Shown piece after piece: positions 1 to 60,214 of a DNA stretch of 60,214 nucleotides (within the stretch, counting starts at the first letter, position 1; each line of letters starts with the position of its first letter). The notes beneath the pieces were generated by a model, which made no database searches, was not told the origin of the DNA, and saw only the letters and a list, made by a program, of their open reading frames with translations. Source of the DNA: Minisyncoccia bacterium (GTDB lineage: Bacteria; Patescibacteriota; Minisyncoccia; Phycocordibacterales; CALRBL01). The position numbers were made by a program, and so were the translations under genes. The stretch is from NCBI GenBank assembly GCA_038230075.1, contig JBBRNV010000002.1, forward strand, positions 1-60,214. Reading direction: 5' to 3'.

Positions 1-267
1 ACCAATCACAAGCATGATGACTGCAAGAAATCCCGCAGCTGCTATTCCTAGTTTGAAAAGACTGTTGATGTATGTTCCGAGTGATGTTCCCGTGTCGACA
101 CCTGATGCAGGTACAAAGTTTCCAATGGGGGCGAGAGGAATGTAGTTAGTGCTTGCATCAGCAAATGCTTCGTTTTTCGTGAACGAAGTGAGTGCTACAC
201 AAGTTGTGAAGAAGAGTAAAGAAAAGAAAAATCGGTAAAAATATTTTGTATTAAAGCGATGTGACAT
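1..267 (-). CDS. Pilin-like membrane protein (CPR TrbC/VirB2-like), partial, runs off window start
   Basis: Manually translated from ATG at 267: MSHRFNTKYFYRFFFSLLFFTTCVALTSF...NYIPLAPIGNFVP...LGTYINSLFKLGIAAAGFLAVIMLVIG. Signal-like N-terminus then a hydrophobic helix; not in the ORF track because it is truncated. Confidence 0.55.
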   Translation of the reverse strand, partial: MSHRFNTKYFYRFFFSLLFFTTCVALTSFTKNEAFADASTNYIPLAPIGNFVPASGVDTGTSLGTYINSLFKLGIAAAGFLAVIMLVIG

Positions 268-1348
268 CGGTTGATGTGTTGTTTTTTCCAAAGAGAATAG
301 AAATATTGGCCCCTGATGTTTGTAGAAACTGATTGGTGTTTTCAAGAATAACTGAAGCTACTGATTGTCCTGTTTTTCCACTCGTGTTTCTAAACACGAG
401 TGAGTTTTGATTGTCAGGAAGCACAACAGCTGTTCCATTAAGTGACCAACTGTATTTTAAGTTAACTCCAGACTTATTTGCTGTATCGAAATAATATGGA
501 AATGCTTCAAGTTGTGCCTCATCTGTTTTCAATGAGTACGCGCCATATACTGCCTTATTAAACATGATCCCAAGAAGTGGTCGATTTTCATACACCACCA
601 ATCGAGGGTCAGTTGGACCGATAAGTGTTGCACCACTTCCTTTTACTGTTCCATCAGGTGAGCTAACATCGACGTCTACTTCTGAATCTTGAACAAGAAC
701 AGGTCCATCGAATTGATATGTTTTTCTTCCGTAGCCTGAATTATCACCATCAACAGTTCCGTCGACTGTCCATTTATAGATTAACTCATCTGCGTTATAA
801 ACTTTTCCATTATCACCAACTAAATTTGGAACAGCTAAGAAGGTGAGATGTCCTTGTGGGGTAAACAGAGATCTTCCTTTGTAGAAAGGAGGAGTGTATG
901 AGCGTGATTCATATACAATTCCAACTTGTTGAGGTCGAACTTTAATTTCTCTGATACTCACTCGCCCACTTGGAGCAGTTATTGATACTCGAATAGTATT
1001 TTCTTGCCCAGTTTTTCCAGCATTCATTGAGAAATCTACTTTTCCAAGACCTTGAAGTTTTGTTACTCCATCAATGCTCCAAATGAATTTTGATGCGTTT
1101 ACATCGAAAGCATATGATTCAATGTGAACATTTACTGTTTGGTTTGGAGATGGGTTCTCAGGGCTTACATCTACAAGAATTTGTTCTTCGATTTCCGGCA
1201 CATAGTCGAAACCTTGAATTGACGATGTTGCAGATGCTTCGGTGTACCGAGTGTCTACAGCATCTTGCGCTCTAAGAGGAGAAAACCAAACTATTCCAAC
1301 AAATGAAACAATTGTTACAAATAGAAATATTTTAATGAAACGAGACAT
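251..1348 (-). CDS. Secreted protein with three Ig/PKD-like beta repeats
   Basis: N-terminal signal/TM; repeats FIWSIDG, YKWTVDG, YSWSLNG. Confidence 0.6.
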   Translation of the reverse strand: MSRFIKIFLFVTIVSFVGIVWFSPLRAQDAVDTRYTEASATSSIQGFDYVPEIEEQILVDVSPENPSPNQTVNVHIESYAFDVNASKFIWSIDGVTKLQGLGKVDFSMNAGKTGQENTIRVSITAPSGRVSIREIKVRPQQVGIVYESRSYTPPFYKGRSLFTPQGHLTFLAVPNLVGDNGKVYNADELIYKWTVDGTVDGDNSGYGRKTYQFDGPVLVQDSEVDVDVSSPDGTVKGSGATLIGPTDPRLVVYENRPLLGIMFNKAVYGAYSLKTDEAQLEAFPYYFDTANKSGVNLKYSWSLNGTAVVLPDNQNSLVFRNTSGKTGQSVASVILENTNQFLQTSGANISILFGKNNTSTDVTSL

Positions 1349-1371
1349 GTATATAGTATATCAAGTTATTT

Positions 1372-1911
1372 TTATGCTGCCATGGGAACGTCATCAGAGT
1401 TATTAGATCTTATATCACTTCCAAAGTTTCCTTGGATAACTTTTCTTTCAGATGGTTCGTTTTGTGATTGCGATTCTTTTGCGCCGTACTTTTCCTTTTT
1501 GTTTTCATGCTCTGCGGCTAACTGTTGTTGCACATTTTGGTTATGCAGATCATCTTCTTTTTTTGTATTATCAACAATCTTACTTACCATGGCCACAATT
1601 CCCCCTTTCACTTTTCCCTTGTCTACCCCAAAAAGAAGCGGTCCTACAATTGGAATTTCGTTCAACAAAAATCGAGAAAAAAAGATTAATCTATTTCCGG
1701 CACTAAGAACATTTACTCCGCTAAATGCAAACCATATTGCAAAAAGGAGATATTCTGCTATTTCCATGAAAAAATTAGCAGCTTCTCCCACCCCTATCCA
1801 TAAAAGTAAGACGTCTATAAGAAAATTGAGCCCATAAAAGATCCACGCCAACATTGTCATGTTGAACTTGGTCATTGTGCTGATTCTATTTTTAAACACC
1901 AAAATTGCCAT
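1372..1911 (-). CDS. Hypothetical membrane protein
   Basis: 179 aa; several hydrophobic segments then a charged tail; co-oriented in cluster. Confidence 0.6.
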   Translation of the reverse strand: MAILVFKNRISTMTKFNMTMLAWIFYGLNFLIDVLLLWIGVGEAANFFMEIAEYLLFAIWFAFSGVNVLSAGNRLIFFSRFLLNEIPIVGPLLFGVDKGKVKGGIVAMVSKIVDNTKKEDDLHNQNVQQQLAAEHENKKEKYGAKESQSQNEPSERKVIQGNFGSDIRSNNSDDVPMAA

Positions 1912-1962
1912 GTCTCTATAATACTATAATTTGAAGTACTGAGAGAATATTCTTGTTGGCTA

Positions 1963-3786
1963 CTAGTTCCCTTTCATTTCTTCTTTGTCCTTTCTAGCTT
2001 TTTGAATAGCAAGAATTTGAGATGGGTTTGAAGTGATGATTTGATCTTCAGTATACGAAGCGATAATTTTAATCGCTACGTGTTTGAGGCCTGCAAAGAA
2101 TATTCCCTCTCCCACATTTGATTCAAGAAGAAGATATTTTTCTTCATCGGTAAGGTTGAATGTTTTCTGAACACTGTCGATTGATGAAGGAGATTGTTTT
2201 AAAAGAATTTGAATAGATGAGTTAGTAATGATGGGTAGTCCGTAAGGAGATTTAAGAAAGTCTTCCACGTCTTGAGTAATGGTTGCCAGTCCTAAATAAT
2301 ATTTTCGTCCTCGTTTTGCCAAAGAAAGTAAGAAAGAGGCCGTATCTTCTGACTTCATCATCCACCACGCTTCATCAATAACAAGAAGACGCTTCTTCAA
2401 CTGTTTTCGAATAGCATTCCAAATAAAGTGCGTAACTATGTACATAGCAACAGGCTTAAGCTCGTCTTCCATGTCTCGAACGGAAAACACAATGAATTTC
2501 TTGTTAATATCGATGTTTGTTGGTCTGTTAATGAATCCTGACCATGTTCCTTTGGTATATTTTGAAAGTTTTTGAACTAAGTTTTCTGCCCCCTCCATTC
2601 CAGCAAGTACAAGTTCGAAGTCGCTCAGAAGTGGTGGCTCTACATCGGTAAAATCTGACTCTGGAGTAATATCTTTAAGTGCATATGTTTCGCTGATTGC
2701 TCGATCAATAATCGCATCTTCTTCAGGACTTAAGCCTCCCATCATAATTCTGAAAAGTCCTACAAGATTTACGATGTTTGATCGAAGAATGTCAGCACCA
2801 CTCTCGTCTGGCCGAGGATGTGGTAAGTCAAATGGATTAATATGATGTTCTGATGTTAAAGAAATGTTGAAGTGTCTTCCCCCAGTCACTTCTGCCATAT
2901 ATTCATATTCTCTTTCTGGATCGATAACAATAACATCTGCATCAAACATCAGTGTTCGAAGAATTTCGAGCTTTGTTGTGTATGATTTTCCTGATCCAGC
3001 CTTAGCAAATGTAACTGAGTTGTAGTTTTCGAGTGAAAATCGGTCGAAAAGCACTAAACTTGAGTTATGTCGGTTGATTCCATATAAAATTCCTTTATCA
3101 GACGTAAGGTCGAATGAGGTGAAAGGAAAAATACTTGAGAGTGGAGCTGAGTTCAATTTTGTATGTACTCCTAACTGGTCATCAGCAATAGGAAGTGTGC
3201 TTTTAAATCCTTGTTCTTGTTGAAATAATGCCGGTTTAATGTACACCAAACTTGATTCAAGCATTGATTTTACCTCAGACTCGAGTTTGTCGAGCTCTTG
3301 TTCGTTGTCTGCATACACAGAAATATAAAGTCCTACATCAAATAGCCGTTCCTGAGCTTGTTGAAGGTTGTCTCGAAGTGCTTCGATGTCTTGATACGCT
3401 GTGTCGAGCATTGGATCTCGCACTAATCCTTTTTCTTCTCGCATATGAATCTGACTTTGTACTTCTGCTACTTTCTTTTGGAGCTCTTTTAACATCTCAG
3501 ATGTTTCAATTGGATGAATAAAGATAGAAATATCGAAGATTTTGTCGAGGTTAATGATTGGTGAGAACCATGACTCCCCTAAAAATCGAGGATATGAGAT
3601 AACAAAAAATGTTCGAACTACTTTGTCTCCTAAATTCATCTCTTTTGCTGTAATTTTAAGCGCAGAAGGAGCAATAATGTCTTGAAGCTCAAGCATTCCT
3701 GATTGATAAATCTCTTGAGGCAAAATCGAAGTAATGATTGGTGCCTTGGTATTGTTTTTTGGTTTGAATATATCGAAGAGTCCCAT
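1963..3786 (-). CDS. VirB4/TraC-like secretion ATPase
   Basis: Walker A AKAGSGKS, DPEREY, Walker B LLVIDEAW, LAKRGRKY, ATITQDVEDF. Confidence 0.9.
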   Translation of the reverse strand: MGLFDIFKPKNNTKAPIITSILPQEIYQSGMLELQDIIAPSALKITAKEMNLGDKVVRTFFVISYPRFLGESWFSPIINLDKIFDISIFIHPIETSEMLKELQKKVAEVQSQIHMREEKGLVRDPMLDTAYQDIEALRDNLQQAQERLFDVGLYISVYADNEQELDKLESEVKSMLESSLVYIKPALFQQEQGFKSTLPIADDQLGVHTKLNSAPLSSIFPFTSFDLTSDKGILYGINRHNSSLVLFDRFSLENYNSVTFAKAGSGKSYTTKLEILRTLMFDADVIVIDPEREYEYMAEVTGGRHFNISLTSEHHINPFDLPHPRPDESGADILRSNIVNLVGLFRIMMGGLSPEEDAIIDRAISETYALKDITPESDFTDVEPPLLSDFELVLAGMEGAENLVQKLSKYTKGTWSGFINRPTNIDINKKFIVFSVRDMEDELKPVAMYIVTHFIWNAIRKQLKKRLLVIDEAWWMMKSEDTASFLLSLAKRGRKYYLGLATITQDVEDFLKSPYGLPIITNSSIQILLKQSPSSIDSVQKTFNLTDEEKYLLLESNVGEGIFFAGLKHVAIKIIASYTEDQIITSNPSQILAIQKARKDKEEMKGN

Positions 3787-3787
3787 G

Positions 3788-4444
3788 TTATTTTTGAAGT
3801 TTAATTGGCTTATCTACTTCTCCTGGATTAAACACTTTTACAAACAGTTCAACTAATTCTTCAGTGCCGAGTTCTGCTACTCTGATTCCACATCGTGACA
3901 GTCCACTCTCAACTACTTCTACTCGCTGTTCAAGTTGGCTTCGCTGCTCTTCAAATTGCTCATTTGCTGACTCGCCACTTTCTTGTTTTGTTTGTTTCTT
4001 ACTAAATATTCCAAATGTTTTTGATTTACTACCATTTAACAGAGATGGACTATAAGGCACAACAACATAAAAACTTTTCGTCATAATACTCACACTCTCA
4101 GTAAACCCTTTAATGAAGTTAATATACTCTCGGGTTTGAATCTTCATTAGGTCTGTTTGCTGAGCCTTTTCACGGTCTTCGAGAAGAGCTAAATATGGCC
4201 TGATATCAAGCTTTCGTGATTGTATTACCATTTCAACCGAGAAGTTAAGTGAGTTCAGAAAGTTTTGAAACTGAAGAATGATAGATGTTTGCTCATCTTG
4301 TGACTTAAGAGCAAAGTTGAGTGATGAGCAAAGTAGAACAGAACGAAATCCTCCATCTTTCAAAATGATGATACCATCTCGAATTTCTTTGATAGGAACA
4401 AACTCTTGTGTTGCGCCAGCATTTTTAGCTAAAGAAACAGACAT
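3788..4444 (-). CDS. TraC/TrsD-like accessory protein of VirB4-like ATPase
   Basis: QEFVPIKEIRDGIIILKDG, SSLNFALKS..EQ, FQNFLNSL; lies between PrgI-like and VirB4-like genes. Confidence 0.65.
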   Translation of the reverse strand: MSVSLAKNAGATQEFVPIKEIRDGIIILKDGGFRSVLLCSSLNFALKSQDEQTSIILQFQNFLNSLNFSVEMVIQSRKLDIRPYLALLEDREKAQQTDLMKIQTREYINFIKGFTESVSIMTKSFYVVVPYSPSLLNGSKSKTFGIFSKKQTKQESGESANEQFEEQRSQLEQRVEVVESGLSRCGIRVAELGTEELVELFVKVFNPGEVDKPIKLQK

Positions 4445-4461
4445 GCAGTTATTGTATCAGA

Positions 4462-4944
4462 CTAGAACTCTAAGCCAAGAGGATTTTTCTTCTCTTTGCT
4501 CATTCTTTCTTTTGCATTGTTTTGAAGTTCTTTAGTTTCCTTCGCGTATGCCCCCTCGTTAATATCAAGACTCCATGTAAGTTCTTTTAATTTACTCTCA
4601 TTAATTTTTGGAATAATAATTGAAGGCATTTCTCCAAGTTGTGTAATAGTTTCCTTCACTTTCTTTTCTTGTTTCTTCCAAATATATAAACGATCACTTA
4701 AGTAGAAATGAAATGCAGCTTCTACCACGTCTATAAATGGCTTATTATTTACTTTATAAAAAGCTAACGCTAAAGAAAACACGGCGAATGCTGGAATAAC
4801 AAAAATGTAGAGAAAGATTGGAAGAAATTTATAGGAAATGAAGCAGAGTCCAGCGCCTCCAGCAAGATATACGAATTGTCTAAAGGTGAGAGGACCAAAT
4901 ATTTTATCTTCTACTTCAATAAATTGAGGTACCTGAAATCGCAT
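4462..4944 (-). CDS. PrgI-family (VirB3-like) membrane protein
   Basis: MRFQVPQFIEVEDKIFGPLTFRQF, two TM helices, LALAFYKVNNKPF. Confidence 0.85.
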   Translation of the reverse strand: MRFQVPQFIEVEDKIFGPLTFRQFVYLAGGAGLCFISYKFLPIFLYIFVIPAFAVFSLALAFYKVNNKPFIDVVEAAFHFYLSDRLYIWKKQEKKVKETITQLGEMPSIIIPKINESKLKELTWSLDINEGAYAKETKELQNNAKERMSKEKKNPLGLEF

Positions 4945-4964
4945 ACATATAGTATAGCAAAATT

Positions 4965-5711
4965 TTATTCAATAGGTTCTCGATATGGATCAATGTTGTA
5001 GTTTCGAGGAACGTTTGGTGGAATTATTTCAGACAGTGGACGTTTTTTTACTACAGTAGCTTCTTCTTTAGCTACCTCAATCACTTCTTGTTTTTTTGGT
5101 ACCTCCTTTATTATTTCCTTGGCTTTCAATTCAATTTTTTCTCCTGGAATTCGTGTCACTCCTTCTCTTGAAGCTGAAATTAAATGAGAGTTATCTTCAA
5201 TTTTTTTGATATCAATCTGATGTGTAGGTTCAGGAACAATATAGGTATGCGCATGAGCTTCTTCGATTGCCTCTTGAACTACTTCTTTGCTTATTTCTTT
5301 TGGTTCTTCAGTGCTTGAAATGATCACTTTGTGATAATCAGATTGAGGATCTTCAATCTCGTTAAGCAAATCTTCTTTCTTTAAAGTTGCATGATATTCT
5401 TCTGTTTCTTCTTCAGCCCTAAGCATTTCACTCTCTTGAAAATCTGCGTTGTTCACTAAAAGATGTTTGATGTTTTTAATAACATTAAGATCAATCTCTC
5501 GAGCGATCATTTCAGCTGTTGTTTTATCAACCTCTAATCTTTTTTCCAAGTTTCCGACATATTTTCTAGAAGCGGTTCTTCCAAGAAGAAGCATATTTGT
5601 TTCCGCATTTAATTCCCCTATCTGATCGATGTGTAGTTTGAATACACTCCCTACTTTTTCAATAGCTTGAATGTATTCTTCCGAACTAATTATTATTTCA
5701 ACTGGATTCAT
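4965..5711 (-). CDS. Hypothetical protein, acidic, C-terminal DPYREPIE
   Basis: 248 aa ORF co-oriented in cluster. Confidence 0.65.
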   Translation of the reverse strand: MNPVEIIISSEEYIQAIEKVGSVFKLHIDQIGELNAETNMLLLGRTASRKYVGNLEKRLEVDKTTAEMIAREIDLNVIKNIKHLLVNNADFQESEMLRAEEETEEYHATLKKEDLLNEIEDPQSDYHKVIISSTEEPKEISKEVVQEAIEEAHAHTYIVPEPTHQIDIKKIEDNSHLISASREGVTRIPGEKIELKAKEIIKEVPKKQEVIEVAKEEATVVKKRPLSEIIPPNVPRNYNIDPYREPIE

Positions 5712-5750
5712 TCTAAATATTTTTTTGATTGATTAAATGTAACTAGAAGC

Positions 5751-8700
5751 TTAAGGGGTTGAAGGTGGTGGAAGTGGTGTTGTTGGAACAATAGGTGCTC
5801 TTGTTGGTTGTGGAGTAACTACTGGAGGAACATAAGGGCCTCGGTTAGCTCGCCCATATGCTGCAAGTGCCGCTCTTGCTTGTGCCTGCAGTTGTTGTTG
5901 AGGATTTTGGGCGGCGGGAGGTTGCTGGTTTCCTCGAGCTTGTTGAGGATTATTCTGTCCTTGTTGTATTGGTAGGAGACCAAAAGTTTGACGAGCCTCA
6001 TTACTTCCCATAATAAATCCATACGCGTTATGATCTTGTTTTTGTGAAATATGTGCCCCAATACTTCGTCTGATTGGTTCCGCAATAGCTGTCATATCCT
6101 TAAGCTGACTTCGTGTTAATTTGTCGATAACATCTGTGTTTTGAAGAAAGGCTGCTCCTGTAGAACTTCCTGCAATTTTTGATAATGCTTTGCCATCATA
6201 TTGACCGAGTAGAGAGCTGAGTAGCACCTCTTGATTTCCGGTAGCAGCAAGCTGTAAGGCTTGTGAGCGCAATCCCCCAATATTTGCCTTTGTGCTTCGT
6301 AAGAATGAATCTCCCTTTTCGATTTCTTCTTGTTGTTTGCTGTTTGTAAATGCCAACAATAATTTACTTCTGAGCGCTGTCTCTTGATCGGTACTGCCTG
6401 TGTCGAAGCTCTCGGCGCTAAGGTGTTTAAGATCTTTAGGATCGATGTTTGTGATAGCTTTAATATCATCCGGACTAACAGTTTTACCAGATATTAATTC
6501 TAGTTGACCAGTTGCTCCTAATTGGAATTTCTTACGTAGTTCAGTGAGGGCTTGGGTAACATGTGTTGTTCTGCTGTTTTTAAATCTATTCTTCTCTTGG
6601 TCACTAAATGATTTACTCTCGAGAACTTTACCAAACTTTTCTGGTGTAAATTGTTCAGCATATTTGTTTACAAAATCTGCACCCTTCTTTTCAATCTCCT
6701 CAGCACTCAATTGGTTAAGAGCTTTTTCAGCATTAGAAATAGCACTCAATAACACACTTCCCTGATTTGCGGTAAGTCCAGATTTTTTTGTGTCAAGGAG
6801 GTCATTAAGTTCAAAAGTTCCACCAACTGCAATTTTCTGAGCTCTAATTTGTCTAAATTGTTCAATTGCAGCTTCTCCTGCTTTGATTTTTTCATCTCTT
6901 TCACTCTTTTCTCGTACATTTCCAAGTTCTACTAGTCTGTCTTTGTCTTTCTTTTGTCTTTCACCGAGCGATAATGAACCTCCGTACTTTGATGTTTCTG
7001 CAGTCTTCAGTCCCTCTCGTGTATTTTCAAGCAATGAATCAACTCCACTAACGCCAGCAATAAACTTTCCAAATTTGTTCTTTGTGAAGAATTTACCGGC
7101 ACCAGTTTGCGCAAAGCGAGCAGCAGCATTGTCATATTTTTTTCCAGCCCATTCTGCTCCTCTTCCCACTGTGTTTCTTCCAATTGCACCTCCTGTATTT
7201 TTTGCAGCATTTCTTAGTCTTCCTGTTACGTTTCCAAATAACTTTCCTGCAACTTGTGCGCCTTCTCCCCCAACCATTTGAGATGCGGCAATTGAGAAGT
7301 ATACAAGGCCGATAACAATAACGAAGTTGATGATGATTGCTAGTGAGTTTGTCGTCGCTCCTGTTGCTGGTACAAGATTATTAAAATCAAGATTTGTTCC
7401 TCCTGCATTATCAACAATTGCAGTAAATCCTGGACCTCGTACAAAACTGAGCGTGAGGTACATCATGATAATAAAGACAGGTGCCGCCAAAAGTTCTTTG
7501 GTCAATCTGTCCCACCATTGTTTTGCATACGATTGAGTGCTTGGGAGAACTGATGCGATGAATGGAAGGGGTGATGCAATGAGAAGAAGAATAAGAGTAA
7601 CAAATCGAAGAATAAGAATAAGGGTTGCTGCAAGAAATGCAATTGCCGTTATAAGAAGAAACACAGAGCCAGCAAGAGAGATGAGAGTGATTCTCCAATA
7701 ATCGTCAGTGCCGAGATTGTCAGTAATGTTTCCAATAAGAGTTGGATTTCCTCCAGATGCACTTATTGTTTTTCCTTGAGATGCCGCAGCTTTTCCATAG
7801 ATCGATGTTAGTTTGAGTGGACCAAGAAATGCATCTGATAATCCCCCGTCTGCTGCCCCGTTACCTATTCGTATTTGATTATAAAATTGAAGGGTTACAA
7901 TATTTGAAAAGTCTATCAACGCTCTTGTGAAAAATAGACTAAAGTTAATAAGAAGGGCAGCAACCACTAGTTTTACAAGAAGTGTTTTCGAATTAAAGCT
8001 CGATGCTCCAATGATGGTGCCAATTGAGATTATGAGCATGATGAAAATGAAACCTATGTTCGCAAAGTCTCTAATGAGCGACCAACCAGTGACAATGCTT
8101 GTAAGTTTGGTCAGATTTGCTGTTATGTTTACTATAGTAATGCTTATTACTTGATTGAACATGACTCCTGCAACATATAGAATCCAAGAAACAGCTCGAA
8201 GAATCACGTAGTTTGAGAAAGTGGCAACTCCTTTTGCAATACAAGTAATAACAGAAAAATTAAGAAAACTGTTACAAGTATCTTTTGTTTGTGGCACCGG
8301 AGATGTTTTTGCTTGCGCATTGAGGCTTTGTCCACTTACTCCTGTTGTTGGACTCACAACTACTGGATTAGCAGTGCCTGCAACATATTGAGACAAACTA
8401 GTTTGAAGAGGTGGATTCTGAGTTACCACTCTGTCTAGCGCAAGTCGCGCCTGAAGTTCCGCTGCTGTACAAGGTGTTCCATTTCCCGCGTTTGATCCTC
8501 CTGTGCAGTTTAAGTTTATTGAACCATTAAAATTGTTTCTTAGAGCTTGAATAGCATTGTATCTATCATCTTGACTGCTTCCTGTTGCATTCTGTACAGA
8601 TTGAATACTTCGTTCTAACTCAAGCTGCTTTTGTTGTTGTGCCATTGCCGCAGTTGCTTGTGTGGGAGTTTGTTCGCGACCTGCTGCAGTTGATATTTGT

Positions 8701-9215
8701 GCAACTAATGCCGCTGGATTACTAGCATTTGCACCATATGCTGCATATCCAACTCCGGGCGATGTTGCAATACAACCGCCTTCACATAGTGTTGGATCAA
8801 ATGTTGTCATGTCTGTTCCTTGTACGTTTGAAAAGATTCTTTCTCCTTGTGTTCCGTCGGGATTTACTCTGTATGCATCGGTCACTGTTGTCACACCTGT
8901 TTCTGGATGTATTACTGTTCGTATTATGGTGTTTCCATCACTTGCGAAATGGATGATATCGTTTGTTTGTGCTCCTGAATCTAAGATTCCTCCTGCGATA
9001 AAGATGGAAGTAACACGAGCATCTGCTGCGAGAGGCACTGTTCCGACAAGTTCTGAAGCCACTATTGCATTCGGATTATTTGCTGCGGTCGCACTTGTAT
9101 TACCAGGAGTTACTGTTCCTGTTCGTGGGTCAAATGATCCTTGTGCGATGACACTACTAAAAAGAATTACAAACGTTAAGCTGCTGAGTATGAGATTTTT
9201 AAGTGCCCTTTTCAT
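5751..9215 (-). CDS. Large VirB6/TrbL-like polytopic membrane protein
   Basis: Signal peptide; T/A/G-rich region with Cys pairs; central multi-TM block (GWSLIRDFANIGFIF, ALLINFSLFFTRALID); helical C-domain; Q/P-rich tail. Confidence 0.75.
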   Translation of the reverse strand: MKRALKNLILSSLTFVILFSSVIAQGSFDPRTGTVTPGNTSATAANNPNAIVASELVGTVPLAADARVTSIFIAGGILDSGAQTNDIIHFASDGNTIIRTVIHPETGVTTVTDAYRVNPDGTQGERIFSNVQGTDMTTFDPTLCEGGCIATSPGVGYAAYGANASNPAALVAQISTAAGREQTPTQATAAMAQQQKQLELERSIQSVQNATGSSQDDRYNAIQALRNNFNGSINLNCTGGSNAGNGTPCTAAELQARLALDRVVTQNPPLQTSLSQYVAGTANPVVVSPTTGVSGQSLNAQAKTSPVPQTKDTCNSFLNFSVITCIAKGVATFSNYVILRAVSWILYVAGVMFNQVISITIVNITANLTKLTSIVTGWSLIRDFANIGFIFIMLIISIGTIIGASSFNSKTLLVKLVVAALLINFSLFFTRALIDFSNIVTLQFYNQIRIGNGAADGGLSDAFLGPLKLTSIYGKAAASQGKTISASGGNPTLIGNITDNLGTDDYWRITLISLAGSVFLLITAIAFLAATLILILRFVTLILLLIASPLPFIASVLPSTQSYAKQWWDRLTKELLAAPVFIIMMYLTLSFVRGPGFTAIVDNAGGTNLDFNNLVPATGATTNSLAIIINFVIVIGLVYFSIAASQMVGGEGAQVAGKLFGNVTGRLRNAAKNTGGAIGRNTVGRGAEWAGKKYDNAAARFAQTGAGKFFTKNKFGKFIAGVSGVDSLLENTREGLKTAETSKYGGSLSLGERQKKDKDRLVELGNVREKSERDEKIKAGEAAIEQFRQIRAQKIAVGGTFELNDLLDTKKSGLTANQGSVLLSAISNAEKALNQLSAEEIEKKGADFVNKYAEQFTPEKFGKVLESKSFSDQEKNRFKNSRTTHVTQALTELRKKFQLGATGQLELISGKTVSPDDIKAITNIDPKDLKHLSAESFDTGSTDQETALRSKLLLAFTNSKQQEEIEKGDSFLRSTKANIGGLRSQALQLAATGNQEVLLSSLLGQYDGKALSKIAGSSTGAAFLQNTDVIDKLTRSQLKDMTAIAEPIRRSIGAHISQKQDHNAYGFIMGSNEARQTFGLLPIQQGQNNPQQARGNQQPPAAQNPQQQLQAQARAALAAYGRANRGPYVPPVVTPQPTRAPIVPTTPLPPPSTP

Positions 9216-9239
9216 CTCGTATATTTTTATTATATCATT

Positions 9240-10394
9240 TTATTTTCCAAAACCTTTGCTCAATGTTTGTTTAATTAATTGTGCAACAAGAGCTGTCACT
9301 ACTTGATCAAATTTTGTAGCGAAAACTGTTCTATCAAGAAGTGACCAGCCATTTTTTGTTGCCGCATCTGCTATGTATGAACCTGGTGTTTTTGTTTTAC
9401 ATGCGCCTTTAACGATTGTTGTTTTTCCGTCGCTTCCGGTAACTGTTTTGTCGTCATCACATACTTTGAAAGAAAGAAAACCCTTGTTTGCTAGTGTTTC
9501 TTGTTTGACTTGGTTCTGTTTGTTTAAGCTATTGAAACCAATTTGGTCTGATGTTTTTAGAAATAGTCCGCTTTGTGTATTTTGTGGACTTTGACTCACG
9601 GTGTAAAGGTTGCTCATGTTTGCGACACTTCGTGAGCCTGAAGTAAATGCATTGTATCCTTGTTGTGTCTGCATAATTTTTGACAGACTACACGACATTC
9701 CATTTCCACCTTTTCCACCATATTGACTTGCTAAGTTGAGGCCAACTTGAGCAGTAATTGGCTTACAAAGATTGAAACCGAGTGTTCCTTGTACAATTCC
9801 GTTAATAAAAGAACCTGCCTCATTGTCGAGAATATTTTTGAAAAATTGTGAAGGATTTTGAATAAAAGCTGGGTTTCCTTTGAATCCACTATTTATCCAC
9901 GCAATGGTTGCGTCAGCGATGTAGGTGATAAATGAGTTAACAAAACAAACTTGCACCGCATCCCATCCAACTGAAATAGGCTTGCCTGCTATCATGAAAC
10001 CAGCTTGTGCCTGGTCAGCAGCACTCGTTGTTTTAACAGCAGTTACAGCTGCTGCAACTCCCCCTGCTGAACCTGGCCCTGAGCGAACCAATCCTTGAAC
10101 AATAATTTGAGCTAAACATGTGCCCAACGAGGTAGCCGCACCTGTTGTGCTGTTGGCTCCATTCTTTGTTTGGCCATTTCCTCCAGCGGCTGCGTATACA
10201 GGCTTTCCATTAACAACTCCTACTTGAACCAAACCCCCACCAGAACCACCCCCTCCTGTTTGTTCTTGTGTTGCGGCGTTCGCATCAACTTGAGCCTGTG
10301 TTTGTCCGCTTGAAGTTGTTGGATAAAAAACAAGTCCTATAATAAGTACAAGACAGATGAATGGTCCTGCTTTTAAAAATAAACGCTGCCTCAT
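9240..10394 (-). CDS. Secreted/membrane protein of T4SS-like cluster
   Basis: Start moved to MRQRLF to remove overlap; signal/TM, Gly-rich linker, WINSGFKGNPAFIQNP, several Cys. Confidence 0.65.
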   Translation of the reverse strand: MRQRLFLKAGPFICLVLIIGLVFYPTTSSGQTQAQVDANAATQEQTGGGGSGGGLVQVGVVNGKPVYAAAGGNGQTKNGANSTTGAATSLGTCLAQIIVQGLVRSGPGSAGGVAAAVTAVKTTSAADQAQAGFMIAGKPISVGWDAVQVCFVNSFITYIADATIAWINSGFKGNPAFIQNPSQFFKNILDNEAGSFINGIVQGTLGFNLCKPITAQVGLNLASQYGGKGGNGMSCSLSKIMQTQQGYNAFTSGSRSVANMSNLYTVSQSPQNTQSGLFLKTSDQIGFNSLNKQNQVKQETLANKGFLSFKVCDDDKTVTGSDGKTTIVKGACKTKTPGSYIADAATKNGWSLLDRTVFATKFDQVVTALVAQLIKQTLSKGFGK

Positions 10395-10413
10395 TGTGTT
10401 AATTTTCTTTTCA

Positions 10414-11232
10414 TTACTCAAATTGAGCATTCCAGACTGCTCCTGGTTCTTTATCACCAAAAATTATACCATTTTTTTTGAAGTAATTAACAAATTCGTT
10501 GAGGATAACTGTTCTGTTTGCTTCAATTTCGTTTAATTTTTTTATTGAAAGAATACCTTTCGCTGGATCGTCTTTATAATTAACAATTGCGCTAAGTGTT
10601 GAATAGGCCAAACTCAGGTTATTCACAAAACTTAAATGAGTGTCTGCCATTTCATAAGGAACTTTTACTTTAAGTAGATTTTGTACGTATTTTTTATAAA
10701 ATTCTATTGAATCTGCATCTGTCATCTCAGTAGCTCCGTTTTGAAAGAGTGCCCATGCGTTTATTTGAGCATTTACGATACCATTTCCATACGCTTTGAT
10801 GTCACTTTCTGATCGTGCGGTAAACATATTGATGTCAGCTTGACCATATTGTAAAGCTTTTATATCAACAGAAGAGTTGTTCAAAGCAGCATTAACCATT
10901 TCATCTTGGGACATGTTATTACTTTCATCATTTGGGTCTAAATTGCTAAATGTTGAGTATAGGCTTTGTGAAATTTGATTACTCAAGTTGTTTCCATCAA
11001 GATATTTGTTTGTTGTGCTTGAAATACTATTAACGGTTGTGGTACCACTCCATAATCCTTGGTCTAAACTTGTTGTAGACGTGTTGAATATTTGCGAAGG
11101 ACTTACAACCGTTAGGCTTATTTGGTCGAGCTTCTTTTCGCCGAAGTGATTTGTAATAAAATCTTTACCGAAAGCGGTGTATGCAAAAAATAATCCAAGC
11201 AGGCAGACTACAATAAGTATCAGTCGCTGCAT
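10414..11232 (-). CDS. Membrane-anchored hypothetical protein
   Basis: Start MQRLILIVVC (N-terminal TM); helical remainder. Confidence 0.65.
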   Translation of the reverse strand: MQRLILIVVCLLGLFFAYTAFGKDFITNHFGEKKLDQISLTVVSPSQIFNTSTTSLDQGLWSGTTTVNSISSTTNKYLDGNNLSNQISQSLYSTFSNLDPNDESNNMSQDEMVNAALNNSSVDIKALQYGQADINMFTARSESDIKAYGNGIVNAQINAWALFQNGATEMTDADSIEFYKKYVQNLLKVKVPYEMADTHLSFVNNLSLAYSTLSAIVNYKDDPAKGILSIKKLNEIEANRTVILNEFVNYFKKNGIIFGDKEPGAVWNAQFE

Positions 11233-11291
11233 TGGTTTCGAAGGAAGAGATATCACGTCAAAAGTATATCATAATGTGTTATACTTTTTTC

Positions 11292-12182
11292 ATGATTTTG
11301 TACACAAAAGATTCTCTGAGATTTGCTCTTGGATCAATTCTTGGTTTGTCACTTCTTTATTTTGGTGCGGCCACTCTTGGTGTGTTTGGAGAGACTTCAG
11401 TTACCATTGTTTCGAACGAGCCACGTGTAAATTCCCACAATAACTCCACAATCTCAACAAATGTTATCAGTCAGATGACAGCAAATTCAATAAATGCAGG
11501 GATTCGTCTTGGAAGTACTGGAGAATCAGTTAGATACCTTCAAATGCTACTAAATAGTGGTGAAGACAACCCCGTTGCACTCACGGGAGCTGGCTCGCGA
11601 GGCTTAGAAACAACATATTTTGGCCAAAGGACTCGCGCAGCCCTCATTGTTTTTCAAAGAAACCATGGTTTACAGCCAACGGGCATAGTTGATGGCCCAA
11701 CTGAAATTCTTATTGATTCTTTGATTGAAGAGGTTCTCAATAGAGAAAGTAGTACCTCGACTCAGGTGGTAAGTGGGACGCAGTCAATTAATGTAGAGAC
11801 AGGAAGTTTTGCAAATACTGCTCCAACATCAGCAGACGCACCTCGAATCATCTCAATTAGTCCCGCAGAAGTGTATGACGGCAATAATATCGTTATTTCT
11901 GGGGCTAATTTCGAATCAGTAAATACAGTTAACACAACTTTTGATGTTTTTCAAAATGTGCCGTTAGTTAATGGAACACTCTCGATCCCCTTCCACTCAG
12001 TGTTGCAACAGAAGATCGACGATGAAATAAGAAAGGCTGGTAGTGGGAAAGATCAAGAACGTGCTCGAAATGCTATGAGAACATACATGACTCAGAATTC
12101 TGTAAATATTCCACTTATGATCACTGTTTCAAACAGCAAAGGAAGTAGTAATATGTATAAAATAGTAATGAAAATAAAATAA
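11292..12182 (+). CDS. Peptidoglycan-binding domain protein with IPT/TIG-like domain
   Basis: IRLGSTGESVRYLQMLLN, YFGQRTRAALIVFQRNHGLQPTGIVDGPT; PRIISISPAEVYDGNNIVISGANF. Confidence 0.8.
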   Translation: MILYTKDSLRFALGSILGLSLLYFGAATLGVFGETSVTIVSNEPRVNSHNNSTISTNVISQMTANSINAGIRLGSTGESVRYLQMLLNSGEDNPVALTGAGSRGLETTYFGQRTRAALIVFQRNHGLQPTGIVDGPTEILIDSLIEEVLNRESSTSTQVVSGTQSINVETGSFANTAPTSADAPRIISISPAEVYDGNNIVISGANFESVNTVNTTFDVFQNVPLVNGTLSIPFHSVLQQKIDDEIRKAGSGKDQERARNAMRTYMTQNSVNIPLMITVSNSKGSSNMYKIVMKIK

Positions 12183-12183
12183 T

Positions 12184-12609
12184 ATGAATGCATTCGCCAA
12201 AGGATTTTTAATGTCAGGACTTCTTTCTCTAGTTTGTGCTGGTTTTTTAATTAATATTAAATATAAAGATGCATTGGCTGCCGCTGAAGTGGTGCGAAGT
12301 CCTTTTGCTGGAACAATTTTAGTTTGGCTGCCATGTTGTAATGGAATTTTGATGTATACAAGCCCTACTATTGAAGAACCATATCAAGCTCGAAATATAA
12401 AGTTGTTCCCCTACTATCTCATGGAGCCTGTGGAAGCTTCAGGAATTGGTTTATATGATGCTTGGGTATTCACATATGGCTCAGGAACACTTGGAAGTGA
12501 AGTTGCGCTTTCAAATGCTTGTGCACAAATTGCATACTACTGTATTCCAGCTTCAACACCGGTAAATACTGTTTTTCAGATGGGAACATCTATTTTGCCA
12601 GCAGTATAA
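12184..12609 (+). CDS. Small Cys-containing secreted hypothetical protein
   Basis: Signal/TM; SPFAGTILVWLPCCNG; CAQIAYYC; 1 nt after upstream gene. Confidence 0.6.
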   Translation: MNAFAKGFLMSGLLSLVCAGFLINIKYKDALAAAEVVRSPFAGTILVWLPCCNGILMYTSPTIEEPYQARNIKLFPYYLMEPVEASGIGLYDAWVFTYGSGTLGSEVALSNACAQIAYYCIPASTPVNTVFQMGTSILPAV

Positions 12610-12624
12610 TTACAGATCTCTTCT

Positions 12625-13440
12625 CTATAGTTCAATTGCTAACTTTTTCCACACAAGTATTTTTATTTCTTGCGCTCTTATTTTTAAATCAATAGTAAGT
12701 TTCTCAAATACTTTTGAAAGTTTCTTAGAGTCATATCCTGCTTCTCGTAAATTTCCAATTAACACTTTTCTTTTATGAGCAAATCCTTTATGAAGGAGTT
12801 CAAAGAATTTTTCTTCTGAAATATCTTCAAAAAAACTATTTGAAATATCTGAAATTGAAATAATTGCTGAATCGACTTTGGGTGCTGGTGAAAAATATTT
12901 TGCATGCACTGTTTCAATATATTTTGGTGTTCCATATGCTTTTACTGAAAGTGACAAAAGTGAATCTCCAATTTCCTTTCCTCTCGAGCGCGCTACAATT
13001 CTTTCTGCCACTTCTTTTTGCACAAGAAGTGTCATGAGTGAAGGTTTATTTTTTGTCGTCAGTAATTCACGAATGATTTCTCCTGTGATGTAGTAAGGAA
13101 TATTTGCCACTACTTTGTATATTCCACCACCCATTATCATTGCTTCATCAATTATCTTTTCTCTTGTTTCTGTATTAAGTATGTCACCATGGATAAGAAA
13201 TAGTTTTTTATTTTGTATCGCCTCACTAAACTTTTGTTCCAAAACTTCCATGAGACGATCATCTTTTTCAATGGCAAATACTGTCGCACCTGTCGAAAGT
13301 AGTGCTTCAGTTAATGCTCCTTTTCCTGGGCCTATTTCAATAACAATATCTTTTTCAATAAGTGACGAGGCTTTAGTCATGCTTTGTAAAGCCTGTTTCG
13401 ATTTGAGAAAGTTTTGTCCAAGAGATTTTTTAGCGAGCAT
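12625..13440 (-). CDS. rsmA: 16S rRNA dimethyladenosine transferase KsgA
   Basis: KKSLGQNFL, EIGPGKGALT, VVANIPYYIT, PAPKVDSA. Confidence 0.97.
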   Translation of the reverse strand: MLAKKSLGQNFLKSKQALQSMTKASSLIEKDIVIEIGPGKGALTEALLSTGATVFAIEKDDRLMEVLEQKFSEAIQNKKLFLIHGDILNTETREKIIDEAMIMGGGIYKVVANIPYYITGEIIRELLTTKNKPSLMTLLVQKEVAERIVARSRGKEIGDSLLSLSVKAYGTPKYIETVHAKYFSPAPKVDSAIISISDISNSFFEDISEEKFFELLHKGFAHKRKVLIGNLREAGYDSKKLSKVFEKLTIDLKIRAQEIKILVWKKLAIEL

Positions 13441-13449
13441 AAAATAGTT

Positions 13450-15402
13450 TTAAAAGTCGATAAAGATAGATTTAATTCCGACGTTGTTTCGCAAATGTTC
13501 TATTCGATCTTCCTCGATATCAAAAATAAATTCTGATGGGGTGTTTATTCTTTGTTGTCCAAAGATTGTTCTAAATGAACAATGGGTAAACCAAAGTTTC
13601 TGTTTTGCCCTAGTGATGGCAACATAAAATAATCTTCGTTCTTCTTCTGCTTGTTCTGCAGTAAGACTATCTTCGAATGACCGTTTATGAGGAAAAAGAT
13701 CTGACTCCAAACCTGTCACAAACACACATTCAAATTCTAATCCTTTTGATGCATGCACTGTCATTAGTTTAATTCCCTTCTTTCGATCGATATTGTCTTG
13801 ATCTGATGCGAGGGCTGCTTCTTCGAGCATTTTTAAAATTGCCTCCTCTTGAGGAAGTTCGTCGTACTTTGTTGCGACCGTCACCAATTCTCTAAGGTTT
13901 TCAAGTTTATCTTCATCTTCGTTTTTTCCACTTTCATACATTGCTTCGAGTCCTGTAATATCAATTATTTTTTTTATGGCAGCCGAGGGTTTTTCTGCCA
14001 TTAGTATTTCTCTGATTGTTTTCAACAATTTTTTAAAAACTCGAGCTTTCTCTTGAAGTGGTTTGGGAAGTGTCGACAAATTTGTTTCTGTTCCATTTTG
14101 AGTCAAATATTCTGACATAATTATTTTTTCTTCTCCTTGTTTGCCGATGCCTCTTCCTGGAACATTAATGATTCGCTTCACATCGCTTTCCCCATCTTCG
14201 TTTAGTGACGCTCGAATATATGAAAGTGCGTCTTTAATTTCTTTCCGTTCAAAATATCGAACACCAAGCATGTCATATGGTAGACCATGTCGAATACATG
14301 CATCTTCAAGAACTCGTGATTGATAGTTTGCTCGGTAAAGTACTGCAATCTCTTGAGGATCGATACCTTGCCGAATTAAGTCAAAACATGTTGATGCAAT
14401 AAACTCTGCCTCGTCGTTCTCATCTGCCGCTCCGAATATTTTAATCTTATCTCCACCTTTTTTACTGGTGAATAAGTTTTTTTCACGTCGATGAACATTT
14501 TTTTTAATGATGTCATTCGCAGCACCTAGAATTATTTCTGTTGATCGATAGTTCTCTTCAAGAAGAACGATCTCTGCATTTGGATAATCTTTTTCAAAAT
14601 TAAGAATATTTCGAATATCAGCTCCTCTCCAGCTGTAAATATTTTGGTCGATGTCTCCTACTACACAAATATTTCTATATTTTGACCCTAATTTTTTAGC
14701 GATTAAATATTGAACTTTGTTTGTATCTTGGTACTCATCAATGTGAATATATCTCCACATCTCTTGGTATGACTCTAAAATCTTTGGATGATGCTCAAGT
14801 AGTTCTGCTGTTTTTAGAAGAAGGTCGTCAAAATCGAGAGATTTCTCTTTGTTCAAGATTTCTTCATATTTTTCCCAGACTTGCACTGTAATACTTTCAG
14901 TAAAGTCATTTGTTTTTGCATGCTGTTTAAAAAAAAGAAGGTTTCTTCCTTCACCTTTTTCTTTTGAGATTCGATACATAATATTTCCCGGATCATATTC
15001 CTTTGGATTCAACCCAACCTTTTCCATGGCGTTTTTTATGGCTCGCTTTGAATCAGAGGAATCAAAAATGCTGAAATGTCGTGGAAGACCAAAAATCTGA
15101 CTATGTTGTCTCAAAATATGTACTCCGAGCGCATGAAAAGTAGAAATAAAAGGAACAGCTCCGTCGATGTTTCTTTCGTACATATTCTTAAATACCCGTT
15201 CTCGCATCTCTTTAGCTGCTTTGTTGGTGAAAGTGATGGCTAAAATATTGTTTCCTGTCACTCCTTCAGTTTTTTTAGAAATGATGTGCAGAATTCGCTC
15301 AGTTAGTGTTTTGGTCTTTCCAGCCCCAGCTCCCGCTAGAATTAAAAGTGGTCCTTCTGTTTTTAGTACTGCCTCAGATTGCTTCGAGTTCAAAGAATTC
15401 AT
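13450..15402 (-). CDS. pcrA: ATP-dependent DNA helicase PcrA/UvrD
   Basis: LAGAGAGKT, AITFTNKAA, DEYQDTN, VGDIDQNIYSWRGA, MTVHASKGLEF, EEERRLFYVAITRA. Confidence 0.97.
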   Translation of the reverse strand: MNSLNSKQSEAVLKTEGPLLILAGAGAGKTKTLTERILHIISKKTEGVTGNNILAITFTNKAAKEMRERVFKNMYERNIDGAVPFISTFHALGVHILRQHSQIFGLPRHFSIFDSSDSKRAIKNAMEKVGLNPKEYDPGNIMYRISKEKGEGRNLLFFKQHAKTNDFTESITVQVWEKYEEILNKEKSLDFDDLLLKTAELLEHHPKILESYQEMWRYIHIDEYQDTNKVQYLIAKKLGSKYRNICVVGDIDQNIYSWRGADIRNILNFEKDYPNAEIVLLEENYRSTEIILGAANDIIKKNVHRREKNLFTSKKGGDKIKIFGAADENDEAEFIASTCFDLIRQGIDPQEIAVLYRANYQSRVLEDACIRHGLPYDMLGVRYFERKEIKDALSYIRASLNEDGESDVKRIINVPGRGIGKQGEEKIIMSEYLTQNGTETNLSTLPKPLQEKARVFKKLLKTIREILMAEKPSAAIKKIIDITGLEAMYESGKNEDEDKLENLRELVTVATKYDELPQEEAILKMLEEAALASDQDNIDRKKGIKLMTVHASKGLEFECVFVTGLESDLFPHKRSFEDSLTAEQAEEERRLFYVAITRAKQKLWFTHCSFRTIFGQQRINTPSEFIFDIEEDRIEHLRNNVGIKSIFIDF

Positions 15403-15489
15403 CTATTTACTATATCACGCAAGCTATTTTTCACTTATTTTGGCTGTATGTTTGGTAAGTTTGGGACCCAGAAAGAGCTTAAAAAGTCG

Positions 15490-15517
15490 TTGACATGCTA
15501 TCTCTCCACGGTATGAT
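15490..15517 (+). promoter_or_regulatory. Sigma70-type promoter for LysM/M23 gene
   Basis: TTGACA (15490-15495), 16 nt spacer, TATGAT (15512-15517). Confidence 0.55.
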
Positions 15518-15716
15518 TATCTCTATCAGCAGATATTCAGAGACTCCGTAAAATATTCAGACATTCTTACGACAACATAAATTTAGCCTTATTTCTAGTC
15601 ATATTTCAGACCCATCAGGTGATTCCGAGCCCCTTATACCCAACAAGGGCACTGCATTACCAGAGAGAGGTACATACTTAAAATACACTTGTGCGACCCT
15701 TGTCGCAGCCTTTGTT

Positions 15717-16667
15717 TTGTGTTCGAATTCTCCTCAGGTTTATGCTCAAATTACTCCTGATAATCTTCATACAATGGCATTACTCGAAGCATCGCCATCT
15801 CCTGCTCCCGAACGAGCGTCGAAAGTAGAAGATGTTGCTGTTATGGTAGAAGGTGTGGCGTTGGCTGCACGTCCTCAGATCATGAGTGGGGGTGAAGAAG
15901 TTTCTTTGTCTACATCAGATCAAATTAGTGTGTATTCGGTAAAATCTGGCGATACACTCTCTGAAATTGCCGACATGTTTGGAATCACCCCCAATACCAT
16001 TGTGTGGGCAAACGATCTCGATATAAAGAAACCATTAAAAAACGATCAGCAGCTCATTATTCTTCCTGTCTCTGGAGTGAAATACACGGTTAAAAAAGGA
16101 GACACACTTAAAACTGTTGCTAAAACCTTTAAAGGAGATGTCGATGAAATCATTTCATACAACAATCTTGAAAGCGACAAAGACATAACTGTTGGAGATA
16201 TTATCATCATTCCAAATGGCGAAGTTGTTGCTTTGGCTAAGAACACAACTAAAAAGAGTACAACATCAACCAAAGGAGTTGCTGGAAATGTTAAGATTTA
16301 CAACTCTGGCCTAAAAGATACTTCAGGATACTTTATGCGACCAATTATTGGTGGAGTAAAAACTCAAGGTTTGCATGGTCATAACGGAGTAGACCTTGCT
16401 AGTTCGTTAAATACTCCAATTCTAGCAGCCGCCGCAGGAACAGTTATTATTGCACGTGAGGGTGGATGGAATGGTGGATACGGTTCATACGTAGTAGTTT
16501 CTCACTCAAATGGAACACAAACATTGTATGCCCACATGAATCACACCAATGTCGAGCAAGGTCAACGTGTCGAGCAAGGTCAGGTGCTTGGATACATGGG
16601 ATCAACCGGTGACTCATCTGGAGTCCACCTACACTTTGAAGTTCGAGGAGGAATTAATCCTTTCTAA
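15717..16667 (+). CDS. LysM x2 + M23 peptidase (start uncertain; frame open from 15552)
   Basis: YSVKSGDTLSEIA, YTVKKGDTLKTVA; HNGVDLA, TLYAHM, HLHFEVR. Confidence 0.93.
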   Translation: MCSNSPQVYAQITPDNLHTMALLEASPSPAPERASKVEDVAVMVEGVALAARPQIMSGGEEVSLSTSDQISVYSVKSGDTLSEIADMFGITPNTIVWANDLDIKKPLKNDQQLIILPVSGVKYTVKKGDTLKTVAKTFKGDVDEIISYNNLESDKDITVGDIIIIPNGEVVALAKNTTKKSTTSTKGVAGNVKIYNSGLKDTSGYFMRPIIGGVKTQGLHGHNGVDLASSLNTPILAAAAGTVIIAREGGWNGGYGSYVVVSHSNGTQTLYAHMNHTNVEQGQRVEQGQVLGYMGSTGDSSGVHLHFEVRGGINPF

Positions 16668-16670
16668 TAA

Positions 16671-18155
16671 TTATCCCTCAATAAAGTTGCGAGGTCTATA
16701 TTGAATTGCTTCGTATATGTCTTCCTTAGAAACGATCGTTCTTTGCTCAATAAGTGCAATTGTTTTCGATAATTCAGATATTTTTTTCATACTTCGCGCA
16801 GAGAGCATCATTTTTTCTGAGATGGTCTCGAGGAGTGAGAGTGATTGGTGGTCGAGCGAAACCTCTGCCCTATTTTTACATCTTACTCTTTCAATAATTG
16901 CTGCTATTATTTTTCCTTCATACTTAGAAGCATTTCTACTCCTTTCATTCAAGATATTTTTATAATCAACTTCGTACACCTCGACAAACATGTCGATACG
17001 ATCGATAAGTGCAGAAGAGAATCTTCGTAGATATTTTGTTATTAATGACGGGTGGCACGAGCATTCTTTCTTTGTGCTTGATTTGAAACCGCACGGACAT
17101 GGATTAGTTGTTCCGATTAATTGAAAATCTGCAGGCAAGATTACCCTGCTTTTGTTTCGAATAATTGCAATTTTCTTATCTTCGAGCGGCTCTCTTAATG
17201 CATCGAGTGATCTTGAATCAAACTCGAGCATTTCATCGAGTAATAAAATTCCTTTATGCGCTAAGGTGATTTCTCCAAAAAACGAAGTAGAACCAACAAG
17301 GCTGGTATATGAGCATGTGTGATGTGGACTTCGAAAGGGTGGTGTGTGTAAATCTTTATCAATTAAAGTTGAAGAGTATATCTTTTTTACCTCCCTAACT
17401 TCTTTTTTATTAAGTTCGGGTAAAAGTTCAAGTGCGCATTTTGCTAAAAGTGACTTTCCTGTTCCTGGAGGTCCCCAAAGCACTAAGTTGTGTTTTCCTG
17501 CAAGAGAAATTACAAGAGATCTTTTGGTAGACTCCATTCCAATAATCGAGTCAATTTTGTATATCTTGTCATTATTTTGCCTAATATATGTGAGTTCGTC
17601 TTTGTCGCCACTTTTTGTTTTAATTAGTGTGCTGCCATTAAGATGAAACACTAATTCTCGTAAGTTTCGTATTGGTATTACTTTTGAACAATTAATATTC
17701 TCTGCTAATAATGCCTCATCATAGTTTTTGTTTGGTATATATATTTCTTTACACTTTGCTTCTATCAGTTGTTCAACCGAAGACAGGATTCCTTTTGAAG
17801 ACGAGATGGTTCCGTCTAGGTACAATTCTCCGATAAAAGCTTTATTTGTTGGATTACAGTGTAGTTGTTTGGAAGCGATTAAGTACCCTATTGCCATGGC
17901 GACATCAAAACGAGAACCTTCTTTCTTAAGCTGTGCGGGAGCCAGCGCAATAACGACTTTCTGGTTTTTTATTTTAGGTGACTCAAAGCCACTATTTTTA
18001 ATTGCGGCTGAAACTCTTTCTTTTGCCTCTTCAACTGCTTTGTCCGGTAAGCCAACAATTGAAAACGAATGTAAGCCAAGAGAAATATCTACTTCGATAG
18101 TAATAAGATGTGCGTCTACTCCTTCTGTCTGGGCGCTTGTTACTTTGGAAAACAT
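16671..18155 (-). CDS. comM: YifB/ComM-family Mg-chelatase-like AAA+ ATPase
   Basis: IVGLPDKAVEEAKERV, GPPGTGKS, PFRSPHH, LDEMLEF, NPCPCG. Confidence 0.9.
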   Translation of the reverse strand: MFSKVTSAQTEGVDAHLITIEVDISLGLHSFSIVGLPDKAVEEAKERVSAAIKNSGFESPKIKNQKVVIALAPAQLKKEGSRFDVAMAIGYLIASKQLHCNPTNKAFIGELYLDGTISSSKGILSSVEQLIEAKCKEIYIPNKNYDEALLAENINCSKVIPIRNLRELVFHLNGSTLIKTKSGDKDELTYIRQNNDKIYKIDSIIGMESTKRSLVISLAGKHNLVLWGPPGTGKSLLAKCALELLPELNKKEVREVKKIYSSTLIDKDLHTPPFRSPHHTCSYTSLVGSTSFFGEITLAHKGILLLDEMLEFDSRSLDALREPLEDKKIAIIRNKSRVILPADFQLIGTTNPCPCGFKSSTKKECSCHPSLITKYLRRFSSALIDRIDMFVEVYEVDYKNILNERSRNASKYEGKIIAAIIERVRCKNRAEVSLDHQSLSLLETISEKMMLSARSMKKISELSKTIALIEQRTIVSKEDIYEAIQYRPRNFIEG

Positions 18156-18185
18156 ATAGCACTGACATTGTGTCAGTGCTATATG
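18153..18185. repeat. Perfect 15-bp inverted repeat overlapping comM start codon
   Basis: CATATAGCACTGACA-ttg-TGTCAGTGCTATATG. Confidence 0.85.
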
Positions 18186-18222
18186 AAATATTTGTGAATT
18201 TTATGTAAACAATTTCTAAGGT

Positions 18223-18591
18223 CTAGAAAGTATTCATATGAGCCTTGCACGTTCGTGCCGAAGGATTTGCCCCGAGTCTATCTTCTTCTATAACCTCTCC
18301 ACTCACCTCGCATGTTCCATATGTTCCCGCTTCAATTCTTTGAAGTGCGTCGTGAATGTCTTGAAGTTGGCTTTGAAGATGTGAGACGAGAGAAGTATTT
18401 GTTTCAAAGTCTTCTAGTTTATTTGCAACTTCGTTTGGGTCTGCGATTCCCTCTTCTTCTTGAAGACTGCTTTTGGCGTCCCACTCGCCAACCTTTTCTT
18501 TGTTAGAAGGCACGGCAATAGTTTCTAATTCTTTCAGAATTCTGCTCTTTTCTTGTTCAAGTAATTCTTTATAATGCGCTGTATTGATCAT
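18223..18591 (-). CDS. DksA/TraR-family protein
   Basis: Coiled coil then ALQRIEAGTYGTCEVSGEVIEEDRLGANPSARTCKAH. Confidence 0.88.
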   Translation of the reverse strand: MINTAHYKELLEQEKSRILKELETIAVPSNKEKVGEWDAKSSLQEEEGIADPNEVANKLEDFETNTSLVSHLQSQLQDIHDALQRIEAGTYGTCEVSGEVIEEDRLGANPSARTCKAHMNTF

Positions 18592-18603
18592 TCCTTCATT
18601 TTA

Positions 18604-19467
18604 TCATTGAACTCTTTGCGAGAGAAGGTAGGCGTCTGTAATTTGGTCGAGCGAGTCTGGATCTTTGGTAATAACAAGAGTGTTTGAATCGATAAATGAG
18701 TACAGTAATTGAGTTTTTCCTTGAGAAGTAATAACTCGTGAATCTCGGTTGTGAATTGTTACATCAGTAAAAGATGCGAATTCGTCTATTGGTCCAAAGA
18801 GGGATGAAAATTGTTTTGGAATCGTTGCTTCCCACGTTAACATTGATGCGAATATTTGTTCGTATGTATCTGTTTTTAAGATGAGGAAAGGAACAGAGGT
18901 ACTTGCGTTTAATGAGTAACCAAAGATGTAGTCATTGATATTACGAGTGAGTACAGATGGCGGGCTCATTTCAAAGAATTCAAAGAATGATGCAAGGCTT
19001 ATTTTTGTTTCAACTCCATTTTGTGGCATCGTGGGAACAATTTGAAATATTTGTTTTTTCCCCTGATTCTGTCCAATGAATCTTTCTCGTGTATTATTGA
19101 TGTTTTGAATTACTTCCTTATTGCTGAATCCAGAGAAAGAAATATTTTGTGTTTGATTAACGGTTATAATATTTTTGGCGATAACCACTTCTTTCGGAGC
19201 AATCTTTAGTGTGTATTGATAATAAAGATATCCTCCAACACCACAGGCAATGAGTATACACAAAAGACTAAGTGAAAGAAGAATAATGTTTCTTTTGTTT
19301 GCAGGAGATCTTCCTTGTTCTATTTGATTCTCAGCATCTCCTCTTTTTTGTTCAGCTAGTGCAATTTTGAAAGCAGAAATATTATCTTTCTGCACCGCGT
19401 CTGCGACATCACTTCGAAGAGTTCTAATGTTTGGAATCGGTTTTTCTACTGGGTCTTGAGGATCCAT
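18604..19467 (-). CDS. Single-TM hypothetical protein
   Basis: IRTLRSD N-terminus; one TM at about aa 60-83. Confidence 0.7.
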   Translation of the reverse strand: MDPQDPVEKPIPNIRTLRSDVADAVQKDNISAFKIALAEQKRGDAENQIEQGRSPANKRNIILLSLSLLCILIACGVGGYLYYQYTLKIAPKEVVIAKNIITVNQTQNISFSGFSNKEVIQNINNTRERFIGQNQGKKQIFQIVPTMPQNGVETKISLASFFEFFEMSPPSVLTRNINDYIFGYSLNASTSVPFLILKTDTYEQIFASMLTWEATIPKQFSSLFGPIDEFASFTDVTIHNRDSRVITSQGKTQLLYSFIDSNTLVITKDPDSLDQITDAYLLSQRVQ

Positions 19468-19471
19468 TCCC

Positions 19472-20131
19472 CTATTCTACTGAATTATATGATTCATCAC
19501 TAGTGGTATCTGAATTTTCTGAGTCACGAGAAAGCCTTTCTGTTGGAGGAGTGTCTATTGAGTCTCCAGAATCAGACATTTTTCTTTTTACAATTCTTCG
19601 TCGTAGTTTTGTTGGTCCGGCATTGTAATTCATTAAGTACTTTTTAGGATCATCACACATGTCGATGAAGTCATCGGCAACTTCTTTGAGTTTTCCTGAT
19701 GATGACTTTCCAAATGAAATAACTTCTACCTGGCAACCTTCATTTATTTGAAGATATTCAACGAGCGGAATGAAGTCTCCATCCCCTGAAGCGATGATAA
19801 CGGTGTCTAACTTTGGAGCTAGTTTAATTGCATCAACTGCAAGACCTACGTCCCAGTCTGCTTTCTTTGCTCCACCCATAAAAACTTGAAGATTTTTAGT
19901 CTTTGTTTCAATTCCTAGCTTAGAGAGAGCGTCGAAAAAGTTTTTTTCATCTCCTGCTTCTGTGGTGATCACATAGGCTACTGCTCTAATTAGAGCTCGG
20001 TTTCCCAATGCTTCTGTAAGTATCGCGCCAAAGTTTACTCGGGCATGATATAAATTTTTTGCGCTGTGATAGAGATTTTGAGTATCAATAAAAACTCCAA
20101 CGCGCTGTTCTTTGTGTTTAATAACGGCCAT
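19472..20131 (-). CDS. NYN (LabA/DUF88) domain protein
   Basis: VFIDTQNLY, KKADWDVGLAVD, SGDGDFIPLV, ADDFID. Confidence 0.9.
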   Translation of the reverse strand: MAVIKHKEQRVGVFIDTQNLYHSAKNLYHARVNFGAILTEALGNRALIRAVAYVITTEAGDEKNFFDALSKLGIETKTKNLQVFMGGAKKADWDVGLAVDAIKLAPKLDTVIIASGDGDFIPLVEYLQINEGCQVEVISFGKSSSGKLKEVADDFIDMCDDPKKYLMNYNAGPTKLRRRIVKRKMSDSGDSIDTPPTERLSRDSENSDTTSDESYNSVE

Positions 20132-20184
20132 AAAATTCAGGCCAACGAAATTATATTAAAAATAAAAGTGAAATTATCAACTAA

Positions 20185-20454
20185 TTACTTGCTCTTCAAA
20201 TCGAGCTTTTTCATGAGTGATTCGTATCGTGAAGGACTCTTTTTCTTTAAGTACTTCATGTGTGTCTGTCGATCAGCAACAAGCTGAAGCAAACCTCGTC
20301 GAGAGTGATTGTCTTTGTGGTTCTTTTTGAGGTGTTTAGCTAGTTCATCGATTCGTTTAGTCAAAACAGCAATCTGAACATCGGCTGAACCGGTGTCTAA
20401 ATCGTGAGTACGAGTTTCTTTGATAATCTTTGCTTTCTTGGTTTTCGTTAGCAT
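20185..20454 (-). CDS. rpsO: 30S ribosomal protein S15 (start 20454 or 20463)
   Basis: DTGSADVQIAVLT, HKDNHSRRGLLQLV. Confidence 0.97.
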   Translation of the reverse strand: MLTKTKKAKIIKETRTHDLDTGSADVQIAVLTKRIDELAKHLKKNHKDNHSRRGLLQLVADRQTHMKYLKKKSPSRYESLMKKLDLKSK

Positions 20455-20545
20455 GTTGGGCATAGAATATCATGAAAGGTCATTTTTTGCAATCCCCCCT
20501 TTGTTAAGGCCTTTATTCTTGGTTTTGGTATACTTATATAAATAA

Positions 20546-21544
20546 ATGAAACTAGATCAAGGAAAAGAGAACGAAAATAAAGAGGATAAAAAAGAAAGAG
20601 CCCAAAGAGCCCAAAGAGCTCAGAAAACTCGATTATACGTCTTGAAACAAGAGTTTCTAGAGCATGTTGAGATTGAAAAAGGAAGAAGTATCAAGACAGT
20701 TGAGAATTATGACCATTATCTAAGCCGTTTTTTAGAAAATACGGGAGTTAAAGACCCTGAAGACATAACTGATGATATCTTAAGACATTATAGATTATGG
20801 CTCAACAGACAACCCTCACCGTCTGGAACACTTAAAAAACGAACCCAGAACTACCATTTGATAGCCCTTCGATCATTCCTTAAATATTTAGCAAAAAGAA
20901 GAATAACGAGTCTGGTGCCTGATCAAATAGAGTTAGCCAAAGTTCCAGAGCGATCAATCGATCTCATCTCTCGTGCAGAACTCGATCGCCTGTTTCATGC
21001 CCCAAAAAGCGAAGAAAATATTGAAAAAAGGTTGAGAGATATAGCAATTCTCGAAGTTTTCTTTTCTACAGGTCTTCGAGTTTCAGAGCTTTGCTCACTC
21101 GATAGAGATCTCGATATTATGAAAGATGAGTTTTCAATACGTGGAAAAGGTGAAAAAGTCAGAGTGGTATTTTTGTCTGCGACAGCAAAAAAGTCGATAA
21201 AAGACTATTTGGAAGTTAGAAAGGACATGGAAGATGCCATGTTTGTGCAGGCTAGAACGTCAAAGTCAGATATTGCAGCTAAAAGGACACGACTCACCTC
21301 TCGTTCTGTTGAAAGAATCATAAAATACTACGCAGTTAAGGCTGGCATATCGAAAAAAGTCACTCCTCATGTTATAAGACACAGCTTCGCAACAGATTTG
21401 CTCGCAAACGGTGCAGATTTGCGCTCAGTTCAAATGCTTCTAGGACATGCCAACATCACCACCACTCAGATCTATACTCACGTCACAGACCAGCACCTTA
21501 AAGAGATTCACAAAAACTATCACAACAAAGGTTCAAAGCACTAA
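20546..21544 (+). CDS. xerC: XerC/XerD-type tyrosine recombinase
   Basis: TGLRVSEL, GKGEKVR, HVIRHSFAT, LGHANITTTQIYTH catalytic set. Confidence 0.88.
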   Translation: MKLDQGKENENKEDKKERAQRAQRAQKTRLYVLKQEFLEHVEIEKGRSIKTVENYDHYLSRFLENTGVKDPEDITDDILRHYRLWLNRQPSPSGTLKKRTQNYHLIALRSFLKYLAKRRITSLVPDQIELAKVPERSIDLISRAELDRLFHAPKSEENIEKRLRDIAILEVFFSTGLRVSELCSLDRDLDIMKDEFSIRGKGEKVRVVFLSATAKKSIKDYLEVRKDMEDAMFVQARTSKSDIAAKRTRLTSRSVERIIKYYAVKAGISKKVTPHVIRHSFATDLLANGADLRSVQMLLGHANITTTQIYTHVTDQHLKEIHKNYHNKGSKH

Positions 21545-21578
21545 GTTTGAATAATTGTTTCATGATAAACTGTTATTC

Positions 21579-22355
21579 ATGAAACTCATCTCATGGAATG
21601 TAAATGGAGTACGCGCCTGGCACAAAAAAGGTTGTTTAGATTGGTTTTTATCTGAAAAGCCTGATTTTTTCTGCATTCAAGAAACAAAAGCTCACTCTGA
21701 TCAAATACCGTTGGAATTAAAGGAAGCAAGGGGTTATTTCTCGTATTTTGATCACTCTAAAGGAAGAAAGGGTTACAGTGGAGTTGGTGTTATCACTAAA
21801 CATAAGCCGCTAAAGGTTTTAGATGGACTGGGTGTGCTTGAGTTAGATCAAGAAGGCAGATTTCTAGCCCTTTTTTACGAAAAATGTATTGTTATTAATA
21901 CATATTTTCCGAATGGAGGTGGAGGACCAATTAGATTGGAATATAAACTCAAATATTATGATGCATTTTTGAAGTTTCTTGAAAAACATAAGAAGCAAGG
22001 GTATTCAATCATCTTTTGTGGTGATGTTAATACAGCACACGCTGAGATCGACCTTGCTCGACCTAAGGAAAATGCTGAAAACACAGGATTTCTCCCAATA
22101 GAGAGAGCATGGATAGATAAAGTTGTTTCAAAGGGATACATAGATACATTTAGAAATTTGCATCCCCAACAAGTAGGAGCTTACTCTTATTGGGACATGA
22201 AGACATTTGCGAGAGAAAGAAATGTTGGTTGGAGAATAGACTATTTCTTTATTACAGAGGATTTAAAAAAGAATTTAAAAGACTCTTTTATTCTTGCAGA
22301 TACATACGGATCTGATCACTGTCCTATAGGTATAAAGATAGATATTGTCTTATAG
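21579..22355 (+). CDS. xth: Exodeoxyribonuclease III
   Basis: MKLISWNVNG, IQETK, GYSGV, GDVNTAH, WRIDY, SDHCP. Confidence 0.96.
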   Translation: MKLISWNVNGVRAWHKKGCLDWFLSEKPDFFCIQETKAHSDQIPLELKEARGYFSYFDHSKGRKGYSGVGVITKHKPLKVLDGLGVLELDQEGRFLALFYEKCIVINTYFPNGGGGPIRLEYKLKYYDAFLKFLEKHKKQGYSIIFCGDVNTAHAEIDLARPKENAENTGFLPIERAWIDKVVSKGYIDTFRNLHPQQVGAYSYWDMKTFARERNVGWRIDYFFITEDLKKNLKDSFILADTYGSDHCPIGIKIDIVL

Positions 22356-22362
22356 AAAAGAG

Positions 22363-22371
22363 TTATCCACA
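22363..22371 (+). promoter_or_regulatory. DnaA box
   Basis: Exact TTATCCACA, intergenic. Confidence 0.55.
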
Positions 22372-22381
22372 TGTATGTCCT

Positions 22382-22567
22382 TTACATGTCTTTTAAGAAG
22401 CATATAATAACAAACAGATAAAAGTTATATCTGAATTGTGCCCTCAGATAAAACATAATTGTTGTTTGTTTAATTAAATAGACTCGATAAGAATAGTGGT
22501 GCGCTTTAGGAGCCTCCGCGAAAGCGACTAAAAAACCCAATATTTTAGGCCCCTTCGCAATAGACAT
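22382..22567 (-). CDS. Possible small hypothetical protein
   Basis: MSIAKGPKILGFLVAFAEAPKAHHYSYRVYLIKQT...; fills an otherwise empty gap downstream of cca. Confidence 0.35.
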   Translation of the reverse strand: MSIAKGPKILGFLVAFAEAPKAHHYSYRVYLIKQTTIMFYLRAQFRYNFYLFVIICFLKDM

Positions 22568-22575
22568 TATTCTTT

Positions 22576-22619
22576 GCAAAAAACGCTACCAATTTTTTTA
22601 CAGGTTTGGCGTTTTTTGC
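22576..22619 (-). terminator. Probable intrinsic terminator of cca
   Basis: GCAAAAAACGC ... GCGTTTTTTGC, 11-bp arms, just past the cca stop. Confidence 0.5.
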
Positions 22620-22632
22620 GTTTTAAGGACAC

Positions 22633-24138
22633 CTATTGAACTCCGTGCTTCTTTTTAATATCACTGATACTTCCCTGCTCAACTTCATCTTTCGCCTCTT
22701 TTCCCTTTTCACCAAGTATTTTAAGCTCTATTTCTGTGAGTTCTTTTAATTCCAATACCCTTTTTTCAAGATAGTTAACCTCATTTTTTTTAGGCTCCTC
22801 AAGCACTTCTTCAAGTAAGGTGTGCAAAATATACCCAATTTTCGGACCTCCAGTTATTCCCACATGTTTCATTACACTATTTCCGTCAATTTTAAGCATT
22901 GATACACTGATTGGATCTCGCAATGCTTCTTCTATCATTGATCGATATTTCCTTAGTCTATAAGGGTTTTCTTTAGGTCTGCCGGTTCCAATTCTGTCAC
23001 AAACTCGTAAATCCATGAGGTCCCATATAAGTTCCTTTCCAACGTTAACTATGAGTCGTCTTACTGCTGAGAGTGTTATTGTTTCAGTATCAGAGAAAAA
23101 CATGTGCCATCTGACCAGTTTCACCACAGTTTCTATTGTTTTTTTTGGGAACTTAAGGTTTTCAAGTATATTTTTAGCCATTCTCGCTCCGATAACCTCG
23201 TGACCATAGAACGTCCAATCCCCTTTTTCGTGTGATTTTCTACGACTTTCTGGTTTACCAATGTCGTGCAATAAGGCCGCAAGGCGTATGTGTTCAGGCC
23301 ATTTTTTGTCAGCTGCATGTTGTAAACTTCGTACTAGGTGTTCGAAAACATCGAAACTATGAGCTTGATTTTGTTCGATTCCAACAGCCTCGGTTAGTTC
23401 AGGAATTATATGCTTTAAAACATTGGTTTTTTGAGCAAGGTAAAGTCCTTTTAAGGGTTCATCAGAATTTATAAGCTTTATAAATTCATCTCTTATTCTT
23501 TCACGTGAAATCTTTGTAATCAGTGTTTCATGATTAACAATTGATTCTAGTGTCTCAACGTTAATCATGAAACTAAGCTGTGCAGATAGACGAATGGCTC
23601 TAAGTATACGCAGTGCGTCTTCTTGGAATCGCAAGTCTGGATTTCCAACTGCTTTAATTGTTGAATTTTTGAGATCTGTGAGGCCATCAAATAAATCTAC
23701 GAATTCAGTATCTGAAAGTGCTAGGGAATTAATAGTGAAATCTCGGCGTGCTAAATCTTCTTCAATTGAGTCAGAAAAATCAACAATATCAGGGTGTCGG
23801 TGATCTGAATAGCCAGATTCCTTTCTAAATGGAGTAATCTCAACAGTTTTTAGTGTTTCATCAGAAACATTGTCGATTACAACTCCGACTGTGCCAAACT
23901 TATTTTCGTAGAAAGTGTTGGTAAATAAGGACATTATTTGTTCTGGGGTAGCATTTGTGGTTATATCCCAGTCTTTTGGTTTCTTGTGTAACATAAGGTC
24001 TCTCACACAACCACCAACAATATAGGCTTTATAACCTTGTTTCGTTAACGTTTTTAACGTATCTAGTATTTCCTTTGGAATTTCAGAGACGAGCTTAGAA
24101 ACTAGGGAAGTGCGGTCTATAGTTATTTTATCCTTCAT
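22633..24138 (-). CDS. cca: CCA-adding tRNA nucleotidyltransferase with HD domain
   Basis: YIVGGCVRD, KDWDITT, RRDFTIN, EDALRILRAIR, LLHDIGKP. Confidence 0.93.
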   Translation of the reverse strand: MKDKITIDRTSLVSKLVSEIPKEILDTLKTLTKQGYKAYIVGGCVRDLMLHKKPKDWDITTNATPEQIMSLFTNTFYENKFGTVGVVIDNVSDETLKTVEITPFRKESGYSDHRHPDIVDFSDSIEEDLARRDFTINSLALSDTEFVDLFDGLTDLKNSTIKAVGNPDLRFQEDALRILRAIRLSAQLSFMINVETLESIVNHETLITKISRERIRDEFIKLINSDEPLKGLYLAQKTNVLKHIIPELTEAVGIEQNQAHSFDVFEHLVRSLQHAADKKWPEHIRLAALLHDIGKPESRRKSHEKGDWTFYGHEVIGARMAKNILENLKFPKKTIETVVKLVRWHMFFSDTETITLSAVRRLIVNVGKELIWDLMDLRVCDRIGTGRPKENPYRLRKYRSMIEEALRDPISVSMLKIDGNSVMKHVGITGGPKIGYILHTLLEEVLEEPKKNEVNYLEKRVLELKELTEIELKILGEKGKEAKDEVEQGSISDIKKKHGVQ

Positions 24139-24197
24139 CGTATAAAGTGTATTATAGATTTTGAACTATAGCTATTATAGGATATGATAAATTAACT

Positions 24198-24272
24198 GCA
24201 CTCGTGGTGAAATGGATATCACAACAGTCTTCGGAACTGTTTTTGTAGGTTCGAATCCTGCCGAGTGCACCA
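24198..24272 (+). tRNA. tRNA-Arg(UCG), CCA encoded
   Basis: GCACTCG/CGAGTGC acceptor; ACAGT-CTTCGGA-ACTGT; TTCGAAT; ends A-CCA. Confidence 0.95.
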
Positions 24273-24273
24273 T

Positions 24274-24344
24274 GCGGGATTGGTTTAGTGGTAGAATGAC
24301 TGCCTTCCAAGCAGTAGACAAGGGTTCGATTCCCTTATCCCGCA
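24274..24344 (+). tRNA. tRNA-Gly(UCC)
   Basis: GCGGGAT/ATCCCGC; ACTGC-CTTCCAA-GCAGT; TTCGATT; discriminator A; no CCA. Confidence 0.95.
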
Positions 24345-24474
24345 CAAATAGTAAGTTTCCCAGCCATAACACACGTCATTCATAAAGCTTTTTGATGTTT
24401 ACTTGTTTTCTCTATAAAATAGGCCATTTTATTAAGGACTTCCATATTTTGTTCTAAGACTAATTAGAGACAAC

Positions 24475-24503
24475 TGTGGATAACTATGGGGACATGTGTA
24501 TAA
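24475..24503 (-). promoter_or_regulatory. Two tandem DnaA-box matches
   Basis: TGTGGATAA (24475-24483) and TGTGTATAA (24495-24503), starts 20 bp apart, in an AT-rich 300-bp gap. Confidence 0.55.
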
Positions 24504-24653
24504 AGGACAATGTTTACTCAAAGCTATTTTGTTTAAAAATAAGGCTTTTCTAGAAAATGGTTACTTATTGAGTAGTCCTTAATGAGTTTTCTCTTTATTT
24601 CTAGTTTATTAAATCTTAATTGTTGGTTTATAAGACGTTGATAGGTTGGATCT

Positions 24654-25058
24654 ATGAAAAGCATAGAAGAAAAACAGAAATATCTACGTTTAGGAAAAAA
24701 GGGGGAAGAGGTGGCACAAAAATATTTACATAGTGTTGGATACATAACCATTGAAACAAACTATAGAAAAAAGTGCGGTGAAATTGATATTATTAGCCAC
24801 AGAGAGGGAATTATCACCTTCTTTGAAGTAAAAACTGTGTCTAGGAAAAATATTGTTGAACATTGCTTCGGTTCCTACTATAGGCCAGAAGATAACGTTC
24901 ATATTCAAAAACAAAAAAGATTGCGAAAAACAATTCAGTTGTATATTTCAGAAAAAGGCATTATGCACACTGAGTGGCAATTCGACCTTATTAATGTTTA
25001 CTATTTTTCAGAAAGGAGGGTCTTTAGAGTTGAACATATTCGAAATATTGTCTTGTAA
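24654..25058 (+). CDS. yraN: YraN/UPF0102-family PD-(D/E)XK nuclease-like protein
   Basis: LGKKGEEVAQKYL, NYRKKCGEIDII, FFEVKT, QFDLI. Confidence 0.9.
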   Translation: MKSIEEKQKYLRLGKKGEEVAQKYLHSVGYITIETNYRKKCGEIDIISHREGIITFFEVKTVSRKNIVEHCFGSYYRPEDNVHIQKQKRLRKTIQLYISEKGIMHTEWQFDLINVYYFSERRVFRVEHIRNIVL

Positions 25059-25100
25059 TTTATGGCTTTTTATTCAAATTATGCTATGCTCTTTCTGTAA

Positions 25101-25173
25101 CGGAGTGTGGTGTAACGGTTAACATTCTTGATTTGGGATCAAGTGACTCCGGGTTCGAATCCCGGCACTCCGA
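25101..25173 (+). tRNA. tRNA-Pro(UGG)
   Basis: CGGAGTG/CACTCCG; CTTGA-TTTGGGA-TCAAG; TTCGAAT. Confidence 0.93.
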
Positions 25174-25218
25174 CACGTATTTTCGCTCTAAGATTAGTTT
25201 TTGTAGATTTTTTCTAGC

Positions 25219-25533
25219 ATGTCTCCCTCGTTTAAAAAAAATAAAGAAGATTTTATTTGTGGACATTGTGCCACTGCAGTTGTTGGTAATGGATATACAA
25301 ATCACTGTCCACATTGCCTCTGGAGTAAACATGTTGATATTGTGCCAGGAGATAGAAAAGAAGATTGCCATGGCCTTATGGAGCCAATTAGGTATGAAAA
25401 AATAGGGGATACAGAGCGAATTGTTTTACAGTGCCAGAAATGTGGCTTTGAAAAAGCTAATAAACTTTCACCAGAAGATAATAGAGAAGAATTGTTTTCA
25501 ATTGCTAGAAAGATCGCTGAAAGGGGATATTAG
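25219..25533 (+). CDS. RNHCP-domain zinc-binding protein
   Basis: FICGHC, YTNHCPHCLWSKHVD, PGDR..DCHGLMEP, CQKCG. Confidence 0.9.
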   Translation: MSPSFKKNKEDFICGHCATAVVGNGYTNHCPHCLWSKHVDIVPGDRKEDCHGLMEPIRYEKIGDTERIVLQCQKCGFEKANKLSPEDNREELFSIARKIAERGY

Positions 25534-25592
25534 TAAGAATATTCGTTGTTTTTGAGTCTACATTCTGTTACGATGATCTCATTCAAATAAAT

Positions 25593-25663
25593 GCGGGTAT
25601 GGTTTAGTGGTAGAATGCGTCCTTGCCAAGGACGAGACGGGAGTTCGATTCTCCCTACCCGCA
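25593..25663 (+). tRNA. tRNA-Gly(GCC)
   Basis: GCGGGTA/TACCCGC; CGTCC-TTGCCAA-GGACG; TTCGATT; discriminator A; no CCA. Confidence 0.95.
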
Positions 25664-25674
25664 CTAGGAACGAA

Positions 25675-25702
25675 TGTCTTCAAAAATTTGTTTTTGAAGA
25701 CA
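25675..25702. terminator. Hairpin after tRNA-Gly(GCC)
   Basis: TGTCTTCAAAAA-tttg-TTTTTGAAGACA. Confidence 0.55.
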
Positions 25703-25781
25703 GAGTGACAACGTACAAGGAGGCTCTGCTTACCCGGCATCAAGGTTAGAAGAATCACACGCTTTTTTGTTATTTGCGGTT

Positions 25782-26576
25782 TTACGTCTGGTCTGCACCC
25801 TTCCACGACAATTCAAAAATCAATTTCATCATATTATAAATAGTCTCATCTTCAATAATAAGGCCAGTTAAATGCTCTTTGTTGAGGTTTACGATAGAAA
25901 CTCTATTTTCTCGGTAGATGGTGATCTCGCCTTTGAAAGGAAGATGGGAAGTCGATACAATTTTTGTGACAGGAATCACTTCTTTCTTAAATCCTTCATA
26001 CATTCGGTCAATAAATGTAGTGTTTTTTTCGGAATCAGTCATTATTCCTCTTGTTGTAATGCCAATTTTCTCTTTTTTACGTCTATATTTGTCAAAAAAC
26101 ATGATTGGAAAGATATTCTCAAGCTCTGTTGCGTTTGCAATAGCCAACATTTCATATTTCTTGTTTGTCATCACATGATCTTCATATATCGACAGAATTC
26201 CATGAATTCCTTCAAAATAAGAGATTTTCGGCTTATTTGCGAAAAGTGAGTACAAACCTTCAAATTCAGGAAGAATTCTCTCAACTTTCTCAAGATGGTC
26301 ACTTGCTATGGTCACTTGGTCTTTTGCATACCTAAGGAGTCGGTCAGGTTTCTCTACTTGATAGTAAATCTTGTTTCTCTTTTTTATTTCATTAACCAAC
26401 CCTTTGATTGATAGGTCAAGAAGAATCTTGTAAACAGTTGTTCGATTGAGCTTAGATTCCGTGGCAATTTTAGATGGAAATGCACCCCCCAATTTTATGA
26501 GAATTGAATAGACGATAGACTCCTTTTCAGACAGTCCAATCTTCTCAAAAGTCGCTGGAAGGTTCTCAATATTCAT
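25782..26576 (-). CDS. TrmB-family transcriptional regulator
   Basis: IGLSEKESIVYSILI wHTH, LNRTTVYKIL..L..KGLV, KISYFEG, MKLIFELSW. Confidence 0.88.
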   Translation of the reverse strand: MNIENLPATFEKIGLSEKESIVYSILIKLGGAFPSKIATESKLNRTTVYKILLDLSIKGLVNEIKKRNKIYYQVEKPDRLLRYAKDQVTIASDHLEKVERILPEFEGLYSLFANKPKISYFEGIHGILSIYEDHVMTNKKYEMLAIANATELENIFPIMFFDKYRRKKEKIGITTRGIMTDSEKNTTFIDRMYEGFKKEVIPVTKIVSTSHLPFKGEITIYRENRVSIVNLNKEHLTGLIIEDETIYNMMKLIFELSWKGADQT

Positions 26577-26751
26577 GTATTAGTAAGTATAATTCGCAAG
26601 CAAAATAGTGTCAATATAAACCGACAAAATATAAATTGTAGATAAATAATGATATAAACAAGCCTCATTAGACAATTTAATGTCAATTACTATAAACAAA
26701 AGATAAATACGTGGTATAATATTGTCATCACTAACAAATAATTAATACATT

Positions 26752-27864
26752 ATGAATACAAAATTAAAAATAACAGTGGGTCTCTTGATACTGATCTTGA
26801 TCGCCCTTGGATTCACCCATTTTGCTGCAAAAAAGCAAAGCGGAGATAAGCCAACAGTAACCATCGGCATAACGCTTCCATTGACTGGAGATGTTGCGAT
26901 GCTCGGTCAAAGTAATAAGAAAGCGATTGAACTTGCATACTCAAAGTTACCCACAAACCTCAAATATGACTACAAACTAGTATTTGAAGACGACCAGTTC
27001 AAGACATCGATTGGTGCAACTGTCGCAAATAAGCTAATTAGCATAGATCATGCCTCTGCACTCATTTCCTTTGGTTCTCCTGTCGGAAATGTGGTCAGTC
27101 CCATTGCTGAAAAAAACAAAATCACTCATATAAATGACTTCGCGTCTGATCCAAATGTAGCAAAAGGGATGTATAACTTCGTTCACTACACCCCAGCGTA
27201 CGAAGATTCAAAGCTTTTTATCTCTGAATTACACAAAAGAGGCTTAAAAAACGTTGTATTCTTTGGTCAACAAGATAATCCTGGAGTTACAGCCATCATT
27301 AACACGTTTCTCGCAGATGCTTCTAAGGATTCAGCCATTTCTGTTCTCTCAACTCAATTATTCAATACAGGAACTCGAGACTTTAGAACACTTATTGAAA
27401 AAACTAAGGGACTTAACGCTGACATTTTTGTCCTTGAGGCGAGTAGTCCTGAACTTGAGACGCTTACCAAACAACTTCGTCAGGCGGGGATACAAACTCC
27501 TGTAACTACCATGGAAGCATTCGAGTTTTCTCCAGAACTATCGCTTTTTGAAGGAAGTTGGTATGTAAATGGTGCAGATCCTACAGATTGGTTCGTTGAT
27601 CTGTACACGCAAACATATAATGAGGCACCTAAATTTGGTGGTGCAAATGGATACGATTCACTTAACCTTCTTGTAAAAGCGACAGAAACAGCAGGGGATG
27701 GTAAGACTGTTCCTTCAAGTACTGATATTGCCCAAGCACTTTCACAGATAAAAAACTTTGACGGAGCCTTGGGAAAGGGTTTAGAGGTTGGATCTGATCA
27801 TTTGGTTGACTCTGGTGCAGTGGTTCGCATGATTAAAGACGGAAAACCAGTCACAATAAAATAG
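26752..27864 (+). CDS. Membrane-anchored LivJ/LivK-like solute-binding protein (orphan)
   Basis: N-terminal TM; IGITLPLTGDVAMLG, LVFEDD, ANGYDSLNLL; no permease or ATPase adjacent. Confidence 0.88.
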   Translation: MNTKLKITVGLLILILIALGFTHFAAKKQSGDKPTVTIGITLPLTGDVAMLGQSNKKAIELAYSKLPTNLKYDYKLVFEDDQFKTSIGATVANKLISIDHASALISFGSPVGNVVSPIAEKNKITHINDFASDPNVAKGMYNFVHYTPAYEDSKLFISELHKRGLKNVVFFGQQDNPGVTAIINTFLADASKDSAISVLSTQLFNTGTRDFRTLIEKTKGLNADIFVLEASSPELETLTKQLRQAGIQTPVTTMEAFEFSPELSLFEGSWYVNGADPTDWFVDLYTQTYNEAPKFGGANGYDSLNLLVKATETAGDGKTVPSSTDIAQALSQIKNFDGALGKGLEVGSDHLVDSGAVVRMIKDGKPVTIK

Positions 27865-27897
27865 TACGGCTGAGTTTCTCGTCAAAATTACATAAAA

Positions 27898-27930
27898 TAG
27901 CAAAAGCCCCGATAAACGGGGCTTTTGCTA
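27898..27930. terminator. Bidirectional intrinsic terminator between convergent genes
   Basis: TAGCAAAAGCCCCG-ataaa-CGGGGCTTTTGCTA. Confidence 0.85.
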
Positions 27931-27958
27931 AAGTGGAAAACGTAACTAACAAACCTAA

Positions 27959-28231
27959 TTACTTCACAGCGTCTTTAAGTGCCTTTGCTGCTCGGAATTT
28001 AGGAACTCGCATAGCTGCAACCTTGATTGATTCACCAGTTCGAGGATTTCGAGCTGTTCGAGCTGCTCGCTGCTTTGCAGAGAAGATACCGAGGCCAGCA
28101 ATAGATACTTCCTCACCTCCCTTCAAAGTCTTTACAATTGATTCAATGATAAGGTCAACTACTTGTTCTGCCTGCACCTTAGTACTTCCAAGATGAGCAT
28201 GAACTGCTTCTACAATGTCTGCTTTATTCAT
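27959..28231 (-). CDS. hup: DNA-binding protein HU
   Basis: MNKADIV, VSIAGLGIF, RTARNPRTGE, VPKFRAAKALKDAV. Confidence 0.96.
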   Translation of the reverse strand: MNKADIVEAVHAHLGSTKVQAEQVVDLIIESIVKTLKGGEEVSIAGLGIFSAKQRAARTARNPRTGESIKVAAMRVPKFRAAKALKDAVK

Positions 28232-28356
28232 GAATTTAAAAATTAAATAATTTGTTAATTCGACCGTCAACCCAATACTCTCTAAATATTATATAGTAAG
28301 CCGTTTTTTGTGCAAATCCTTTCACACATCCAAAAAACGTTGTGCAATTTGAATTA

Positions 28357-29889
28357 TTATCGTGCAAATTCAACCGCTCTATTTTCTCGAATGACCGTCA
28401 CTTTTATTTCTCCAGGGTATTTAAGTTCAGATTCAATCTTGATCGCAATGCTTCGTGCGAGATTGTGTGCTTCAACGTCAGAAACTTCTTCTGGATATAC
28501 AAAGACACGAATTTCTCGTCCTGCGGCAATTGCATATGACTTTTCGATTCCCTTGAAACTATTTGCTGTTGCTTCAAGATCACTTAATCGTTTAATATAG
28601 TTTTCAATACTATCTTTTCGTGCGCCCGGTCTTCCTCCTGAAATTGAATCTGCCGTCTGTACAATAATAGATTCAATTGTTTCGTATGGATATTCTTCGT
28701 GATGTGCCTGCATTGCTTTCACTACTTCTTCGCTCACACCAAACTTCTGAAGTATTTTTCTTCCAATTTCAACATGTGTTCCTGCGACTTCATGATCGAG
28801 AGCTTTTCCAATGTCATGAAGAAGTGCGCCGGCTTTCGCAACTTGTACATTTGCTCCCAGTTCTTCGGCAAGCATTCCAGCAATGTGTGACATTTCAACT
28901 GAGTGTTGAAGAACCTGGTGCCCATAACTTGTTCTAAAGAATAATCTTCCTAAGATGAGTATTAGTCGGGGATCAAGATTAAGTACTCCACATTCATATG
29001 CGGCTTGTTCACCTTTTTCTTTAATCACTTTATTTATTTCAAGTTCTGCGAGTTCTACCTCTTTTTCAATTTTAGCTGGTTGAATTCTTCCATCTGCAAT
29101 GAGATTTTCAAGCGCTACTCGAGCAATTTGTCGTCGAATTGGATCAAATGATGAGAGGGTAATGGCTCCTGGGGTATCGTCAATTATCACTTCGACTCCT
29201 GTCGCTCGCTCAATAGCCTTAATGTTACGGCCTTCTTTTCCAATAATCTTTCCTTTAACGTCATCTGAAGTAATTGGTACATATGTTGTAAACATTTCAG
29301 CTGAAACTGATGACGCTAAGCGCTGAATAGTTGTTGCAAGAATATCTTTTGCTTTTTTTCCAAGAATATCATCGGCATTACGTTCTAGTTTGTGCATTCG
29401 AGCAGAGATATCTTCTGTGCTATCTCGTTCGATAGATTTAATTAACTCTTCTCGAGCTTGTTCAACAGTTAGTTTTGCAATCTTCTCCAACTCTCCTTTT
29501 TTCGAAAGCTCCATAGTATCTACTCGCTCTTTGATTTGTCTTATTTCTTCAACCTTTCTTTTCATCAACTCAACTTCTTTTTCAATATCTAACTGTCGTC
29601 TATCAAGGGTTTCTTCTTTTTTAACCAATCGATCTTCAGTCTTCTTGATTGAATCTTCTCGGTCTTTTACATCTTCACGAGTCGACTTGAGTAATTCTGC
29701 CGCTTTTTCTTCTGCGTCTAGTGTAATCTTTTTACTTTCTTCACGCGCATCAGAGAGTAGCTGCTTTATATTAAGTTCGATTGAACCTTTTTGTGCGAGC
29801 CCAATTAAAACTCTAAGAACATATCCCAACACCACTCCTCCGATACTGACAGACAATCCAATCAGGAAAGCAATCTTTAATGAAATCAT
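28357..29889 (-). CDS. rny: Ribonuclease Y
   Basis: N-terminal TM, coiled coil, KH (GKIIGKEGRNI), HD (LLHDIGKA). Confidence 0.97.
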   Translation of the reverse strand: MISLKIAFLIGLSVSIGGVVLGYVLRVLIGLAQKGSIELNIKQLLSDAREESKKITLDAEEKAAELLKSTREDVKDREDSIKKTEDRLVKKEETLDRRQLDIEKEVELMKRKVEEIRQIKERVDTMELSKKGELEKIAKLTVEQAREELIKSIERDSTEDISARMHKLERNADDILGKKAKDILATTIQRLASSVSAEMFTTYVPITSDDVKGKIIGKEGRNIKAIERATGVEVIIDDTPGAITLSSFDPIRRQIARVALENLIADGRIQPAKIEKEVELAELEINKVIKEKGEQAAYECGVLNLDPRLILILGRLFFRTSYGHQVLQHSVEMSHIAGMLAEELGANVQVAKAGALLHDIGKALDHEVAGTHVEIGRKILQKFGVSEEVVKAMQAHHEEYPYETIESIIVQTADSISGGRPGARKDSIENYIKRLSDLEATANSFKGIEKSYAIAAGREIRVFVYPEEVSDVEAHNLARSIAIKIESELKYPGEIKVTVIRENRAVEFAR

Positions 29890-29951
29890 TATAATAATAT
29901 CTTGAGTTCTGGCTCAGTCTGAAAAAAGGTTTCGGAGTTAAAGAAAGAGGC

Positions 29952-30014
29952 AACAGAAAAGCGCAGTATCAAGACGGTTAACTTCTAATAACCCGATACT
30001 ACGCTTAAACTGTT
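29952..30014. other. Long imperfect hairpin between clpP and rny
   Basis: AACAG/CTGTT, AAGCG/CGCTT, AGTATC/GATACT, GGTTA/TAACC nested. Confidence 0.65.
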
Positions 30015-30029
30015 TTTTTGTCTATACAA

Positions 30030-30602
30030 CTAAGATATTACCTTGTCAACGATTCCATATTTCTTTGCCTCTTCTGCTGACATGTAATAATCTCGATCCA
30101 TATCTTTTGCAACTTGATCTGTCGACTTTCCTGTGTTTTTCGAAAGAATTTTATTCAATGACTCTCGAAGTTTTAGAATTTGTTTAACAGTAATCTCCAT
30201 GTCTGCCGCTTTTCCTTCTGTTCCTCCCCAAGGTTGGTGAATCATGATTTCAGAATTAGGAAGGGCATATCGTTTTCCTTTTGATCCTGATGAAAGAATC
30301 ATTGCGCCCATTGAAGCCGCGAGACCAACACAGAATGTTGAGACTTCTGGTTTAACATGATTCATTGTGTCAATAATTGCGAGGCCTGCTGTGACTGAAC
30401 CACCAGGTGAGTTCACATAAAGGACAATGTCTTTTTTAGGATCTTCTGATTGAAGAAAAAGAAGTTGGGCAATAACGAGGTTTGCGACATTGTCATCTAT
30501 AGGACCTCCAAGAAAAATGATTCGTTCTCGTAAAAGACGTGAATAAATGTCGTAAGCACGTTCTCCAAATTGTGACTTTTCAATAACTGTTGGGATAAGC
30601 AT
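30030..30602 (-). CDS. clpP: ATP-dependent Clp protease proteolytic subunit
   Basis: [33 protein letters not shown]. Confidence 0.98.
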
Positions 30603-30691
30603 ATGTTTAGATTTTATATGTAGGTATACTACGGGTCGAGTGTAACGTACCTCGAGTTTGTCTGCAACTTTTCTTTTGCTACACTGACGAC

Positions 30692-31453
30692 ATGAAACTA
30701 CATCGATTTTTTATTCCACAATTTACTGATCAGTATAAGCCCTCAGTTGGGGCCGATATCGTCTACTCTGGGACGTTACTCCATCAGTTTGTTAACGTCT
30801 TAAGGTTTCAGTCTGGTGACAGGGTTGTTATTTTTGATGGGGGTGGAATCGATTACACCGTTAAATTTGTTTCGTTGTCTAAAAAAGCAGCAGCTATCTG
30901 TGTTGAATCAGTAGAACAGAACATTTTCACTCCAAAAAAAATAGTTAACGTATTTCTCTCTTTTATTAAAAAAGATCGTTTTGAAACAGCACTCGAGAAA
31001 CTGACAGAGCTTGGTGTTACCTCAATCACTCCGTTGTGCACAGAATATACACAAGTTGTTAACATGAGCCACGAAAGGATGGAGAAGATTATAATCGAAG
31101 CATCAGAACAGTGTGAGCGAAGTGATATTCCAAAACTGCATGAAACATTGAATTTAAAGGACTTCTGTAGCCAAGAGTCTTCTCCTCAGTCTTACTATCT
31201 GATGTTTCATCCTGACAAACCAACAACCAAAGGGGAAAAGGGGCTTGAAACACTTTTAGACAAAAAAGAAGTGACACTTCTCATTGGTCCGGAAGGGGGA
31301 TTCTCGGAACATGAAGTCAAAGAATTTGAAAACAAGATTGTAGTAGAAGGTAAGGGCGCTTTCGTATTGCTCGGTAAAAATATACTTCGAACAGAAACTG
31401 CGGCAATTGTCGCAACTGAGAGGTTGTTACTCGATCCCAAAGTACTTTTCTAG
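30692..31453 (+). CDS. rsmE: 16S rRNA m3U1498 methyltransferase
   Basis: [35 protein letters not shown]. Confidence 0.95.
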
Positions 31454-31467
31454 TTGATTCATTTAGG

Positions 31468-31563
31468 AAAAAATAAAAGACCTTGTTGTTATTAAATTCT
31501 CGATTTCTATTTCTTAAAAAACAGAAGTCTACGAAATCAATTCAACAAAGTCTTTTATTTTTT
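31468..31563. terminator. Long AT-rich inverted repeat between convergent rsmE and tig
   Basis: AAAAAATAAAAGAC/GTCTTTTATTTTTT plus TTGTTG/CAACAA and GATTTC/GAAATC. Confidence 0.65.
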
Positions 31564-31573
31564 GTACTGTCCC

Positions 31574-32674
31574 TTACTTTTCTTTTGGAAGTCCTTCAAG
31601 CAACTGCCACACTTTTTCTTGAATCAGCATTGATTCAACATAGAGTCGTGCTCGAATTGGATCTGCTTCTTTGATTTCAGAAATGATCTTTTGAGTTTCT
31701 TCTTCAATCATCTTTTCGTCAGCGGTGATCTTTTCTTCGGCAGCAATCTTGTTTAAGATCAGTTGCACTTTTGCTCGCTTTTCAGCATCTGGTCGAAAAT
31801 CTTCTCGCATCTGTTCTTCTGTTTTATTGATATGTTTTAAATAATCTCCAAAAGATAATCCCATCTGTGAAATATTTCCTTTCATCTGAATGATCATTCT
31901 TTCAGCCTCACTTTGAACTAGTGATTGTGGAAGATCAACCTCTGACTTTTCGAGGATCTTTTCCATTACTTCAAGTCGTTTCTTTTCCCGAACTCGAACT
32001 CCTTTTTCGTGAGTGATGCCTTCTCGAACTTTTGTGCGGAAATCTTCGACATCTTTAAATTCTCCAAACTTTTTTATAAATGATTCGTCAACAACTGGAA
32101 GGTCTTCATCTTTATGATCATGTGGCTCAGGAGTTCCGTCAGCTGCAATTGCTTTGTGATCATCATTTGCATGAGAGTGTTCTTCTTCATGCAGAACGTT
32201 ATGTCGCAGTCGATCAATCGCTTCGTTAATTTCTTTTTCTTCAACAACAACTGTTTCATCTCCACCTGAAACTTCTTTGCCAATTTTTTTATAATCAGGA
32301 ATTGTAATCACTGGCATTACCACAACAGTGATTCGAAACTCAACAGGATTCCCTGGGGCAAGTTTAGTGATTGAAACTTGAGGCTGACCAAATGTTGAGA
32401 TTTTTTCTCCGATAACTATTTCTCCGTACAAACTTTCAAGTGCCATGATCGCTGCTTCTTCAAGAACGGTCATCTCTCCTAATTTTTCTTTCAAGAGTTT
32501 TTCAGGAACATGACCAGGTCGAAATCCATCAAGCTTTACATCTTTTTGAATTCCTTCGAACGCTTTTTTCTTAAATGACTCTATATATGCAGCATCAATT
32601 GACCCTTCTAATTTAATTTCAGAGTGAGGCAGCTTTTCTGTTTTTGTAATTGTGTAGTGTTTCTTTGTTGTCAT
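31574..32674 (-). CDS. tig: Trigger factor lacking a recognisable FKBP domain
   Basis: Ribosome-binding DGFRPGHVP; C-domain DLPQSLVQSE, AEKRAKVQLIL; only 366 aa. Confidence 0.9.
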   Translation of the reverse strand: MTTKKHYTITKTEKLPHSEIKLEGSIDAAYIESFKKKAFEGIQKDVKLDGFRPGHVPEKLLKEKLGEMTVLEEAAIMALESLYGEIVIGEKISTFGQPQVSITKLAPGNPVEFRITVVVMPVITIPDYKKIGKEVSGGDETVVVEEKEINEAIDRLRHNVLHEEEHSHANDDHKAIAADGTPEPHDHKDEDLPVVDESFIKKFGEFKDVEDFRTKVREGITHEKGVRVREKKRLEVMEKILEKSEVDLPQSLVQSEAERMIIQMKGNISQMGLSFGDYLKHINKTEEQMREDFRPDAEKRAKVQLILNKIAAEEKITADEKMIEEETQKIISEIKEADPIRARLYVESMLIQEKVWQLLEGLPKEK

Positions 32675-32683
32675 GGCTGGTTA

Positions 32684-33208
32684 TTATTTTGCAAACTTTT
32701 GTTTATAGATCTCGATTCCTCTTTTGAACGCTTCGATCGCCTTATCTTTTCCTTCAATGCTTGAAATGGTTACCTCTTTTTTCTGAACTTGTTTGTAGGT
32801 GATAAAGAAATGCTCAATTTCTTTAAGAGTGTGTGAGTTGATGTCTGTAATATCTTGTACGCTATTCCACCGAGGATCGTTAATTGGAACGCAAATGATT
32901 TTTGCATCAGGTTCTCCAGAGTCGATCATGTTGATAAGTGCAATTGGTCGAACAGCAACAAGAAGTCCTGGAAAAAAAGGATAGGTGCTTAATACAACGG
33001 TATCAAGCGCATCACCATCTTCCCAGAGAGTCTGAGGAATGAATCCGTATTCGAAAGGATAATCTTGAGCGGTGTGTAGAGCGCGATCTAGTGCGATCAG
33101 GCCAGTTTCTTTATCAATTTCATATTTATTCTTTGATCCTTTGTTGATCTCAATAATAGTATTCATGCTCTCAGGTGTGCCTGGAGCAATGTCATGCCAT
33201 AAGTTCAT
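32684..33208 (-). CDS. ppa: Inorganic pyrophosphatase (family I)
   Basis: KNKYEIDKETG, YGFIPQT, DGDALD, MIDSGEPDAK. Confidence 0.96.
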   Translation of the reverse strand: MNLWHDIAPGTPESMNTIIEINKGSKNKYEIDKETGLIALDRALHTAQDYPFEYGFIPQTLWEDGDALDTVVLSTYPFFPGLLVAVRPIALINMIDSGEPDAKIICVPINDPRWNSVQDITDINSHTLKEIEHFFITYKQVQKKEVTISSIEGKDKAIEAFKRGIEIYKQKFAK

Positions 33209-33236
33209 ATATATAGTATGTATTAATAATAAATAA

Positions 33237-34466
33237 CTAAGCCGCCGCCTCTTCTGTTTTTGATTCTGCTTGCTGCTCTACATTTTCAGCTCCTTCAACT
33301 TTTGTTGATTGGATGTCGATTCTCCATCCTGTTAATTTTGCTGCAAGTCGAACGTTTTGGCCTCCTTTTCCAATTGCGAGTGATTGCTGGTCTTCACTTA
33401 CTTCAACTCGAGCAACTCCTTCTGTTGCGTTGAGAGTGATTTTTAGAATTTTAGCTGGTGAAAGAGATTCTTCGATAAACTTCTCCATATCTGGTGACCA
33501 TTCAATAATATCGATCTTTTCTCCTCCGAGTTCACTGGTAACAGTATTAACTCGAACACCACGCTGACCAACCATTGAACCAACTGGATCAATGTGACTG
33601 TCGTTTGAAGCAACAGCGATTTTACTTCGTGATCCTGCTTCTCGGGCAGTTGCCTTAACTTCAACAGTTCCAGATGCGATTTCAGGTACCTCAATTTCGA
33701 ATAGTTTGGCTAAGAATTTAGGATGTGCACGTGAAAGTCGAAGGAAAATACCTCGGGGAGTCTCTTCAACTCGAGTTAGATACATTCGAACTCGTTCACC
33801 TTGTCGATATCGTTCACCTGGAATCTGCTCTTCAAATGGTAAAATACCCTGAGCCCGCCCCATATCGAAGAAAATATTACCTCTTTCCATTCTTTGAACT
33901 GTTCCTGAGACAATTTCTCCTTCTCGTTTGCCGTATTCTCCAAGAACTGAGACTTTTTCTGCCTCTCTGATCTTCTGAATGATGACTTGTTTAGCAGTCT
34001 GAGCAGCAATTCGCCCGAAATCATCTTTTGTTTCAAGGGGGAATACTAATTCGTCGCCAACCTTAGCCCCCTTTTTGATTTTCTGAGCATCTGCAAGCAA
34101 AATGTGGTGTTCTGCATTGAATCGAGGCTTTTCTTCGCCATCGAGAGCCTTGATTTCCTCGTCTTTGAAGTCATTTCTGCCGTGTGTATGGCTCTGTTGA
34201 GCTGTTTCTAATGGAATTTCTGTGTTTTCTGATTCTTCTTCGAAGATAACATTTGATTCATCAACTACAACTTTAACCTGTAAAAAGTCGGTTTTTCCAG
34301 AATTTATGTCAAAAGTCGCTCGAATAAGCTGACCTCGCTTTCCAAACTCCTTTTTATAAGCAGTAGCCAAAGCAAGCTCTATTGTTTCAAGCACTTTTTC
34401 TCTTGGTATTCCTCGTTCCTCTTCTAATTGATCGAGGACTGAATTGATTACTTTTAGGTCAAACAT
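33237..34466 (-). CDS. nusA: Transcription factor NusA
   Basis: Start MFDLKVIN; FGRIAAQTAKQVI, AREAGSRSKIAV, AIGKGGQNVRLAAKLTGWRIDI. Confidence 0.97.
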   Translation of the reverse strand: MFDLKVINSVLDQLEEERGIPREKVLETIELALATAYKKEFGKRGQLIRATFDINSGKTDFLQVKVVVDESNVIFEEESENTEIPLETAQQSHTHGRNDFKDEEIKALDGEEKPRFNAEHHILLADAQKIKKGAKVGDELVFPLETKDDFGRIAAQTAKQVIIQKIREAEKVSVLGEYGKREGEIVSGTVQRMERGNIFFDMGRAQGILPFEEQIPGERYRQGERVRMYLTRVEETPRGIFLRLSRAHPKFLAKLFEIEVPEIASGTVEVKATAREAGSRSKIAVASNDSHIDPVGSMVGQRGVRVNTVTSELGGEKIDIIEWSPDMEKFIEESLSPAKILKITLNATEGVARVEVSEDQQSLAIGKGGQNVRLAAKLTGWRIDIQSTKVEGAENVEQQAESKTEEAAA

Positions 34467-34510
34467 ATTATTGTATTTAATGAATAATTTTGGGTATTTT
34501 TTTAAAAAAA

Positions 34511-34533
34511 TAAGTCGCCGGACGGCGAACTTA
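34511..34533 (-). promoter_or_regulatory. Hairpin in nusA leader
   Basis: TAAG-TCGCC-ggac-GGCGA-a-CTTA, about 45 nt upstream of nusA. Confidence 0.4.
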
Positions 34534-34646
34534 GATAAAAGAACTATAGTAAATTTCCTAAGAAAAGTCAAAGTTCTTTCTAATATTTTTTTGTGTGTAT
34601 AACATGATTGTATGTGTGTGATGTGTCCTATATAATATGTACGAAT

Positions 34647-36401
34647 ATGAGGAAAATTATTATTTTGGTTGCTTCGTTGTTAATGATTGTTGCTACAATC
34701 ATCTCACAGTATTTTTTATTCTCATCTGTTGAAGCGCAAACGTCAGCAAGACAAATGTCTGGATGGGCTTGGTCTTCAAATATAGGATGGGTAAACTTTA
34801 GAGGAACTGACTCTCGAGGTACTCCTTTATATGGAGTTAATGTTGATCCTTCAACTGGTGCGCTTAGTGGATACGCTTGGTCTTCAAATCTTGGTTGGTT
34901 ATCTTTCAACTCTACTGATAGTCGAGTGTGTGGAACTCCTGCTGTCTATAATAATAGTACAAAAACATTTTCTGGTTTCGCGGTATTTTTGTCGGGAAAA
35001 AGCAGAACAGACGGATGGGATGGTTGTGTAAAATTAGGAAACTCAGGAATATACGGATGGATAGTTACCAATGCTAGAAAAGGATCTGGGAATGATCAGT
35101 TAAGCACTGATGCTCCAAATTTTGCATGGGGAAGTACTGTTGTTGGTTGGTTTAAGTCTTATAATCTTGAAATTTCTGGAAATACTAACGATACCGATGT
35201 TCCGTTTCCTGTCGCAACAAGCGGAGATTCTTGTGGGTTGATCAGCGTCAGTTGGGAACCTGTAACCGGCGCAAGTGCATATAATGTATACAAGAGTACG
35301 AGTGTTGATTCGGGCTACACAGTTTTTGCAAAAGGAACGACTACAACAAACTTTATCGACAACACACTCGATCAAAATGGTGGACAATATTTTTATAAAG
35401 TGTCGTCTATTATAAATGGTGTTGAAAGCGCCCTTTCTTCGCCGGTTTCTGCAAATGCACAAATTGCAGGTTGTACAGGAAGTAATGTTCCTGCGCCAAC
35501 AGCAGCAACAGGAGCATCGTGTGGATATGTAAACATTAGTTGGCCTCCCGTTAGTGGAGCAACAGGATATAGTGTTTATCGAAGTGCTAGTGTTGGCGGG
35601 GCATACTCATTAATCATTTCAGCAACAACATCTGCTGCAATTGCTGACAACACACAAGATCATGCGGGTGCTACATTCTACTATAAAGTCACCTCAATTG
35701 TTGGCGGAGTTGAAAGTCCACAGTCGAACCCTGTCTCTGCTGCTGCGCAAACAAATGGTTGTGTGGTGCTTAATCCTCCAAGTTCAGTATCTGCAGGAAC
35801 AGGCTCTCTTTGTGGAGGAATTGATATCTCTTGGAATGCAGCTGTTGGTGCTCATCATTACTATGTTTATCGAAGTACGAGCGCTGCGGGAACTTACGTA
35901 AATCGAACTCCAGGAGGAATACTCGGCCTCACATACACTGACCAAACAAGTAGTTCACTTGGAAATACTTATTACTACAAGGTTTCATCTGCAAATGCAG
36001 CAGGAGATCAAGAAAGCGCTCTTAGTTCACCAGCCGCATCTGCTTCGGCAAATACATCAGCGTGTCCTGCTGGAATCATTAACGCTTCGATCGATTCTTT
36101 CTTTGCTCAACCACCAGTTGTTCCTAAGGGCCGAGCATGTACCCTTGAATGGCATGGAGTAACTGGAGATACAAACTGTTCTGTATATAAAGATTCAATT
36201 AGTGTCGCAAATAAAGTCTACGATGTTCCGACTGTTCCTTTTGGAACAAGCACTCGTGCGGTTGATGGTAACTGGATTGCATCATCAAGTCTCCAGTCGA
36301 CAACACAGTATTGGTTACAATGTAATGGTGTTGGTGCAGGAGCACTTCAGGCTCAGATGCAAACCAAATGTTATCTTCCAACTAAATACACAGAATTTTA
36401 A
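34647..36401 (+). CDS. Secreted protein with WAWSSNxGW repeats and three FN3-like repeats
   Basis: Signal MRKIIILV; GWAWSSNIGWV, GYAWSSNLGWL; CGLISVSW, CGYVNISW, CGGIDISW repeats. Confidence 0.8.
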   Translation: MRKIIILVASLLMIVATIISQYFLFSSVEAQTSARQMSGWAWSSNIGWVNFRGTDSRGTPLYGVNVDPSTGALSGYAWSSNLGWLSFNSTDSRVCGTPAVYNNSTKTFSGFAVFLSGKSRTDGWDGCVKLGNSGIYGWIVTNARKGSGNDQLSTDAPNFAWGSTVVGWFKSYNLEISGNTNDTDVPFPVATSGDSCGLISVSWEPVTGASAYNVYKSTSVDSGYTVFAKGTTTTNFIDNTLDQNGGQYFYKVSSIINGVESALSSPVSANAQIAGCTGSNVPAPTAATGASCGYVNISWPPVSGATGYSVYRSASVGGAYSLIISATTSAAIADNTQDHAGATFYYKVTSIVGGVESPQSNPVSAAAQTNGCVVLNPPSSVSAGTGSLCGGIDISWNAAVGAHHYYVYRSTSAAGTYVNRTPGGILGLTYTDQTSSSLGNTYYYKVSSANAAGDQESALSSPAASASANTSACPAGIINASIDSFFAQPPVVPKGRACTLEWHGVTGDTNCSVYKDSISVANKVYDVPTVPFGTSTRAVDGNWIASSSLQSTTQYWLQCNGVGAGALQAQMQTKCYLPTKYTEF

Positions 36402-36403
36402 AC

Positions 36404-36766
36404 ATGGTCTACAATTTAAATCAAAACTTAGGAACGGAGTATCAAAAAGATGAACATCGAAAAAAAGTGTATACGGTTTTAGTTATTGCATGCATACTTT
36501 TAATTATTGGAATTATTATTTCGCTTTTTATATACAATAAAAGTTCGCCACCAGGCAACAGTAGTCCGACTGAGAAAAAAGAAGTGTTGTTCGATAAGAC
36601 ACAAGAAAATCTCGGACAAGATCTCAGTACAAAAGAAAAACAAGACTTGATTAAGATGACACAGACCCAACAAGTAAAAGCAACAAGTTCAAAAGGCCAA
36701 ACAACACAGACAACAATAAATCAAAGTAAAAAAACAGATTTAATAAATTTAACAGCAGGAAATTAA
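36404..36766 (+). CDS. Single-TM hypothetical protein
   Basis: 120 aa; one TM; 2 nt after upstream gene. Confidence 0.65.
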   Translation: MVYNLNQNLGTEYQKDEHRKKVYTVLVIACILLIIGIIISLFIYNKSSPPGNSSPTEKKEVLFDKTQENLGQDLSTKEKQDLIKMTQTQQVKATSSKGQTTQTTINQSKKTDLINLTAGN

Positions 36767-36776
36767 TAGCATTATT

Positions 36777-38870
36777 ATGAAAAAACACATTACAACAAGT
36801 CACCTTACAAGATTCCTTCTCACAGCACTTACAAGTGTCGCCTTCGTTCTTACTTCTTCATACCTTTATGCTCAAATATCCTCAGATGGTTCTACCTTCA
36901 CAGAACCAGCAGGAGCTCCTCCTGGATACAACACCAACACGCCTTTAAATGTTGGAACATCACCACAATCAAAAGCACCGACAAACGTTTCTGGAACTTC
37001 TACTTTGAACATTGGAGGAGTATTCAGTGCTGATGGAATCACTTCTTTTGGAAATGCTGCAATCGGTGGGAATCTTTATGTGACGAGTGGTAATGTGGGA
37101 ATCGGTTCAACAACACCTTCTCAGAAACTGAGTGTGACTGGAAATGTGGCAGCCACACAATTTTGTCTTCCCGGATCACTTCCTACAGGAGGTTGTGTAT
37201 CAAACTGGACGACGATAGGTGGTGGAGGAAGTACTTCAAGTACAAGCACGGTGAGTGGAACACTTAATAAATTTGCAAAATTTACCGCATCAAATGCAAT
37301 TGGAAACTCTATTCTTACAGAAAGTGGATCAAATGTAACTCTTGGATCAGTAAACAGTTCAATTCAAATCGGTCTTAATGATGCAACGCAAGGTTTCTGG
37401 ATCAGAAATGACGGATCAAATCCTGTGATCAGTACTAAAATCGGAGACATCTTCATGGGTTATTCTGGACGTTCTGGAATGGTATGGAGATTTGGTGCAA
37501 GTGGCACAGGTATGCTTATTTCAAACGATGCTCCAGCAAATGCTTTCACCATTGCTTCAAATGGAAATATTGGAGTTGGAAAAGCTGCTGGTGGAGTTGC
37601 AATGGATGTAGTTGGGCAAGTTAGAGCAGACGGCGCTTCGGCAGGTGTGATGATTAATGACCGTTCAACAAATAGACAATGGCAACTTTACGGATCTAAC
37701 GACAGTTTCCGTCTATATAATGGTGCTGCTGATGCTCTTACTGTTGACACAGTTGGAAATATTACCGCAGGTGCAATTGGTACAGCAGGTTCTCTTCCTA
37801 GTGACAAACCTTCAGGATGGGCGGGTGGAGTTTCAACATATGATGTGGTAGCGAAGGCATCAGTTCGAGCCAATCAATTCTGTATTGGGGGAGGAATTAA
37901 CTCAACTGCTACTGGAACTTGTATCACATCATGGCCAACTGGAAGTGGTTCACTTAGCGGAACAACAAATAAAATCACAAAATTCACCAGTAGTAGTGCG
38001 GTGGGTGACTCACAAATAACTGATACAGGAACAAATGTTGGGGTTGGTATTGCCGTACCAACTCAAAAATTGAGTGTAAACGGAACCATGAGTGTGAACG
38101 GAAGAATATTTACAGGTAACGGCGGAGGAATGTGGTTTGATAGTGATCTTACAAACAACGGTCATCAGTTTGTTGGAGCTATTAGTTCTACCCAATTAGG
38201 ATTTTATAATGATGGATGGAATTTTGTTCTAGATAATAGTGGTAAAGTTGGAATTGGAACGGTGTCGCCGTCACAACGTCTTGATGTTGCTGGAAATGTT
38301 AATGTGGGAGGAAATTTGTATGGGTCAAATGGAACAGAATTCCAAATTGCTCCAGCAAATGCTGGAGGCAATCTTAGACTTGATGCTAATGACAACACTG
38401 CAGGAGACGTGACTATTGGACTTATTAAAGCTCGTGCGGTAGAAGTGTTTGCTTCAGGTGAGCCTGTTTCAGGAACCGTGTTTGCGGTAACTAAACGAGG
38501 TTCACCCGCATCTTTTGTTCTCGATACAAGTAACAATGGAAACTTCTCAGGTAGTGTTACCGCAAACGCATTTTACTATCAGTCTGACGAACGATTGAAA
38601 ACAAATATTAAAACATTAGGAGATAGTCTAAGTAAGATCTTACAATTACGAGGAGTTTCATTTAATTGGAAAGAAACTGGTAAATCAAATATTGGATTAA
38701 TTGCTCAAGAAGTTGAGAAAGTCTATCCAGATGCAGTTACTACAAATGAGAAAACTGGAATCAAGAGTGTAGAGTATGCAAACCTTGTGGCACCACTTAT
38801 TGAAGCAGTAAAAGATCAACAAAAACAAATCGAAGCATTGAAAGTTGAAATTGAAAATCTAAAAAAATAA
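36777..38870 (+). CDS. Exported tail-fibre/spike-like protein with C-terminal peptidase S74 intramolecular chaperone
   Basis: Signal-like N-terminus; GNVGIG repeats; YQSDERLKTNI...LRGVSFNWK...IGLIAQEVEKVYP...VEYANLVAPLIEAVK coiled coil. Confidence 0.87.
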   Translation: MKKHITTSHLTRFLLTALTSVAFVLTSSYLYAQISSDGSTFTEPAGAPPGYNTNTPLNVGTSPQSKAPTNVSGTSTLNIGGVFSADGITSFGNAAIGGNLYVTSGNVGIGSTTPSQKLSVTGNVAATQFCLPGSLPTGGCVSNWTTIGGGGSTSSTSTVSGTLNKFAKFTASNAIGNSILTESGSNVTLGSVNSSIQIGLNDATQGFWIRNDGSNPVISTKIGDIFMGYSGRSGMVWRFGASGTGMLISNDAPANAFTIASNGNIGVGKAAGGVAMDVVGQVRADGASAGVMINDRSTNRQWQLYGSNDSFRLYNGAADALTVDTVGNITAGAIGTAGSLPSDKPSGWAGGVSTYDVVAKASVRANQFCIGGGINSTATGTCITSWPTGSGSLSGTTNKITKFTSSSAVGDSQITDTGTNVGVGIAVPTQKLSVNGTMSVNGRIFTGNGGGMWFDSDLTNNGHQFVGAISSTQLGFYNDGWNFVLDNSGKVGIGTVSPSQRLDVAGNVNVGGNLYGSNGTEFQIAPANAGGNLRLDANDNTAGDVTIGLIKARAVEVFASGEPVSGTVFAVTKRGSPASFVLDTSNNGNFSGSVTANAFYYQSDERLKTNIKTLGDSLSKILQLRGVSFNWKETGKSNIGLIAQEVEKVYPDAVTTNEKTGIKSVEYANLVAPLIEAVKDQQKQIEALKVEIENLKK

Positions 38871-38888
38871 ATCACACTTAAGATATTT

Positions 38889-39710
38889 ATGAAAAAAACT
38901 CTCGTAACTGCAGCAAGTATTGTCCTCGCTTTTGCTGGCGTTACTTTGTTGTACGGATATACCCATTCAACATACCGAGCAAGATATGTAAGTAGTTCTG
39001 AACAAGTGTCACAGTTATATGGACCAAACAACGAAGACTATGCAACTAACCAGGTTAACGAATATGGTCAATGTATTACCGTTATAAATACATCAAATAC
39101 AAATAAAGATGTGTTTATTCCAACAGCGTCTTCGTCTGAGTTTAATCTTTTCTTAAGTTCTGCAACAAATAATGGTGGATACCTAAAACAAAATGGTGTA
39201 AGTATTGGTGCTTGTAGTACAAACGTTGTTCACACTGGTTCTTGCTCGCAACAAATATTTCATGAACCAAATCCAACTGGTGGTACTAGATATCATGCCG
39301 ACATTCAAACAGCAAATCACGCATGTATATTGAAAGGGTACGAAGGAGGAAAAGTCATCTCAACAGTTTCTTTTGATTCTCCAAGTAACAACCACACTGA
39401 TTTTTGGAATGATGGATCAGTTGCTGGATATGGCGCTGGTTGGATCAACTCGGTAGCAAATGCTAACGCAAATCCTTATGGAATAGGCATGAACTCACTC
39501 ATTAGAGACCTTGCTTGTTACAGTGGAGGATCTTCATGTGCACTTGTTTGTGGAAATGGAAGAGTTGATGTTGGGGAACAGTGTGAGCCTGGTGCAAACA
39601 ATACAACACAAGACTTTTGTGGAAATGATGTTAATCAATGCGATCCAACTTACTGCGTTATTCCTTCGCATCATAGTGGTCCGGGATACACCACTGGTCC
39701 TTGTAACTAA
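38889..39710 (+). CDS. Secreted Cys-rich protein with Myxococcus-type (DUF4215-like) repeat
   Basis: Signal peptide; CGNGRVDVGEQCEPG; many Cys. Confidence 0.7.
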   Translation: MKKTLVTAASIVLAFAGVTLLYGYTHSTYRARYVSSSEQVSQLYGPNNEDYATNQVNEYGQCITVINTSNTNKDVFIPTASSSEFNLFLSSATNNGGYLKQNGVSIGACSTNVVHTGSCSQQIFHEPNPTGGTRYHADIQTANHACILKGYEGGKVISTVSFDSPSNNHTDFWNDGSVAGYGAGWINSVANANANPYGIGMNSLIRDLACYSGGSSCALVCGNGRVDVGEQCEPGANNTTQDFCGNDVNQCDPTYCVIPSHHSGPGYTTGPCN

Positions 39711-39733
39711 TATTTAAAAAAATTGAATAGTTT

Positions 39734-39775
39734 CTATACTGGCCATATTGACTAAAATCAATATGGCCAGTATAG
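39734..39775. repeat. Perfect 18-bp inverted repeat
   Basis: CTATACTGGCCATATTGA-ctaaaa-TCAATATGGCCAGTATAG. Confidence 0.85.
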
Positions 39776-39874
39776 TTATGTTCGGTAAGGTTGAGTGGTG
39801 TAAGCCTCACAGCTTGGACTTTTCAACAATAGTAAACCTCAGATCACATCGGTCAAAATTCGGTAATCAGCTCT

Positions 39875-40606
39875 ATGAAAACATACATCCGTCGGCTCCT
39901 TGCGAGCTTGTTGGTTCTCGTCGCGGCATGTGTCGCGTCTTCGGTTCATGCCCAGGTTTCGACCTCGGTAATGAGTCAGGCGGAGTACAACGCCTTCGTT
40001 GCGGTTCACCCGTTGTCTTTCAATGTGCAGCAGCAGGCAGGAGACAACTTCTTCGGAAGTGGGCCACAGTCGGAAGTTTTGATGTCAGGAGGAGTCGGAG
40101 GCAGTTATGGATCTGACTACGACTATTCGTTCTCAACTCAGACCCCCGTGACTGTAGCCGTTAATTCCGCCCTCATTAGGTCGAGCTTCTCAGAAGGTTC
40201 GCCGACAGGTGTCGTGATGAGTGGTGCCTTTCTGGCCACACTTCCTTCGTTTCTGGTCATCAGCGTGAGCACTACAGATTCGCGTTACCAGATCTCAGCA
40301 CAGGGAATCGTGGTGAACGGTCAAAACGTTTCTGCCGGAATCAGCACTTCAGTCGGCGCACAAACAATTCACCTGCTCATTTCTGGGTTAACCGCTGCGA
40401 CGCTCGATGTGTCATTGACCAGTATGTTTGGGAACAACGGTGCACCACCGCCATTCTCGACGTTCACCGGGAGCAATGAACAGCTTCGCATCGAAGGGTT
40501 CACCGGACAGATTCCGGAACCTTCCACAGTTGTAGCGTTCGCGATTGGCCTCGGCCTTATCGCTTTCGCTCAACGTCGGCGCAATGTTTGCGTCGGCAAC
40601 AGTTGA
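39875..40606 (+). CDS. PEP-CTERM sorting-domain protein
   Basis: Signal peptide ending VHA; C-terminal IPEPSTVVAFAIGLGLIAFAQRRR; GC-rich relative to flanks. Confidence 0.87.
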   Translation: MKTYIRRLLASLLVLVAACVASSVHAQVSTSVMSQAEYNAFVAVHPLSFNVQQQAGDNFFGSGPQSEVLMSGGVGGSYGSDYDYSFSTQTPVTVAVNSALIRSSFSEGSPTGVVMSGAFLATLPSFLVISVSTTDSRYQISAQGIVVNGQNVSAGISTSVGAQTIHLLISGLTAATLDVSLTSMFGNNGAPPPFSTFTGSNEQLRIEGFTGQIPEPSTVVAFAIGLGLIAFAQRRRNVCVGNS

Positions 40607-40628
40607 TCGCTTCGGCGGCAATCATCTG

Positions 40629-40666
40629 AGGACTCATGTGTTTTGCTTCGGCAAGCCATGAGTCCT
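40629..40666 (+). terminator. Hairpin/terminator after PEP-CTERM gene
   Basis: AGGACTCATG...TTGC-TTCG-GCAA...CATGAGTCCT then T-rich tract. Confidence 0.7.
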
Positions 40667-40716
40667 TTCGGTTTTTATATAATTTATTTTTTCATTTTCA
40701 TTTTTTTGTTTTGAGC

Positions 40717-40727
40717 TGTGATATAAT
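40717..40727 (+). promoter_or_regulatory. Extended -10 motif TGTGATATA(A/G)T, repeated at 42527 and 43071
   Basis: Same 11-mer before pilB, the 42544 ORF and pilC. Confidence 0.7.
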
Positions 40728-40738
40728 TTCACTCGTAT

Positions 40739-42493
40739 ATGTTCGTCAATGAACAACAGCTTCGAAATTTTATGCTTGACTCTGGCTTAATTGCCGAGGA
40801 AGACATTGATGCTGCCCAAAAAAAAGCAGAAGATAAAAATGTTTCGTTCGGACAAATTCTTGTTAATGAAGGAAAGCTTAAAGAAGATGATCTTCGTCGA
40901 ATGCATGCATATGTTCTCGGTATTCCTTTTGTTGAATTAAAAAATCAGAAAATAGATTTCGCCATTCTTTCACTTATTCCTGAACCAATTGCTCGAAATC
41001 ATAATATTATTGCGTATAAACGAACCGCTGATTCTCTTGAAGTTGCCATGCTTGATGGAGACGACCTCGGTGCAATTGACTTTGTTCGAAAGAAAGTAGA
41101 TCTTAGAATTCTTCCACGCCTTACCGATACAGAATCAATGAAATCGGCACTTCTTCAGTATCAGAAAAGTTTGAAAGCTGATTTCGGAGATATTATTCAG
41201 AAAGAATCCGTTAATATTAAATCACTTGTTGATAGTGATGGGGGAGCGCCTGCATCTGAGGCAGATTTGAAAAAGATGGCAGAAGATTTACCAGTTATTC
41301 GAATTGTTGACACACTTTTAAAACACGCCATTCTTCAAAATGCTTCCGATATTCATATTGAACCTCAAGAAACTGAGGTTATTGTTCGATATCGAATCGA
41401 TGGCTTGCTTCATGAAGCCATGGTTCTGCCAAAAAACGCAGGAGACTCAATTACAGCGCGCCTTAAGGTGCTTTCAAATTTAAAGCTCGATGAAAAACGA
41501 CTTCCACAAGACGGACGATTTAAAATTGAGATGAACGGCGAGAAAGTGTCATTTCGAGTATCAATGCTTCCTATTTATTACGGCGAAAAAACTGTAATGC
41601 GATTGTTGCGAGAAAATGTTTCTGGATTCACTCTTGAATATCTCGGTTTTCACGGAGAAGGCTTAGAGCGAATTTATGAATCAACCAAGCTCGCTAATGG
41701 TTTAATTTTAACAACAGGGCCAACGGGTTCTGGAAAAACCACCACGCTTTATACGGTGCTCGATATTTTAAATACACCCGATGTAAATATTTCAACCATT
41801 GAAGATCCTGTTGAATATCAAATGAAGCGTATTAATCAAACGCAGGTTAAGCCTGAAATTGGTTTTACGTTTGCCTCAGGTCTTCGATCGTTGGTGCGAC
41901 AAGATCCTGATGTAATTATGGTGGGAGAAATTCGAGATACAGAAACTGCCTCACTCGCCATTAACGCCGCACTTACGGGTCACTTGGTACTTTCGACACT
42001 TCACACCAACTCTGCGGCAGGTGCTATTCCTCGACTAATTGATATGCATTCAGAACCGTTTTTAATTGTTTCCACGATTAGCATTATTGTTGCCCAACGA
42101 CTTATTCGAAAACTAGGGGATAGTAAAGAAAAGTATTTCTTAACAAAAGATGAAATCGTCCAATTAGCTAAAAAGATTGATCTTGAACGTGTGCTTAAGT
42201 TCTTAAAAACAGAAAAAATTGTTAAAGCTGATGTTGAATGGGAAAAGATTCCGTTTTATAAAGCAGTTAAGACACCAGAAAGCGAAGACGGATTTAAGGG
42301 AAGAATTGGAATTCACGAAGTGCTTAAAATGAGTACAACTATTAAGGATATTATTATGAAAGGGGGGACAGCAGACGCTATTGAGGCGCAAGCCAAGAAA
42401 GATGGAATGATGACCATGCTTGAAGACGGAATCTTTCAGTGTGTACAAGGTGTTACAACTATTGAAGAAGTATTGAGAGTTATTTCAGAATAA
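40739..42493 (+). CDS. pilB: Type IV pilus assembly ATPase PilB/GspE
   Basis: ASDIHIEP, TGPTGSGKTT, EDPVE, RQDPDVIMVGEIRD, STLHTN. Confidence 0.95.
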   Translation: MFVNEQQLRNFMLDSGLIAEEDIDAAQKKAEDKNVSFGQILVNEGKLKEDDLRRMHAYVLGIPFVELKNQKIDFAILSLIPEPIARNHNIIAYKRTADSLEVAMLDGDDLGAIDFVRKKVDLRILPRLTDTESMKSALLQYQKSLKADFGDIIQKESVNIKSLVDSDGGAPASEADLKKMAEDLPVIRIVDTLLKHAILQNASDIHIEPQETEVIVRYRIDGLLHEAMVLPKNAGDSITARLKVLSNLKLDEKRLPQDGRFKIEMNGEKVSFRVSMLPIYYGEKTVMRLLRENVSGFTLEYLGFHGEGLERIYESTKLANGLILTTGPTGSGKTTTLYTVLDILNTPDVNISTIEDPVEYQMKRINQTQVKPEIGFTFASGLRSLVRQDPDVIMVGEIRDTETASLAINAALTGHLVLSTLHTNSAAGAIPRLIDMHSEPFLIVSTISIIVAQRLIRKLGDSKEKYFLTKDEIVQLAKKIDLERVLKFLKTEKIVKADVEWEKIPFYKAVKTPESEDGFKGRIGIHEVLKMSTTIKDIIMKGGTADAIEAQAKKDGMMTMLEDGIFQCVQGVTTIEEVLRVISE

Positions 42494-42543
42494 AAGCACA
42501 TATATACTTTTATTTTGATTTTTTCTTGTGATATAGTTTGCCT

Positions 42544-43050
42544 ATGGAACTACCAATAGAAAATACTCAAGAATCAGTTGATCACGCCGCAACTCAAAAG
42601 CTCATTAGAGAAGTGATGATGAAAGGTAGAAAGTTTGCTTACATAGCAATGGCCATCTTTGGTTTAAATGTTGCTTCGAATGTCGCAAAGAATGTTAATT
42701 CTATGAAGAATGATAACGAAATGACACAACGCTTGTTGGAAGTTGAAAAAACAAGGTCTGCTGAACTTTCTGTTGATCCTTCCCATAAACTTCAAGAACT
42801 AATGACTATTTTGAATACACGAATGTCATATCTTGATAAGAGTTTAAGAAAAGATGAACTCACTCCCGCTGATAGACTTCTCATTGCTGAGCTAAATAGA
42901 ATTGTTAATAGTGAAGATGTTTACACAAATGAATCGGCAGGAACAGGCTACTCTACTGAACCTTATGTATACAACACAGCCACACCTTCAAATGGTGTTG
43001 TTCCTAATGTTCAACCTGGCACAAATACTAAAATTCAAGAAGAGAAATAA
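42544..43050 (+). CDS. Single-TM hypothetical protein inserted between pilB and pilC
   Basis: Own -10 box 6 nt before ATG; KGRKFAYIAMAIFGL hydrophobic segment. Confidence 0.65.
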   Translation: MELPIENTQESVDHAATQKLIREVMMKGRKFAYIAMAIFGLNVASNVAKNVNSMKNDNEMTQRLLEVEKTRSAELSVDPSHKLQELMTILNTRMSYLDKSLRKDELTPADRLLIAELNRIVNSEDVYTNESAGTGYSTEPYVYNTATPSNGVVPNVQPGTNTKIQEEK

Positions 43051-43087
43051 TAGATATTCTTGTTTTTCTTTGTGATATAATTCGCAG

Positions 43088-44311
43088 ATGAAGTACACCT
43101 ATACTGCTCGCCGTGGCGACGGTACAACCTATCATGAGACAAAAGAATTTGCAGATAAGTTTGCGCTTTTCCACGAAGTAAAAAAAACAGGCGACACACT
43201 TGTTGAGTTTAAAGAAGATGCTGCACATGACGGCTGGTGGAATCATCTCGATGCATACGTTAACGACTTTTTTGGAAAAGTAAAAATGCAAGAACGAATA
43301 GCCTTCGCTCGAAACTTGGGAGGAATGCTTGAAGCGGGCCTCGCTCTGTCTCGAGCGCTTTCTGTGATGGAACGACAGACACGAAATAAGAAACTAAAGA
43401 AAATTTATGCAGACCTTAACGCTTCGATCAGTAAAGGAAAAACATTTCATGAAGCATTGGCTGATTATCCTAAAATTTTTAACACTCTTTTTATTTCAAT
43501 GGTGCGAGCAGGAGAAGAGTCGGGAACATTGGCAAAATCTTTGAGCCAAGTAGGACAGCAACTTGAGAAGAACTACATGCTTGGAAAGAAAATCAAAAGT
43601 GCAATGATTTACCCAGCAATTATCATCACTATTATGATTATCATTGGGATTTTGATGATGATTATTGTAGTTCCTCGACTTACTGAAACATTTAAAGATG
43701 TGCATGCCGAGCTTCCATGGAGCACCAAGTTGGTTATTTTTGTTAGTGACTTGTGCAAGTCATCATGGCCATATCTTATTTTAGGAGCGGTCGTTATTGC
43801 TACAGCTTGTTATTTTGCAGTACGCACTAAAGCTGGGAGATCATTCTTTGATTTTATTTTCATACACTTTCCTATCTTTGGAAGTATTGTAAGGGAAAGT
43901 AACACTGCAAGAACCGCTCGAACACTTTCATCATTACTTACGTCAGGAGTAGAAGTTGTTCTCGCCACACAAATTACAGGCGACGTTCTTCAAAACTCGT
44001 ATTATAAAGACGTCATGTACGGATTGGGAAAACAAATTGAAAAAGGAGATCCAATGTCAGAAACATTTTTGAAAAATGAAAAGCTTTTTCCGGTCTTTTT
44101 AGGTGAGATGGTGTCGGTAGGGGAAGAAACAGGTCGAATTTCTAATATGCTTGAAGGGGTGGCGGTTTTTTATGAAAATGAGGTTGATCAGAAAACAAAA
44201 GATATTTCGACTTTGATTGAGCCATTTCTCATGGTCATTATTGGTGTCTCTGTTGGATTTTTTGCAATTGCCATGATTACACCTACGTATTCGGTATTGA
44301 ATAATATTTAA
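43088..44311 (+). CDS. pilC: Type IV pilus platform protein PilC/GspF
   Basis: MVRAGEESGTL, KIKSAMIYP, VGEETG, LIEPFLMVIIG. Confidence 0.95.
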   Translation: MKYTYTARRGDGTTYHETKEFADKFALFHEVKKTGDTLVEFKEDAAHDGWWNHLDAYVNDFFGKVKMQERIAFARNLGGMLEAGLALSRALSVMERQTRNKKLKKIYADLNASISKGKTFHEALADYPKIFNTLFISMVRAGEESGTLAKSLSQVGQQLEKNYMLGKKIKSAMIYPAIIITIMIIIGILMMIIVVPRLTETFKDVHAELPWSTKLVIFVSDLCKSSWPYLILGAVVIATACYFAVRTKAGRSFFDFIFIHFPIFGSIVRESNTARTARTLSSLLTSGVEVVLATQITGDVLQNSYYKDVMYGLGKQIEKGDPMSETFLKNEKLFPVFLGEMVSVGEETGRISNMLEGVAVFYENEVDQKTKDISTLIEPFLMVIIGVSVGFFAIAMITPTYSVLNNI

Positions 44312-46141
44312 ATGTTTGCAAAAACATATACACATATAAAAAATAAGACCTCAGGATTCACTCTTGTTGAAATTTTGGTGGTAATTGCGGTTTTTGTTCT
44401 CATTATCAGTGCTATTTCAACAACATATAGTAAGACAATTAATTTGCTTACATATAATAAAATGAAAATCGATGCTATCGATTTGGCAAATGAACAAATT
44501 GAAATACTTCACAATCTTCCATTTGCAGATGTTGGAGTTGTTGGAGGTATTCCTTCAGGAAAGTTGGCTCATCAGTTTGCAACCACAAGAGATGGAAGTT
44601 CATTTGTGGTTACTACAACTATTAGAAACATCGATGATCCGGCAGATGGTACTCTTGGTGGCACACCAAACGATCTTTCTCCTGCAGATTACAAGTTGGC
44701 TGAAGTTGGAGTTTCATGTGATCGTGCATATTCTGCAGCCCAGGGTGCAACAAGTAGTTGCCTAAGCTTCACTCCTGTATCATTAACTGCAATCGTGGCG
44801 CCTAAGAACTTAGAAACAGCATCAAATAACGGTGCTTTGTTTGTTAAAGTTTTCGACGCCAATGGAATTGCTGTTTCAAATGCAGCTGTTCATATAAGTA
44901 ACACAAAAGTAACACCGAACATTACTATCGACGACACAACTGATACAAATGGATTACTTCAAATCGTTGACGCTCCAACAAGTACCAATGGATACTCAAT
45001 TAGTGTAACAAAGAGTGGATTCTCAACTGACAAGACGTATCCTGTTGTTGGATCAACAACACCATATAAGACAGACTCAACAGTTCTTGTTCAGCAAGTG
45101 ACACAAACAAGTTTGAGTATTGATCAGACAAGTACTATTAACTTCTCAAGTATCAATGCTTCTTGTGCCGCAGTACCAAGTGTTCGTTTCAAAATGGTCG
45201 GAGGAAAGCTAATTAGTGTTAATAATCCAAAGTCCACCTCGACAATAACTACTGATGCTGGTGGAAACTACACGATGAATAATGTGGAATGGGACACATA
45301 CAGCATTACCCCATTTGATCTCACATACGACATTATTGGACTAAATCCTATCTCACCAATCAGTGTTCTTCCAGGAAGCACTCAGCCAATTAGTATTATG
45401 GTTGAACCAAAGAATCCAAATATTGTTTTGGTAAATGTTAAAGACGGCTCAAGCAATCTTCCACTTTCAGATGCAATTGTTACTCTTTCTTCTGGCTCTA
45501 GTTCTGCAACTCTTCAAACTGGAAGAGGATTCGTGAGACAAACAAATTGGTCAGGAGGTGCCGGTCAAACAGATTTTTCTAATCAAACACGATTTGATAC
45601 GTCATCGAACATTAACTACTCGGGGGTGACAGGTCAGATTACCTTGGCCGCTGGTTTTTCAAGTGGAAATCTAACCTCTTCTATTATTGATATGGGAACC
45701 GCAACTAACTTTAATCAAATTTTGTGGGCGCCTACAAGTCAGCCAGTTCAAACAGGTGCGGCGACTTCAAGTGTTAGATTACAAATCGCAACAAGTAACA
45801 CTAACAATGCAACAACAACGTGGACATATGTAGGACCAGATAGAACATCAGGTACATACTTCACTACTGCTAACCAAACAATTAACGCCGCACAAAATGG
45901 AACACAATATATTCGATATAAAGTGTACCTTTCTACAGCAAACAATGCCTATACTCCAACAATTGCAGATGTCTCACTCACGTTTACTTCATCATGTGTT
46001 CCTCCAGGGCAAGTAGTATTTGATGGATTAAGTTCGGGAACATATAACTTATCGGTAACACGAAGTGGATATACTTCGTACGCTGGAACTGTTGATGTAT
46101 CAACTGCTTGGCAGGTAAGTAATATTTCAATGAATCCATAA
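44312..46141 (+). CDS. Very large prepilin (PilV-like) with beta-sandwich domains
   Basis: SG|FTLVEILVVIAVF class III signal; carboxypeptidase-regulatory-like VKVFDANG...YSISVTKSGF. Confidence 0.85.
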   Translation: MFAKTYTHIKNKTSGFTLVEILVVIAVFVLIISAISTTYSKTINLLTYNKMKIDAIDLANEQIEILHNLPFADVGVVGGIPSGKLAHQFATTRDGSSFVVTTTIRNIDDPADGTLGGTPNDLSPADYKLAEVGVSCDRAYSAAQGATSSCLSFTPVSLTAIVAPKNLETASNNGALFVKVFDANGIAVSNAAVHISNTKVTPNITIDDTTDTNGLLQIVDAPTSTNGYSISVTKSGFSTDKTYPVVGSTTPYKTDSTVLVQQVTQTSLSIDQTSTINFSSINASCAAVPSVRFKMVGGKLISVNNPKSTSTITTDAGGNYTMNNVEWDTYSITPFDLTYDIIGLNPISPISVLPGSTQPISIMVEPKNPNIVLVNVKDGSSNLPLSDAIVTLSSGSSSATLQTGRGFVRQTNWSGGAGQTDFSNQTRFDTSSNINYSGVTGQITLAAGFSSGNLTSSIIDMGTATNFNQILWAPTSQPVQTGAATSSVRLQIATSNTNNATTTWTYVGPDRTSGTYFTTANQTINAAQNGTQYIRYKVYLSTANNAYTPTIADVSLTFTSSCVPPGQVVFDGLSSGTYNLSVTRSGYTSYAGTVDVSTAWQVSNISMNP

Positions 46142-46142
46142 T

Positions 46143-46790
46143 ATGAAAATAACTTTTCAAAAAAAGAATAATGTAAAAAAAGGATTTACTTTGGTTGAAA
46201 TGATTGTTGTTCTGGGAATATTATCTGTTATCGGTCTTCTTGTCTCAGAATTTCAAGCAGAAGTATTTACGTATAACAGACTATTGAGTGCTGGTAATAC
46301 TGGGCGAACTGAAGGAACAAAAGTGGTGAAGCAGATTGCAGCAGAGCTTCGAGCGATGTCACCCTCGAGTGCGGGAGGTTATGCAATTGAAGATGTCGGA
46401 ACAAGTACTATCACATTCTATAATGACCTTGATGATGACGGGGTTAAAGAACGAATCAGATATTACCTTTCAGGTACGACGCTCTATAAGGGAACAATGA
46501 AGCCGATTATTAATGCATTCGGACAAACGCTTACTAGTGAAGCGACTTCTACCATTATCACCAATGTTGTAAATGATGCTGTGACTCCTATTTTTACGTA
46601 TTACGATACGGGGTATAACGGAGGACAATCAAGTGCGACTTCAAGTTCTGCACTTACGTATCCTATTAATATTTCAAACATTCGACTAATTAAAATTTCA
46701 GTATTTTCAGATAATAATAAGAAAGAACCTCTTGCTCCGTTGCAACTTCAGACACAAGTTTCGATAAGAAATCTTAAAGACAATTTATAA
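46143..46790 (+). CDS. Minor pilin PilW/GspJ-like
   Basis: KG|FTLVEMIVVLG; IAAELR; IRYYLSGTTLYKG; TQVSIRN. Confidence 0.85.
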   Translation: MKITFQKKNNVKKGFTLVEMIVVLGILSVIGLLVSEFQAEVFTYNRLLSAGNTGRTEGTKVVKQIAAELRAMSPSSAGGYAIEDVGTSTITFYNDLDDDGVKERIRYYLSGTTLYKGTMKPIINAFGQTLTSEATSTIITNVVNDAVTPIFTYYDTGYNGGQSSATSSSALTYPINISNIRLIKISVFSDNNKKEPLAPLQLQTQVSIRNLKDNL

Positions 46791-46791
46791 T

Positions 46792-48294
46792 ATGAATTTT
46801 TTTACTCTAAAAGATAAACAACAGAAAAAGAAAGTGAAAGGTTTCCTTCTTGTTGGTATTCTTGTGTTTGCCTCTGTGGCGGTGCTTGTTTTAACAGCTA
46901 TTGTTACAGGTGCTGTTGTTAATATTCGTTTAGTAAATAGTGAAATTGATCGTGAGCAGGCATTTCATATTGCAGAATCAGGGATTGAATATTATCGATG
47001 GCATTTGGCTCACTTTGCAACAGACTATAACGACGGGCACGGATCAACTTCGACGGGTCCGTATATTCATCAATTAAATGATAAAGACGGAAATGCTCTT
47101 GGAAACTTTATTCTGACCGTCACTCCTCCGATTTCAGGATCAACCCTTGTTAAAATTCAGTCGAATGGAGTTGATGCAAACGGTGCAAGTACCACACGAA
47201 AAATTACTTCGACTTTGGCAATTCCATCACTTGCAAAATACGCCGTTGCTGCAAACGACAATATGCGTTTTGGTCCGGGAACTGTGGTGTATGGGCCAAT
47301 TCATTCAAATGCAGGTATTCGATTTGACGGATTAACATACAACCTTATGACAAGTGCTTTGTCTGCATACGACGACCCAGATCACAGTGGTGGGCAAGAG
47401 TTTGCAGTTCACACACACGTTAATGCTCCACCGTCATTAGGTGTTAACGACACATTTCGCTCTGCTGAAGCCCCGCCAGCTTCAGTTCCAAGTAGAACTG
47501 ACATATTTAAAGCAGGAAGACAGTTTCCTGTGAGTTCGATTGATTTTAGTGGATTCACCACCGATCTCTCTGCAATGAAAACAAAGGCGCAGGCGAGTAG
47601 TACCTACTATGCTCCGTCAGGCGCTCGTGGATACCACATTATTCTCAAAACTAACGGAACCTTCGATTTATATAGAGTAAATACTCTCATGAATGCTCCC
47701 GGAGGTTGTACTGATCCTTCAGGAAGTGATGCTACGTGGGGGACATGGTCTATTTCAGCGGCGGGAGGTTCACAAACACTCATTGGAAACTATTCTATTC
47801 CTAATAACGGTGTTATTTTCACCGAAGATAACCTTTGGATCGACGGACAAATTAATACAAAACGAATAACCATTGCAGCCGGAAAGTTTCCTGATAACGC
47901 AGCAACACGACCTGCCATAACGGTTAACTCAAACCTTACTTACACCAACTACACAGGAACTGATGTTATTGCCCTTGTTTCTCAAGGAAATGTGAATGTG
48001 GGCTTAAATAGTGCTGATAATCTTAGAATAGATGGCGCACTTGTTGCTCAAAACGGAAGAACAGGGCGTTATTACTACGATGATGGTAGTTGTGGCTCAA
48101 CTGCAGATCGAACAAGTATTACCCTGTATGGCATGTTAGCTACAAACTTACGATACGGATTCGCCTATACTGACGGAACAGGGTATGCGACACGAAATAT
48201 TACTTATGATGGAACACTTTTGTACGGTCCTCCTCCAAGTTTTCCACTCACTTCAAACCAGTACCAGACAATTTCTTGGGAAGAATTGAAATAG
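46792..48294 (+). CDS. Minor pilin PilX-like with large C-terminal domain
   Basis: KG|FLLVGILVF (no E5); EQAFHIAESGIEY; C-terminal ISWEEL. Confidence 0.82.
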   Translation: MNFFTLKDKQQKKKVKGFLLVGILVFASVAVLVLTAIVTGAVVNIRLVNSEIDREQAFHIAESGIEYYRWHLAHFATDYNDGHGSTSTGPYIHQLNDKDGNALGNFILTVTPPISGSTLVKIQSNGVDANGASTTRKITSTLAIPSLAKYAVAANDNMRFGPGTVVYGPIHSNAGIRFDGLTYNLMTSALSAYDDPDHSGGQEFAVHTHVNAPPSLGVNDTFRSAEAPPASVPSRTDIFKAGRQFPVSSIDFSGFTTDLSAMKTKAQASSTYYAPSGARGYHIILKTNGTFDLYRVNTLMNAPGGCTDPSGSDATWGTWSISAAGGSQTLIGNYSIPNNGVIFTEDNLWIDGQINTKRITIAAGKFPDNAATRPAITVNSNLTYTNYTGTDVIALVSQGNVNVGLNSADNLRIDGALVAQNGRTGRYYYDDGSCGSTADRTSITLYGMLATNLRYGFAYTDGTGYATRNITYDGTLLYGPPPSFPLTSNQYQTISWEELK

Positions 48295-48312
48295 TTTTGT
48301 ATAATGCTAGGT

Positions 48313-49104
48313 ATGAAGATACAACGAAAGCCTGCGAGTAAGAAAAAACTTATTGTTGCTAATTGGAAGATGAATCCCGAACTCTTAGGTGATGCAAAAA
48401 AGATTCTTCAAAAAATAAAAAAAGGAATTACTCGAGCAAAACATTCCGATGTGGTATTTTGTCCACCAGCTCTCTTTCTCGGAGATCTTCGAGGAAAAAG
48501 CGTTTCGTTAAAAACAGGAAAAGTTTCTTACGGTGTACAAAACATTACTACTGAAGTACAAGGAGCTCATACGGGTGAAATTTCTGCAGAAATGGCTAAA
48601 AGTGCAGGGGTGCGATATGCTATCGTCGGACACTCTGAAAGAAGGGCACTCGGAGAAGATGATCTGCTGATTGCCAAGAAAGTTGCCGCCGCCCTTCGTG
48701 CCGATATAACTCCCATTCTGTGCATTGGCGAACTTAAAAGAGATGAAACAGGAGAGTCACTTCAGATTCTGTACTCACAACTTAAGGCTAGTCTTGGATT
48801 GGTGGCGGTAAATAATATTTCAAAAGTGGTAATCGCATACGAACCAGTGTATGCGATTGGAGCCGCTCAAGCAGTTACACCTCACCATGTTCACGAACGA
48901 AACATATTCATTAAGAAAGTACTCACAGAGTTATTTGGAAAAGATAATGCATTTAAGGTGAAGATTTTATACGGAGGATCTGCTGATGAAACAAATGCAA
49001 AAGCGCTAGTTGGTGACGGTGCCGTCGACGGACTTCTTTTAGGCAGAGCGAGTGTTAACCCAGAAACGTTTATTACGATAGTGAAAGAGATAGATCAATT
49101 ATAA
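48313..49104 (+). CDS. tpiA: Triosephosphate isomerase
   Basis: ANWKMN, GAHTGEIS, VGHSERR, AYEPVYAIG, LYGGS. Confidence 0.96.
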   Translation: MKIQRKPASKKKLIVANWKMNPELLGDAKKILQKIKKGITRAKHSDVVFCPPALFLGDLRGKSVSLKTGKVSYGVQNITTEVQGAHTGEISAEMAKSAGVRYAIVGHSERRALGEDDLLIAKKVAAALRADITPILCIGELKRDETGESLQILYSQLKASLGLVAVNNISKVVIAYEPVYAIGAAQAVTPHHVHERNIFIKKVLTELFGKDNAFKVKILYGGSADETNAKALVGDGAVDGLLLGRASVNPETFITIVKEIDQL

Positions 49105-49128
49105 ATATAAAAAATCCCAACCTGTTAT

Positions 49129-50307
49129 ATGAATGGAATCAAAAGTATTAAAGAAGCAGGGGATTTAAAAGGAATAAAAGTATTACTACGAGTTGATTTT
49201 AATGTTGCAATCGAAAAGACACCCGAAGGAGATGTTGTTCGCGATGACTATCGATTGAAACGATCTATTCCAACCATTAAATATTTATTGCTTGCAGGTG
49301 CACGAGTAATTTTAATTAGCCACATTGAGTCAAACGATACAACTCTTGGAGATAAGGCTAGTTTGAAGCCTGTTTTTGAATATATTCAGAAAAACTTTGC
49401 AAAAGATATTCGACAAATCTACTTTTTTGAAGATGCAATTAGTGATGCGGGAAAAAAAGCTGCCGACATTTTAAAAGATGGTGAGGTGGTATTGTTTGAA
49501 AACATTCGACGATACGAAGGAGAGAAAAATAATGATGAAAAGTTTGCAAAAGAATTAGCGTCCCTTGCTGATATCTATGTTAACGACGCTTTTGCAGTAT
49601 CACACCGTTCACATGCATCAATTGTTGGAGTTCCAAAGTATCTTCCCCATTTTGCTGGTCTCCTTCTTCAAGAAGAAATTAAGGCGCTTGATCCTGAACA
49701 AGAAATTCCTCGACCATTTTTGTTTATTCTTGGTGGCGCAAAGTTTGAAACAAAACTTCCTTTAATTACAAAGTATTTAGAAAAAGCGGATACGGTATTT
49801 GTTGGAGGCGCACTTGCAAATGATCTGTTCAAAACAAAAGGATACGAAGTGGGAGCATCACTTCTTTCAAAAGATGAAACAATCGAAGTGTCTCTTAGAA
49901 GTATTATTAATGACAAGAAATTAGTTGTTCCTCAAGATGTGTGGGTAATGTCGGGAAATCATCAAGAGATTAAAGATTCCAAGACTGTTTTAAAAAGCGA
50001 CAGTATTAAAGATGCTGGAAGCGCAGCAGTTAATCAACTAAAAGATCTTATTAATAAGTCGCGATATGTCTTATGGAATGGTCCACTTGGAGGATACGAA
50101 CAAGGTTATGAGTACGCAAGTCTCGAGTTGGCCAAATTACTTGGTGATAGTGAAGCTCGAACGGTTGTTGGAGGGGGAGATACGTTAGCTGCTATTAAAA
50201 AAGCCAACGTTTTTGAAAAACTTAGCTTCGTTTCAACAGGAGGAGGAGCAATGCTTGAATTTCTCGAGAAAGGAACGTTGGTTGGAGTTGAAGCGTTGAA
50301 AAATTAG
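49129..50307 (+). CDS. pgk: Phosphoglycerate kinase
   Basis: LRVDFNV, NDAFAVSHR, WNGPLG, GGGDT, STGGGA. Confidence 0.97.
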   Translation: MNGIKSIKEAGDLKGIKVLLRVDFNVAIEKTPEGDVVRDDYRLKRSIPTIKYLLLAGARVILISHIESNDTTLGDKASLKPVFEYIQKNFAKDIRQIYFFEDAISDAGKKAADILKDGEVVLFENIRRYEGEKNNDEKFAKELASLADIYVNDAFAVSHRSHASIVGVPKYLPHFAGLLLQEEIKALDPEQEIPRPFLFILGGAKFETKLPLITKYLEKADTVFVGGALANDLFKTKGYEVGASLLSKDETIEVSLRSIINDKKLVVPQDVWVMSGNHQEIKDSKTVLKSDSIKDAGSAAVNQLKDLINKSRYVLWNGPLGGYEQGYEYASLELAKLLGDSEARTVVGGGDTLAAIKKANVFEKLSFVSTGGGAMLEFLEKGTLVGVEALKN

Positions 50308-50717
50308 CTGTTCATCGCCGCGCGAATTTTTTCAGCCACTTCTTTCTGCTCTCCTTCTTTGTACTGCATTCGTTCGCCAAAATGCATAGGTACTCCTTTA
50401 TATCGTGGAATCACATGTACATGGAGGTGTAACAATTCTTGTCCTCCATCTGGTCGGTTATTAATAAGCACATTCATTCCATCGAGATGAAGTGCTTTTT
50501 CGAGTATATGAGCAGTTCGTTTTGCTTCAATCATGACGCTTCCAAAGAGTTTTTCACTGATAGTAAATGTATCGCTTTCATGAGATTTTGGAATAACCAA
50601 AGTGTGACCAATACTGAGGGGATTGTTATCAAGAAAGACAAAAACGTCGTCAGTTTCATACAATTTTGCAGTTGGAATCTTGCCTGAAGCGATATCGCAT
50701 AATATACAAGGGTTCAT
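50304..50717 (-). CDS. HIT-family hydrolase
   Basis: CILCDI, GHTLVIPK, HLHVHVIPR. Confidence 0.93.
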   Translation of the reverse strand: MNPCILCDIASGKIPTAKLYETDDVFVFLDNNPLSIGHTLVIPKSHESDTFTISEKLFGSVMIEAKRTAHILEKALHLDGMNVLINNRPDGGQELLHLHVHVIPRYKGVPMHFGERMQYKEGEQKEVAEKIRAAMNS

Positions 50718-50796
50718 GCAAACACTTTAACACAAAGTCGTCATTCGTCGCTATTTATAGCCATCCTTGGCATGATACAATGCCTCCATATTTGAT

Positions 50797-52617
50797 ATGT
50801 CACCCGTACATCCGCCAATTCCTGAAGAGACAAATAAAGAACTCGAAGAATATTCAGAATTACTTCGCCACCTGCTCTTTCATCGTGGTGTAAAGACTCG
50901 AGAAGAAGCAGAAAAGTTTCTTCGGCCAAAATATGAAGACAATCACGATCCATTCTTAATGCCAGGAATGGAAAAAGCAGTTGAGCGTTTTTTGAAAGCG
51001 ATCGATTCAAATGAACACATTGTGGTGTATAGCGATTACGATGCTGATGGAATTCCAGGAGCTGTTTTATTTGCCAGTTTTTTGAAGAAAATTGGATATC
51101 TTAATTACTCACACTACGTTCCTGACCGTCACGAAGAAGGATTTGGAGTGAACATTGATGCCATTAATGAAATTGTCGCTCGACGTGATGCGTTAAGGGC
51201 TGACAAAAGTTCAGGCACAACAGAAATTTTCATGATAACGATTGATTGTGGTATTTCAGATGTAATTCCTCTCAAAAAAGCGTACGAATCAAAGATTGAT
51301 GTCGTTGTGACAGATCACCATTTGCCTGGGCTTGAGCTTCCAAAAGCATATGCCATTGTAAATCCAAAAGTAGAAGAAAAGGTTGGAAAGAAAAAGATGG
51401 TGTACCCCTTTGATATGCTTTGTGGTTCTGGAGTTATTTTTAAATTTGTTCAAGGTGTTCTTGCAAAAAGAAGCTTTGAAGAAAAAGGAATGAAAGCGGG
51501 TCAAGAGAAATGGTTATTAGATATGGTAGGAATCGCGACTTTGTCTGACATGGTTCCACTTGTTGGTGAAAATAGAATTTTTGCACACTACGGGTTAGCG
51601 GTACTTCGAAAGTCTCCTCGAATTGGGCTTCGAAAGCTTCTTGCAAAGCAGCGAATTAATCAGGGAACACTTTCAGAAGATGATATTGGTTTTACTATTT
51701 CTCCTCGTATTAATGCAGCATCACGAATGGGAAAAGCAGAATTTGCACTCAACTTATTTCTTGCAGATGACGAAATTGAAGCAGATCGCCTTGCTACTAT
51801 TCTTCAGAAGTTAAATGATGAACGAAAAGGAGTGGTTGCTTCAATTGTTAAACAACTGCACAAAGAGCTCGAAGAAGAAGCAATTTCAAAAGATTTGGCA
51901 GAATATAGTCGGCCGGTGATTGTAAGGGGAAATCCATTATGGCGACCATCACTTATGGGACTCGCTGCTAACTCGATGGTCGAACGATATCGTTGTCCTG
52001 TGTTTTTGTGGGGAAGAGGAGAAGAGTTTGATATTACGAGTGAGGGAAATATTAAAGGATCATGCAGATCTGATGGAACGGTGAGTGTGGTTGAAGTGAT
52101 GCGAAAAGCAGAAGTAATCGCTAAAGAAGAGTTGGGTAAAGAATTGTTTTTACATGCAGGTGGGCATGCAATGTCTGGAGGTTTTGCGGTGACACATGAA
52201 CACGTGCATATTATTCCTGAATATTTAGAAAAAGCTGTTGTTGCTATTGGAAGAGTTGATCGTTTTCAAGCACTCACCGCAGATTTGGTATTAACACTTG
52301 ATGAAGTAGATCAGCGACTATTTGTTGAGCTTTCAAAACTCGGACCTTTCGGTGAAGGAAATCAAAAGCCATTATTTTTATTTAAAGATATTGTTCCCAA
52401 AGATCTAAAACAATTTGGAAAAAACAAAGAACATTTTCAAATGAGTTTTGCAAAAAGTCGTGGAGGAGTTTTAAATGCAATTTCATTCTTTACTCGACCA
52501 ATTGATTTTCAAACAGAGCCTGTTGGTGGGAGACCGCTTTCAATGCTCGCACACGTCGAGCACTCAAGTTTTATGGGAAGAAGTGAAATTCGATTGAGAG
52601 TGGTTGAGGTAATGTAG
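50797..52617 (+). CDS. recJ: Single-stranded DNA exonuclease RecJ
   Basis: DYDADG, ITIDCG, TDHH, PRINAASR, GGHAMSGG, PFGEGN. Confidence 0.96.
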   Translation: MSPVHPPIPEETNKELEEYSELLRHLLFHRGVKTREEAEKFLRPKYEDNHDPFLMPGMEKAVERFLKAIDSNEHIVVYSDYDADGIPGAVLFASFLKKIGYLNYSHYVPDRHEEGFGVNIDAINEIVARRDALRADKSSGTTEIFMITIDCGISDVIPLKKAYESKIDVVVTDHHLPGLELPKAYAIVNPKVEEKVGKKKMVYPFDMLCGSGVIFKFVQGVLAKRSFEEKGMKAGQEKWLLDMVGIATLSDMVPLVGENRIFAHYGLAVLRKSPRIGLRKLLAKQRINQGTLSEDDIGFTISPRINAASRMGKAEFALNLFLADDEIEADRLATILQKLNDERKGVVASIVKQLHKELEEEAISKDLAEYSRPVIVRGNPLWRPSLMGLAANSMVERYRCPVFLWGRGEEFDITSEGNIKGSCRSDGTVSVVEVMRKAEVIAKEELGKELFLHAGGHAMSGGFAVTHEHVHIIPEYLEKAVVAIGRVDRFQALTADLVLTLDEVDQRLFVELSKLGPFGEGNQKPLFLFKDIVPKDLKQFGKNKEHFQMSFAKSRGGVLNAISFFTRPIDFQTEPVGGRPLSMLAHVEHSSFMGRSEIRLRVVEVM

Positions 52618-52672
52618 ATAAAAATAACAATGTATTTGACGGAAGTGACTACTTATTGTATTTTACTTTTAG

Positions 52673-53041
52673 ATGCCTCCCTCAGAATCTACTCTTACAA
52701 TCGCCGTGATCAATCAAGATTTGATTGAATGCGGTGTTCACCCCTTTCTTCTCACCCCAACACTCTCTAGAGAATTTTTGCTCGAACTTCGTTGGCTTGC
52801 TGCCGGCAAAGTGAGGCCTTGTGTTCTTAATGAAATTGCTTCAAAACCCGCTTCCTATGATGTGAAAGTTTTGGCTGCTATCAGGGGTGAAAACCTTGTT
52901 GTGGTCAAAACAGCTTACTTAGTGAGCTTCAGAGCTTTTTTCAAGAAGCTCAAAGTTAAAATTTTGTTTCCTATTGATCCACATCGAAAGGTGAAGGTCT
53001 CACACCGAGATGTCCATACTTGGCAACCTTATGCATATTAA
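52673..53041 (+). CDS. Hypothetical protein
   Basis: 122 aa ORF filling the recJ-rnhA gap; no motif recognised. Confidence 0.5.
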   Translation: MPPSESTLTIAVINQDLIECGVHPFLLTPTLSREFLLELRWLAAGKVRPCVLNEIASKPASYDVKVLAAIRGENLVVVKTAYLVSFRAFFKKLKVKILFPIDPHRKVKVSHRDVHTWQPYAY

Positions 53042-53198
53042 GTTTTAGTCGCAAAGTATCTCTTTGCACCGTGAACAGCGCCCACGATATTGGCGCACTC
53101 GCAATGCAGCTGTATGAATATACAATCGGTTCCAAGCCCGAATATATGCAGAGGACGAGTTTCTATAATTTAGATTGAAAATAAGGTAGAGTTATCTC

Positions 53199-53966
53199 AT
53201 GAATATTACTATTTTTACCGACGGATCATCACGAGGAAATCCTGGAAAGGGAGGATGGGGCGCCGTGTGTGTTTATCCTAAATCAAGTGGAGAAATGAGA
53301 GTTGATGAACTCGGAGGGGCAGAGTCAGGGGTGACAAATAATCAAATGGAGCTCACTGCTGCAATCGAAGCCCTTAAGAACTTTACTGGTTTTTATGATG
53401 TCTCGGAGTTAGGCACAATGACCTATGAACTGTATACAGATTCTTCGTATGTTATTAATGGAATTACCAAATGGGTGAATGGATGGCAAAAGAATGGATG
53501 GATAACAAGTGCTAAAGAAGAAGTGCAAAATAGAAATTTGTGGGAACAGTTAGTTGAAGCGACTAAAGAAAAAGATGTTTCGTGGAAATATATAGGAGGA
53601 CATCGTGGTATTTCAGGCAACGAACGTTGTGACGAAATTGCTACTGCATTTGCAGACTCACTTACCGAATATGGTCAGAATAGTGAAATGATTCCTCAAC
53701 TATACAAAGGATCACTCACTGACTATCAAATAGATATTTTAAATATTGAAGTTGATGAAACAAAAAGCGCAGAACGATCAGATGCAAAAAGTAGATCAAA
53801 AATAAAAGCATATTCATATGTCAGTTTGGTGAATGGAAAAATTGCTATTGATAGCACATGGACTGATTGTGAGAAACGTGTAAAAGGAACAAAGAATGCA
53901 CGATACAAAAAGTCGGTTTCAAAATCAGATGAAGATGTAATCGTTAAAGATTTTCTAGGAAAGTAA
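53199..53966 (+). CDS. rnhA: Ribonuclease HI with C-terminal hybrid-binding-like domain
   Basis: FTDGSSRGNPGKGG, TNNQMEL, DSSY, GHRGISGNERCD; C-terminal TWTDCEKRVKG..ARYKK. Confidence 0.92.
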   Translation: MNITIFTDGSSRGNPGKGGWGAVCVYPKSSGEMRVDELGGAESGVTNNQMELTAAIEALKNFTGFYDVSELGTMTYELYTDSSYVINGITKWVNGWQKNGWITSAKEEVQNRNLWEQLVEATKEKDVSWKYIGGHRGISGNERCDEIATAFADSLTEYGQNSEMIPQLYKGSLTDYQIDILNIEVDETKSAERSDAKSRSKIKAYSYVSLVNGKIAIDSTWTDCEKRVKGTKNARYKKSVSKSDEDVIVKDFLGK

Positions 53967-54030
53967 TATCATCATATCCAGTTTAGGTTTTCTTTAAAGT
54001 TATTTTATGGATAGGCGTTAAGTTGTGTAG

Positions 54031-55581
54031 ATGGAATCGCGTCTTTCCAATCAAATTTTTGGTATATATCTCGCTTCTTTTTGTTTTGGCATTGTCGCTG
54101 CAGAAGAATTAGTATTCTCTTTTATAATCAGCATTGATATTTTTCTTATTGGGCTTTTCTATTTTCTTAAACGTCGATTCAACAATGGTCTTTATAAAGT
54201 TACTTTCATTATCTTTTTTATAGCAGCAGTATCTTTCGGTGCTGGAGCCCTTCGTCTCTATATTTTTGATCTTAAGAAACTTCCTGATGTTTTCGAATCA
54301 AAACTCGGTATAGTGCAGAACTATCAAGGGGTTATTACGAGTGAGATAGAAAGAAGGGGAGCCAAACAACGTTTTGTATTACAAGTGAGCGATCATTCTG
54401 AGTTAGTGAATGTGTTGCTAACCACTGCGCCATACCCCGAGTATCACTACGGAGATGAGGTGTCGGTAAAAGGCGCACTTCTTCATCCTGTCGATTTTAA
54501 GACTGATACAGGAAACTTTTTTGACTACGACACCTATCTTGCAAAGAGCGATATTTTTTATGTGATGAAAAATACAGAAGTTTCGTTAAGATCTAAAAAT
54601 AAAGGAAATTTTATTCTCTCATGGCTTTATGCTCTGAAAGTAAAATTAATTAGTCAGATTGATTCTACACTTCCTAGTCCAGAGAGTTCTCTACTTGCTG
54701 GTCTGCTTATTGCAGGAAAGAAAGCGATTCCAGCCGATGTAATGAATGATTTTAAAATTGCCGGAGTTGTTCATATTGTAGTTCTCTCTGGATATAACGT
54801 TACAATTGTCGCTGTTGCATTTATGGCAATACTTAGTTTTTTGCGAAAACAATATCGTCTTATTGTTGGAGCTGTTTTTATTATTTTATTTTCACTTATG
54901 GTTGGAGAAACTGCTACCGTTGTTCGTTCAGTCATCATGGCACTCGTTGCTCTTTGTGCTCAGGCCTATTATTCAAATTATGATGTTATGAGAGCCTTGT
55001 TGTTAAGTGCATTTGGAATGCTGCTTTGGAATCCTTTATTTTTGGCGCACGATCCATCATTTCAATTGAGTTTTTTAGCAACGCTCGGATTAATGCTCGT
55101 CTCTCCATTGATTACAGAATTGTTTAGTAACTACATTCCTTGGTTTCCAGAAGTTTTGGGAATAAAAGAATTGGTGATTGCTACACTCGCGACACAACTT
55201 TTCGTTCTGCCCTTTATTGTGTATGGGAGTGGTGTTATTTCATTGGTTGCTCTTCCTGTAAATATGTTGGTACTCATTTGTATCCCTCTTACCATGCTCA
55301 TTGGTTTTATCTCACTTTGTGTTAACTGGCTCTTACAACTTAGTATTCTTCATCAATTTACCAATCTCTCATATCCTTTAGTGTTTAGTGTCTATCTTAT
55401 GCTTTCATATGAGCTTTTTATTACACACTTTTTTGCATCACTTCCACATGCTGCCATATACACAAAACACGTTCCTTTATGGAGCGTGTTTGTTATCTAT
55501 CTTCTATATACTTTTATTTTGTGCTTTATTTACCGCCGTCGTGAGCTTGAAGAAAACGCTTCTCTGAAACCTCCCAGTTAA
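54031..55581 (+). CDS. comEC: ComEC/Rec2 competence channel (DUF4131 + membrane domain, no MBL)
   Basis: GVVHIVVLSGYNV, VVRSVIMA, DPSFQLSFLAT, LPVNMLV. Confidence 0.92.
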   Translation: MESRLSNQIFGIYLASFCFGIVAAEELVFSFIISIDIFLIGLFYFLKRRFNNGLYKVTFIIFFIAAVSFGAGALRLYIFDLKKLPDVFESKLGIVQNYQGVITSEIERRGAKQRFVLQVSDHSELVNVLLTTAPYPEYHYGDEVSVKGALLHPVDFKTDTGNFFDYDTYLAKSDIFYVMKNTEVSLRSKNKGNFILSWLYALKVKLISQIDSTLPSPESSLLAGLLIAGKKAIPADVMNDFKIAGVVHIVVLSGYNVTIVAVAFMAILSFLRKQYRLIVGAVFIILFSLMVGETATVVRSVIMALVALCAQAYYSNYDVMRALLLSAFGMLLWNPLFLAHDPSFQLSFLATLGLMLVSPLITELFSNYIPWFPEVLGIKELVIATLATQLFVLPFIVYGSGVISLVALPVNMLVLICIPLTMLIGFISLCVNWLLQLSILHQFTNLSYPLVFSVYLMLSYELFITHFFASLPHAAIYTKHVPLWSVFVIYLLYTFILCFIYRRRELEENASLKPPS

Positions 55582-56140
55582 GATTTTCAAAAAATGCTTC
55601 TACATATTTTTTCTTTTCCGAAGGGGCATAATCGAGCATGTATGAATGTTCCCACATATCGAGACCAAGAATAAAGTGTGCGCCGTTTAGTTGTCCAAGA
55701 TGTTGTTCTTCAACCCAAGCGTGAACTAATTTCTTTTGAATTGGATCAAAGTAGAGAACTGCCCATCCAACACCTCGAGTCATTGCAACTGCTTTGAAAC
55801 GAGCAAGCCACGCATCAAAAGAACCCCACTCTGCAATGATGGCTTCTTGTAGTTTACTTTCTGATGATAATAACGTTTTTCCTCCTTCAAAATTCTCAAA
55901 ATAGAATTCATGATTTCTCATTCCATCGAATTCAAAACTAAATCGTCGTTGTAGTTCTCCAAGTACAAATGCATTTTTTTCAGCATCTGCACTGTATTCG
56001 GTAATTTTGTCGAGAATGAGATTGGTGTGTTTAACATAGCCAGCATAAAGCTTGCTGTGCTCTTCAATTGTCTTTGCACTTATTCCTTGAAGTTCAGGAA
56101 TATTGAACTTTTTTTCTTCATATCGTGTTGATGTTGTCAT
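55526..56140 (-). CDS. sod: Fe/Mn superoxide dismutase
   Basis: EEHSKLYAGYV, MRNHEFYF, LDMWEHSYMLDY; metal ligands present. Confidence 0.92.
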   Translation of the reverse strand: MTTSTRYEEKKFNIPELQGISAKTIEEHSKLYAGYVKHTNLILDKITEYSADAEKNAFVLGELQRRFSFEFDGMRNHEFYFENFEGGKTLLSSESKLQEAIIAEWGSFDAWLARFKAVAMTRGVGWAVLYFDPIQKKLVHAWVEEQHLGQLNGAHFILGLDMWEHSYMLDYAPSEKKKYVEAFFENLNWEVSEKRFLQAHDGGK

Positions 56141-56143
56141 GCC

Positions 56144-56992
56144 ATGAGTATATCTCAAAATAAAGATCGAAAGAAAGTGAATAATGGGCAAACGTGGATT
56201 GTCTTGAAATGGTCTTTTTTTCTAGCAATTATTGTGGCTCTAATTATTGGTTTTTTGCTGTATAAGAATTATATGGATCATCGATGTGACAATCTTTGTG
56301 TGACTATGTTTAACAATAGAAATGTTCCTGTTTTGTTTGAATTTGGAACGACTCGGGTGTTAGTTGGAGCTGGTACAAACGATGGAACATTTATTAGTCA
56401 GTTGGGAAAAAGACTTCCATTCTATACAAAGTCACTTGATATGTTTATTCAGCTGGATACAAGTACTTCTTCGGTGATTGCCACTAACGACTTGCTGCAG
56501 AAGTATTCATTTGAGAATATTGCGACCTCGTCTGATAGTGTTTCTTTCATTGTCGATAAATTTTCAGTAACGTGGAAGTCATTTCAAACAAAGGGTTCGA
56601 GAAAAGGAATTACATTTAAACCAAAGCATGTGCTTGAGGTCGATGTCTTAGAAAGTCGTTTTATTTTTGATATTGATACAACTCTGTCTCAGAAAGATAT
56701 TGGGTGGGGAAGCGATGCGTCTACGTCATCAATTGGAATGGTGTTTCTTAAAAATTTTCCCATCACACCGAAACAAGAAGAACATATTCAAAACTTTCTT
56801 ATACGTACTCCTGCAGAAATCTTTGTCGTGACTTCTGCATCAAGTTCTGCCAAGGTATCTAAAAACAAAAGGTTGCTCGATTTATTGGGAGGGAAGAGTG
56901 TTTTGTTTCCACTCGATTCTCATAACTCAATTACGTGTCGTATAAAAAAAGACCTCACTGAACAGAAACAAAACCGCTTTGAGTGCGGTTAG
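56144..56992 (+). CDS. Degenerate ComEC-type metallo-beta-lactamase-like protein
   Basis: TM then VLVGAG...LGKRLPFYTKSLDMFIQL, resembling the ComEC MBL N-terminus but without HxHxDH. Confidence 0.55.
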   Translation: MSISQNKDRKKVNNGQTWIVLKWSFFLAIIVALIIGFLLYKNYMDHRCDNLCVTMFNNRNVPVLFEFGTTRVLVGAGTNDGTFISQLGKRLPFYTKSLDMFIQLDTSTSSVIATNDLLQKYSFENIATSSDSVSFIVDKFSVTWKSFQTKGSRKGITFKPKHVLEVDVLESRFIFDIDTTLSQKDIGWGSDASTSSIGMVFLKNFPITPKQEEHIQNFLIRTPAEIFVVTSASSSAKVSKNKRLLDLLGGKSVLFPLDSHNSITCRIKKDLTEQKQNRFECG

Positions 56993-57018
56993 TTTTCGAT
57001 CACTCGTTGTGGGTGAGA

Positions 57019-57261
57019 TTAAATAATCCCAGCTTTTTTGAGAGTTGCGTACGCCCCTTTCTTGTGGATTGTCTTGATAGCTTTTGTTGAAAGAGTAAGA
57101 GGAAGAGTTATATCAAGTTCAGGAATATAGATCTTCTTTTTCTGAAGATTAGCATATCGTCGTCGCATTCCTGTAGGGTTGAACTGAGTAGCTCGGGTTC
57201 GGTTAGAATACCCTCCTCCATTAGTGCTGCTTTTTTGTGTTACTGGACAAACTTTTGCCAT
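57019..57261 (-). CDS. rpmB: 50S ribosomal protein L28
   Basis: MAKVCPVT, RRRYANLQ, LTLSTKAIKTI. Confidence 0.92.
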   Translation of the reverse strand: MAKVCPVTQKSSTNGGGYSNRTRATQFNPTGMRRRYANLQKKKIYIPELDITLPLTLSTKAIKTIHKKGAYATLKKAGII

Positions 57262-57394
57262 AAAAATATTAGATTATCTTGTTTTGCTTAGGTTTTGCAT
57301 CCTATCATTACTTCGTATATATGGCAACCCATTTGTTCTCAAAAGGCCCAAGATTATGCTTTTATCAACTTTTGCTATACTTCTATATATACAT

Positions 57395-58018
57395 ATGAAT
57401 ATCGACTCAATTTTTAACATTGTCATCCTTATCTTCTCAGTAGTTATTCATGAGGTATCTCATGGATGGGCCGCTCGAGCACTTGGAGACAAAACGGCAG
57501 AATATGAAGGAAGACTCACTCTTAATCCTCTAAAGCACATTGATCCATTTGGTTCAGTTATTCTTCCTCTTTTGCTGTATCTTTCACATGCAAGTTTTCT
57601 AATCGGTTGGGCAAAACCTGTGCCGTACAATCCTTATAACTTTAGAGAAGAATGGAGGAAGTGGGGAGATGCTGTCGTTGCGCTGGCTGGTCCTGCGTCA
57701 AATATTTTTATTGCACTTCTTTTTGGATTAGGTTTACGATTTCTATATCCAGTTGTTTCTATCTCAGACCAGATAGTGCAAGTTGTAGCTAGTATTGTAT
57801 TTATTAATATTGTACTCGCTCTCTTTAACTTAGTTCCAGTTCCACCACTTGATGGATCAAAAATTCTTTTTGCATTTATTCCTTATAAATATAGAACGTT
57901 TACGTACCAGTTAGAAAGATTTTCACTACCAATTGCGATCATTTTTATGTTTTTTGTTTGGCCACTGATTTCTCCTTACATCATTCACGTTTTTTATTTT
58001 ATTGTTGGGATACAATAG
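57395..58018 (+). CDS. Site-2 protease (M50)
   Basis: HEVSHG, GRLTLNPLKHIDP, AGPASN, FNLVPVPPLDG. Confidence 0.95.
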   Translation: MNIDSIFNIVILIFSVVIHEVSHGWAARALGDKTAEYEGRLTLNPLKHIDPFGSVILPLLLYLSHASFLIGWAKPVPYNPYNFREEWRKWGDAVVALAGPASNIFIALLFGLGLRFLYPVVSISDQIVQVVASIVFINIVLALFNLVPVPPLDGSKILFAFIPYKYRTFTYQLERFSLPIAIIFMFFVWPLISPYIIHVFYFIVGIQ

Positions 58019-58112
58019 TTTCTTTACAGAAGGAATATTCGGTGGTTTAATCATTTTGAACTTAGTCAGCCTATTCCGAGGCTTCAACCAAACGGAAATT
58101 AGTAATATTGCC

Positions 58113-58535
58113 ATGAAAACAAGCACAGTGTTCGACTTGATTGGTCTTTGTGCCACGATCCTTGGTGTGATCGCTCTCATTGCCACCTTTTACTTCTGGG
58201 ACCAGGAGGCATCACACTTTCTCTTCCCGATCGGCCTTAGCCTACTCCTCGTCGGCTCGACCCTGATCTGGTTCGGCGAGTTCTACAAATGGGAAAAGAA
58301 TCTCGATCACCTCTCCGAGGTTTTTGCTACACTAGCGAGCATGTGTGGATTTGTATGCATCGCCTGTTTCTTCTTCGCTTTTCGCGATATGGAAAGCGAC
58401 GACTTTGATTACTACGGTTTCGCCGCGGTTATCGCGCTTGCCGAAGGCTTCGTTTTCCATGTTTGTAGTCGGCCATGTGTTGAACTGGAAAGGCGACAGC
58501 CTCCTCCGAATCTCACGCCAGGTTGCATGAATTAA
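58113..58535 (+). CDS. GC-rich four-TM hypothetical protein
   Basis: Start MKTSTVF; four hydrophobic helices; composition differs from flanks. Confidence 0.6.
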   Translation: MKTSTVFDLIGLCATILGVIALIATFYFWDQEASHFLFPIGLSLLLVGSTLIWFGEFYKWEKNLDHLSEVFATLASMCGFVCIACFFFAFRDMESDDFDYYGFAAVIALAEGFVFHVCSRPCVELERRQPPPNLTPGCMN

Positions 58536-58587
58536 TGACGGCAACCACAAGATCGACTGATCTGCTGGCACTGTTTTGTCACCCAAG

Positions 58588-58616
58588 AAAGGCCACCTCA
58601 CAAGGGAGGCCTTTTT
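58588..58616 (+). terminator. Intrinsic terminator
   Basis: AAAGGCC...GGCCTTT followed by T tract. Confidence 0.7.
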
Positions 58617-58803
58617 CTTTTGCCATTTCTTTGTATATATAGTATAGTCGCTGAACGTCATCCGATGGCTTCTGGCTCTAAAAAGCTTGAAAACAGCAGA
58701 TGTCAGTAAATTAATAGTGATGAGCTTAGTAACTAATGGCTGTACTACACAGTCAAAAGTGAAAGAAAGCCTCATCAAATGTTAGAAATAATCACATAGC
58801 AAT

Positions 58804-59223
58804 ATGCCAACAATTAATCAGTTGGTGAAGCGAAGTCGAGATAAGGTTGTCCGAAAGCCAAAAGCTGTCGCCCTTCTTCGAACCTTCAACTCACTTAAGA
58901 ACAAACCTAAGTTTTTCCCATCACCATTTAAACGAGGTGTGTGCGTGAAAGTAACAACAAAGACTCCTAAGAAACCTAATTCAGCTATTCGAAAGATTGC
59001 CCGAGTTCGATTAACAAACGGAATTGAAGTAACAGCCTACATCCCAGGAGAAGGACACAATCTTCAAGAACACTCAGTAGTGCTTCTACGAGGAGGAAAA
59101 GTAAAAGATGTTGGACTTCGGTATACAGTTGTTCGAGGAAAGCTCGATACAGCAGGTGTTGAAAAGCGACGAAAGGGTCGAAGTATGTACGGAAACAAAC
59201 GACCTAAGGCAGCTAAGAAATAA
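58804..59223 (+). CDS. rpsL: 30S ribosomal protein S12
   Basis: [29 protein letters not shown]. Confidence 0.98.
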
Positions 59224-59257
59224 TCAACTCAATCATACTTAATCTAAATGAATCTAT

Positions 59258-59728
59258 ATGCGAAGAAAAATTAAACATCGAAAAGTTGATCTTACCGATG
59301 CAAAATACAATTCAGAAAAGCTCGGAAAGTTTATTAACTACGTTATGCTCTGCGGAAAGAAAACAGTAGCAACACAAATTGTCTACGATGCACTTGAGTT
59401 GATTAAAGATAAAGAGAAAGTAGAAGATCCAATGTTGGTTCTTGATACCGCTCTTAAAAATACAGCTCCTATGATGGAAGTTCGATCACGACGAGTGGGA
59501 GGTGCTAACTATCAGGTTCCTCGAGAAGTTCGATTGGAACGACGAAATTTCCTTTCAATGAAATGGATCATTGATGCCGCGCGATCAAAGAAGGGAATGG
59601 CTATGCACAAGAAACTAGCCGATGAAATTATTGCTGCTTCAAAGAATGAAGGAGAAGCAGTTAAGAAACGAGAAAATACTCACAAGATGGCAGAAGCCAA
59701 CAAGGCCTTTGCTCACTTTGCTTGGTAA
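59258..59728 (+). CDS. rpsG: 30S ribosomal protein S7
   Basis: EVRSRRVGGANYQVP, HKMAEANKAFAHF. Confidence 0.98.
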   Translation: MRRKIKHRKVDLTDAKYNSEKLGKFINYVMLCGKKTVATQIVYDALELIKDKEKVEDPMLVLDTALKNTAPMMEVRSRRVGGANYQVPREVRLERRNFLSMKWIIDAARSKKGMAMHKKLADEIIAASKNEGEAVKKRENTHKMAEANKAFAHFAW

Positions 59729-59734
59729 TATTCA

Positions 59735-59818
59735 AAAAACAAAAAACTTCATGTTTGTCACTAAGTCCTCGTCCTTACGGACTGCGGAATCGTTCCAAAC
59801 ATGAAGTTTTTTGTTTTT
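59735..59818. repeat. Perfect 23-bp inverted repeat enclosing a 38-nt GC-richer core
   Basis: AAAAACAAAAAACTTCATGTTTG ... CAAACATGAAGTTTTTTGTTTTT; inner GTCC-ttac-GGAC. Confidence 0.85.
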
Positions 59819-59948
59819 CTAAGCCATATGAATACAATGAAGTATTTGGTTGTATTTAGTGGTAATTTTGACTACTGTTAGATAAATTGTGTTCTTTACT
59901 TTGTGATGAATACTTCGCCGTAGTTAACCTCAACCAACCACTTTCCGT

Positions 59949-60214
59949 ATGGAGCCATCTATTGAAGTACGACAAATCATCTTGTATTTATTTGACCCTC
60001 GCACGCCAGAGACGGGAGACGACACGTTCGAGCGCATCGTTCACGAATGTGAGTCTAGGGCACTGATTCTTAAAGAAAGCGCGTGGGCAGAGCAGTTCAT
60101 GTATGCAATCGCCGAAGCTATTGGTGTCAGGTGTGACTCGATTTTCAGAGTGTTTAATACAAGCGTCAAAACGTTTAATGTATTAACACTTTCGTGTGGA
60201 GAAAAGATCGTGAA
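59949..60214 (+). CDS. Hypothetical protein, partial, runs off window end
   Basis: Manual translation MEPSIEVRQIILYLFDPRTPETGDDTFERIVHEC...; no stop before the end; not EF-G. Confidence 0.5.
   Translation, partial: MEPSIEVRQIILYLFDPRTPETGDDTFERIVHECESRALILKESAWAEQFMYAIAEAIGVRCDSIFRVFNTSVKTFNVLTLSCGEKIV

Follow-up and report, generated by a model that had tools for sequence, protein, structure and literature searches.

The window, that is, the whole stretch of 60,214 nucleotides that was analysed, begins with a single tight operon on the minus strand (positions 1-11256). In coordinate order its products are a VirB2-like pilin-domain protein, a protein with three Ig-like domains, a small protein with two transmembrane (TM) segments, a VirB4-type ATPase, a TrsD-like protein, a PrgI/VirB3-like protein, an acidic protein, a VirB6-like protein and a pair of bitopic proteins. 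Two genes are transcribed divergently from the operon, one for a PG_binding_1 protein and the other for a small Cys-rich protein. The first-pass annotation, made from the letters of the window, had listed such a minus-strand cluster, and all its genes were found at the positions it gave. That annotation had also taken the cluster to be cut by the window edge. It is cut there, but the edge is the end of the contig (C2) and the remainder of the cluster was recovered on contig C5, whose end is about 7 codons away. This end of C5 carries, in order, the remaining part of the pilin gene, a propeller-like membrane protein of 488 aa (g488), YidC, RnpA, DnaA and DnaN, the last two no more than 6 kb away from the pilin gene. 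With this part added the locus is complete. The genes described below were compared with those of 80 related Paceibacteria loci, of which 42 are at least 19 kb long.

The VirB4-type ATPase (1963-3786, minus strand) is the motor of the system. It scores 378.4 bits against NF045971 (conju_CD1110), for which the cut-off is 325, and 93.6 bits against PF19044, and it corresponds to the C-terminal four fifths of a canonical VirB4. The TrsD-like gene (3788-4444, minus strand), which lies a single base upstream of virB4, encodes the VirB4 N-terminal domain as a separate polypeptide, an assignment made from profile matches to positions 99-233 of VirB4_plasma (E 7e-12) and positions 2-119 of CD1110; the match to TrsD itself (E 4e-4) is below the curated cut-off. 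This gene had earlier been called TraC-like; the gene is real, and is better described as a TrsD-type N-domain split off from VirB4. It is present in 79 of the 80 loci with a median identity of 62%. The PrgI/VirB3-like membrane protein (4462-4944, minus strand; PF12666, 41.4 bits with a cut-off of 27) likewise has counterparts in 79 of 80, at a median identity of 53%.

The gene at 5751-9215 (minus strand) encodes an extended polytopic membrane protein with seven hydrophobic segments: the first is N-terminal and the other six lie in a core at residues 341-635. A signal or TM segment is followed by an ectodomain of some 310 aa, the 6-TM core and a hydrophilic tail; the tail is about 500 aa long and finishes in a Pro/Gln-rich stretch. 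We describe the protein as VirB6-like, and this probable identity rests on its topology, its gene position and matches made by a minority of its orthologues. Its own match is weak (NF046089, E 1e-3, 17.7 bits with a cut-off of 120), PF04610 (TrbL/VirB6) is matched by 3 of 40 orthologues with a best value of 6e-5, and a search of the PDB sequences with a profile of the family returned nothing relevant. The orthologues range from 606 to 1195 aa in length. Two further genes of the operon gave no family match in profile searches. One, g248 (4965-5711, minus strand), encodes an acidic protein that by hydropathy contains no TM segment and is probably cytoplasmic; it was detected in 24 of the 80 loci, at 28% identity. 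The other, g179 (1372-1911, minus strand), lies between virB4 and g365 and encodes, again by hydropathy, a small 2-TM protein with a charged tail; its presence varies among relatives, weak positional homologues being seen in loci L015, L017 and L020.

The call of a pilin-like gene at the window start holds, as a custom pilin HMM identifies 1-345 (minus strand) as the first half of a T4SS_pilin domain (E 1.5e-9), with a signal peptide, a YxPLAP motif and the first TM segment. The gene resumes at C5:90331->89329 with the second TM segment, followed by some 300 aa of C-terminal extension; the same HMM matches C5:89329-90330 with E 5.4e-13, and tblastn joins the two halves. PF18895 is matched by 29 of 30 orthologues of this in-cluster gene. 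The C-terminal module contains an M15/LAS-like motif (H-x3-G-x3-D ... H) and shows 38-40% identity to similar modules, one relative having a sub-threshold M15 match; the module itself has no significant family match in the searches, so that M15-like is a putative label drawn from motif and similarity. In relatives, the in-cluster pilin-domain proteins carry SLT (26.7 bits), NlpC/P60 (24.6 bits) and 3D (27.8 bits) domains, all above the Pfam cut-offs, and a protein combining VanY with PF18895 was also seen. Away from the cluster, an array of six short pilin genes was found at C1:181219-183685. The genome as a whole gives six PF18895 matches at E<=0.01, and at least three of the array genes exceed the cut-off. 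Long in-cluster pilin-domain ORFs and pilin arrays occur across the order. The in-cluster protein of this order usually joins a pilin hairpin to a long C-terminal module that is hypervariable and often a peptidoglycan hydrolase.

Three proteins of the operon are candidates for the extracytoplasmic part. The first, g365 (251-1348, minus strand), had been noted as an Ig-repeat gene, and its AlphaFold model (pLDDT 87.8, pTM 0.73) bears this out with three tandem Ig-like beta-sandwich domains whose top Foldseek matches are Hoc (3shs, 8.8e-9) and SiiE (2yn3). It is predicted to be exported or anchored by its N-terminus, is present in 77 of the 80 loci and is a candidate surface adhesin or spacer. 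The bitopic or secreted protein g406 (9240-10460, minus strand) shows a conserved W-IN-GF-G-P core in an alignment of the family; its start is probably further inside, near 10394. It was found in 56 of 80 loci, and its orthologues end in variable adhesin-type C-terminal domains, the matches being two to Bact_surface_Ig-like, two to F5/8 type C, one to SprB and one to DUF4141. The first gene of the operon, g280 (10414-11232, minus strand; start ATG at 11232), encodes a bitopic membrane protein whose ectodomain is modelled with helices only (AlphaFold pLDDT 82.4) and for which Foldseek returned nothing below E 0.4. By size and topology g280 was the best candidate for a VirB8-like protein (NTF2 fold, e.g. 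PrgL), but its model is a helical bundle and no VirB8-like fold was found there.

The intergenic region between the divergent genes (11233-11291) is 59 bp long, as had been reported, when the ATG starts at 11232 (g280) and 11292 (PG_binding_1) are used; it shrinks to 41 bp when the ATG at 11274 is taken as the start of the plus-strand gene, and it disappears with the longest ORFs, which overlap. A promoter scan of this region gave no more than chance. The membrane-anchored PG_binding_1 protein (11292-12182, plus strand) is firmly identified by PF01471 (39.7-39.8 bits), while the IPT domain also assigned to it earlier is a possible IPT/TIG domain at 14.6 bits, under the cut-off of 20.9; no catalytic domain was found in this protein. 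The gene is an accessory one on the edge of the cluster, with a homologue at the equal position in 10 of the 80 loci and in genomes G001, G016 and G022. The product of the adjoining gene (12184-12609, plus strand) is exported, small (141 aa) and rich in Cys; it contains a CCNG motif and gave no family match in profile searches. From sequence comparison it is a genus-level orphan: its counterpart was seen only in G001, which belongs to the same genus, as a protein of 148 aa at the equal position with CCNGIL and MGT motifs in common. The housekeeping genes for KsgA (12625-13440, minus strand; PF00398, 164.8 bits) and the UvrD/PcrA helicase (13450-15402, minus strand; PF00580, 275 bits) form the boundary, lie outside the system and recur as a flank in related loci.

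The VirB4, PrgI and VirB6 genes stem from monoderm conjugation machinery, and NF045971 is a VirB4 family of conjugative elements. An ICE or its decayed remnant, with relaxase, T4CP and integrase just past the window edge that cuts the cluster, would fit this descent and the cut at the edge, but bridging the edge onto C5 in search of VirD4 or MOB genes revealed housekeeping genes only, and the C5 end is free of relaxase, T4CP and integrase. The order UvrD-KsgA-...-VirB4-g365-pilin-g488-YidC-DnaA-DnaN is kept in 42 of the 42 long loci, and the same synteny appears in 8 relatives picked by taxonomy. The flanks are identical throughout an order, and no integrase is present in those of this locus. 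The locus is found in 29 of 31 relatives, with VirB4 74-88% identical, and its GC content equals that of the rest of the genome, with no compositional deviation. The earlier statement that no relaxase was in view extends to the genome (99.98% complete), where the six relaxase families searched (PF03432, PF01076, PF08751, PF02486, PF03389 and PF07514) gave no match. Because the gene order is kept, VirB4 is this well conserved and the six relaxase families are absent, the earlier view that this is no conjugative element has good support and an ICE is extremely improbable. The companion claim that a coupling protein is missing is correct for the cluster and its flanks, and a T4CP homologue lies within 10 kb in only 1 of the 80 loci; for the genome the claim fails, since two soluble T4CP-like ATPases with a TrwB DNA-binding-domain signature are encoded elsewhere. 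T4CP-like paralogues occur in every one of 31 relatives.

The same machine might instead work as an importer, taking up DNA or other host macromolecules in the manner of ComB (Helicobacter) and Ced (Sulfolobales), and so feed an organism unable to make nucleotides. PMC12102498 favours this hypothesis, and the universally conserved T4CP-like ATPases with their DNA-binding signature agree with it. In Southlakia, however, the T4CP homologue was not essential, whereas the T4SS genes were, and loss of comEC had no effect on growth (PMC12102498, PMC12857230). The scores for CedB (36.6 bits, cut-off 700) and CedD (18 bits, cut-off 600) are far too low for membership of those families, and the direction of transport cannot be read from the sequence; we regard import as possible but rather unlikely. 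The surface parts are abundant and evolve fast, among them the Ig tandem, the adhesin-type domains of the g406 orthologues and the pilin arrays, and surface components in general are just 25-32% identical between related loci. They would suit an organelle of pilus and adhesins that attaches without transporting anything, its hydrolase merely letting the fibre through the cell's own wall. Such an organelle has little need of a VirB4 motor under extreme purifying selection (80% identity between related loci, against 57% for DnaA, 52% for UvrD and 47% for KsgA) or of a conserved VirB6 channel protein, and genomes of this kind already have type IV pili for adhesion (PMC10633639), which makes attachment alone doubtful, more so than import.

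The system matches the already published Patescibacteria T4SS (Wang 2023, PMC10633639; Quinonero-Coronel 2025, PMC12102498). That related loci are widespread in Patescibacteria had been noted correctly, and they have since been described in detail, with a catalogue that includes the Paceibacteria arrangement (Quinonero-Coronel et al. 2025, Microb Genom, PMC12102498). Nothing essential sets the present locus apart from that arrangement, which shares the MPF-FATA-lineage VirB4 with its adjacent TrsD-like gene, PrgI/VirB3, VirB6 (probable in our locus) and PF18895 pilins, the lack of a relaxase, the far-off T4CP homologues and the position beside dnaA, dnaN, rnpA and ksgA. The long, often hydrolytic C-terminal module usual in this order's in-cluster pilin-domain gene, the separate short-pilin array and the three Ig domains of the downstream protein go beyond the text of that paper. 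The T4SS of Southlakia epibionticum ML1 (SEML1_0004-0019), in which nearly every gene is required for epibiotic growth (Wang et al. 2023, Cell, PMC10633639), also adjoins dnaA-dnaN, comprises VirB4 with a small upstream partner, PrgI, VirB6-like proteins and Ig-like exported proteins, and contains no relaxase. Downstream of virB4 it encodes M15 and lysozyme/Cys-protease hydrolases, to which the putative M15-like module here would correspond, and its six PF18895 pilins likewise have counterparts here. Southlakia differs in belonging to the class Saccharimonadia, in its large multidomain hydrolases, for which no pilin domain is listed, in a pilin array inside the locus and in an NTF2-like (VirB8-like) protein, which was not found in our locus.

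Gram-positive conjugative T4SSs of the pCF10 type resemble the locus in their VirB4 (ours passes the CD1110 model), PrgI and VirB6-type channel protein (a probable one in ours), in having no outer-membrane core and in their membrane-anchored wall hydrolase (PrgK/TraG, with SLT and CHAP), to which SLT and CHAP/NlpC in our relatives correspond, our own module being M15-like by motif only. The locus departs from them in having no relaxase, operon T4CP or PrgB-type adhesin and no VirB8-like fold in g280, the best candidate, and in possessing VirB2-like pilins, a split VirB4 and a fixed chromosomal core gene set. The bacteria-killing X-T4SS of Xanthomonadales, which is used against or on another bacterium with peptidoglycan hydrolases as cargo, offers a functional analogy; it is a diderm VirB/D4 system with separate effectors that VirD4 recognises by a C-terminal signal, and it is homologous to this locus only in the common T4SS core.

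Very probably, then, the locus is a core, vertically inherited T4SS of Paceibacteria (Parcubacteria, CPR), belonging to the Patescibacteria lineage of monoderm MPF-FATA and fixed near the replication origin, that would serve as a non-conjugative host-contact machine. The earlier suggestion of a host-contact or export machine agrees with the literature and with the fast-evolving surface parts. In such a machine VirB4 would form a hexameric ATPase, its N-domain given in trans by the TrsD-like protein, and would dock, at the cell membrane, on PrgI/VirB3 and the extended VirB6 channel, while the bitopic g280 and g406 and the three-Ig g365 would build the extracytoplasmic part. We infer that the VirB2-like hairpin protein presents its C-terminal part, a cell-wall enzyme that is putatively M15-like in this genome, on the outside of the membrane, where it would open the peptidoglycan and so do the job of VirB1/PrgK. 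The short pilins of the separate array would form the fibre or conduit. The two soluble T4CP-like ATPases may feed or receive substrate, a tie made uncertain by the non-essential T4CP homologue of Southlakia (PMC12102498). The machine would act where the host cell is contacted, moving macromolecules and conjugating no element.

We found that the first 11.3 kb of the window hold ten closely packed minus-strand ORFs, which make up the T4SS operon (1-11256). The VirB4 ATPase (1963-3786, minus strand) matches the NCBIfam family conju_CD1110 with 378 bits (cut-off 325) and Pfam P-loop_TraG with 93.6 bits, and one base upstream of virB4, on the same strand, lies the gene of a 218-aa TrsD-like protein whose matches are confined to the N-terminal part of VirB4, apart from a weak one to TrsD. 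The PrgI/VirB3 protein (4462-4944, minus strand) scores 41.4 bits against a cut-off of 27. The family scores therefore bear out the VirB4-like and PrgI-like labels of the first-pass annotation, while its "TraC-like" gene is the VirB4 N-terminal part. Its VirB6-like gene (5751-9215, minus strand) encodes a 1154-aa protein with a hydrophobic six-helix core flanked by large hydrophilic regions and a weak match to a VirB6-type family; Pfam TrbL/VirB6 is reached by 3 of 40 orthologues, so the label is reasonable but unproven for this copy. A structural model of the 365-aa protein g365 (251-1348, minus strand), built with 40 orthologues (pLDDT 87.8), has an N-terminal helix followed by three beta-sandwich domains in tandem, and phage Hoc and the SiiE adhesin match it best in structure, so that calling this gene an Ig-repeat gene was correct.

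Neither Pfam nor NCBIfam gave a match for g365, the two-TM protein g179, the soluble acidic protein g248 (4965-5711), the bitopic proteins g406 (9240-10460) and g280 (10414-11232), the 141-aa Cys-rich protein and the anchored protein g488 described below, or the C-terminal module of this genome's pilin-domain protein. Profile searches against PDB sequences with g365, g280, the M15-like module, VirB6, g406 and g488 returned marginal matches only, for example Hoc (0.02), TolB (0.007) and D-Ala-D-Ala carboxypeptidase (0.55). No VirB8-like protein was found; g280, modelled and searched by Foldseek as the likeliest VirB8/VirB5 analogue, was rejected as VirB8-like, having an all-helical ectodomain and no Foldseek match below E 0.4, and is by its model a helical bundle without structural relatives. 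The alignment of g406 orthologues shows an invariant W..G-F-G-P core with differing adhesin-type C-terminal domains (Bact_surface_Ig-like, F5/8 type C, SprB), and one orthologue matches DUF4141, a family annotated on genes among Bacteroidetes conjugative-transposon tra genes. A promoter and terminator scan of 1-13500 gave no excess over shuffled controls, so no operon boundaries can be drawn from it.

The window starts at base 1 of contig C2, in a genome of nine contigs (734 kb, 99.98% complete), and the ORF truncated there encodes the front half of a VirB2-type pilin domain. The remainder of the domain was recovered in register on contig C5, at its 3' end, with a gap of about seven codons between the two, confirming that the cluster had been cut by the window edge. 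On C5 the pilin gene extends another ~300 codons and is followed by g488, YidC, RnpA, DnaA and DnaN. The 488-aa g488 (C5:87841-89307, L023:11842-13308), encoded between the pilin gene and yidC, is kept in 63 of the 80 related loci. It is anchored at its N-terminus, has a C-terminal pair of conserved Cys residues, gives faint propeller signals (TolB, PD40, DPPIV-N) and may belong to the secretion system. At the other end of the operon, a plus-strand gene encodes a membrane-anchored PG_binding_1 protein (39.8 bits); of its earlier designation as PG-binding/IPT the first half stands, the IPT/TIG match falling below threshold. The 59-bp spacer reported for this divergent pair is right provided that the starts are the ATGs at 11232 and 11292. 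Downstream lies the Cys-rich protein (12184-12609, plus strand), which is exported and carries a CCNGIL motif; its only homologue in a CCNG-motif scan is that of the same-genus genome, where it likewise follows the PG-binding gene. The far flank consists of KsgA and a UvrD-type helicase, so the whole locus is bracketed by origin-proximal housekeeping genes, with YidC-RnpA-DnaA-DnaN on the other side. Just past UvrD is a LysM-LysM-M23 peptidase (15717-16667), a homologue of which occurs near the cluster in 11 of the 80 related loci; M23 and LysM domains have been noted in VirB1-like proteins of Patescibacteria (PMC12102498).

The locus is not mobile. A one-genome-per-species scan returned 592 VirB4 relatives, and the best 80 of these, which we used for locus comparison, belong without exception to Parcubacteria/Paceibacteria. 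Every one of the 42 loci that are 19 kb or longer has the order UvrD-KsgA-(PG-binding)-g280-g406-VirB6-(g248)-PrgI-TrsD-VirB4-g365-pilin-g488-YidC-(RnpA)-DnaA-DnaN, as do all eight relatives chosen by taxonomy, and VirB4, 74-88% identical, was found in 29 of 31 relatives, which span 25 families. Base composition is uniform between locus and genome, and a search of the whole genome for six relaxase families gave no match. An ICE, for which a relaxase, coupling protein and att sites should lie just upstream, was considered and rejected, given the conserved gene order, the spread across relatives and the lack of relaxase matches; that upstream position is taken by the housekeeping genes past the pilin gene and g488 on C5. 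The proposal that this is not a conjugative element is thus supported by the fixed synteny, the distribution and the relaxase search.

Other regions of the genome, beyond the window, encode further parts. Two soluble VirD4/TraD-family ATPases with TrwB_AAD_bind, T4SS-DNA_transf and TraG-D_C matches lie on C2, at 102307-104316 (L024:8308-10317) and at ~87.0-89.2 kb (L014); they are paralogues with 44% mutual identity, lack an N-terminal TM segment, stand among housekeeping genes and are both present in all 31 relatives. The statement that there is no coupling protein therefore holds for the cluster but not for the genome. Six short VirB2-like pilin genes in tandem (90, 128, 125, 114, 126 and 174 aa) adjoin gyrA at C1:181219-183685 (L105:7220-9685), far from the operon. 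Unlinked short-pilin arrays of relatives have 4-7 genes, and a typical genome of the order combines one such array with one or two long pilin-domain ORFs next to virB4.

In every point the locus agrees with the T4SS that Quinonero-Coronel et al. 2025 describe for Patescibacteria (PMC12102498). That system has TrsD, PrgI, VirB6, VirB2-like pilins and a VirB4 with kinship to the monoderm MPF-FATA class; relaxases are few, T4CP homologues lie distant from virB4, and in Paceibacteria the system is placed near dnaA, dnaN, rnpA and ksgA (PMC12102498). The homologous locus of Southlakia epibionticum adjoins dnaA-dnaN, is essential for growth on the host, and encodes downstream of virB4 Ig-like exported proteins and M15 and lysozyme/Cys-protease hydrolases (PMC10633639); a 2025 review assigns the Southlakia T4SS to a new branch within the T4SS superfamily. 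Given these matches, the finding is a correct reading of an already known system, to which the window adds no new kind: what had been observed is confirmed and its interpretation supported, and a role as a host-contact or export machine would agree with the published work.

Rates of change were expressed as median identity to this genome across the best 80 of 592 loci. VirB4 stands at 80%, a figure that ranking the loci by VirB4 similarity inflates slightly, followed by TrsD-like (62%) and PrgI (53%); g365 (32%), VirB6 (30%), g488 (30%), g406 (28%) and g280 (25%) are far lower, and the same contrast between motor and surface appears in the taxonomy-based relative set. These comparisons show a cytoplasmic motor under tight constraint and exposed parts that change fast, a pattern that fits a machine meeting another cell. 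VirB4 (1963-3786) is also far more conserved than DnaA (57%), UvrD (52%), KsgA (47%), DnaN (46%) and YidC (45%) of the same loci.

The one lead worth following is the modular pilin-domain protein encoded in the cluster. Of the 80 loci, 67 have a pilin-domain gene next after g365; beyond the hairpin, 53 of 71 such genes extend by over 100 residues (median 188). Fifty-four C-terminal extensions, this genome's included, fall into 34 sequence clusters. Some are wall enzymes above Pfam cut-offs (SLT, NlpC/P60 with CHAP, 3D), one relative's has a sub-threshold M15 match, many others are long helical segments, and one database protein combines VanY with the pilin domain. This genome's own module has no significant family or PDB match; it groups with the M15-like set and keeps the H-x3-G-x3-D ... 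H pattern. VirB2 topology puts the C-terminus on the outer side of the membrane, a fitting place for a wall enzyme. In the closest relative (L025) two pilin-domain genes stand in tandem, one with NlpC/P60 and one with SLT; Gram-positive VirB1-type hydrolases unite these two activities. In the tandem pairs at L015:4374-6380 (genome G014) and L025:13757-15868 the N-terminal halves are near-identical and the C-terminal domains differ (CHAP or NlpC/P60 versus DPBB-like or SLT). Assembly breaks fall inside the pilin-domain gene both here (window 1 / C5:90332) and in the same-genus genome G001 (start of its C1; L020:1-303). Such breaks in two independent assemblies hint at variants within a population, with differences between strains in the C-terminal module as a possible cause.

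Tentatively, and with the odds against the reading as a whole, the in-cluster "pilin" of the order might be a VirB2-VirB1 chimera and not a fibre subunit, whose conserved pilin-type hairpin docks on the machine and carries an exchangeable extracellular module: either a wall hydrolase, from three catalytic classes or more (SLT, NlpC/P60-CHAP and 3D, the M15/VanY-type peptidases being a likely fourth), or a long helical segment. In this doubtful chimera, modules would be swapped between lineages, perhaps strains, as polymorphic toxins vary; they would act on the wall of the host cell where the two cells touch, and the short pilins of the separate array would form the conduit. The lengths of the extensions, their many clusters and the two same-genus breaks are compatible with it. 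A literature search of limited extent found no description of a pilin-hydrolase fusion, which is not proof of novelty.

In the mechanism we propose, the split VirB4 would drive an envelope-spanning channel, a hydrolase anchored by the hairpin would open the wall, Ig-like and adhesin-type proteins would sit outside, pilins would come from the separate array, and the machine would act where the cell touches a host cell. Protein export, import of DNA or other material, or both cannot be told apart from sequence. Export or contact-dependent transfer appears slightly preferable to import, mainly because T4CP and comEC are dispensable in Southlakia and the T4SS is not (PMC12102498, PMC12857230).

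In genomes stripped of most biosynthesis, few gene sets are as conserved as this T4SS, and the one relative open to genetic work needs the homologous system for its epibiotic life. The window offers a clean, complete Paceibacteria example, with operon, pilin array and two T4CP-like ATPases all located. The protein encoded next to virB4, a pilin hairpin joined to a variable hydrolase, could serve to breach a cell wall, and its variation may follow the range of hosts.

Follow-up and report, generated by a model that had tools for sequence, protein, structure and literature searches.

In phages of the T2/S16 type, the gene next to that for the long tail fibre encodes a separate, variable adhesin (gp38) that attaches to the fibre tip. 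Fibres of the T-even/S16 kind are parts of virions, whereas the proteins described here are predicted to be Sec-exported proteins of a cell. In Bdellovibrio bacteriovorus, the mosaic adhesive trimer (MAT) fibres, an S74 subgroup, have a role in prey recognition (Caulton et al. 2024, PMC10769870), and the S74 catalytic motif is given as SDxxxK in the same paper. Among pili of CPR bacteria, the described system to be compared is the type IV pilus (T4P) of Saccharibacteria, with PilX1 and PilX2 (PMC11623550).

We compared with these systems a locus in a stretch of 60,214 nucleotides from a Minisyncoccia bacterium (the window). Positions 34647-48294 (~13.6 kb) consist of three juxtaposed units, a fibre cassette, a PEP-CTERM gene, and a pilus operon (Table 1). 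Every gene that a preliminary description had placed here was recovered at the same position on the + strand, the short gaps it reported within the four-gene block measured 2, 10, and 18 nt, and the two pilins it put at 500-600 aa proved to be 609 and 500 aa long. That description had passed over ORF170 between pilB and pilC, the sharp GC island of the PEP-CTERM gene, and the terminator-like hairpins. We regard the three units as independent, the first encoding a secreted, adhesive surface fibre resembling phage tail fibres, and put the probability of this reading at about 0.6.

Table 1. Positions of genes and sequence features in the analysed region.
Feature	Position	Strand	Evidence or remark
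Cassette gene 1, GWxWS-repeat/FN3 protein, 584 aa	34647..36401	+	FN3 profile matches, repeat domain
Cassette gene 2, small single-pass membrane protein, 120 aa	36404..36766	+	one hydrophobic segment
Cassette gene 3, predicted secreted trimeric-fibre precursor, 697 aa	36777..38870	+	Pfam Peptidase_S74
Predicted autocleavage motif SDERLK (Ser603...Lys608), start of S74 domain	38583..38600	+	SDxxxK motif
Cassette gene 4, Cys-rich partner, 273 aa, 12 Cys	38889..39710	+	orphan sequence, module HMM
Perfect 18-bp hairpin, 24 nt 3' of cassette	39734..39775	+	likely terminator, operon boundary
PEP-CTERM gene, 243 aa	39875..40606	+	Pfam and TIGR02595 above thresholds
pilB, type IV pilus extension ATPase	40739..42493	+	T2SSE E 2e-119, MshEN domain, TIGR02538 E 2e-154
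ORF170, 170 aa, lineage-specific, between pilB and pilC	42538..43050	+	ORF
pilC, platform protein	43088..44311	+	T2SSF, two copies, E 1e-55
Large minor pilin, 609 aa	44312..46141	+	N_methyl, CarboxypepD_reg, GFTLVE motif
Minor pilin, 215 aa	46143..46790	+	N_methyl E 3e-7, TIGR02532
PilX/GspK-like large minor pilin, 500 aa	46792..48294	+	hydrophobic N-terminus without Glu5

The cassette (34647-39710) is a four-gene operon of predicted exported proteins. Its gene 3 matched Pfam Peptidase_S74 (66.4 bits, cut-off 22; E 3e-18). From the N-terminus, the product has a signal peptide, a conserved FTEPxxAPPGxNTxxPLNVG module, and a shaft whose loops read VGIGxxxPxxKL; the S74 chaperone/protease forms the C-terminus, and its S603, R606, and K608 do not vary across alignment A2. 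Profile searches of the PDB matched the tip of the T-even/S16 long tail fibre (gp37; 6f45, E 2e-21), which is homologous to the C-terminal shaft and S74 domain of the window family, and Bdellovibrio MAT structures (8ond at 1.7e-12, plus 8oml, 8ol4, and 8ojn). Two structure predictions were of low confidence (pLDDT 35 and 39). The N-terminal h-region had a KD value of 2.3, versus 0.6-1.2 in phage-like homologues, and signal-peptide-like N-termini were restricted, among S74 homologues, to the WTxP subfamily. In the mechanism we propose, the 697-aa precursor would leave the cell via Sec, and the C-terminal S74 intramolecular chaperone would assist trimerisation of the fibre and then self-cleave at Ser603 (SDERLK). 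A fibre of ~570 aa would be left, with the conserved N-terminal module as its putative cell-proximal end.

Like the MAT fibres of PMC10769870, the window fibre is cellular and not viral, and both occur in bacteria living on other bacteria. Shared are a signal peptide, a conserved N-terminal domain, a long trimeric fibre (predicted for the window), VG..P...L-type loops, and a terminal S74 chaperone/protease with SDxxxK. The two differ in taxon, CPR/Paceibacteria not being among the taxa of the supplement to that paper, and, as described, in the N-terminal module, which is a short WTxPxxxPPxxNxxAPxNxG motif in the window family but a domain of ~130 aa in MAT. The parts of the MAT account drawn on here mention neither a conserved partner module nor a GWxWS-repeat protein or small TM protein, all of which accompany the window fibre, and some relatives of the window fibre carry prepilin N-termini.

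The gene 4 product is an orphan over its whole sequence, homologues not having been found in searches. Its signal peptide is followed by a conserved Cys-bounded module of ~55 aa (at roughly nt 39015-39221, or aa 43-111), whose core, VFIPTASSSEFNLF, is a degenerate version of the partner motif, and by a variable, Cys-rich tail containing one CGNGxxDxGEQC repeat. An HMM of the module picked out the ORF that follows S74 in about 23 loci; it matched nothing in 55 other pilus loci, and among 80 viral S74 loci it had one weak match. A regular expression for the motif hit 17 of 11,667 ORF segments, and 16 of the 17 were the ORF directly 3' of an S74 gene. The WTxP module had 0 matches in the 80 viral S74 loci, and the DNA pattern of the partner motif had 0 in 2.9 M viral contigs. 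The pairing of fibre and partner is thus recurrent and essentially absent from the 80 viral S74 loci. The order gp37-gp38 resembles the arrangement that we infer for genes 3 and 4 from their adjacency and architecture, in which the ~55-aa module of the secreted partner would dock onto the fibre; gp38 and the window partner have no detectable homology, nor has the partner any to a PHROG.

Partner tails differ among loci (TSP1, DUF11, Laminin_G_3, Hint-like, GY repeats), and the hypervariable Cys-rich tail would be the exchangeable ligand-binding part. A conserved N-module joined to a hypervariable C-terminus is also the typical architecture of polymorphic toxins, and the cassette might be read as an effector/toxin delivery device in which the N-module serves trafficking and the variable C-terminus is a payload for the host cell. 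The very quick divergence of the cassette agrees with this, as does the partner in L073, whose Hint-like segment (CFVAGTKVTMADGS...) is of a type seen ahead of toxin domains. However, the recognised tails are of adhesion or lectin types (TSP1, DUF11, Laminin_G_3, Cys repeats), toxin or immunity families gave no match, and the gene after the window partner is the foreign PEP-CTERM gene instead of a small immunity-like gene. We consider toxin delivery improbable and retain the adhesive fibre.

The remaining cassette proteins would be accessory, anchoring, or spacing parts of that fibre. Gene 1 encodes a Sec-type signal, GWxWSxNxGWxxF repeats (~aa 35-190), three FN3-like modules that match PDB 3mpc (E 2e-8) and phrog_4971 (E 2e-18), and a C-terminal Ig-like domain. 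Its homologue in the sister genome (L001) carries a single FN3 module and shares just 34-37% identity with it. The GWxWS domain was found again near S74 genes in seven loci (L065, L068, L070, L074, L079, L145, L148). The gene 2 product has a hydrophobic segment (aa 19-37) and then a low-complexity polar tail; just 27 aa can be aligned with the L001 counterpart. Proteins of this type adjoin S74 in L001, L006, L066, and L145, and all four cassette gene types are present again in L145.

Cassette genes are 34-53% identical to those of the sister genome, versus 64-86% for the pilus genes and most housekeeping genes; the cassette is changing far more quickly than the genes around it. We also weighed a phage origin, in which the cassette would be a prophage remnant or a receptor-binding module domesticated from a phage, without a function of its own in the cell. 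In favour, aa 160-696 of the fibre match PHROG tail-fibre families, S74 fibres are plentiful in viral contigs, and a tyrosine recombinase lies 14 kb from the cassette (20546-21544). Nevertheless, genes for phage structure, packaging, or lysis are missing from the window, and the fibre has a predicted Sec signal, which phage-like homologues lack. The near-absence of the WTxP module, the partner module, and the partner motif from viral sequences described above also speaks against a phage origin, as do the GC content of the cassette, which agrees with that of the genome, and its syntenic position between nusA and pilB in the sister genome. The cassette contexts in L066 and L074 are chromosomal. 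We judge a prophage origin highly improbable, and the secreted cellular fibre remains our reading.

Strong terminator-like hairpins set the PEP-CTERM gene off from the spike block on one side and from pilB on the other, and the blocks are therefore separate transcription units. The 18-bp hairpin (dG of its region -38.5 kcal/mol, z -8.8) is unique within the window, and the matching position in L001 holds a classic terminator. The PEP-CTERM gene (23.9 bits, cut-off 20.7) has its own hairpin and T-run (40629-40680) and is surrounded by an island of 53% GC (~39800-40670, 50-55%), against 33-40% in the flanks, whose junctions were seen again in an independent Logan assembly. Gene and island are absent from the sister genome L001, so we consider the gene foreign; to judge from the sequence, it is a horizontally acquired insertion belonging to neither adjoining unit. 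As in PEP-CTERM/exosortase sorting, the protein has a C-terminal IPEPS motif, a hydrophobic helix, and RRR. Unlike in that system, there is a single gene in a foreign GC island, with no exosortase in the 60-kb window. Our literature search returned no paper connecting PEP-CTERM, exosortase, and Patescibacteria.

The third unit (40739-48294), an operon of pilB, pilC, and three minor-pilin genes, recurs in about 50 Paceibacteria genomes. PilB is 83% identical to that of L001. ORF170 matched nothing in Pfam, NCBIfam, PHROGs, or PADLOC; L001 lacks it, pilB and pilC being 58 nt apart there, and in L144 it is called as a 168-aa gene. The 609-aa pilin, in which a prepilin N-terminus precedes CarboxypepD_reg-type beta-sandwich domains, has orthologues in about 50 Paceibacteria loci, where the 215-aa pilin is also kept. 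The 500-aa pilin has no Pfam or PDB match; in its 56 orthologous loci (26-71% identity), it always closes the operon. Like the T4P loci of Saccharibacteria (PMC11623550), this CPR locus has pilB, pilC, several minor pilins, and extra domains on the largest of these, and the PilX-type protein and the 500-aa protein both lack a canonical PilD signal. In contrast, the window belongs to another class (Paceibacteria), contains no major pilin, PilD, PilM/N/O, or PilT, and carries different accessory domains, those of the 609-aa pilin being CarboxypepD_reg beta-sandwiches and the 500-aa pilin matching no family. ComEC and RecJ follow within a few kb, and a DNA-uptake role of the pilus locus is therefore equally possible.

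The preliminary description had proposed a host-attachment locus in which the spike operon encodes a pilus-associated or cell-surface adhesin assembly that sets host range. Of 39 orthologous Paceibacteria pilus loci that extend 2.5 kb or more 5' of pilB, one, that of the sister genome, has an S74 gene or fibre cassette, and nusA directly abuts pilB in six relatives (L010, L011, L016, L019, L022, L052), so a conserved linkage fails. Gene order shows that the adjacency of cassette and pilus operon arose in the window lineage, by insertion between nusA and pilB. Fibre homologues mostly lie away from pilB and pilC: PilB/PilC homologues were found in 0 of 80 metagenome fibre loci, a biased pattern-search sample and not a census, and none was found in L003, L005, L006, or L007; the fibre locus beside pilB in L148 is the exception. 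With spike block and pilus genes largely unlinked in relatives, hairpins splitting the units, and the PEP-CTERM gene foreign, the idea of one conserved locus was not borne out. What stands of the earlier interpretation is a recurrent exported cassette, in keeping with a surface adhesin, and some pilus link, seen in T4P adjacency in two further lineages and in prepilin fusions.

That link allows another explanation, namely that the fibre cassette is a functional T4P accessory. The minor-pilin tip complex encoded 3' of it would display or prime the fibre and its partners, and together they would determine host range. The cassette adjoins co-oriented T4P genes in three lineages: window/L001; L148, where S74 and a GWxWS protein are directly upstream of pilM-pilB; and L074/L068, where it lies within a run of pilin-like genes (minor pilins) with PilM/N 4 kb off. 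Prepilins are fused to S74 (P0010, P0059) and to GWxWS (L068, L074; four prepilin-fused proteins with the S74 ones), and large CPR minor pilins of Saccharibacteria have been proposed as tip adhesins (PMC11623550). On the other hand, the cassette is missing from 38 of the 39 orthologous pilus operons, T4P genes are absent from most fibre loci whose context exceeds 10 kb (L006, L066, L069, L085, L145), a class III prepilin signal occurs in 0 of the 4 window cassette proteins, and terminators part the cassette from the pilus unit. Pilin-type N-termini, moreover, are perhaps just a general CPR route of surface display. A pilus accessory thus seems rather unlikely, although the recurrent pilin adjacency and the fusions suggest that calling the cassette independent of the pilus perhaps overstates the case.

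We read the cassette, from its sequence relationships, as a new CPR variant of the MAT-type fibre, MAT fibres being its closest known relatives. By the same logic as in Bdellovibrio, it would most likely mediate adhesion to host cells. The cassette is a good candidate for how ultrasmall CPR/Paceibacteria parasites grip their hosts.

Eleven co-oriented ORFs on the + strand occupy 34.6–48.3 kb of the window. Housekeeping genes lie on both sides: nusA, ppa, tig and clpP on the opposite strand upstream, tpiA and pgk downstream. A Candidatus Paceibacteria MAG, whose RNase Y, ClpP, NusA and PilB are 72–86% identical, is the closest relative, and the CPR assignment therefore holds. Pfam and NCBIfam searches bore out the genes listed in the preliminary description at the positions it claimed, namely the S74 fibre, the PEP-CTERM gene, PilB, PilC and two prepilins. 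Its view of the nearly 14 kb as a single system did not hold. The stretch consists instead of three units set apart by terminators: a fibre cassette, a foreign PEP-CTERM island and the pilus operon. The fibre cassette has four genes (1, GWxWS/FN3 protein; 2, small TM protein; 3, S74 fibre; 4, Cys-rich partner) separated by gaps of 2, 10 and 18 nt. A perfect hairpin follows gene 4, and the sister genome (L001) carries a textbook terminator at the matching position. The source sample, SRR19962015, contains this genome as well as its sister. A search for tandem repeats across the region came back empty.

Features of the window and of two comparison loci
Feature	Coordinates	Strand	Remarks
VirB4/TraC-type ATPase, split in two ORFs	1963-3786 and 3788-4444	-	
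PrgI-family protein	4462-4944	-	
1154-aa orphan	5751-9215		adjoins type IV secretion-like block
Orphan ORF with GC-rich island	9240-10460	-	island at 9900-10350
S74 fibre	36777-38870	+	Pfam, 66.4 bits
Perfect 18-bp hairpin	39734-39775		3' of gene 4; z -8.8
PEP-CTERM GC island	39800-40670		50-55% GC vs 33-40% in flanks
PEP-CTERM protein	39875-40606	+	Pfam/NCBIfam
ORF170 (170 aa)	42538-43050		between pilB and pilC; no match in any library
RecJ and ComEC	50797-52617 and 54031-55581		few kb downstream of pilus operon
GC-rich island with orphan ORFs	58050-58700		upstream of rpsL-rpsG
Rfam ctRNA, sub-threshold	58586-58623		36 bits vs 50
L148, fibre and pilus genes	5137-15300		co-oriented: S74 fibre (944 aa), 586-aa GWxWS/Cys-repeat protein, pilM, three ORFs, pilB
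L074, first part of run	50-16334		GWxWS protein; WTxP protein without S74; pilin-like 201 aa; LamG/DUF2341 1183 aa
L074, run continued	50-16334		prepilin-GWxWS fusion; PilX-like 627 aa; Fib_succ_major; S74 fibre + partner; PilM/N fusion 4 kb on

The PEP-CTERM sorting domain was recognized by PF07589 (23.9 bits against 20.7) and TIGR02595 (21.4 against 16). The gene lies in a GC-rich island with its own hairpin and T-run, and is missing from the otherwise syntenic L001. A chimeric assembly was ruled out as the origin of this island, because both junctions were reproduced in an independent Logan assembly. Therefore, we conclude that the island is a real insertion and the PEP-CTERM gene a foreign one. 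No exosortase was found among the ORFs of at least 100 aa searched with Pfam across the window, and an Rfam search over the island was empty. That a CPR genome should encode a PEP-CTERM protein at all is unusual. Two other islands reach as much as 52% GC, against 38% for the genome; the first lies within a - strand orphan ORF, and the second spans orphan ORFs upstream of rpsL-rpsG, where a ctRNA match fell below the Rfam threshold. A type IV secretion-like block lies on the - strand at 1963-4944.

The pilus operon was then compared with those of relatives. PilB and PilC matched T2SSE (E 2e-119) and T2SSF (E 1e-55), respectively, and scored under the NCBIfam equivalog cut-offs, as expected for a divergent phylum. 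The preliminary description had also proposed a pilin triad with two large members. The 609-aa and 215-aa proteins are indeed canonical prepilins with a class III signal (G/FTLxE), whereas the 500-aa protein has no family match and a hydrophobic PilX/GspK-type N-terminus without Glu5. PilX/GspK-type proteins lack this residue. No major pilin, PilD, PilM/N/O or PilT was found within the 60-kb window, and these may be encoded elsewhere in the genome. With the 500-aa pilin as query and one genome per species, a scan recovered 56 Paceibacteria loci, and by tblastn nearly all of them keep the order pilB-pilC-609-215-500. Saccharibacteria pili likewise have large minor pilins with accessory domains and a PilX-type protein without the PilD signal (PMC11623550). 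The operon of the window is thus an ordinary, conserved Paceibacteria feature of an already known kind.

Gene content of the operon nevertheless varies. An extra 1.5–1.8 kb lies between the 609-aa and 215-aa orthologues in ten loci (L013, L014, L027, L037, L040, L045, L047, L049-L051), and about 0.9 kb between pilC and the 609-aa pilin in three (L016, L019, L022); the window has neither. It carries ORF170, which the preliminary description, otherwise right about the genes of this region, did not list. This ORF is absent from the sister genome, where a 58-nt gap stands in its place, and its product would begin to differ in character after a brief hydrophobic segment (FAYIAMAIFGLNVASNVA), beyond which it is polar over a long distance. 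ORF170 may encode a pilus accessory protein specific to this lineage, or it may be spurious. The presence of ComEC and RecJ a few kb downstream leaves a DNA-uptake role of the pilus as open as host attachment, and the pilus may serve DNA uptake instead of, or besides, attachment.

Whether the spike genes are linked to pilus genes in relatives, as the preliminary description supposed, was examined with an S74 HMM made in this analysis, by which the fibre of the window scores 157.8 bits. Among the pilus loci it detected a fibre in L008 only, which is the same contig as L001. It alone carries the fibre among the 39 orthologous loci whose sequence extends 2.5 kb or more upstream of pilB, and an HMM of the partner module found nothing in the 55 other pilus loci. 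In six loci with the nusA...tpiA-pgk synteny, nusA abuts pilB at a distance of 58–581 nt. The cassette was therefore inserted between nusA and pilB, in an ancestor shared by the window genome and its sister.

The cassette proteins are 34–53% identical to those of L001, compared with 64–83% for the pilus proteins and mostly 50–86% for housekeeping proteins, and the TM and Cys-rich proteins are alignable over just 27 and 55 residues. Judged from these identities, the cassette evolves faster than the neighbouring genes. Its central member is the fibre. PF13884 matched the C-terminus (aa 603-655) with 66.4 bits, the gathering score being 22, and SDERLK at aa 603-608 corresponds to the SDxxxK motif with the catalytic Ser and Lys at the start of the S74 domain, with S603, R606 and K608 invariant in 12 homologues. 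Phage tail-fibre PHROGs matched aa 160-696. A profile of the 12-sequence alignment matched the solved S74 fibres 6f45 (S16 gp37 tip, 2e-21) and 8jov, as well as four fragments of MAT fibres of Bdellovibrio: 8ond (Bd2133, 1.7e-12), 8oml (6e-5), 8ol4 (7e-5) and 8ojn (6e-4).

The N-terminus of the fibre resembles a signal peptide, as judged solely from the n-region, MKKHITTSHLTR, and from the hydropathy of the h-region (KD 2.3, against 0.6–1.2 in phage-like homologues). In the subfamily of homologues to which it belongs, the signal peptide is followed by a conserved N-terminal module of its own, WTxPxxxPPxxNxxAPxNxGxxxQxK (hereafter WTxP), and both are absent from the phage-like homologues. A minimal member of the family is encoded at L065:2638-3219; predicted S74 cleavage would leave a mature 'fibre' of just some 60 aa, in essence the WTxP module alone, which suggests that this module is the core of the function and that the shaft is free to vary in length.

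MAT fibres are surface fibres of predatory Bdellovibrio. They have a signal peptide and all share a conserved, β-rich N-terminal domain of about 130 aa, and 13 of 21 carry an S74 domain with SDxxxK (PMC10769870). The fibre of the window is likewise cellular, in a chromosomal neighbourhood, with a signal peptide, predicted here, and has S74 with SDxxxK. VGIGxxxPxxKL occurs three to four times in its shaft and exceeds by one residue the published capping-loop motif of the MAT β-helix, V-G-G/N-π-x-x-P-x-x-x-L. MAT fibres are the nearest cellular family. The nearest functional analogy, for a fibre whose adhesin is encoded by a separate gene, is T-even gp37/gp38.

The ORF directly 3' of the fibre encodes a module, some 55 aa long, that in most cases has a Cys at either end and a core of [YVI]F[IV]PTKTxxEWxxF. 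This core matched 17 of 11,667 six-frame ORF segments, 16 of them an ORF downstream of S74, and the module HMM detected about 23 loci. The tails beyond the module are unrelated to one another (TSP1, DUF11, Laminin_G_3, GY repeats or a Hint-like segment); that of the window is a Myxococcus-type Cys repeat. Pfam, NCBIfam, PHROGs and PADLOC had no match for the partner, ORF170 or the 500-aa pilin, and no description of the module was found in the family libraries or literature searched. A word-indexed protein search with the partner returned only itself, and exhaustive phmmer returned only Cys-repeat proteins matching CGNGxxDxGEQC and long, apparently spurious LRR matches. The module alignment had no match in the protein database, in a word-index-dependent search where a short module meets a large E-value correction. 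AlphaFold2 single-sequence models of the partner (pLDDT 34.6) and of the N-terminal 200 aa of gene 1, its GWxWS domain (pLDDT 39.2), were unusable. Gene 1 also contains three FN3-like modules. The GWxWS-repeat and small TM proteins likewise recur beside S74 genes, and in locus L145 all four gene types stand in a row.

A prophage tail fibre is very unlikely. The fibre cassette is flanked by nusA, ppa and tig and by the pilus operon, the fibre has a predicted signal peptide, and the WTxP and partner modules are nearly absent from viral S74 loci: across 80 of these, with 99 S74 ORFs in 854 kb, the partner-module HMM made one weak match, and WTxP and GWxWS queries made none. A DNA pattern back-translated from the partner motif had 0 matches in 2.9 M viral contigs, against four in the comparison loci. 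Two fibre loci (L066 and L074) have a chromosomal context. The sole locus from a viral collection to match the partner-module HMM, L179:1260-2076 of IMG/VR (E 1e-4, weak), has the match right 3' of an S74 gene; it may belong to a CPR phage or be cellular DNA that was misclassified. A tailocin or eCIS was rejected, as genes for a sheath, tube or baseplate are absent from the window. So was a defence system, since PADLOC matched neither gene 1, the fibre, the partner, the PEP-CTERM protein, ORF170 nor the 500-aa pilin; its lone match, to the small TM protein, was marginal (PD-T4-6, E 0.0013, 16 bits) and was treated as noise.

Conserved synteny with pilB/pilC failed, but the earlier interpretation was partly supported, and other loci do link fibre cassettes to pili. 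L148 is an independent case of a fibre beside pilus machinery, with the S74 and GWxWS/Cys-repeat genes directly upstream of pilM; its three further ORFs (493, 227 and 123 aa) have no family match and occupy the pilN/pilO position. In L074 and the short contig L068, fibre and partner end a co-oriented run of pilin-like genes, with PilM/N 4 kb on. The GWxWS domain itself is joined to a prepilin N-terminus in both, and the prepilin domain of L068 passes TIGR02532. Two proteins, P0010 and P0059, are prepilin-S74 fusions. No T4P genes were found near the fibre in L006, L066, L069, L085 or L145, and we therefore rate physical cooperation of the cassette with pili as possible, though less likely than not. 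In the literature searched, no paper connected S74 fibres with Patescibacteria or with pilins.

Homology, motifs, recurrent pairing and rapid divergence are what we observed of the cassette. A mechanism can be proposed. All four proteins would be exported via Sec. The fibre would trimerise with the assistance of S74, cleave itself at Ser603 and be anchored through its conserved N-module. The conserved module of the partner would dock onto the fibre, leaving the variable tail to bind the host surface and mediate adhesion, with the GWxWS/FN3 and TM proteins as putative accessory or anchoring parts. A more far-reaching reading would be that the WTxP-S74 fibre, the partner with a swappable Cys-rich tail, the GWxWS protein and the small TM protein make up a modular, fast-diversifying CPR host-recognition kit, displayed either free via Sec or on type IV pili via prepilin fusions, and that here it acts with the adjacent minor-pilin tip complex to set the host. 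We give this joint claim a probability of about one in four.

To our knowledge, host recognition and attachment in CPR/Patescibacteria are largely unknown, and the principal factor backed by experiments so far is the type IV pilus. The picture of this locus is now corrected, with the PEP-CTERM gene as a foreign insertion and the pilus operon as an ordinary Paceibacteria feature. What is new is that MAT-like S74 fibres have a CPR variant, which comes with a conserved partner module and is recurrently fused to pilins. It provides testable handles in Ser603 cleavage, the partner module and the fibre-pilin fusions. Because this recurrent, fast-evolving and presumably secreted cassette is akin to the prey-recognition fibres of Bdellovibrio, carries the partner module and is repeatedly fused or adjacent to pilins, it offers concrete candidate determinants of host range.

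Follow-up and report, generated by a model that had tools for sequence, protein, structure and literature searches.

A PEP-CTERM protein gene of foreign composition in the nusA-pilB gap of a Patescibacteria genome, probably a recent horizontal gain

Among the described systems for sorting proteins by a C-terminal signal, the one closest to the locus reported here is the PEP-CTERM/exosortase system of diderm bacteria. In their survey of this system, Haft et al. 2006 (PMC1569441) found that fewer than 10 residues lie beyond the PEP-CTERM domain in 87% of the proteins that carry it. The same study lists a number of secondary traits of the class: the proteins have a signal peptide, few basic residues, no Cys and an enrichment in Ser and Thr, their homology is confined to the tail, and each gene tends to form a unit by itself, with a fairly long intergenic region in front of it. 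Outside the tail there is typically no discernible homology, and PEP-CTERM proteins are among the fastest-evolving of their genomes; the tails themselves group according to lineage (PMC1569441). The genes occur at a median of 8 per genome, the EpsH family is present wherever PEP-CTERM occurs in the genomes surveyed, and an outer membrane accompanied every PEP-CTERM genome in that survey (PMC1569441). Two other systems offer themselves for comparison, namely the LPXTG/sortase system of monoderm bacteria and the laterally acquired genes found in variable regions of CPR (Patescibacteria) genomes.

The window analysed here is the whole of a stretch of 60,214 nucleotides of DNA, and the product of one of its genes, at 39875..40606, has all of the secondary traits listed by Haft et al. 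2006. The features of this gene and of its surroundings are collected in Table 1. The N-terminus, MKTYIRRLLASLLVLVAACVASSVHA followed by QVS, is basic at its start, with a hydrophobic core behind it and, as judged by eye, V-H-A at positions -3 to -1; its hydropathy (KD) reaches 2.19 over residues 3-30, and a Sec-type signal peptide is clear on inspection. At the other end of the protein, residues 212-236 (IPEPSTVVAFAIGLGLIAFAQRRR) span the entire model of the PEP-CTERM domain, about 24 residues long, with scores above the curated cut-offs: Pfam PF07589 gives 23.9 bits, where 20.7 is required, and TIGR02595 gives 21.4 bits, where 16 is required. A further 7 residues, NVCVGNS, follow the RRR cluster, to 40603. 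An earlier, sequence-only reading of this DNA had described an ORF with a signal peptide and a complete IPEPST-TM-RRR tail, and this description is confirmed. The mature domain contains 16.2% Ser, 8.6% Thr, 4.9% Asn and 1.6% Arg, with neither Lys nor Cys, and the gene stands as a single-gene unit with an intergenic region of 164 nt in front of it. We conclude that this is a genuine PEP-CTERM protein gene, whose product is a new but ordinary member of the PEP-CTERM class.

Table 1. Positions in the window of the PEP-CTERM gene, the parts of its product and the neighbouring features
Feature	Position	Strand	Basis
PEP-CTERM protein ORF, complete, 243 aa + stop codon	39875..40606	+	ORF list, sequence
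Residues 1-26, MKTYIRRLLASLLVLVAACVASSVHA: signal peptide, Q27 being the predicted first mature residue	39875..39952	+	inspection + hydropathy
Mature domain, residues 27-211	39953..40507	+	composition + homology searches
PEP-CTERM sorting domain, residues 212-236: IPEPST, TM helix VVAFAIGLGLIAFAQ, RRR	40508..40582	+	Pfam, TIGRFAM scores
nusA, conserved left border	33237..34571	-	Pfam NusA_N, S1, KH_5
Four native-composition cargo genes, secreted or anchored proteins	34608..39710	+	Pfam, PHROGs
Perfect hairpin, 18-bp stem, 6-nt loop	39734..39775	+	fold + complementarity
GC-rich segment, foreign composition	39889..40670	.	maximum-likelihood change points
Intrinsic terminator of PEP-CTERM gene, stem 40628-40667 + T-rich tail	40628..40678	+	RNA fold
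pilB, type IV pilus ATPase, conserved right border	40739..42493	+	Pfam T2SSE, MshEN

The mature domain has a net charge of -7, and its second half is strand-rich. An internal hydrophobic stretch, residues 111-133 (KD 2.04), is possibly a buried strand or helix and could complicate a simple two-end topology. In an AF2 single-sequence model of the protein a helix appears at residues 2-26; with a pLDDT of 36.7 the model is not usable.

The composition of the gene sets it apart from its surroundings. Its GC content is 0.538, compared with 0.384 for the window, and is the highest among all 732-bp windows (z = 5.2); the spot counts that had first drawn attention to it, about 48-55% against about 33%, were right in direction and roughly right in size. 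GC by codon position is 0.54, 0.50 and 0.58, and GC3 is 0.578, as against 0.20-0.37 in 54 of the 55 other genes. The codon fit is the worst of all 56 genes (leave-one-out codon-usage score, z = -5.2). The protein itself has 1 Lys and 8 Arg in 243 residues, whereas Lys makes up 7.2% of the other proteins. The anomaly is thus present in both codon and amino-acid choice, and a sequence rich in Gly and Ala does not account for it. Between the two change points GC is 0.543, compared with 0.373 outside (log-likelihood ratio 31.6), and the segment that they enclose corresponds to the ORF together with its terminator; in a 100-nt profile the GC content rises at ~39850 and drops at ~40600. Horizontal acquisition of the gene is well supported by this composition and by the genomic context described below. 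Judged by how GC at the codon positions generally follows genomic GC, the donor would be a bacterium of roughly 50-55% GC, and since the codon positions of the gene lie near those of such a donor there would have been little amelioration, which points to a recent event.

A second gene of foreign composition lies 18 kb from the PEP-CTERM gene, at 58116..58535. It encodes a protein of 139 aa with four hydrophobic segments, for which no homologue was found. Its GC content is 0.50, its GC3 is 0.58 and its codon fit is the second worst, and it has a strong terminator of its own at 58583-58615. This genome may have acquired small GC-rich pieces repeatedly.

Hairpins are found on both sides of the PEP-CTERM gene. 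The arms of the upstream hairpin, at 39734-39751 and 39758-39775, are each of 18 nt and are 100% complementary, giving a folding energy of -33.5 kcal/mol (z = -9.6). It begins 24 nt past the stop codon of the preceding gene, which encodes a 273-aa protein and ends at 39710; comparable T-less hairpins also lie 3' of genes at 18153-18185 and 25675-25702, and the 18-nt arm has no other copy in the window. The upstream hairpin is most likely the native terminator of the 273-aa gene. Downstream, the arms of the intrinsic terminator, 40629-40638 and 40657-40666, pair perfectly, the fold (-27 kcal/mol, z = -4.1) being followed by the tail TTCGGTTTTTAT. The gene had been described as bounded by an inverted repeat and by its own terminator; both hairpins are real, but the repeat forms one hairpin and does not provide flanking arms. 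As the end of a mobile element it was rejected, given its probable role as the terminator hairpin of the upstream gene and the similar T-less hairpins elsewhere. The sole direct repeat flanking the gene, the 8-mer TATGTTCG at 39777 and 40738, was likewise set aside as a target-site duplication, since ~0.5 such repeats are expected between the flanks by chance.

Shine-Dalgarno sequences precede 2 of the 56 genes of the window, and the PEP-CTERM gene has none. Many start codons have TGnTATAAT-type elements a few bases to their 5' side, as does pilB, whose element at ~40718-40727 leaves 11 nt between the -10 element and the start codon. The PEP-CTERM gene has no -10-like hexamer in the 45 nt ahead of its start codon; of 25 comparable genes, 18 have one. 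The nearest promoter-like site, TTGACT-17-TATAGT, is found 98 nt upstream of the gene, inside the upstream hairpin, and matches of this kind are at chance frequency. The hexamer TTTACA, with which motif 1 of the proteobacterial PEP-CTERM regulon ends, is absent from 39600-39880, and no sigma-54 GG-N10-GC site within 3 mismatches of TGGCAC-N5-TTGCA is present upstream of the gene. With both of these signatures missing, one pointer to the donor is lost, and the donor may yet be proteobacterial.

The genomic setting is that of a Patescibacteria lineage. PilB has 80 relatives in GTDB species genomes, the best of them 72-75% identical, and nearly all carry labels such as Patescibacteria, Parcubacteria, Paceibacteria or Taylorbacteria. 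The earlier description of the genome as CPR-like is thereby confirmed, the relatives being Patescibacteria of Parcubacteria/Paceibacteria type with up to 75% identity. In the window nusA and pilB are divergent and are separated by 6.2 kb with five genes, of which the PEP-CTERM gene is the last and the closest to pilB. The first four encode a 597-aa protein with Ig-like domains, a membrane protein of 120 aa, a secreted, tail-fibre-like protein of 697 aa that bears a Peptidase_S74 chaperone domain, and the 273-aa protein, a Cys-rich orphan for which no homologue was found. Their GC3 is 0.23-0.25, and the PEP-CTERM gene is the only one in the gap with a foreign composition. Among the 80 related loci, nusA lies no more than 10 kb upstream of pilB in 54, the gap being as short as 14 nt and as long as 9.6 kb. 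Its cargo varies from genome to genome and consists mostly of genes for signal-peptide proteins, with an occasional transposase; none of these PilB-related loci has a homologue of the PEP-CTERM gene. The nusA-pilB gap is a variable insertion hot spot for genes of secreted and surface proteins in this lineage. The relative with the highest PilB identity has, directly upstream of pilB, a gene whose GC3 is likewise raised, at 0.49 against a background of 0.31.

Other genes of the window bear on the kind of cell that carries it. They include a type IV pilus operon and ComEC, a type IV secretion system (T4SS) of Gram-positive type (PrgI, a VirB4/TraG P-loop protein and a CD3337/EF1877-like protein), and genes for LysM/M23 and PG-binding proteins. 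Those among them that relate to the envelope are of a monoderm kind.

Where did the gene come from? A word-indexed search of 5.8 billion clusters, which stand for ~15 billion proteins, returned only the query itself, and an exhaustive phmmer search of 1.84 billion representatives returned the query and one other sequence. The latter, the JGI protein P0002, consists of three FGE-sulfatase units with a PEP-CTERM tail after each; its similarity is restricted to the tails, and the tail of the query aligns to all three. No homologue of the mature domain was found in GTDB genomes, JGI metagenomes or IMG/VR by tblastn-confirmed scans, nor in plasmids or phages by tblastn, and the domain had no match in PDB sequences or PHROGs. 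This lack is to be expected, being usual for PEP-CTERM proteins, and because the 273-aa neighbour of native composition is also an orphan, the want of a homologue says little by itself. Acquisition from a host or a neighbour had been proposed, and of this the horizontal acquisition holds, through the composition and the hot spot; no donor is identifiable. The further suggestion that the gene could identify the host lineage fails, since the mature domain has no relative anywhere that was searched and only the tail finds matches. The value of the gene as a host marker is therefore low at present, the donor being one that cannot be named.

A diderm sorting signal is unusual in a CPR genome, and horizontal transfer, an ordinary process, explains it. 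We propose that a single-gene PEP-CTERM cassette of ~0.8-0.9 kb, comprising the ORF and its own terminator, was gained recently from a bacterium of ~50-55% GC by a Patescibacteria (Parcubacteria/Paceibacteria-type) genome of ~38% GC, and was inserted at the pilB-proximal edge of the variable nusA-pilB gap. The DNA-uptake machinery encoded in the window, with its type IV pilus operon and ComEC, offers a plausible route of entry. The recipient would be a monoderm-type cell without a cognate exosortase. If the gene is expressed there, its product would be exported by the Sec pathway and its signal peptide removed by signal peptidase; with no exosortase to act on it, the C-terminal helix would hold the protein in the cytoplasmic membrane, with the RRR cluster inside as the positive-inside rule predicts, and the acidic, Ser/Thr-rich domain of ~185 residues would be exposed on the cell surface. 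The outcome would be a plain tail-anchored surface protein and not an exosortase substrate. Taken as a whole, the locus is probably a recent horizontal PEP-CTERM cassette in a CPR hot spot. Export and tail anchoring, or else a lack of any function, would be the likeliest fate of its product; just as well, the gene may be a young and poorly expressed passenger, and it does not share the promoter style of its neighbours.

Could the gene have been placed here by the assembly rather than by the cell? The GC steps at its borders are sharp, the evidence is at the level of contigs, and the gene is known from a single sample, so that a fragment of ~0.8 kb from a GC-richer organism in that sample might have been spliced into a CPR contig. 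The only other sample with the organism, a salt-lake metagenome, has an identical piece of 270 nt (39315-39584, depth 2) that is uninformative on the gene; an apparent joint in the same sample, linking 39380 with 40672, depends on 21 letters of poly-T and was rejected as spurious. An assembly chimera at the boundaries had been named beforehand as a refutation of the earlier reading. In run SRR19962015, however, a Logan contig of 16,392 bp, produced by a different assembler, is 100% identical to positions 33863-50254 of the window; it extends 6 kb to one side of the PEP-CTERM gene and 9.6 kb to the other, so that there is no break at the borders of the gene. Among the other Logan contigs of this run, none reaches a likeness of 80% to any part of the gene, except for one chance match of 40 nt, and none of them, nor any joint among them, skips it. 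The same path was thus taken by two assemblers with no competing contig, and a chimera would require two false joins in intergenic spacer that nevertheless kept the ORF, signal peptide, tail and terminator complete. We regard an artefact of this kind as highly improbable. A different question is whether the protein is sorted as in diderms, with an exosortase, perhaps co-acquired, and more PEP-CTERM proteins encoded outside the window. The tail is intact and canonical, the window is part of a genome, and the EpsH family occurs wherever PEP-CTERM does in the genomes of Haft et al. (PMC1569441). Yet the median of 8 per genome would lead one to expect multiples, and a pattern scan for tails showed this PEP-CTERM protein to be the only one in the window and gave no match at all in the ~1.3 Mb taken from 80 related genomes; the sole copy, besides, is of foreign composition. 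Exosortase or archaeosortase families were absent from the polytopic and unassigned membrane proteins of the 60-kb window in scans with Pfam and, for the unassigned proteins, NCBIfam, in agreement with the sequence-only reading, which had seen no exosortase there. These scans covered about half of the 56 ORFs, including all with several predicted TM segments; the polytopic proteins that could be assigned were ComEC, Peptidase_M50, PilC and T4SS components. Within this genome, both the exosortase and the tail scans cover 60 kb of a source contig that measures 168,679 bp or more, the genome being larger still. The window proteins that were scanned included none for an outer membrane or for EPS, and the outer membrane or periplasm and the EPS genes that go with a working PEP-CTERM/exosortase system seem, from the gene content, to be missing here. 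To our knowledge, CPR cells lack an outer membrane, and the monoderm-type recipient lineage thus departs from all of the PEP-CTERM genomes surveyed. The literature searched contained no paper linking PEP-CTERM or exosortase with Patescibacteria or CPR, the one co-occurrence being an entry in a reference list. A working system of the diderm type is, on this evidence, improbable.

Two further readings accept the transfer and differ on what the gene does. It may be a neutral and transient passenger, foreign DNA that has been integrated, is unexpressed or useless, and is due to decay. The unameliorated composition, the missing Shine-Dalgarno sequence and native-style -10 element near the start codon, and a cognate enzyme that is not in view would all fit this, as would the GC-rich orphan at 58116..58535 in so far as it suggests repeated small acquisitions. 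Against it stand an intact ORF that has its own terminator and in which neither sorting signal is incomplete, the promoter-like sequence upstream, though this is at chance frequency, and a locus whose other genes are for surface proteins; none of this amounts to proof of selection. We consider a purely neutral passenger unlikely but a serious alternative, with more weight than the others. The last possibility concerns a host. Exosortase works within the membrane of the cell that makes its substrate, and we know of no precedent for processing across cells. CPR bacteria are episymbionts, and Gao et al. in 2018 are said to have found that Zoogloea requires PEP-CTERM proteins to form flocs. Patescibacteria are reported as Zoogloea episymbionts in a paper that cites that work (PMC11393006). 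Together with the position of the gene beside the type IV pilus operon, these circumstances could suggest a host-derived mimic, shown or released by the episymbiont and recognised by the exosortase or EPS matrix of the host as an aid to attachment. With processing confined to the producing cell, such a mimic is exceedingly improbable. The broader proposal, that an episymbiont captured a PEP-CTERM protein from its diderm host and displays it by the pilus machinery so as to blend into or bind the exosortase-dependent protein-polysaccharide matrix of that host, we hold to be very unlikely; if it were true, an orphan PEP-CTERM gene in a CPR genome would mark the identity of the host and a strategy of attachment by mimicry.

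If the placement of the gene is right, a recent horizontal gain of a PEP-CTERM cassette would represent a clean and well-delimited capture of a gene by an ultra-small CPR bacterium, in which the captured sorting signal belongs to a machinery that the envelope type of the recipient is not known to have. The locus would then provide a natural test of a PEP-CTERM tail in a cell without exosortase, and a small clue to the partners with which CPR bacteria exchange DNA, in this case a PEP-CTERM-bearing diderm of ~50-55% GC. The surface-protein-collecting nusA-pilB gap, together with the GC-rich orphan at 58116..58535, is possibly the more useful lead.

How, finally, does the locus compare with the known systems? 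With the PEP-CTERM/exosortase system (EpsH, XrtA) of diderms (PMC1569441) it shares a canonical tail, composed of PEP, TM helix and basic cluster, that ends 7 residues from the C-terminus, and the gene is, like its diderm counterparts, a single-gene unit, here with its own terminator. It differs in belonging to a CPR genome of monoderm type, whose 60-kb window shows no exosortase, and in being a single copy of foreign composition where diderms have multi-copy families. In contrast to many proteobacterial PEP-CTERM genes, it has neither the sigma-54 -24/-12 nor the TTTACA motif of the proteobacterial regulon (PrsK/PrsR/PrsT, sigma-54).

The LPXTG/sortase system of monoderms resembles it in having a tripartite C-terminal signal of motif, TM helix and basic cluster, in a comparable type of envelope and in the predicted outcome of surface display. 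The motif here is PEP, however, and as the protein has no sortase recognition site, covalent attachment to the wall is not expected. The other lateral cargo of CPR genomes provides the remaining comparison. From this the PEP-CTERM gene is distinguished by the sorting signal of a system that, in the literature searched, is unreported for the radiation. In other respects it is like the laterally acquired genes of variable CPR/Patescibacteria regions, being a small piece of atypical cargo between the core genes nusA and pilB, with a second such gene in the same window, in a genome that encodes a type IV pilus and ComEC as uptake machinery.

Throughout Patescibacteria, the space between the divergent genes nusA and pilB (34572-40738 in the window) forms a hot spot of variable content. 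When the window was compared with 80 related loci found via PilB (L002-L081), the size of this gap ranged from 14 nt to 9.6 kb over 54 loci, and its cargo consists for the most part of lineage-specific secreted proteins, with transposase-like ORFs present in the gap of one locus, L050. In L003, the relative whose PilB is most similar, a 471-aa protein with a signal peptide, for which a family search returned no match, is encoded directly upstream of pilB (3924-5339 of that locus). The GC3 of its gene is 0.49, compared with a locus background of 0.31, and this gene may be foreign too, inserted in parallel at the site that the PEP-CTERM gene occupies in the window.

Among the cargo of the window itself is a 697-aa protein with PHROG matches, as low as 2.5e-33, to families of tail fibres and baseplates. 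No further phage genes were found around it, and it has the appearance of a surface fibre of the cell that follows the plan of a phage tail fibre. In the PEP-CTERM protein, the mature portion contains an internal hydrophobic stretch, VVMSGAFLATLPSFLVISV (residues 111-133, window 40205-40273), with a mean KD of 2.04 and a hydrophobicity equal to that of the signal peptide; it could be either a buried strand or an additional membrane segment.

Features of the window, with their positions
Feature	Position	Remarks
VirB4/TraG P-loop ATPase	1963-3786	in type IV secretion cluster
PrgI-family protein	4462-4944	in type IV secretion cluster
1154-aa protein, 8 TM segments	5751-9215	weak CD3337/EF1877 mobilome-membrane match
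Perfect hairpin, 15 bp, no T-run	18153-18185	directly 3' of gene
Perfect hairpin, 12 bp, no T-run	25675-25702	directly 3' of tRNA-Gly
697-aa protein	36777-38870	signal peptide, tail-fibre-like body, C-terminal Peptidase_S74 intramolecular chaperone domain
Second compositionally foreign gene	58116..58535	139 aa counted from ATG; listed ORF start 58002
Strong hairpin terminator	~58583-58615	3' of gene 58116..58535

The second compositionally foreign gene has a GC content of 0.50, a GC3 of 0.58 and the second worst codon fit among the window genes. Its product carries four hydrophobic segments, and searches for homologues and for a family found neither. An Rfam match to ctRNA_p42d at 58586-58623, whose 36 bits fall below the gathering score of 50, corresponds to the terminator hairpin of this gene.

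The two perfect hairpins without a T-run share their style with the 18-bp hairpin at 39734-39775, between the PEP-CTERM gene and the orphan 273-aa gene upstream, and such hairpins are likely to be the usual terminators of this genome. A Shine-Dalgarno core is found upstream of only 2 of the 56 window genes, and TGnTATAAT-type elements lie 0-15 nt 5' of the start codons of pilB, pilC and the genes at 42538, 13450, 20546 and 50797 (a pattern seen across the whole window, for example at 40718-40738, 43068-43087 and 42525-42537). The rarity of the former and the closeness of the latter to start codons suggest that most mRNAs are leaderless or have a very short leader.

The source species seems to be present in traces in run X2, which belongs to a different study and is a metagenome of a salt lake; there, a 270-nt contig of depth 2 is 100% identical to window 39315-39584, part of the orphan 273-aa gene; nothing else of the surrounding 20 kb was present in that run.

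Finally, the genes at 1963-9215 form a type IV secretion cluster of the Gram-positive type.
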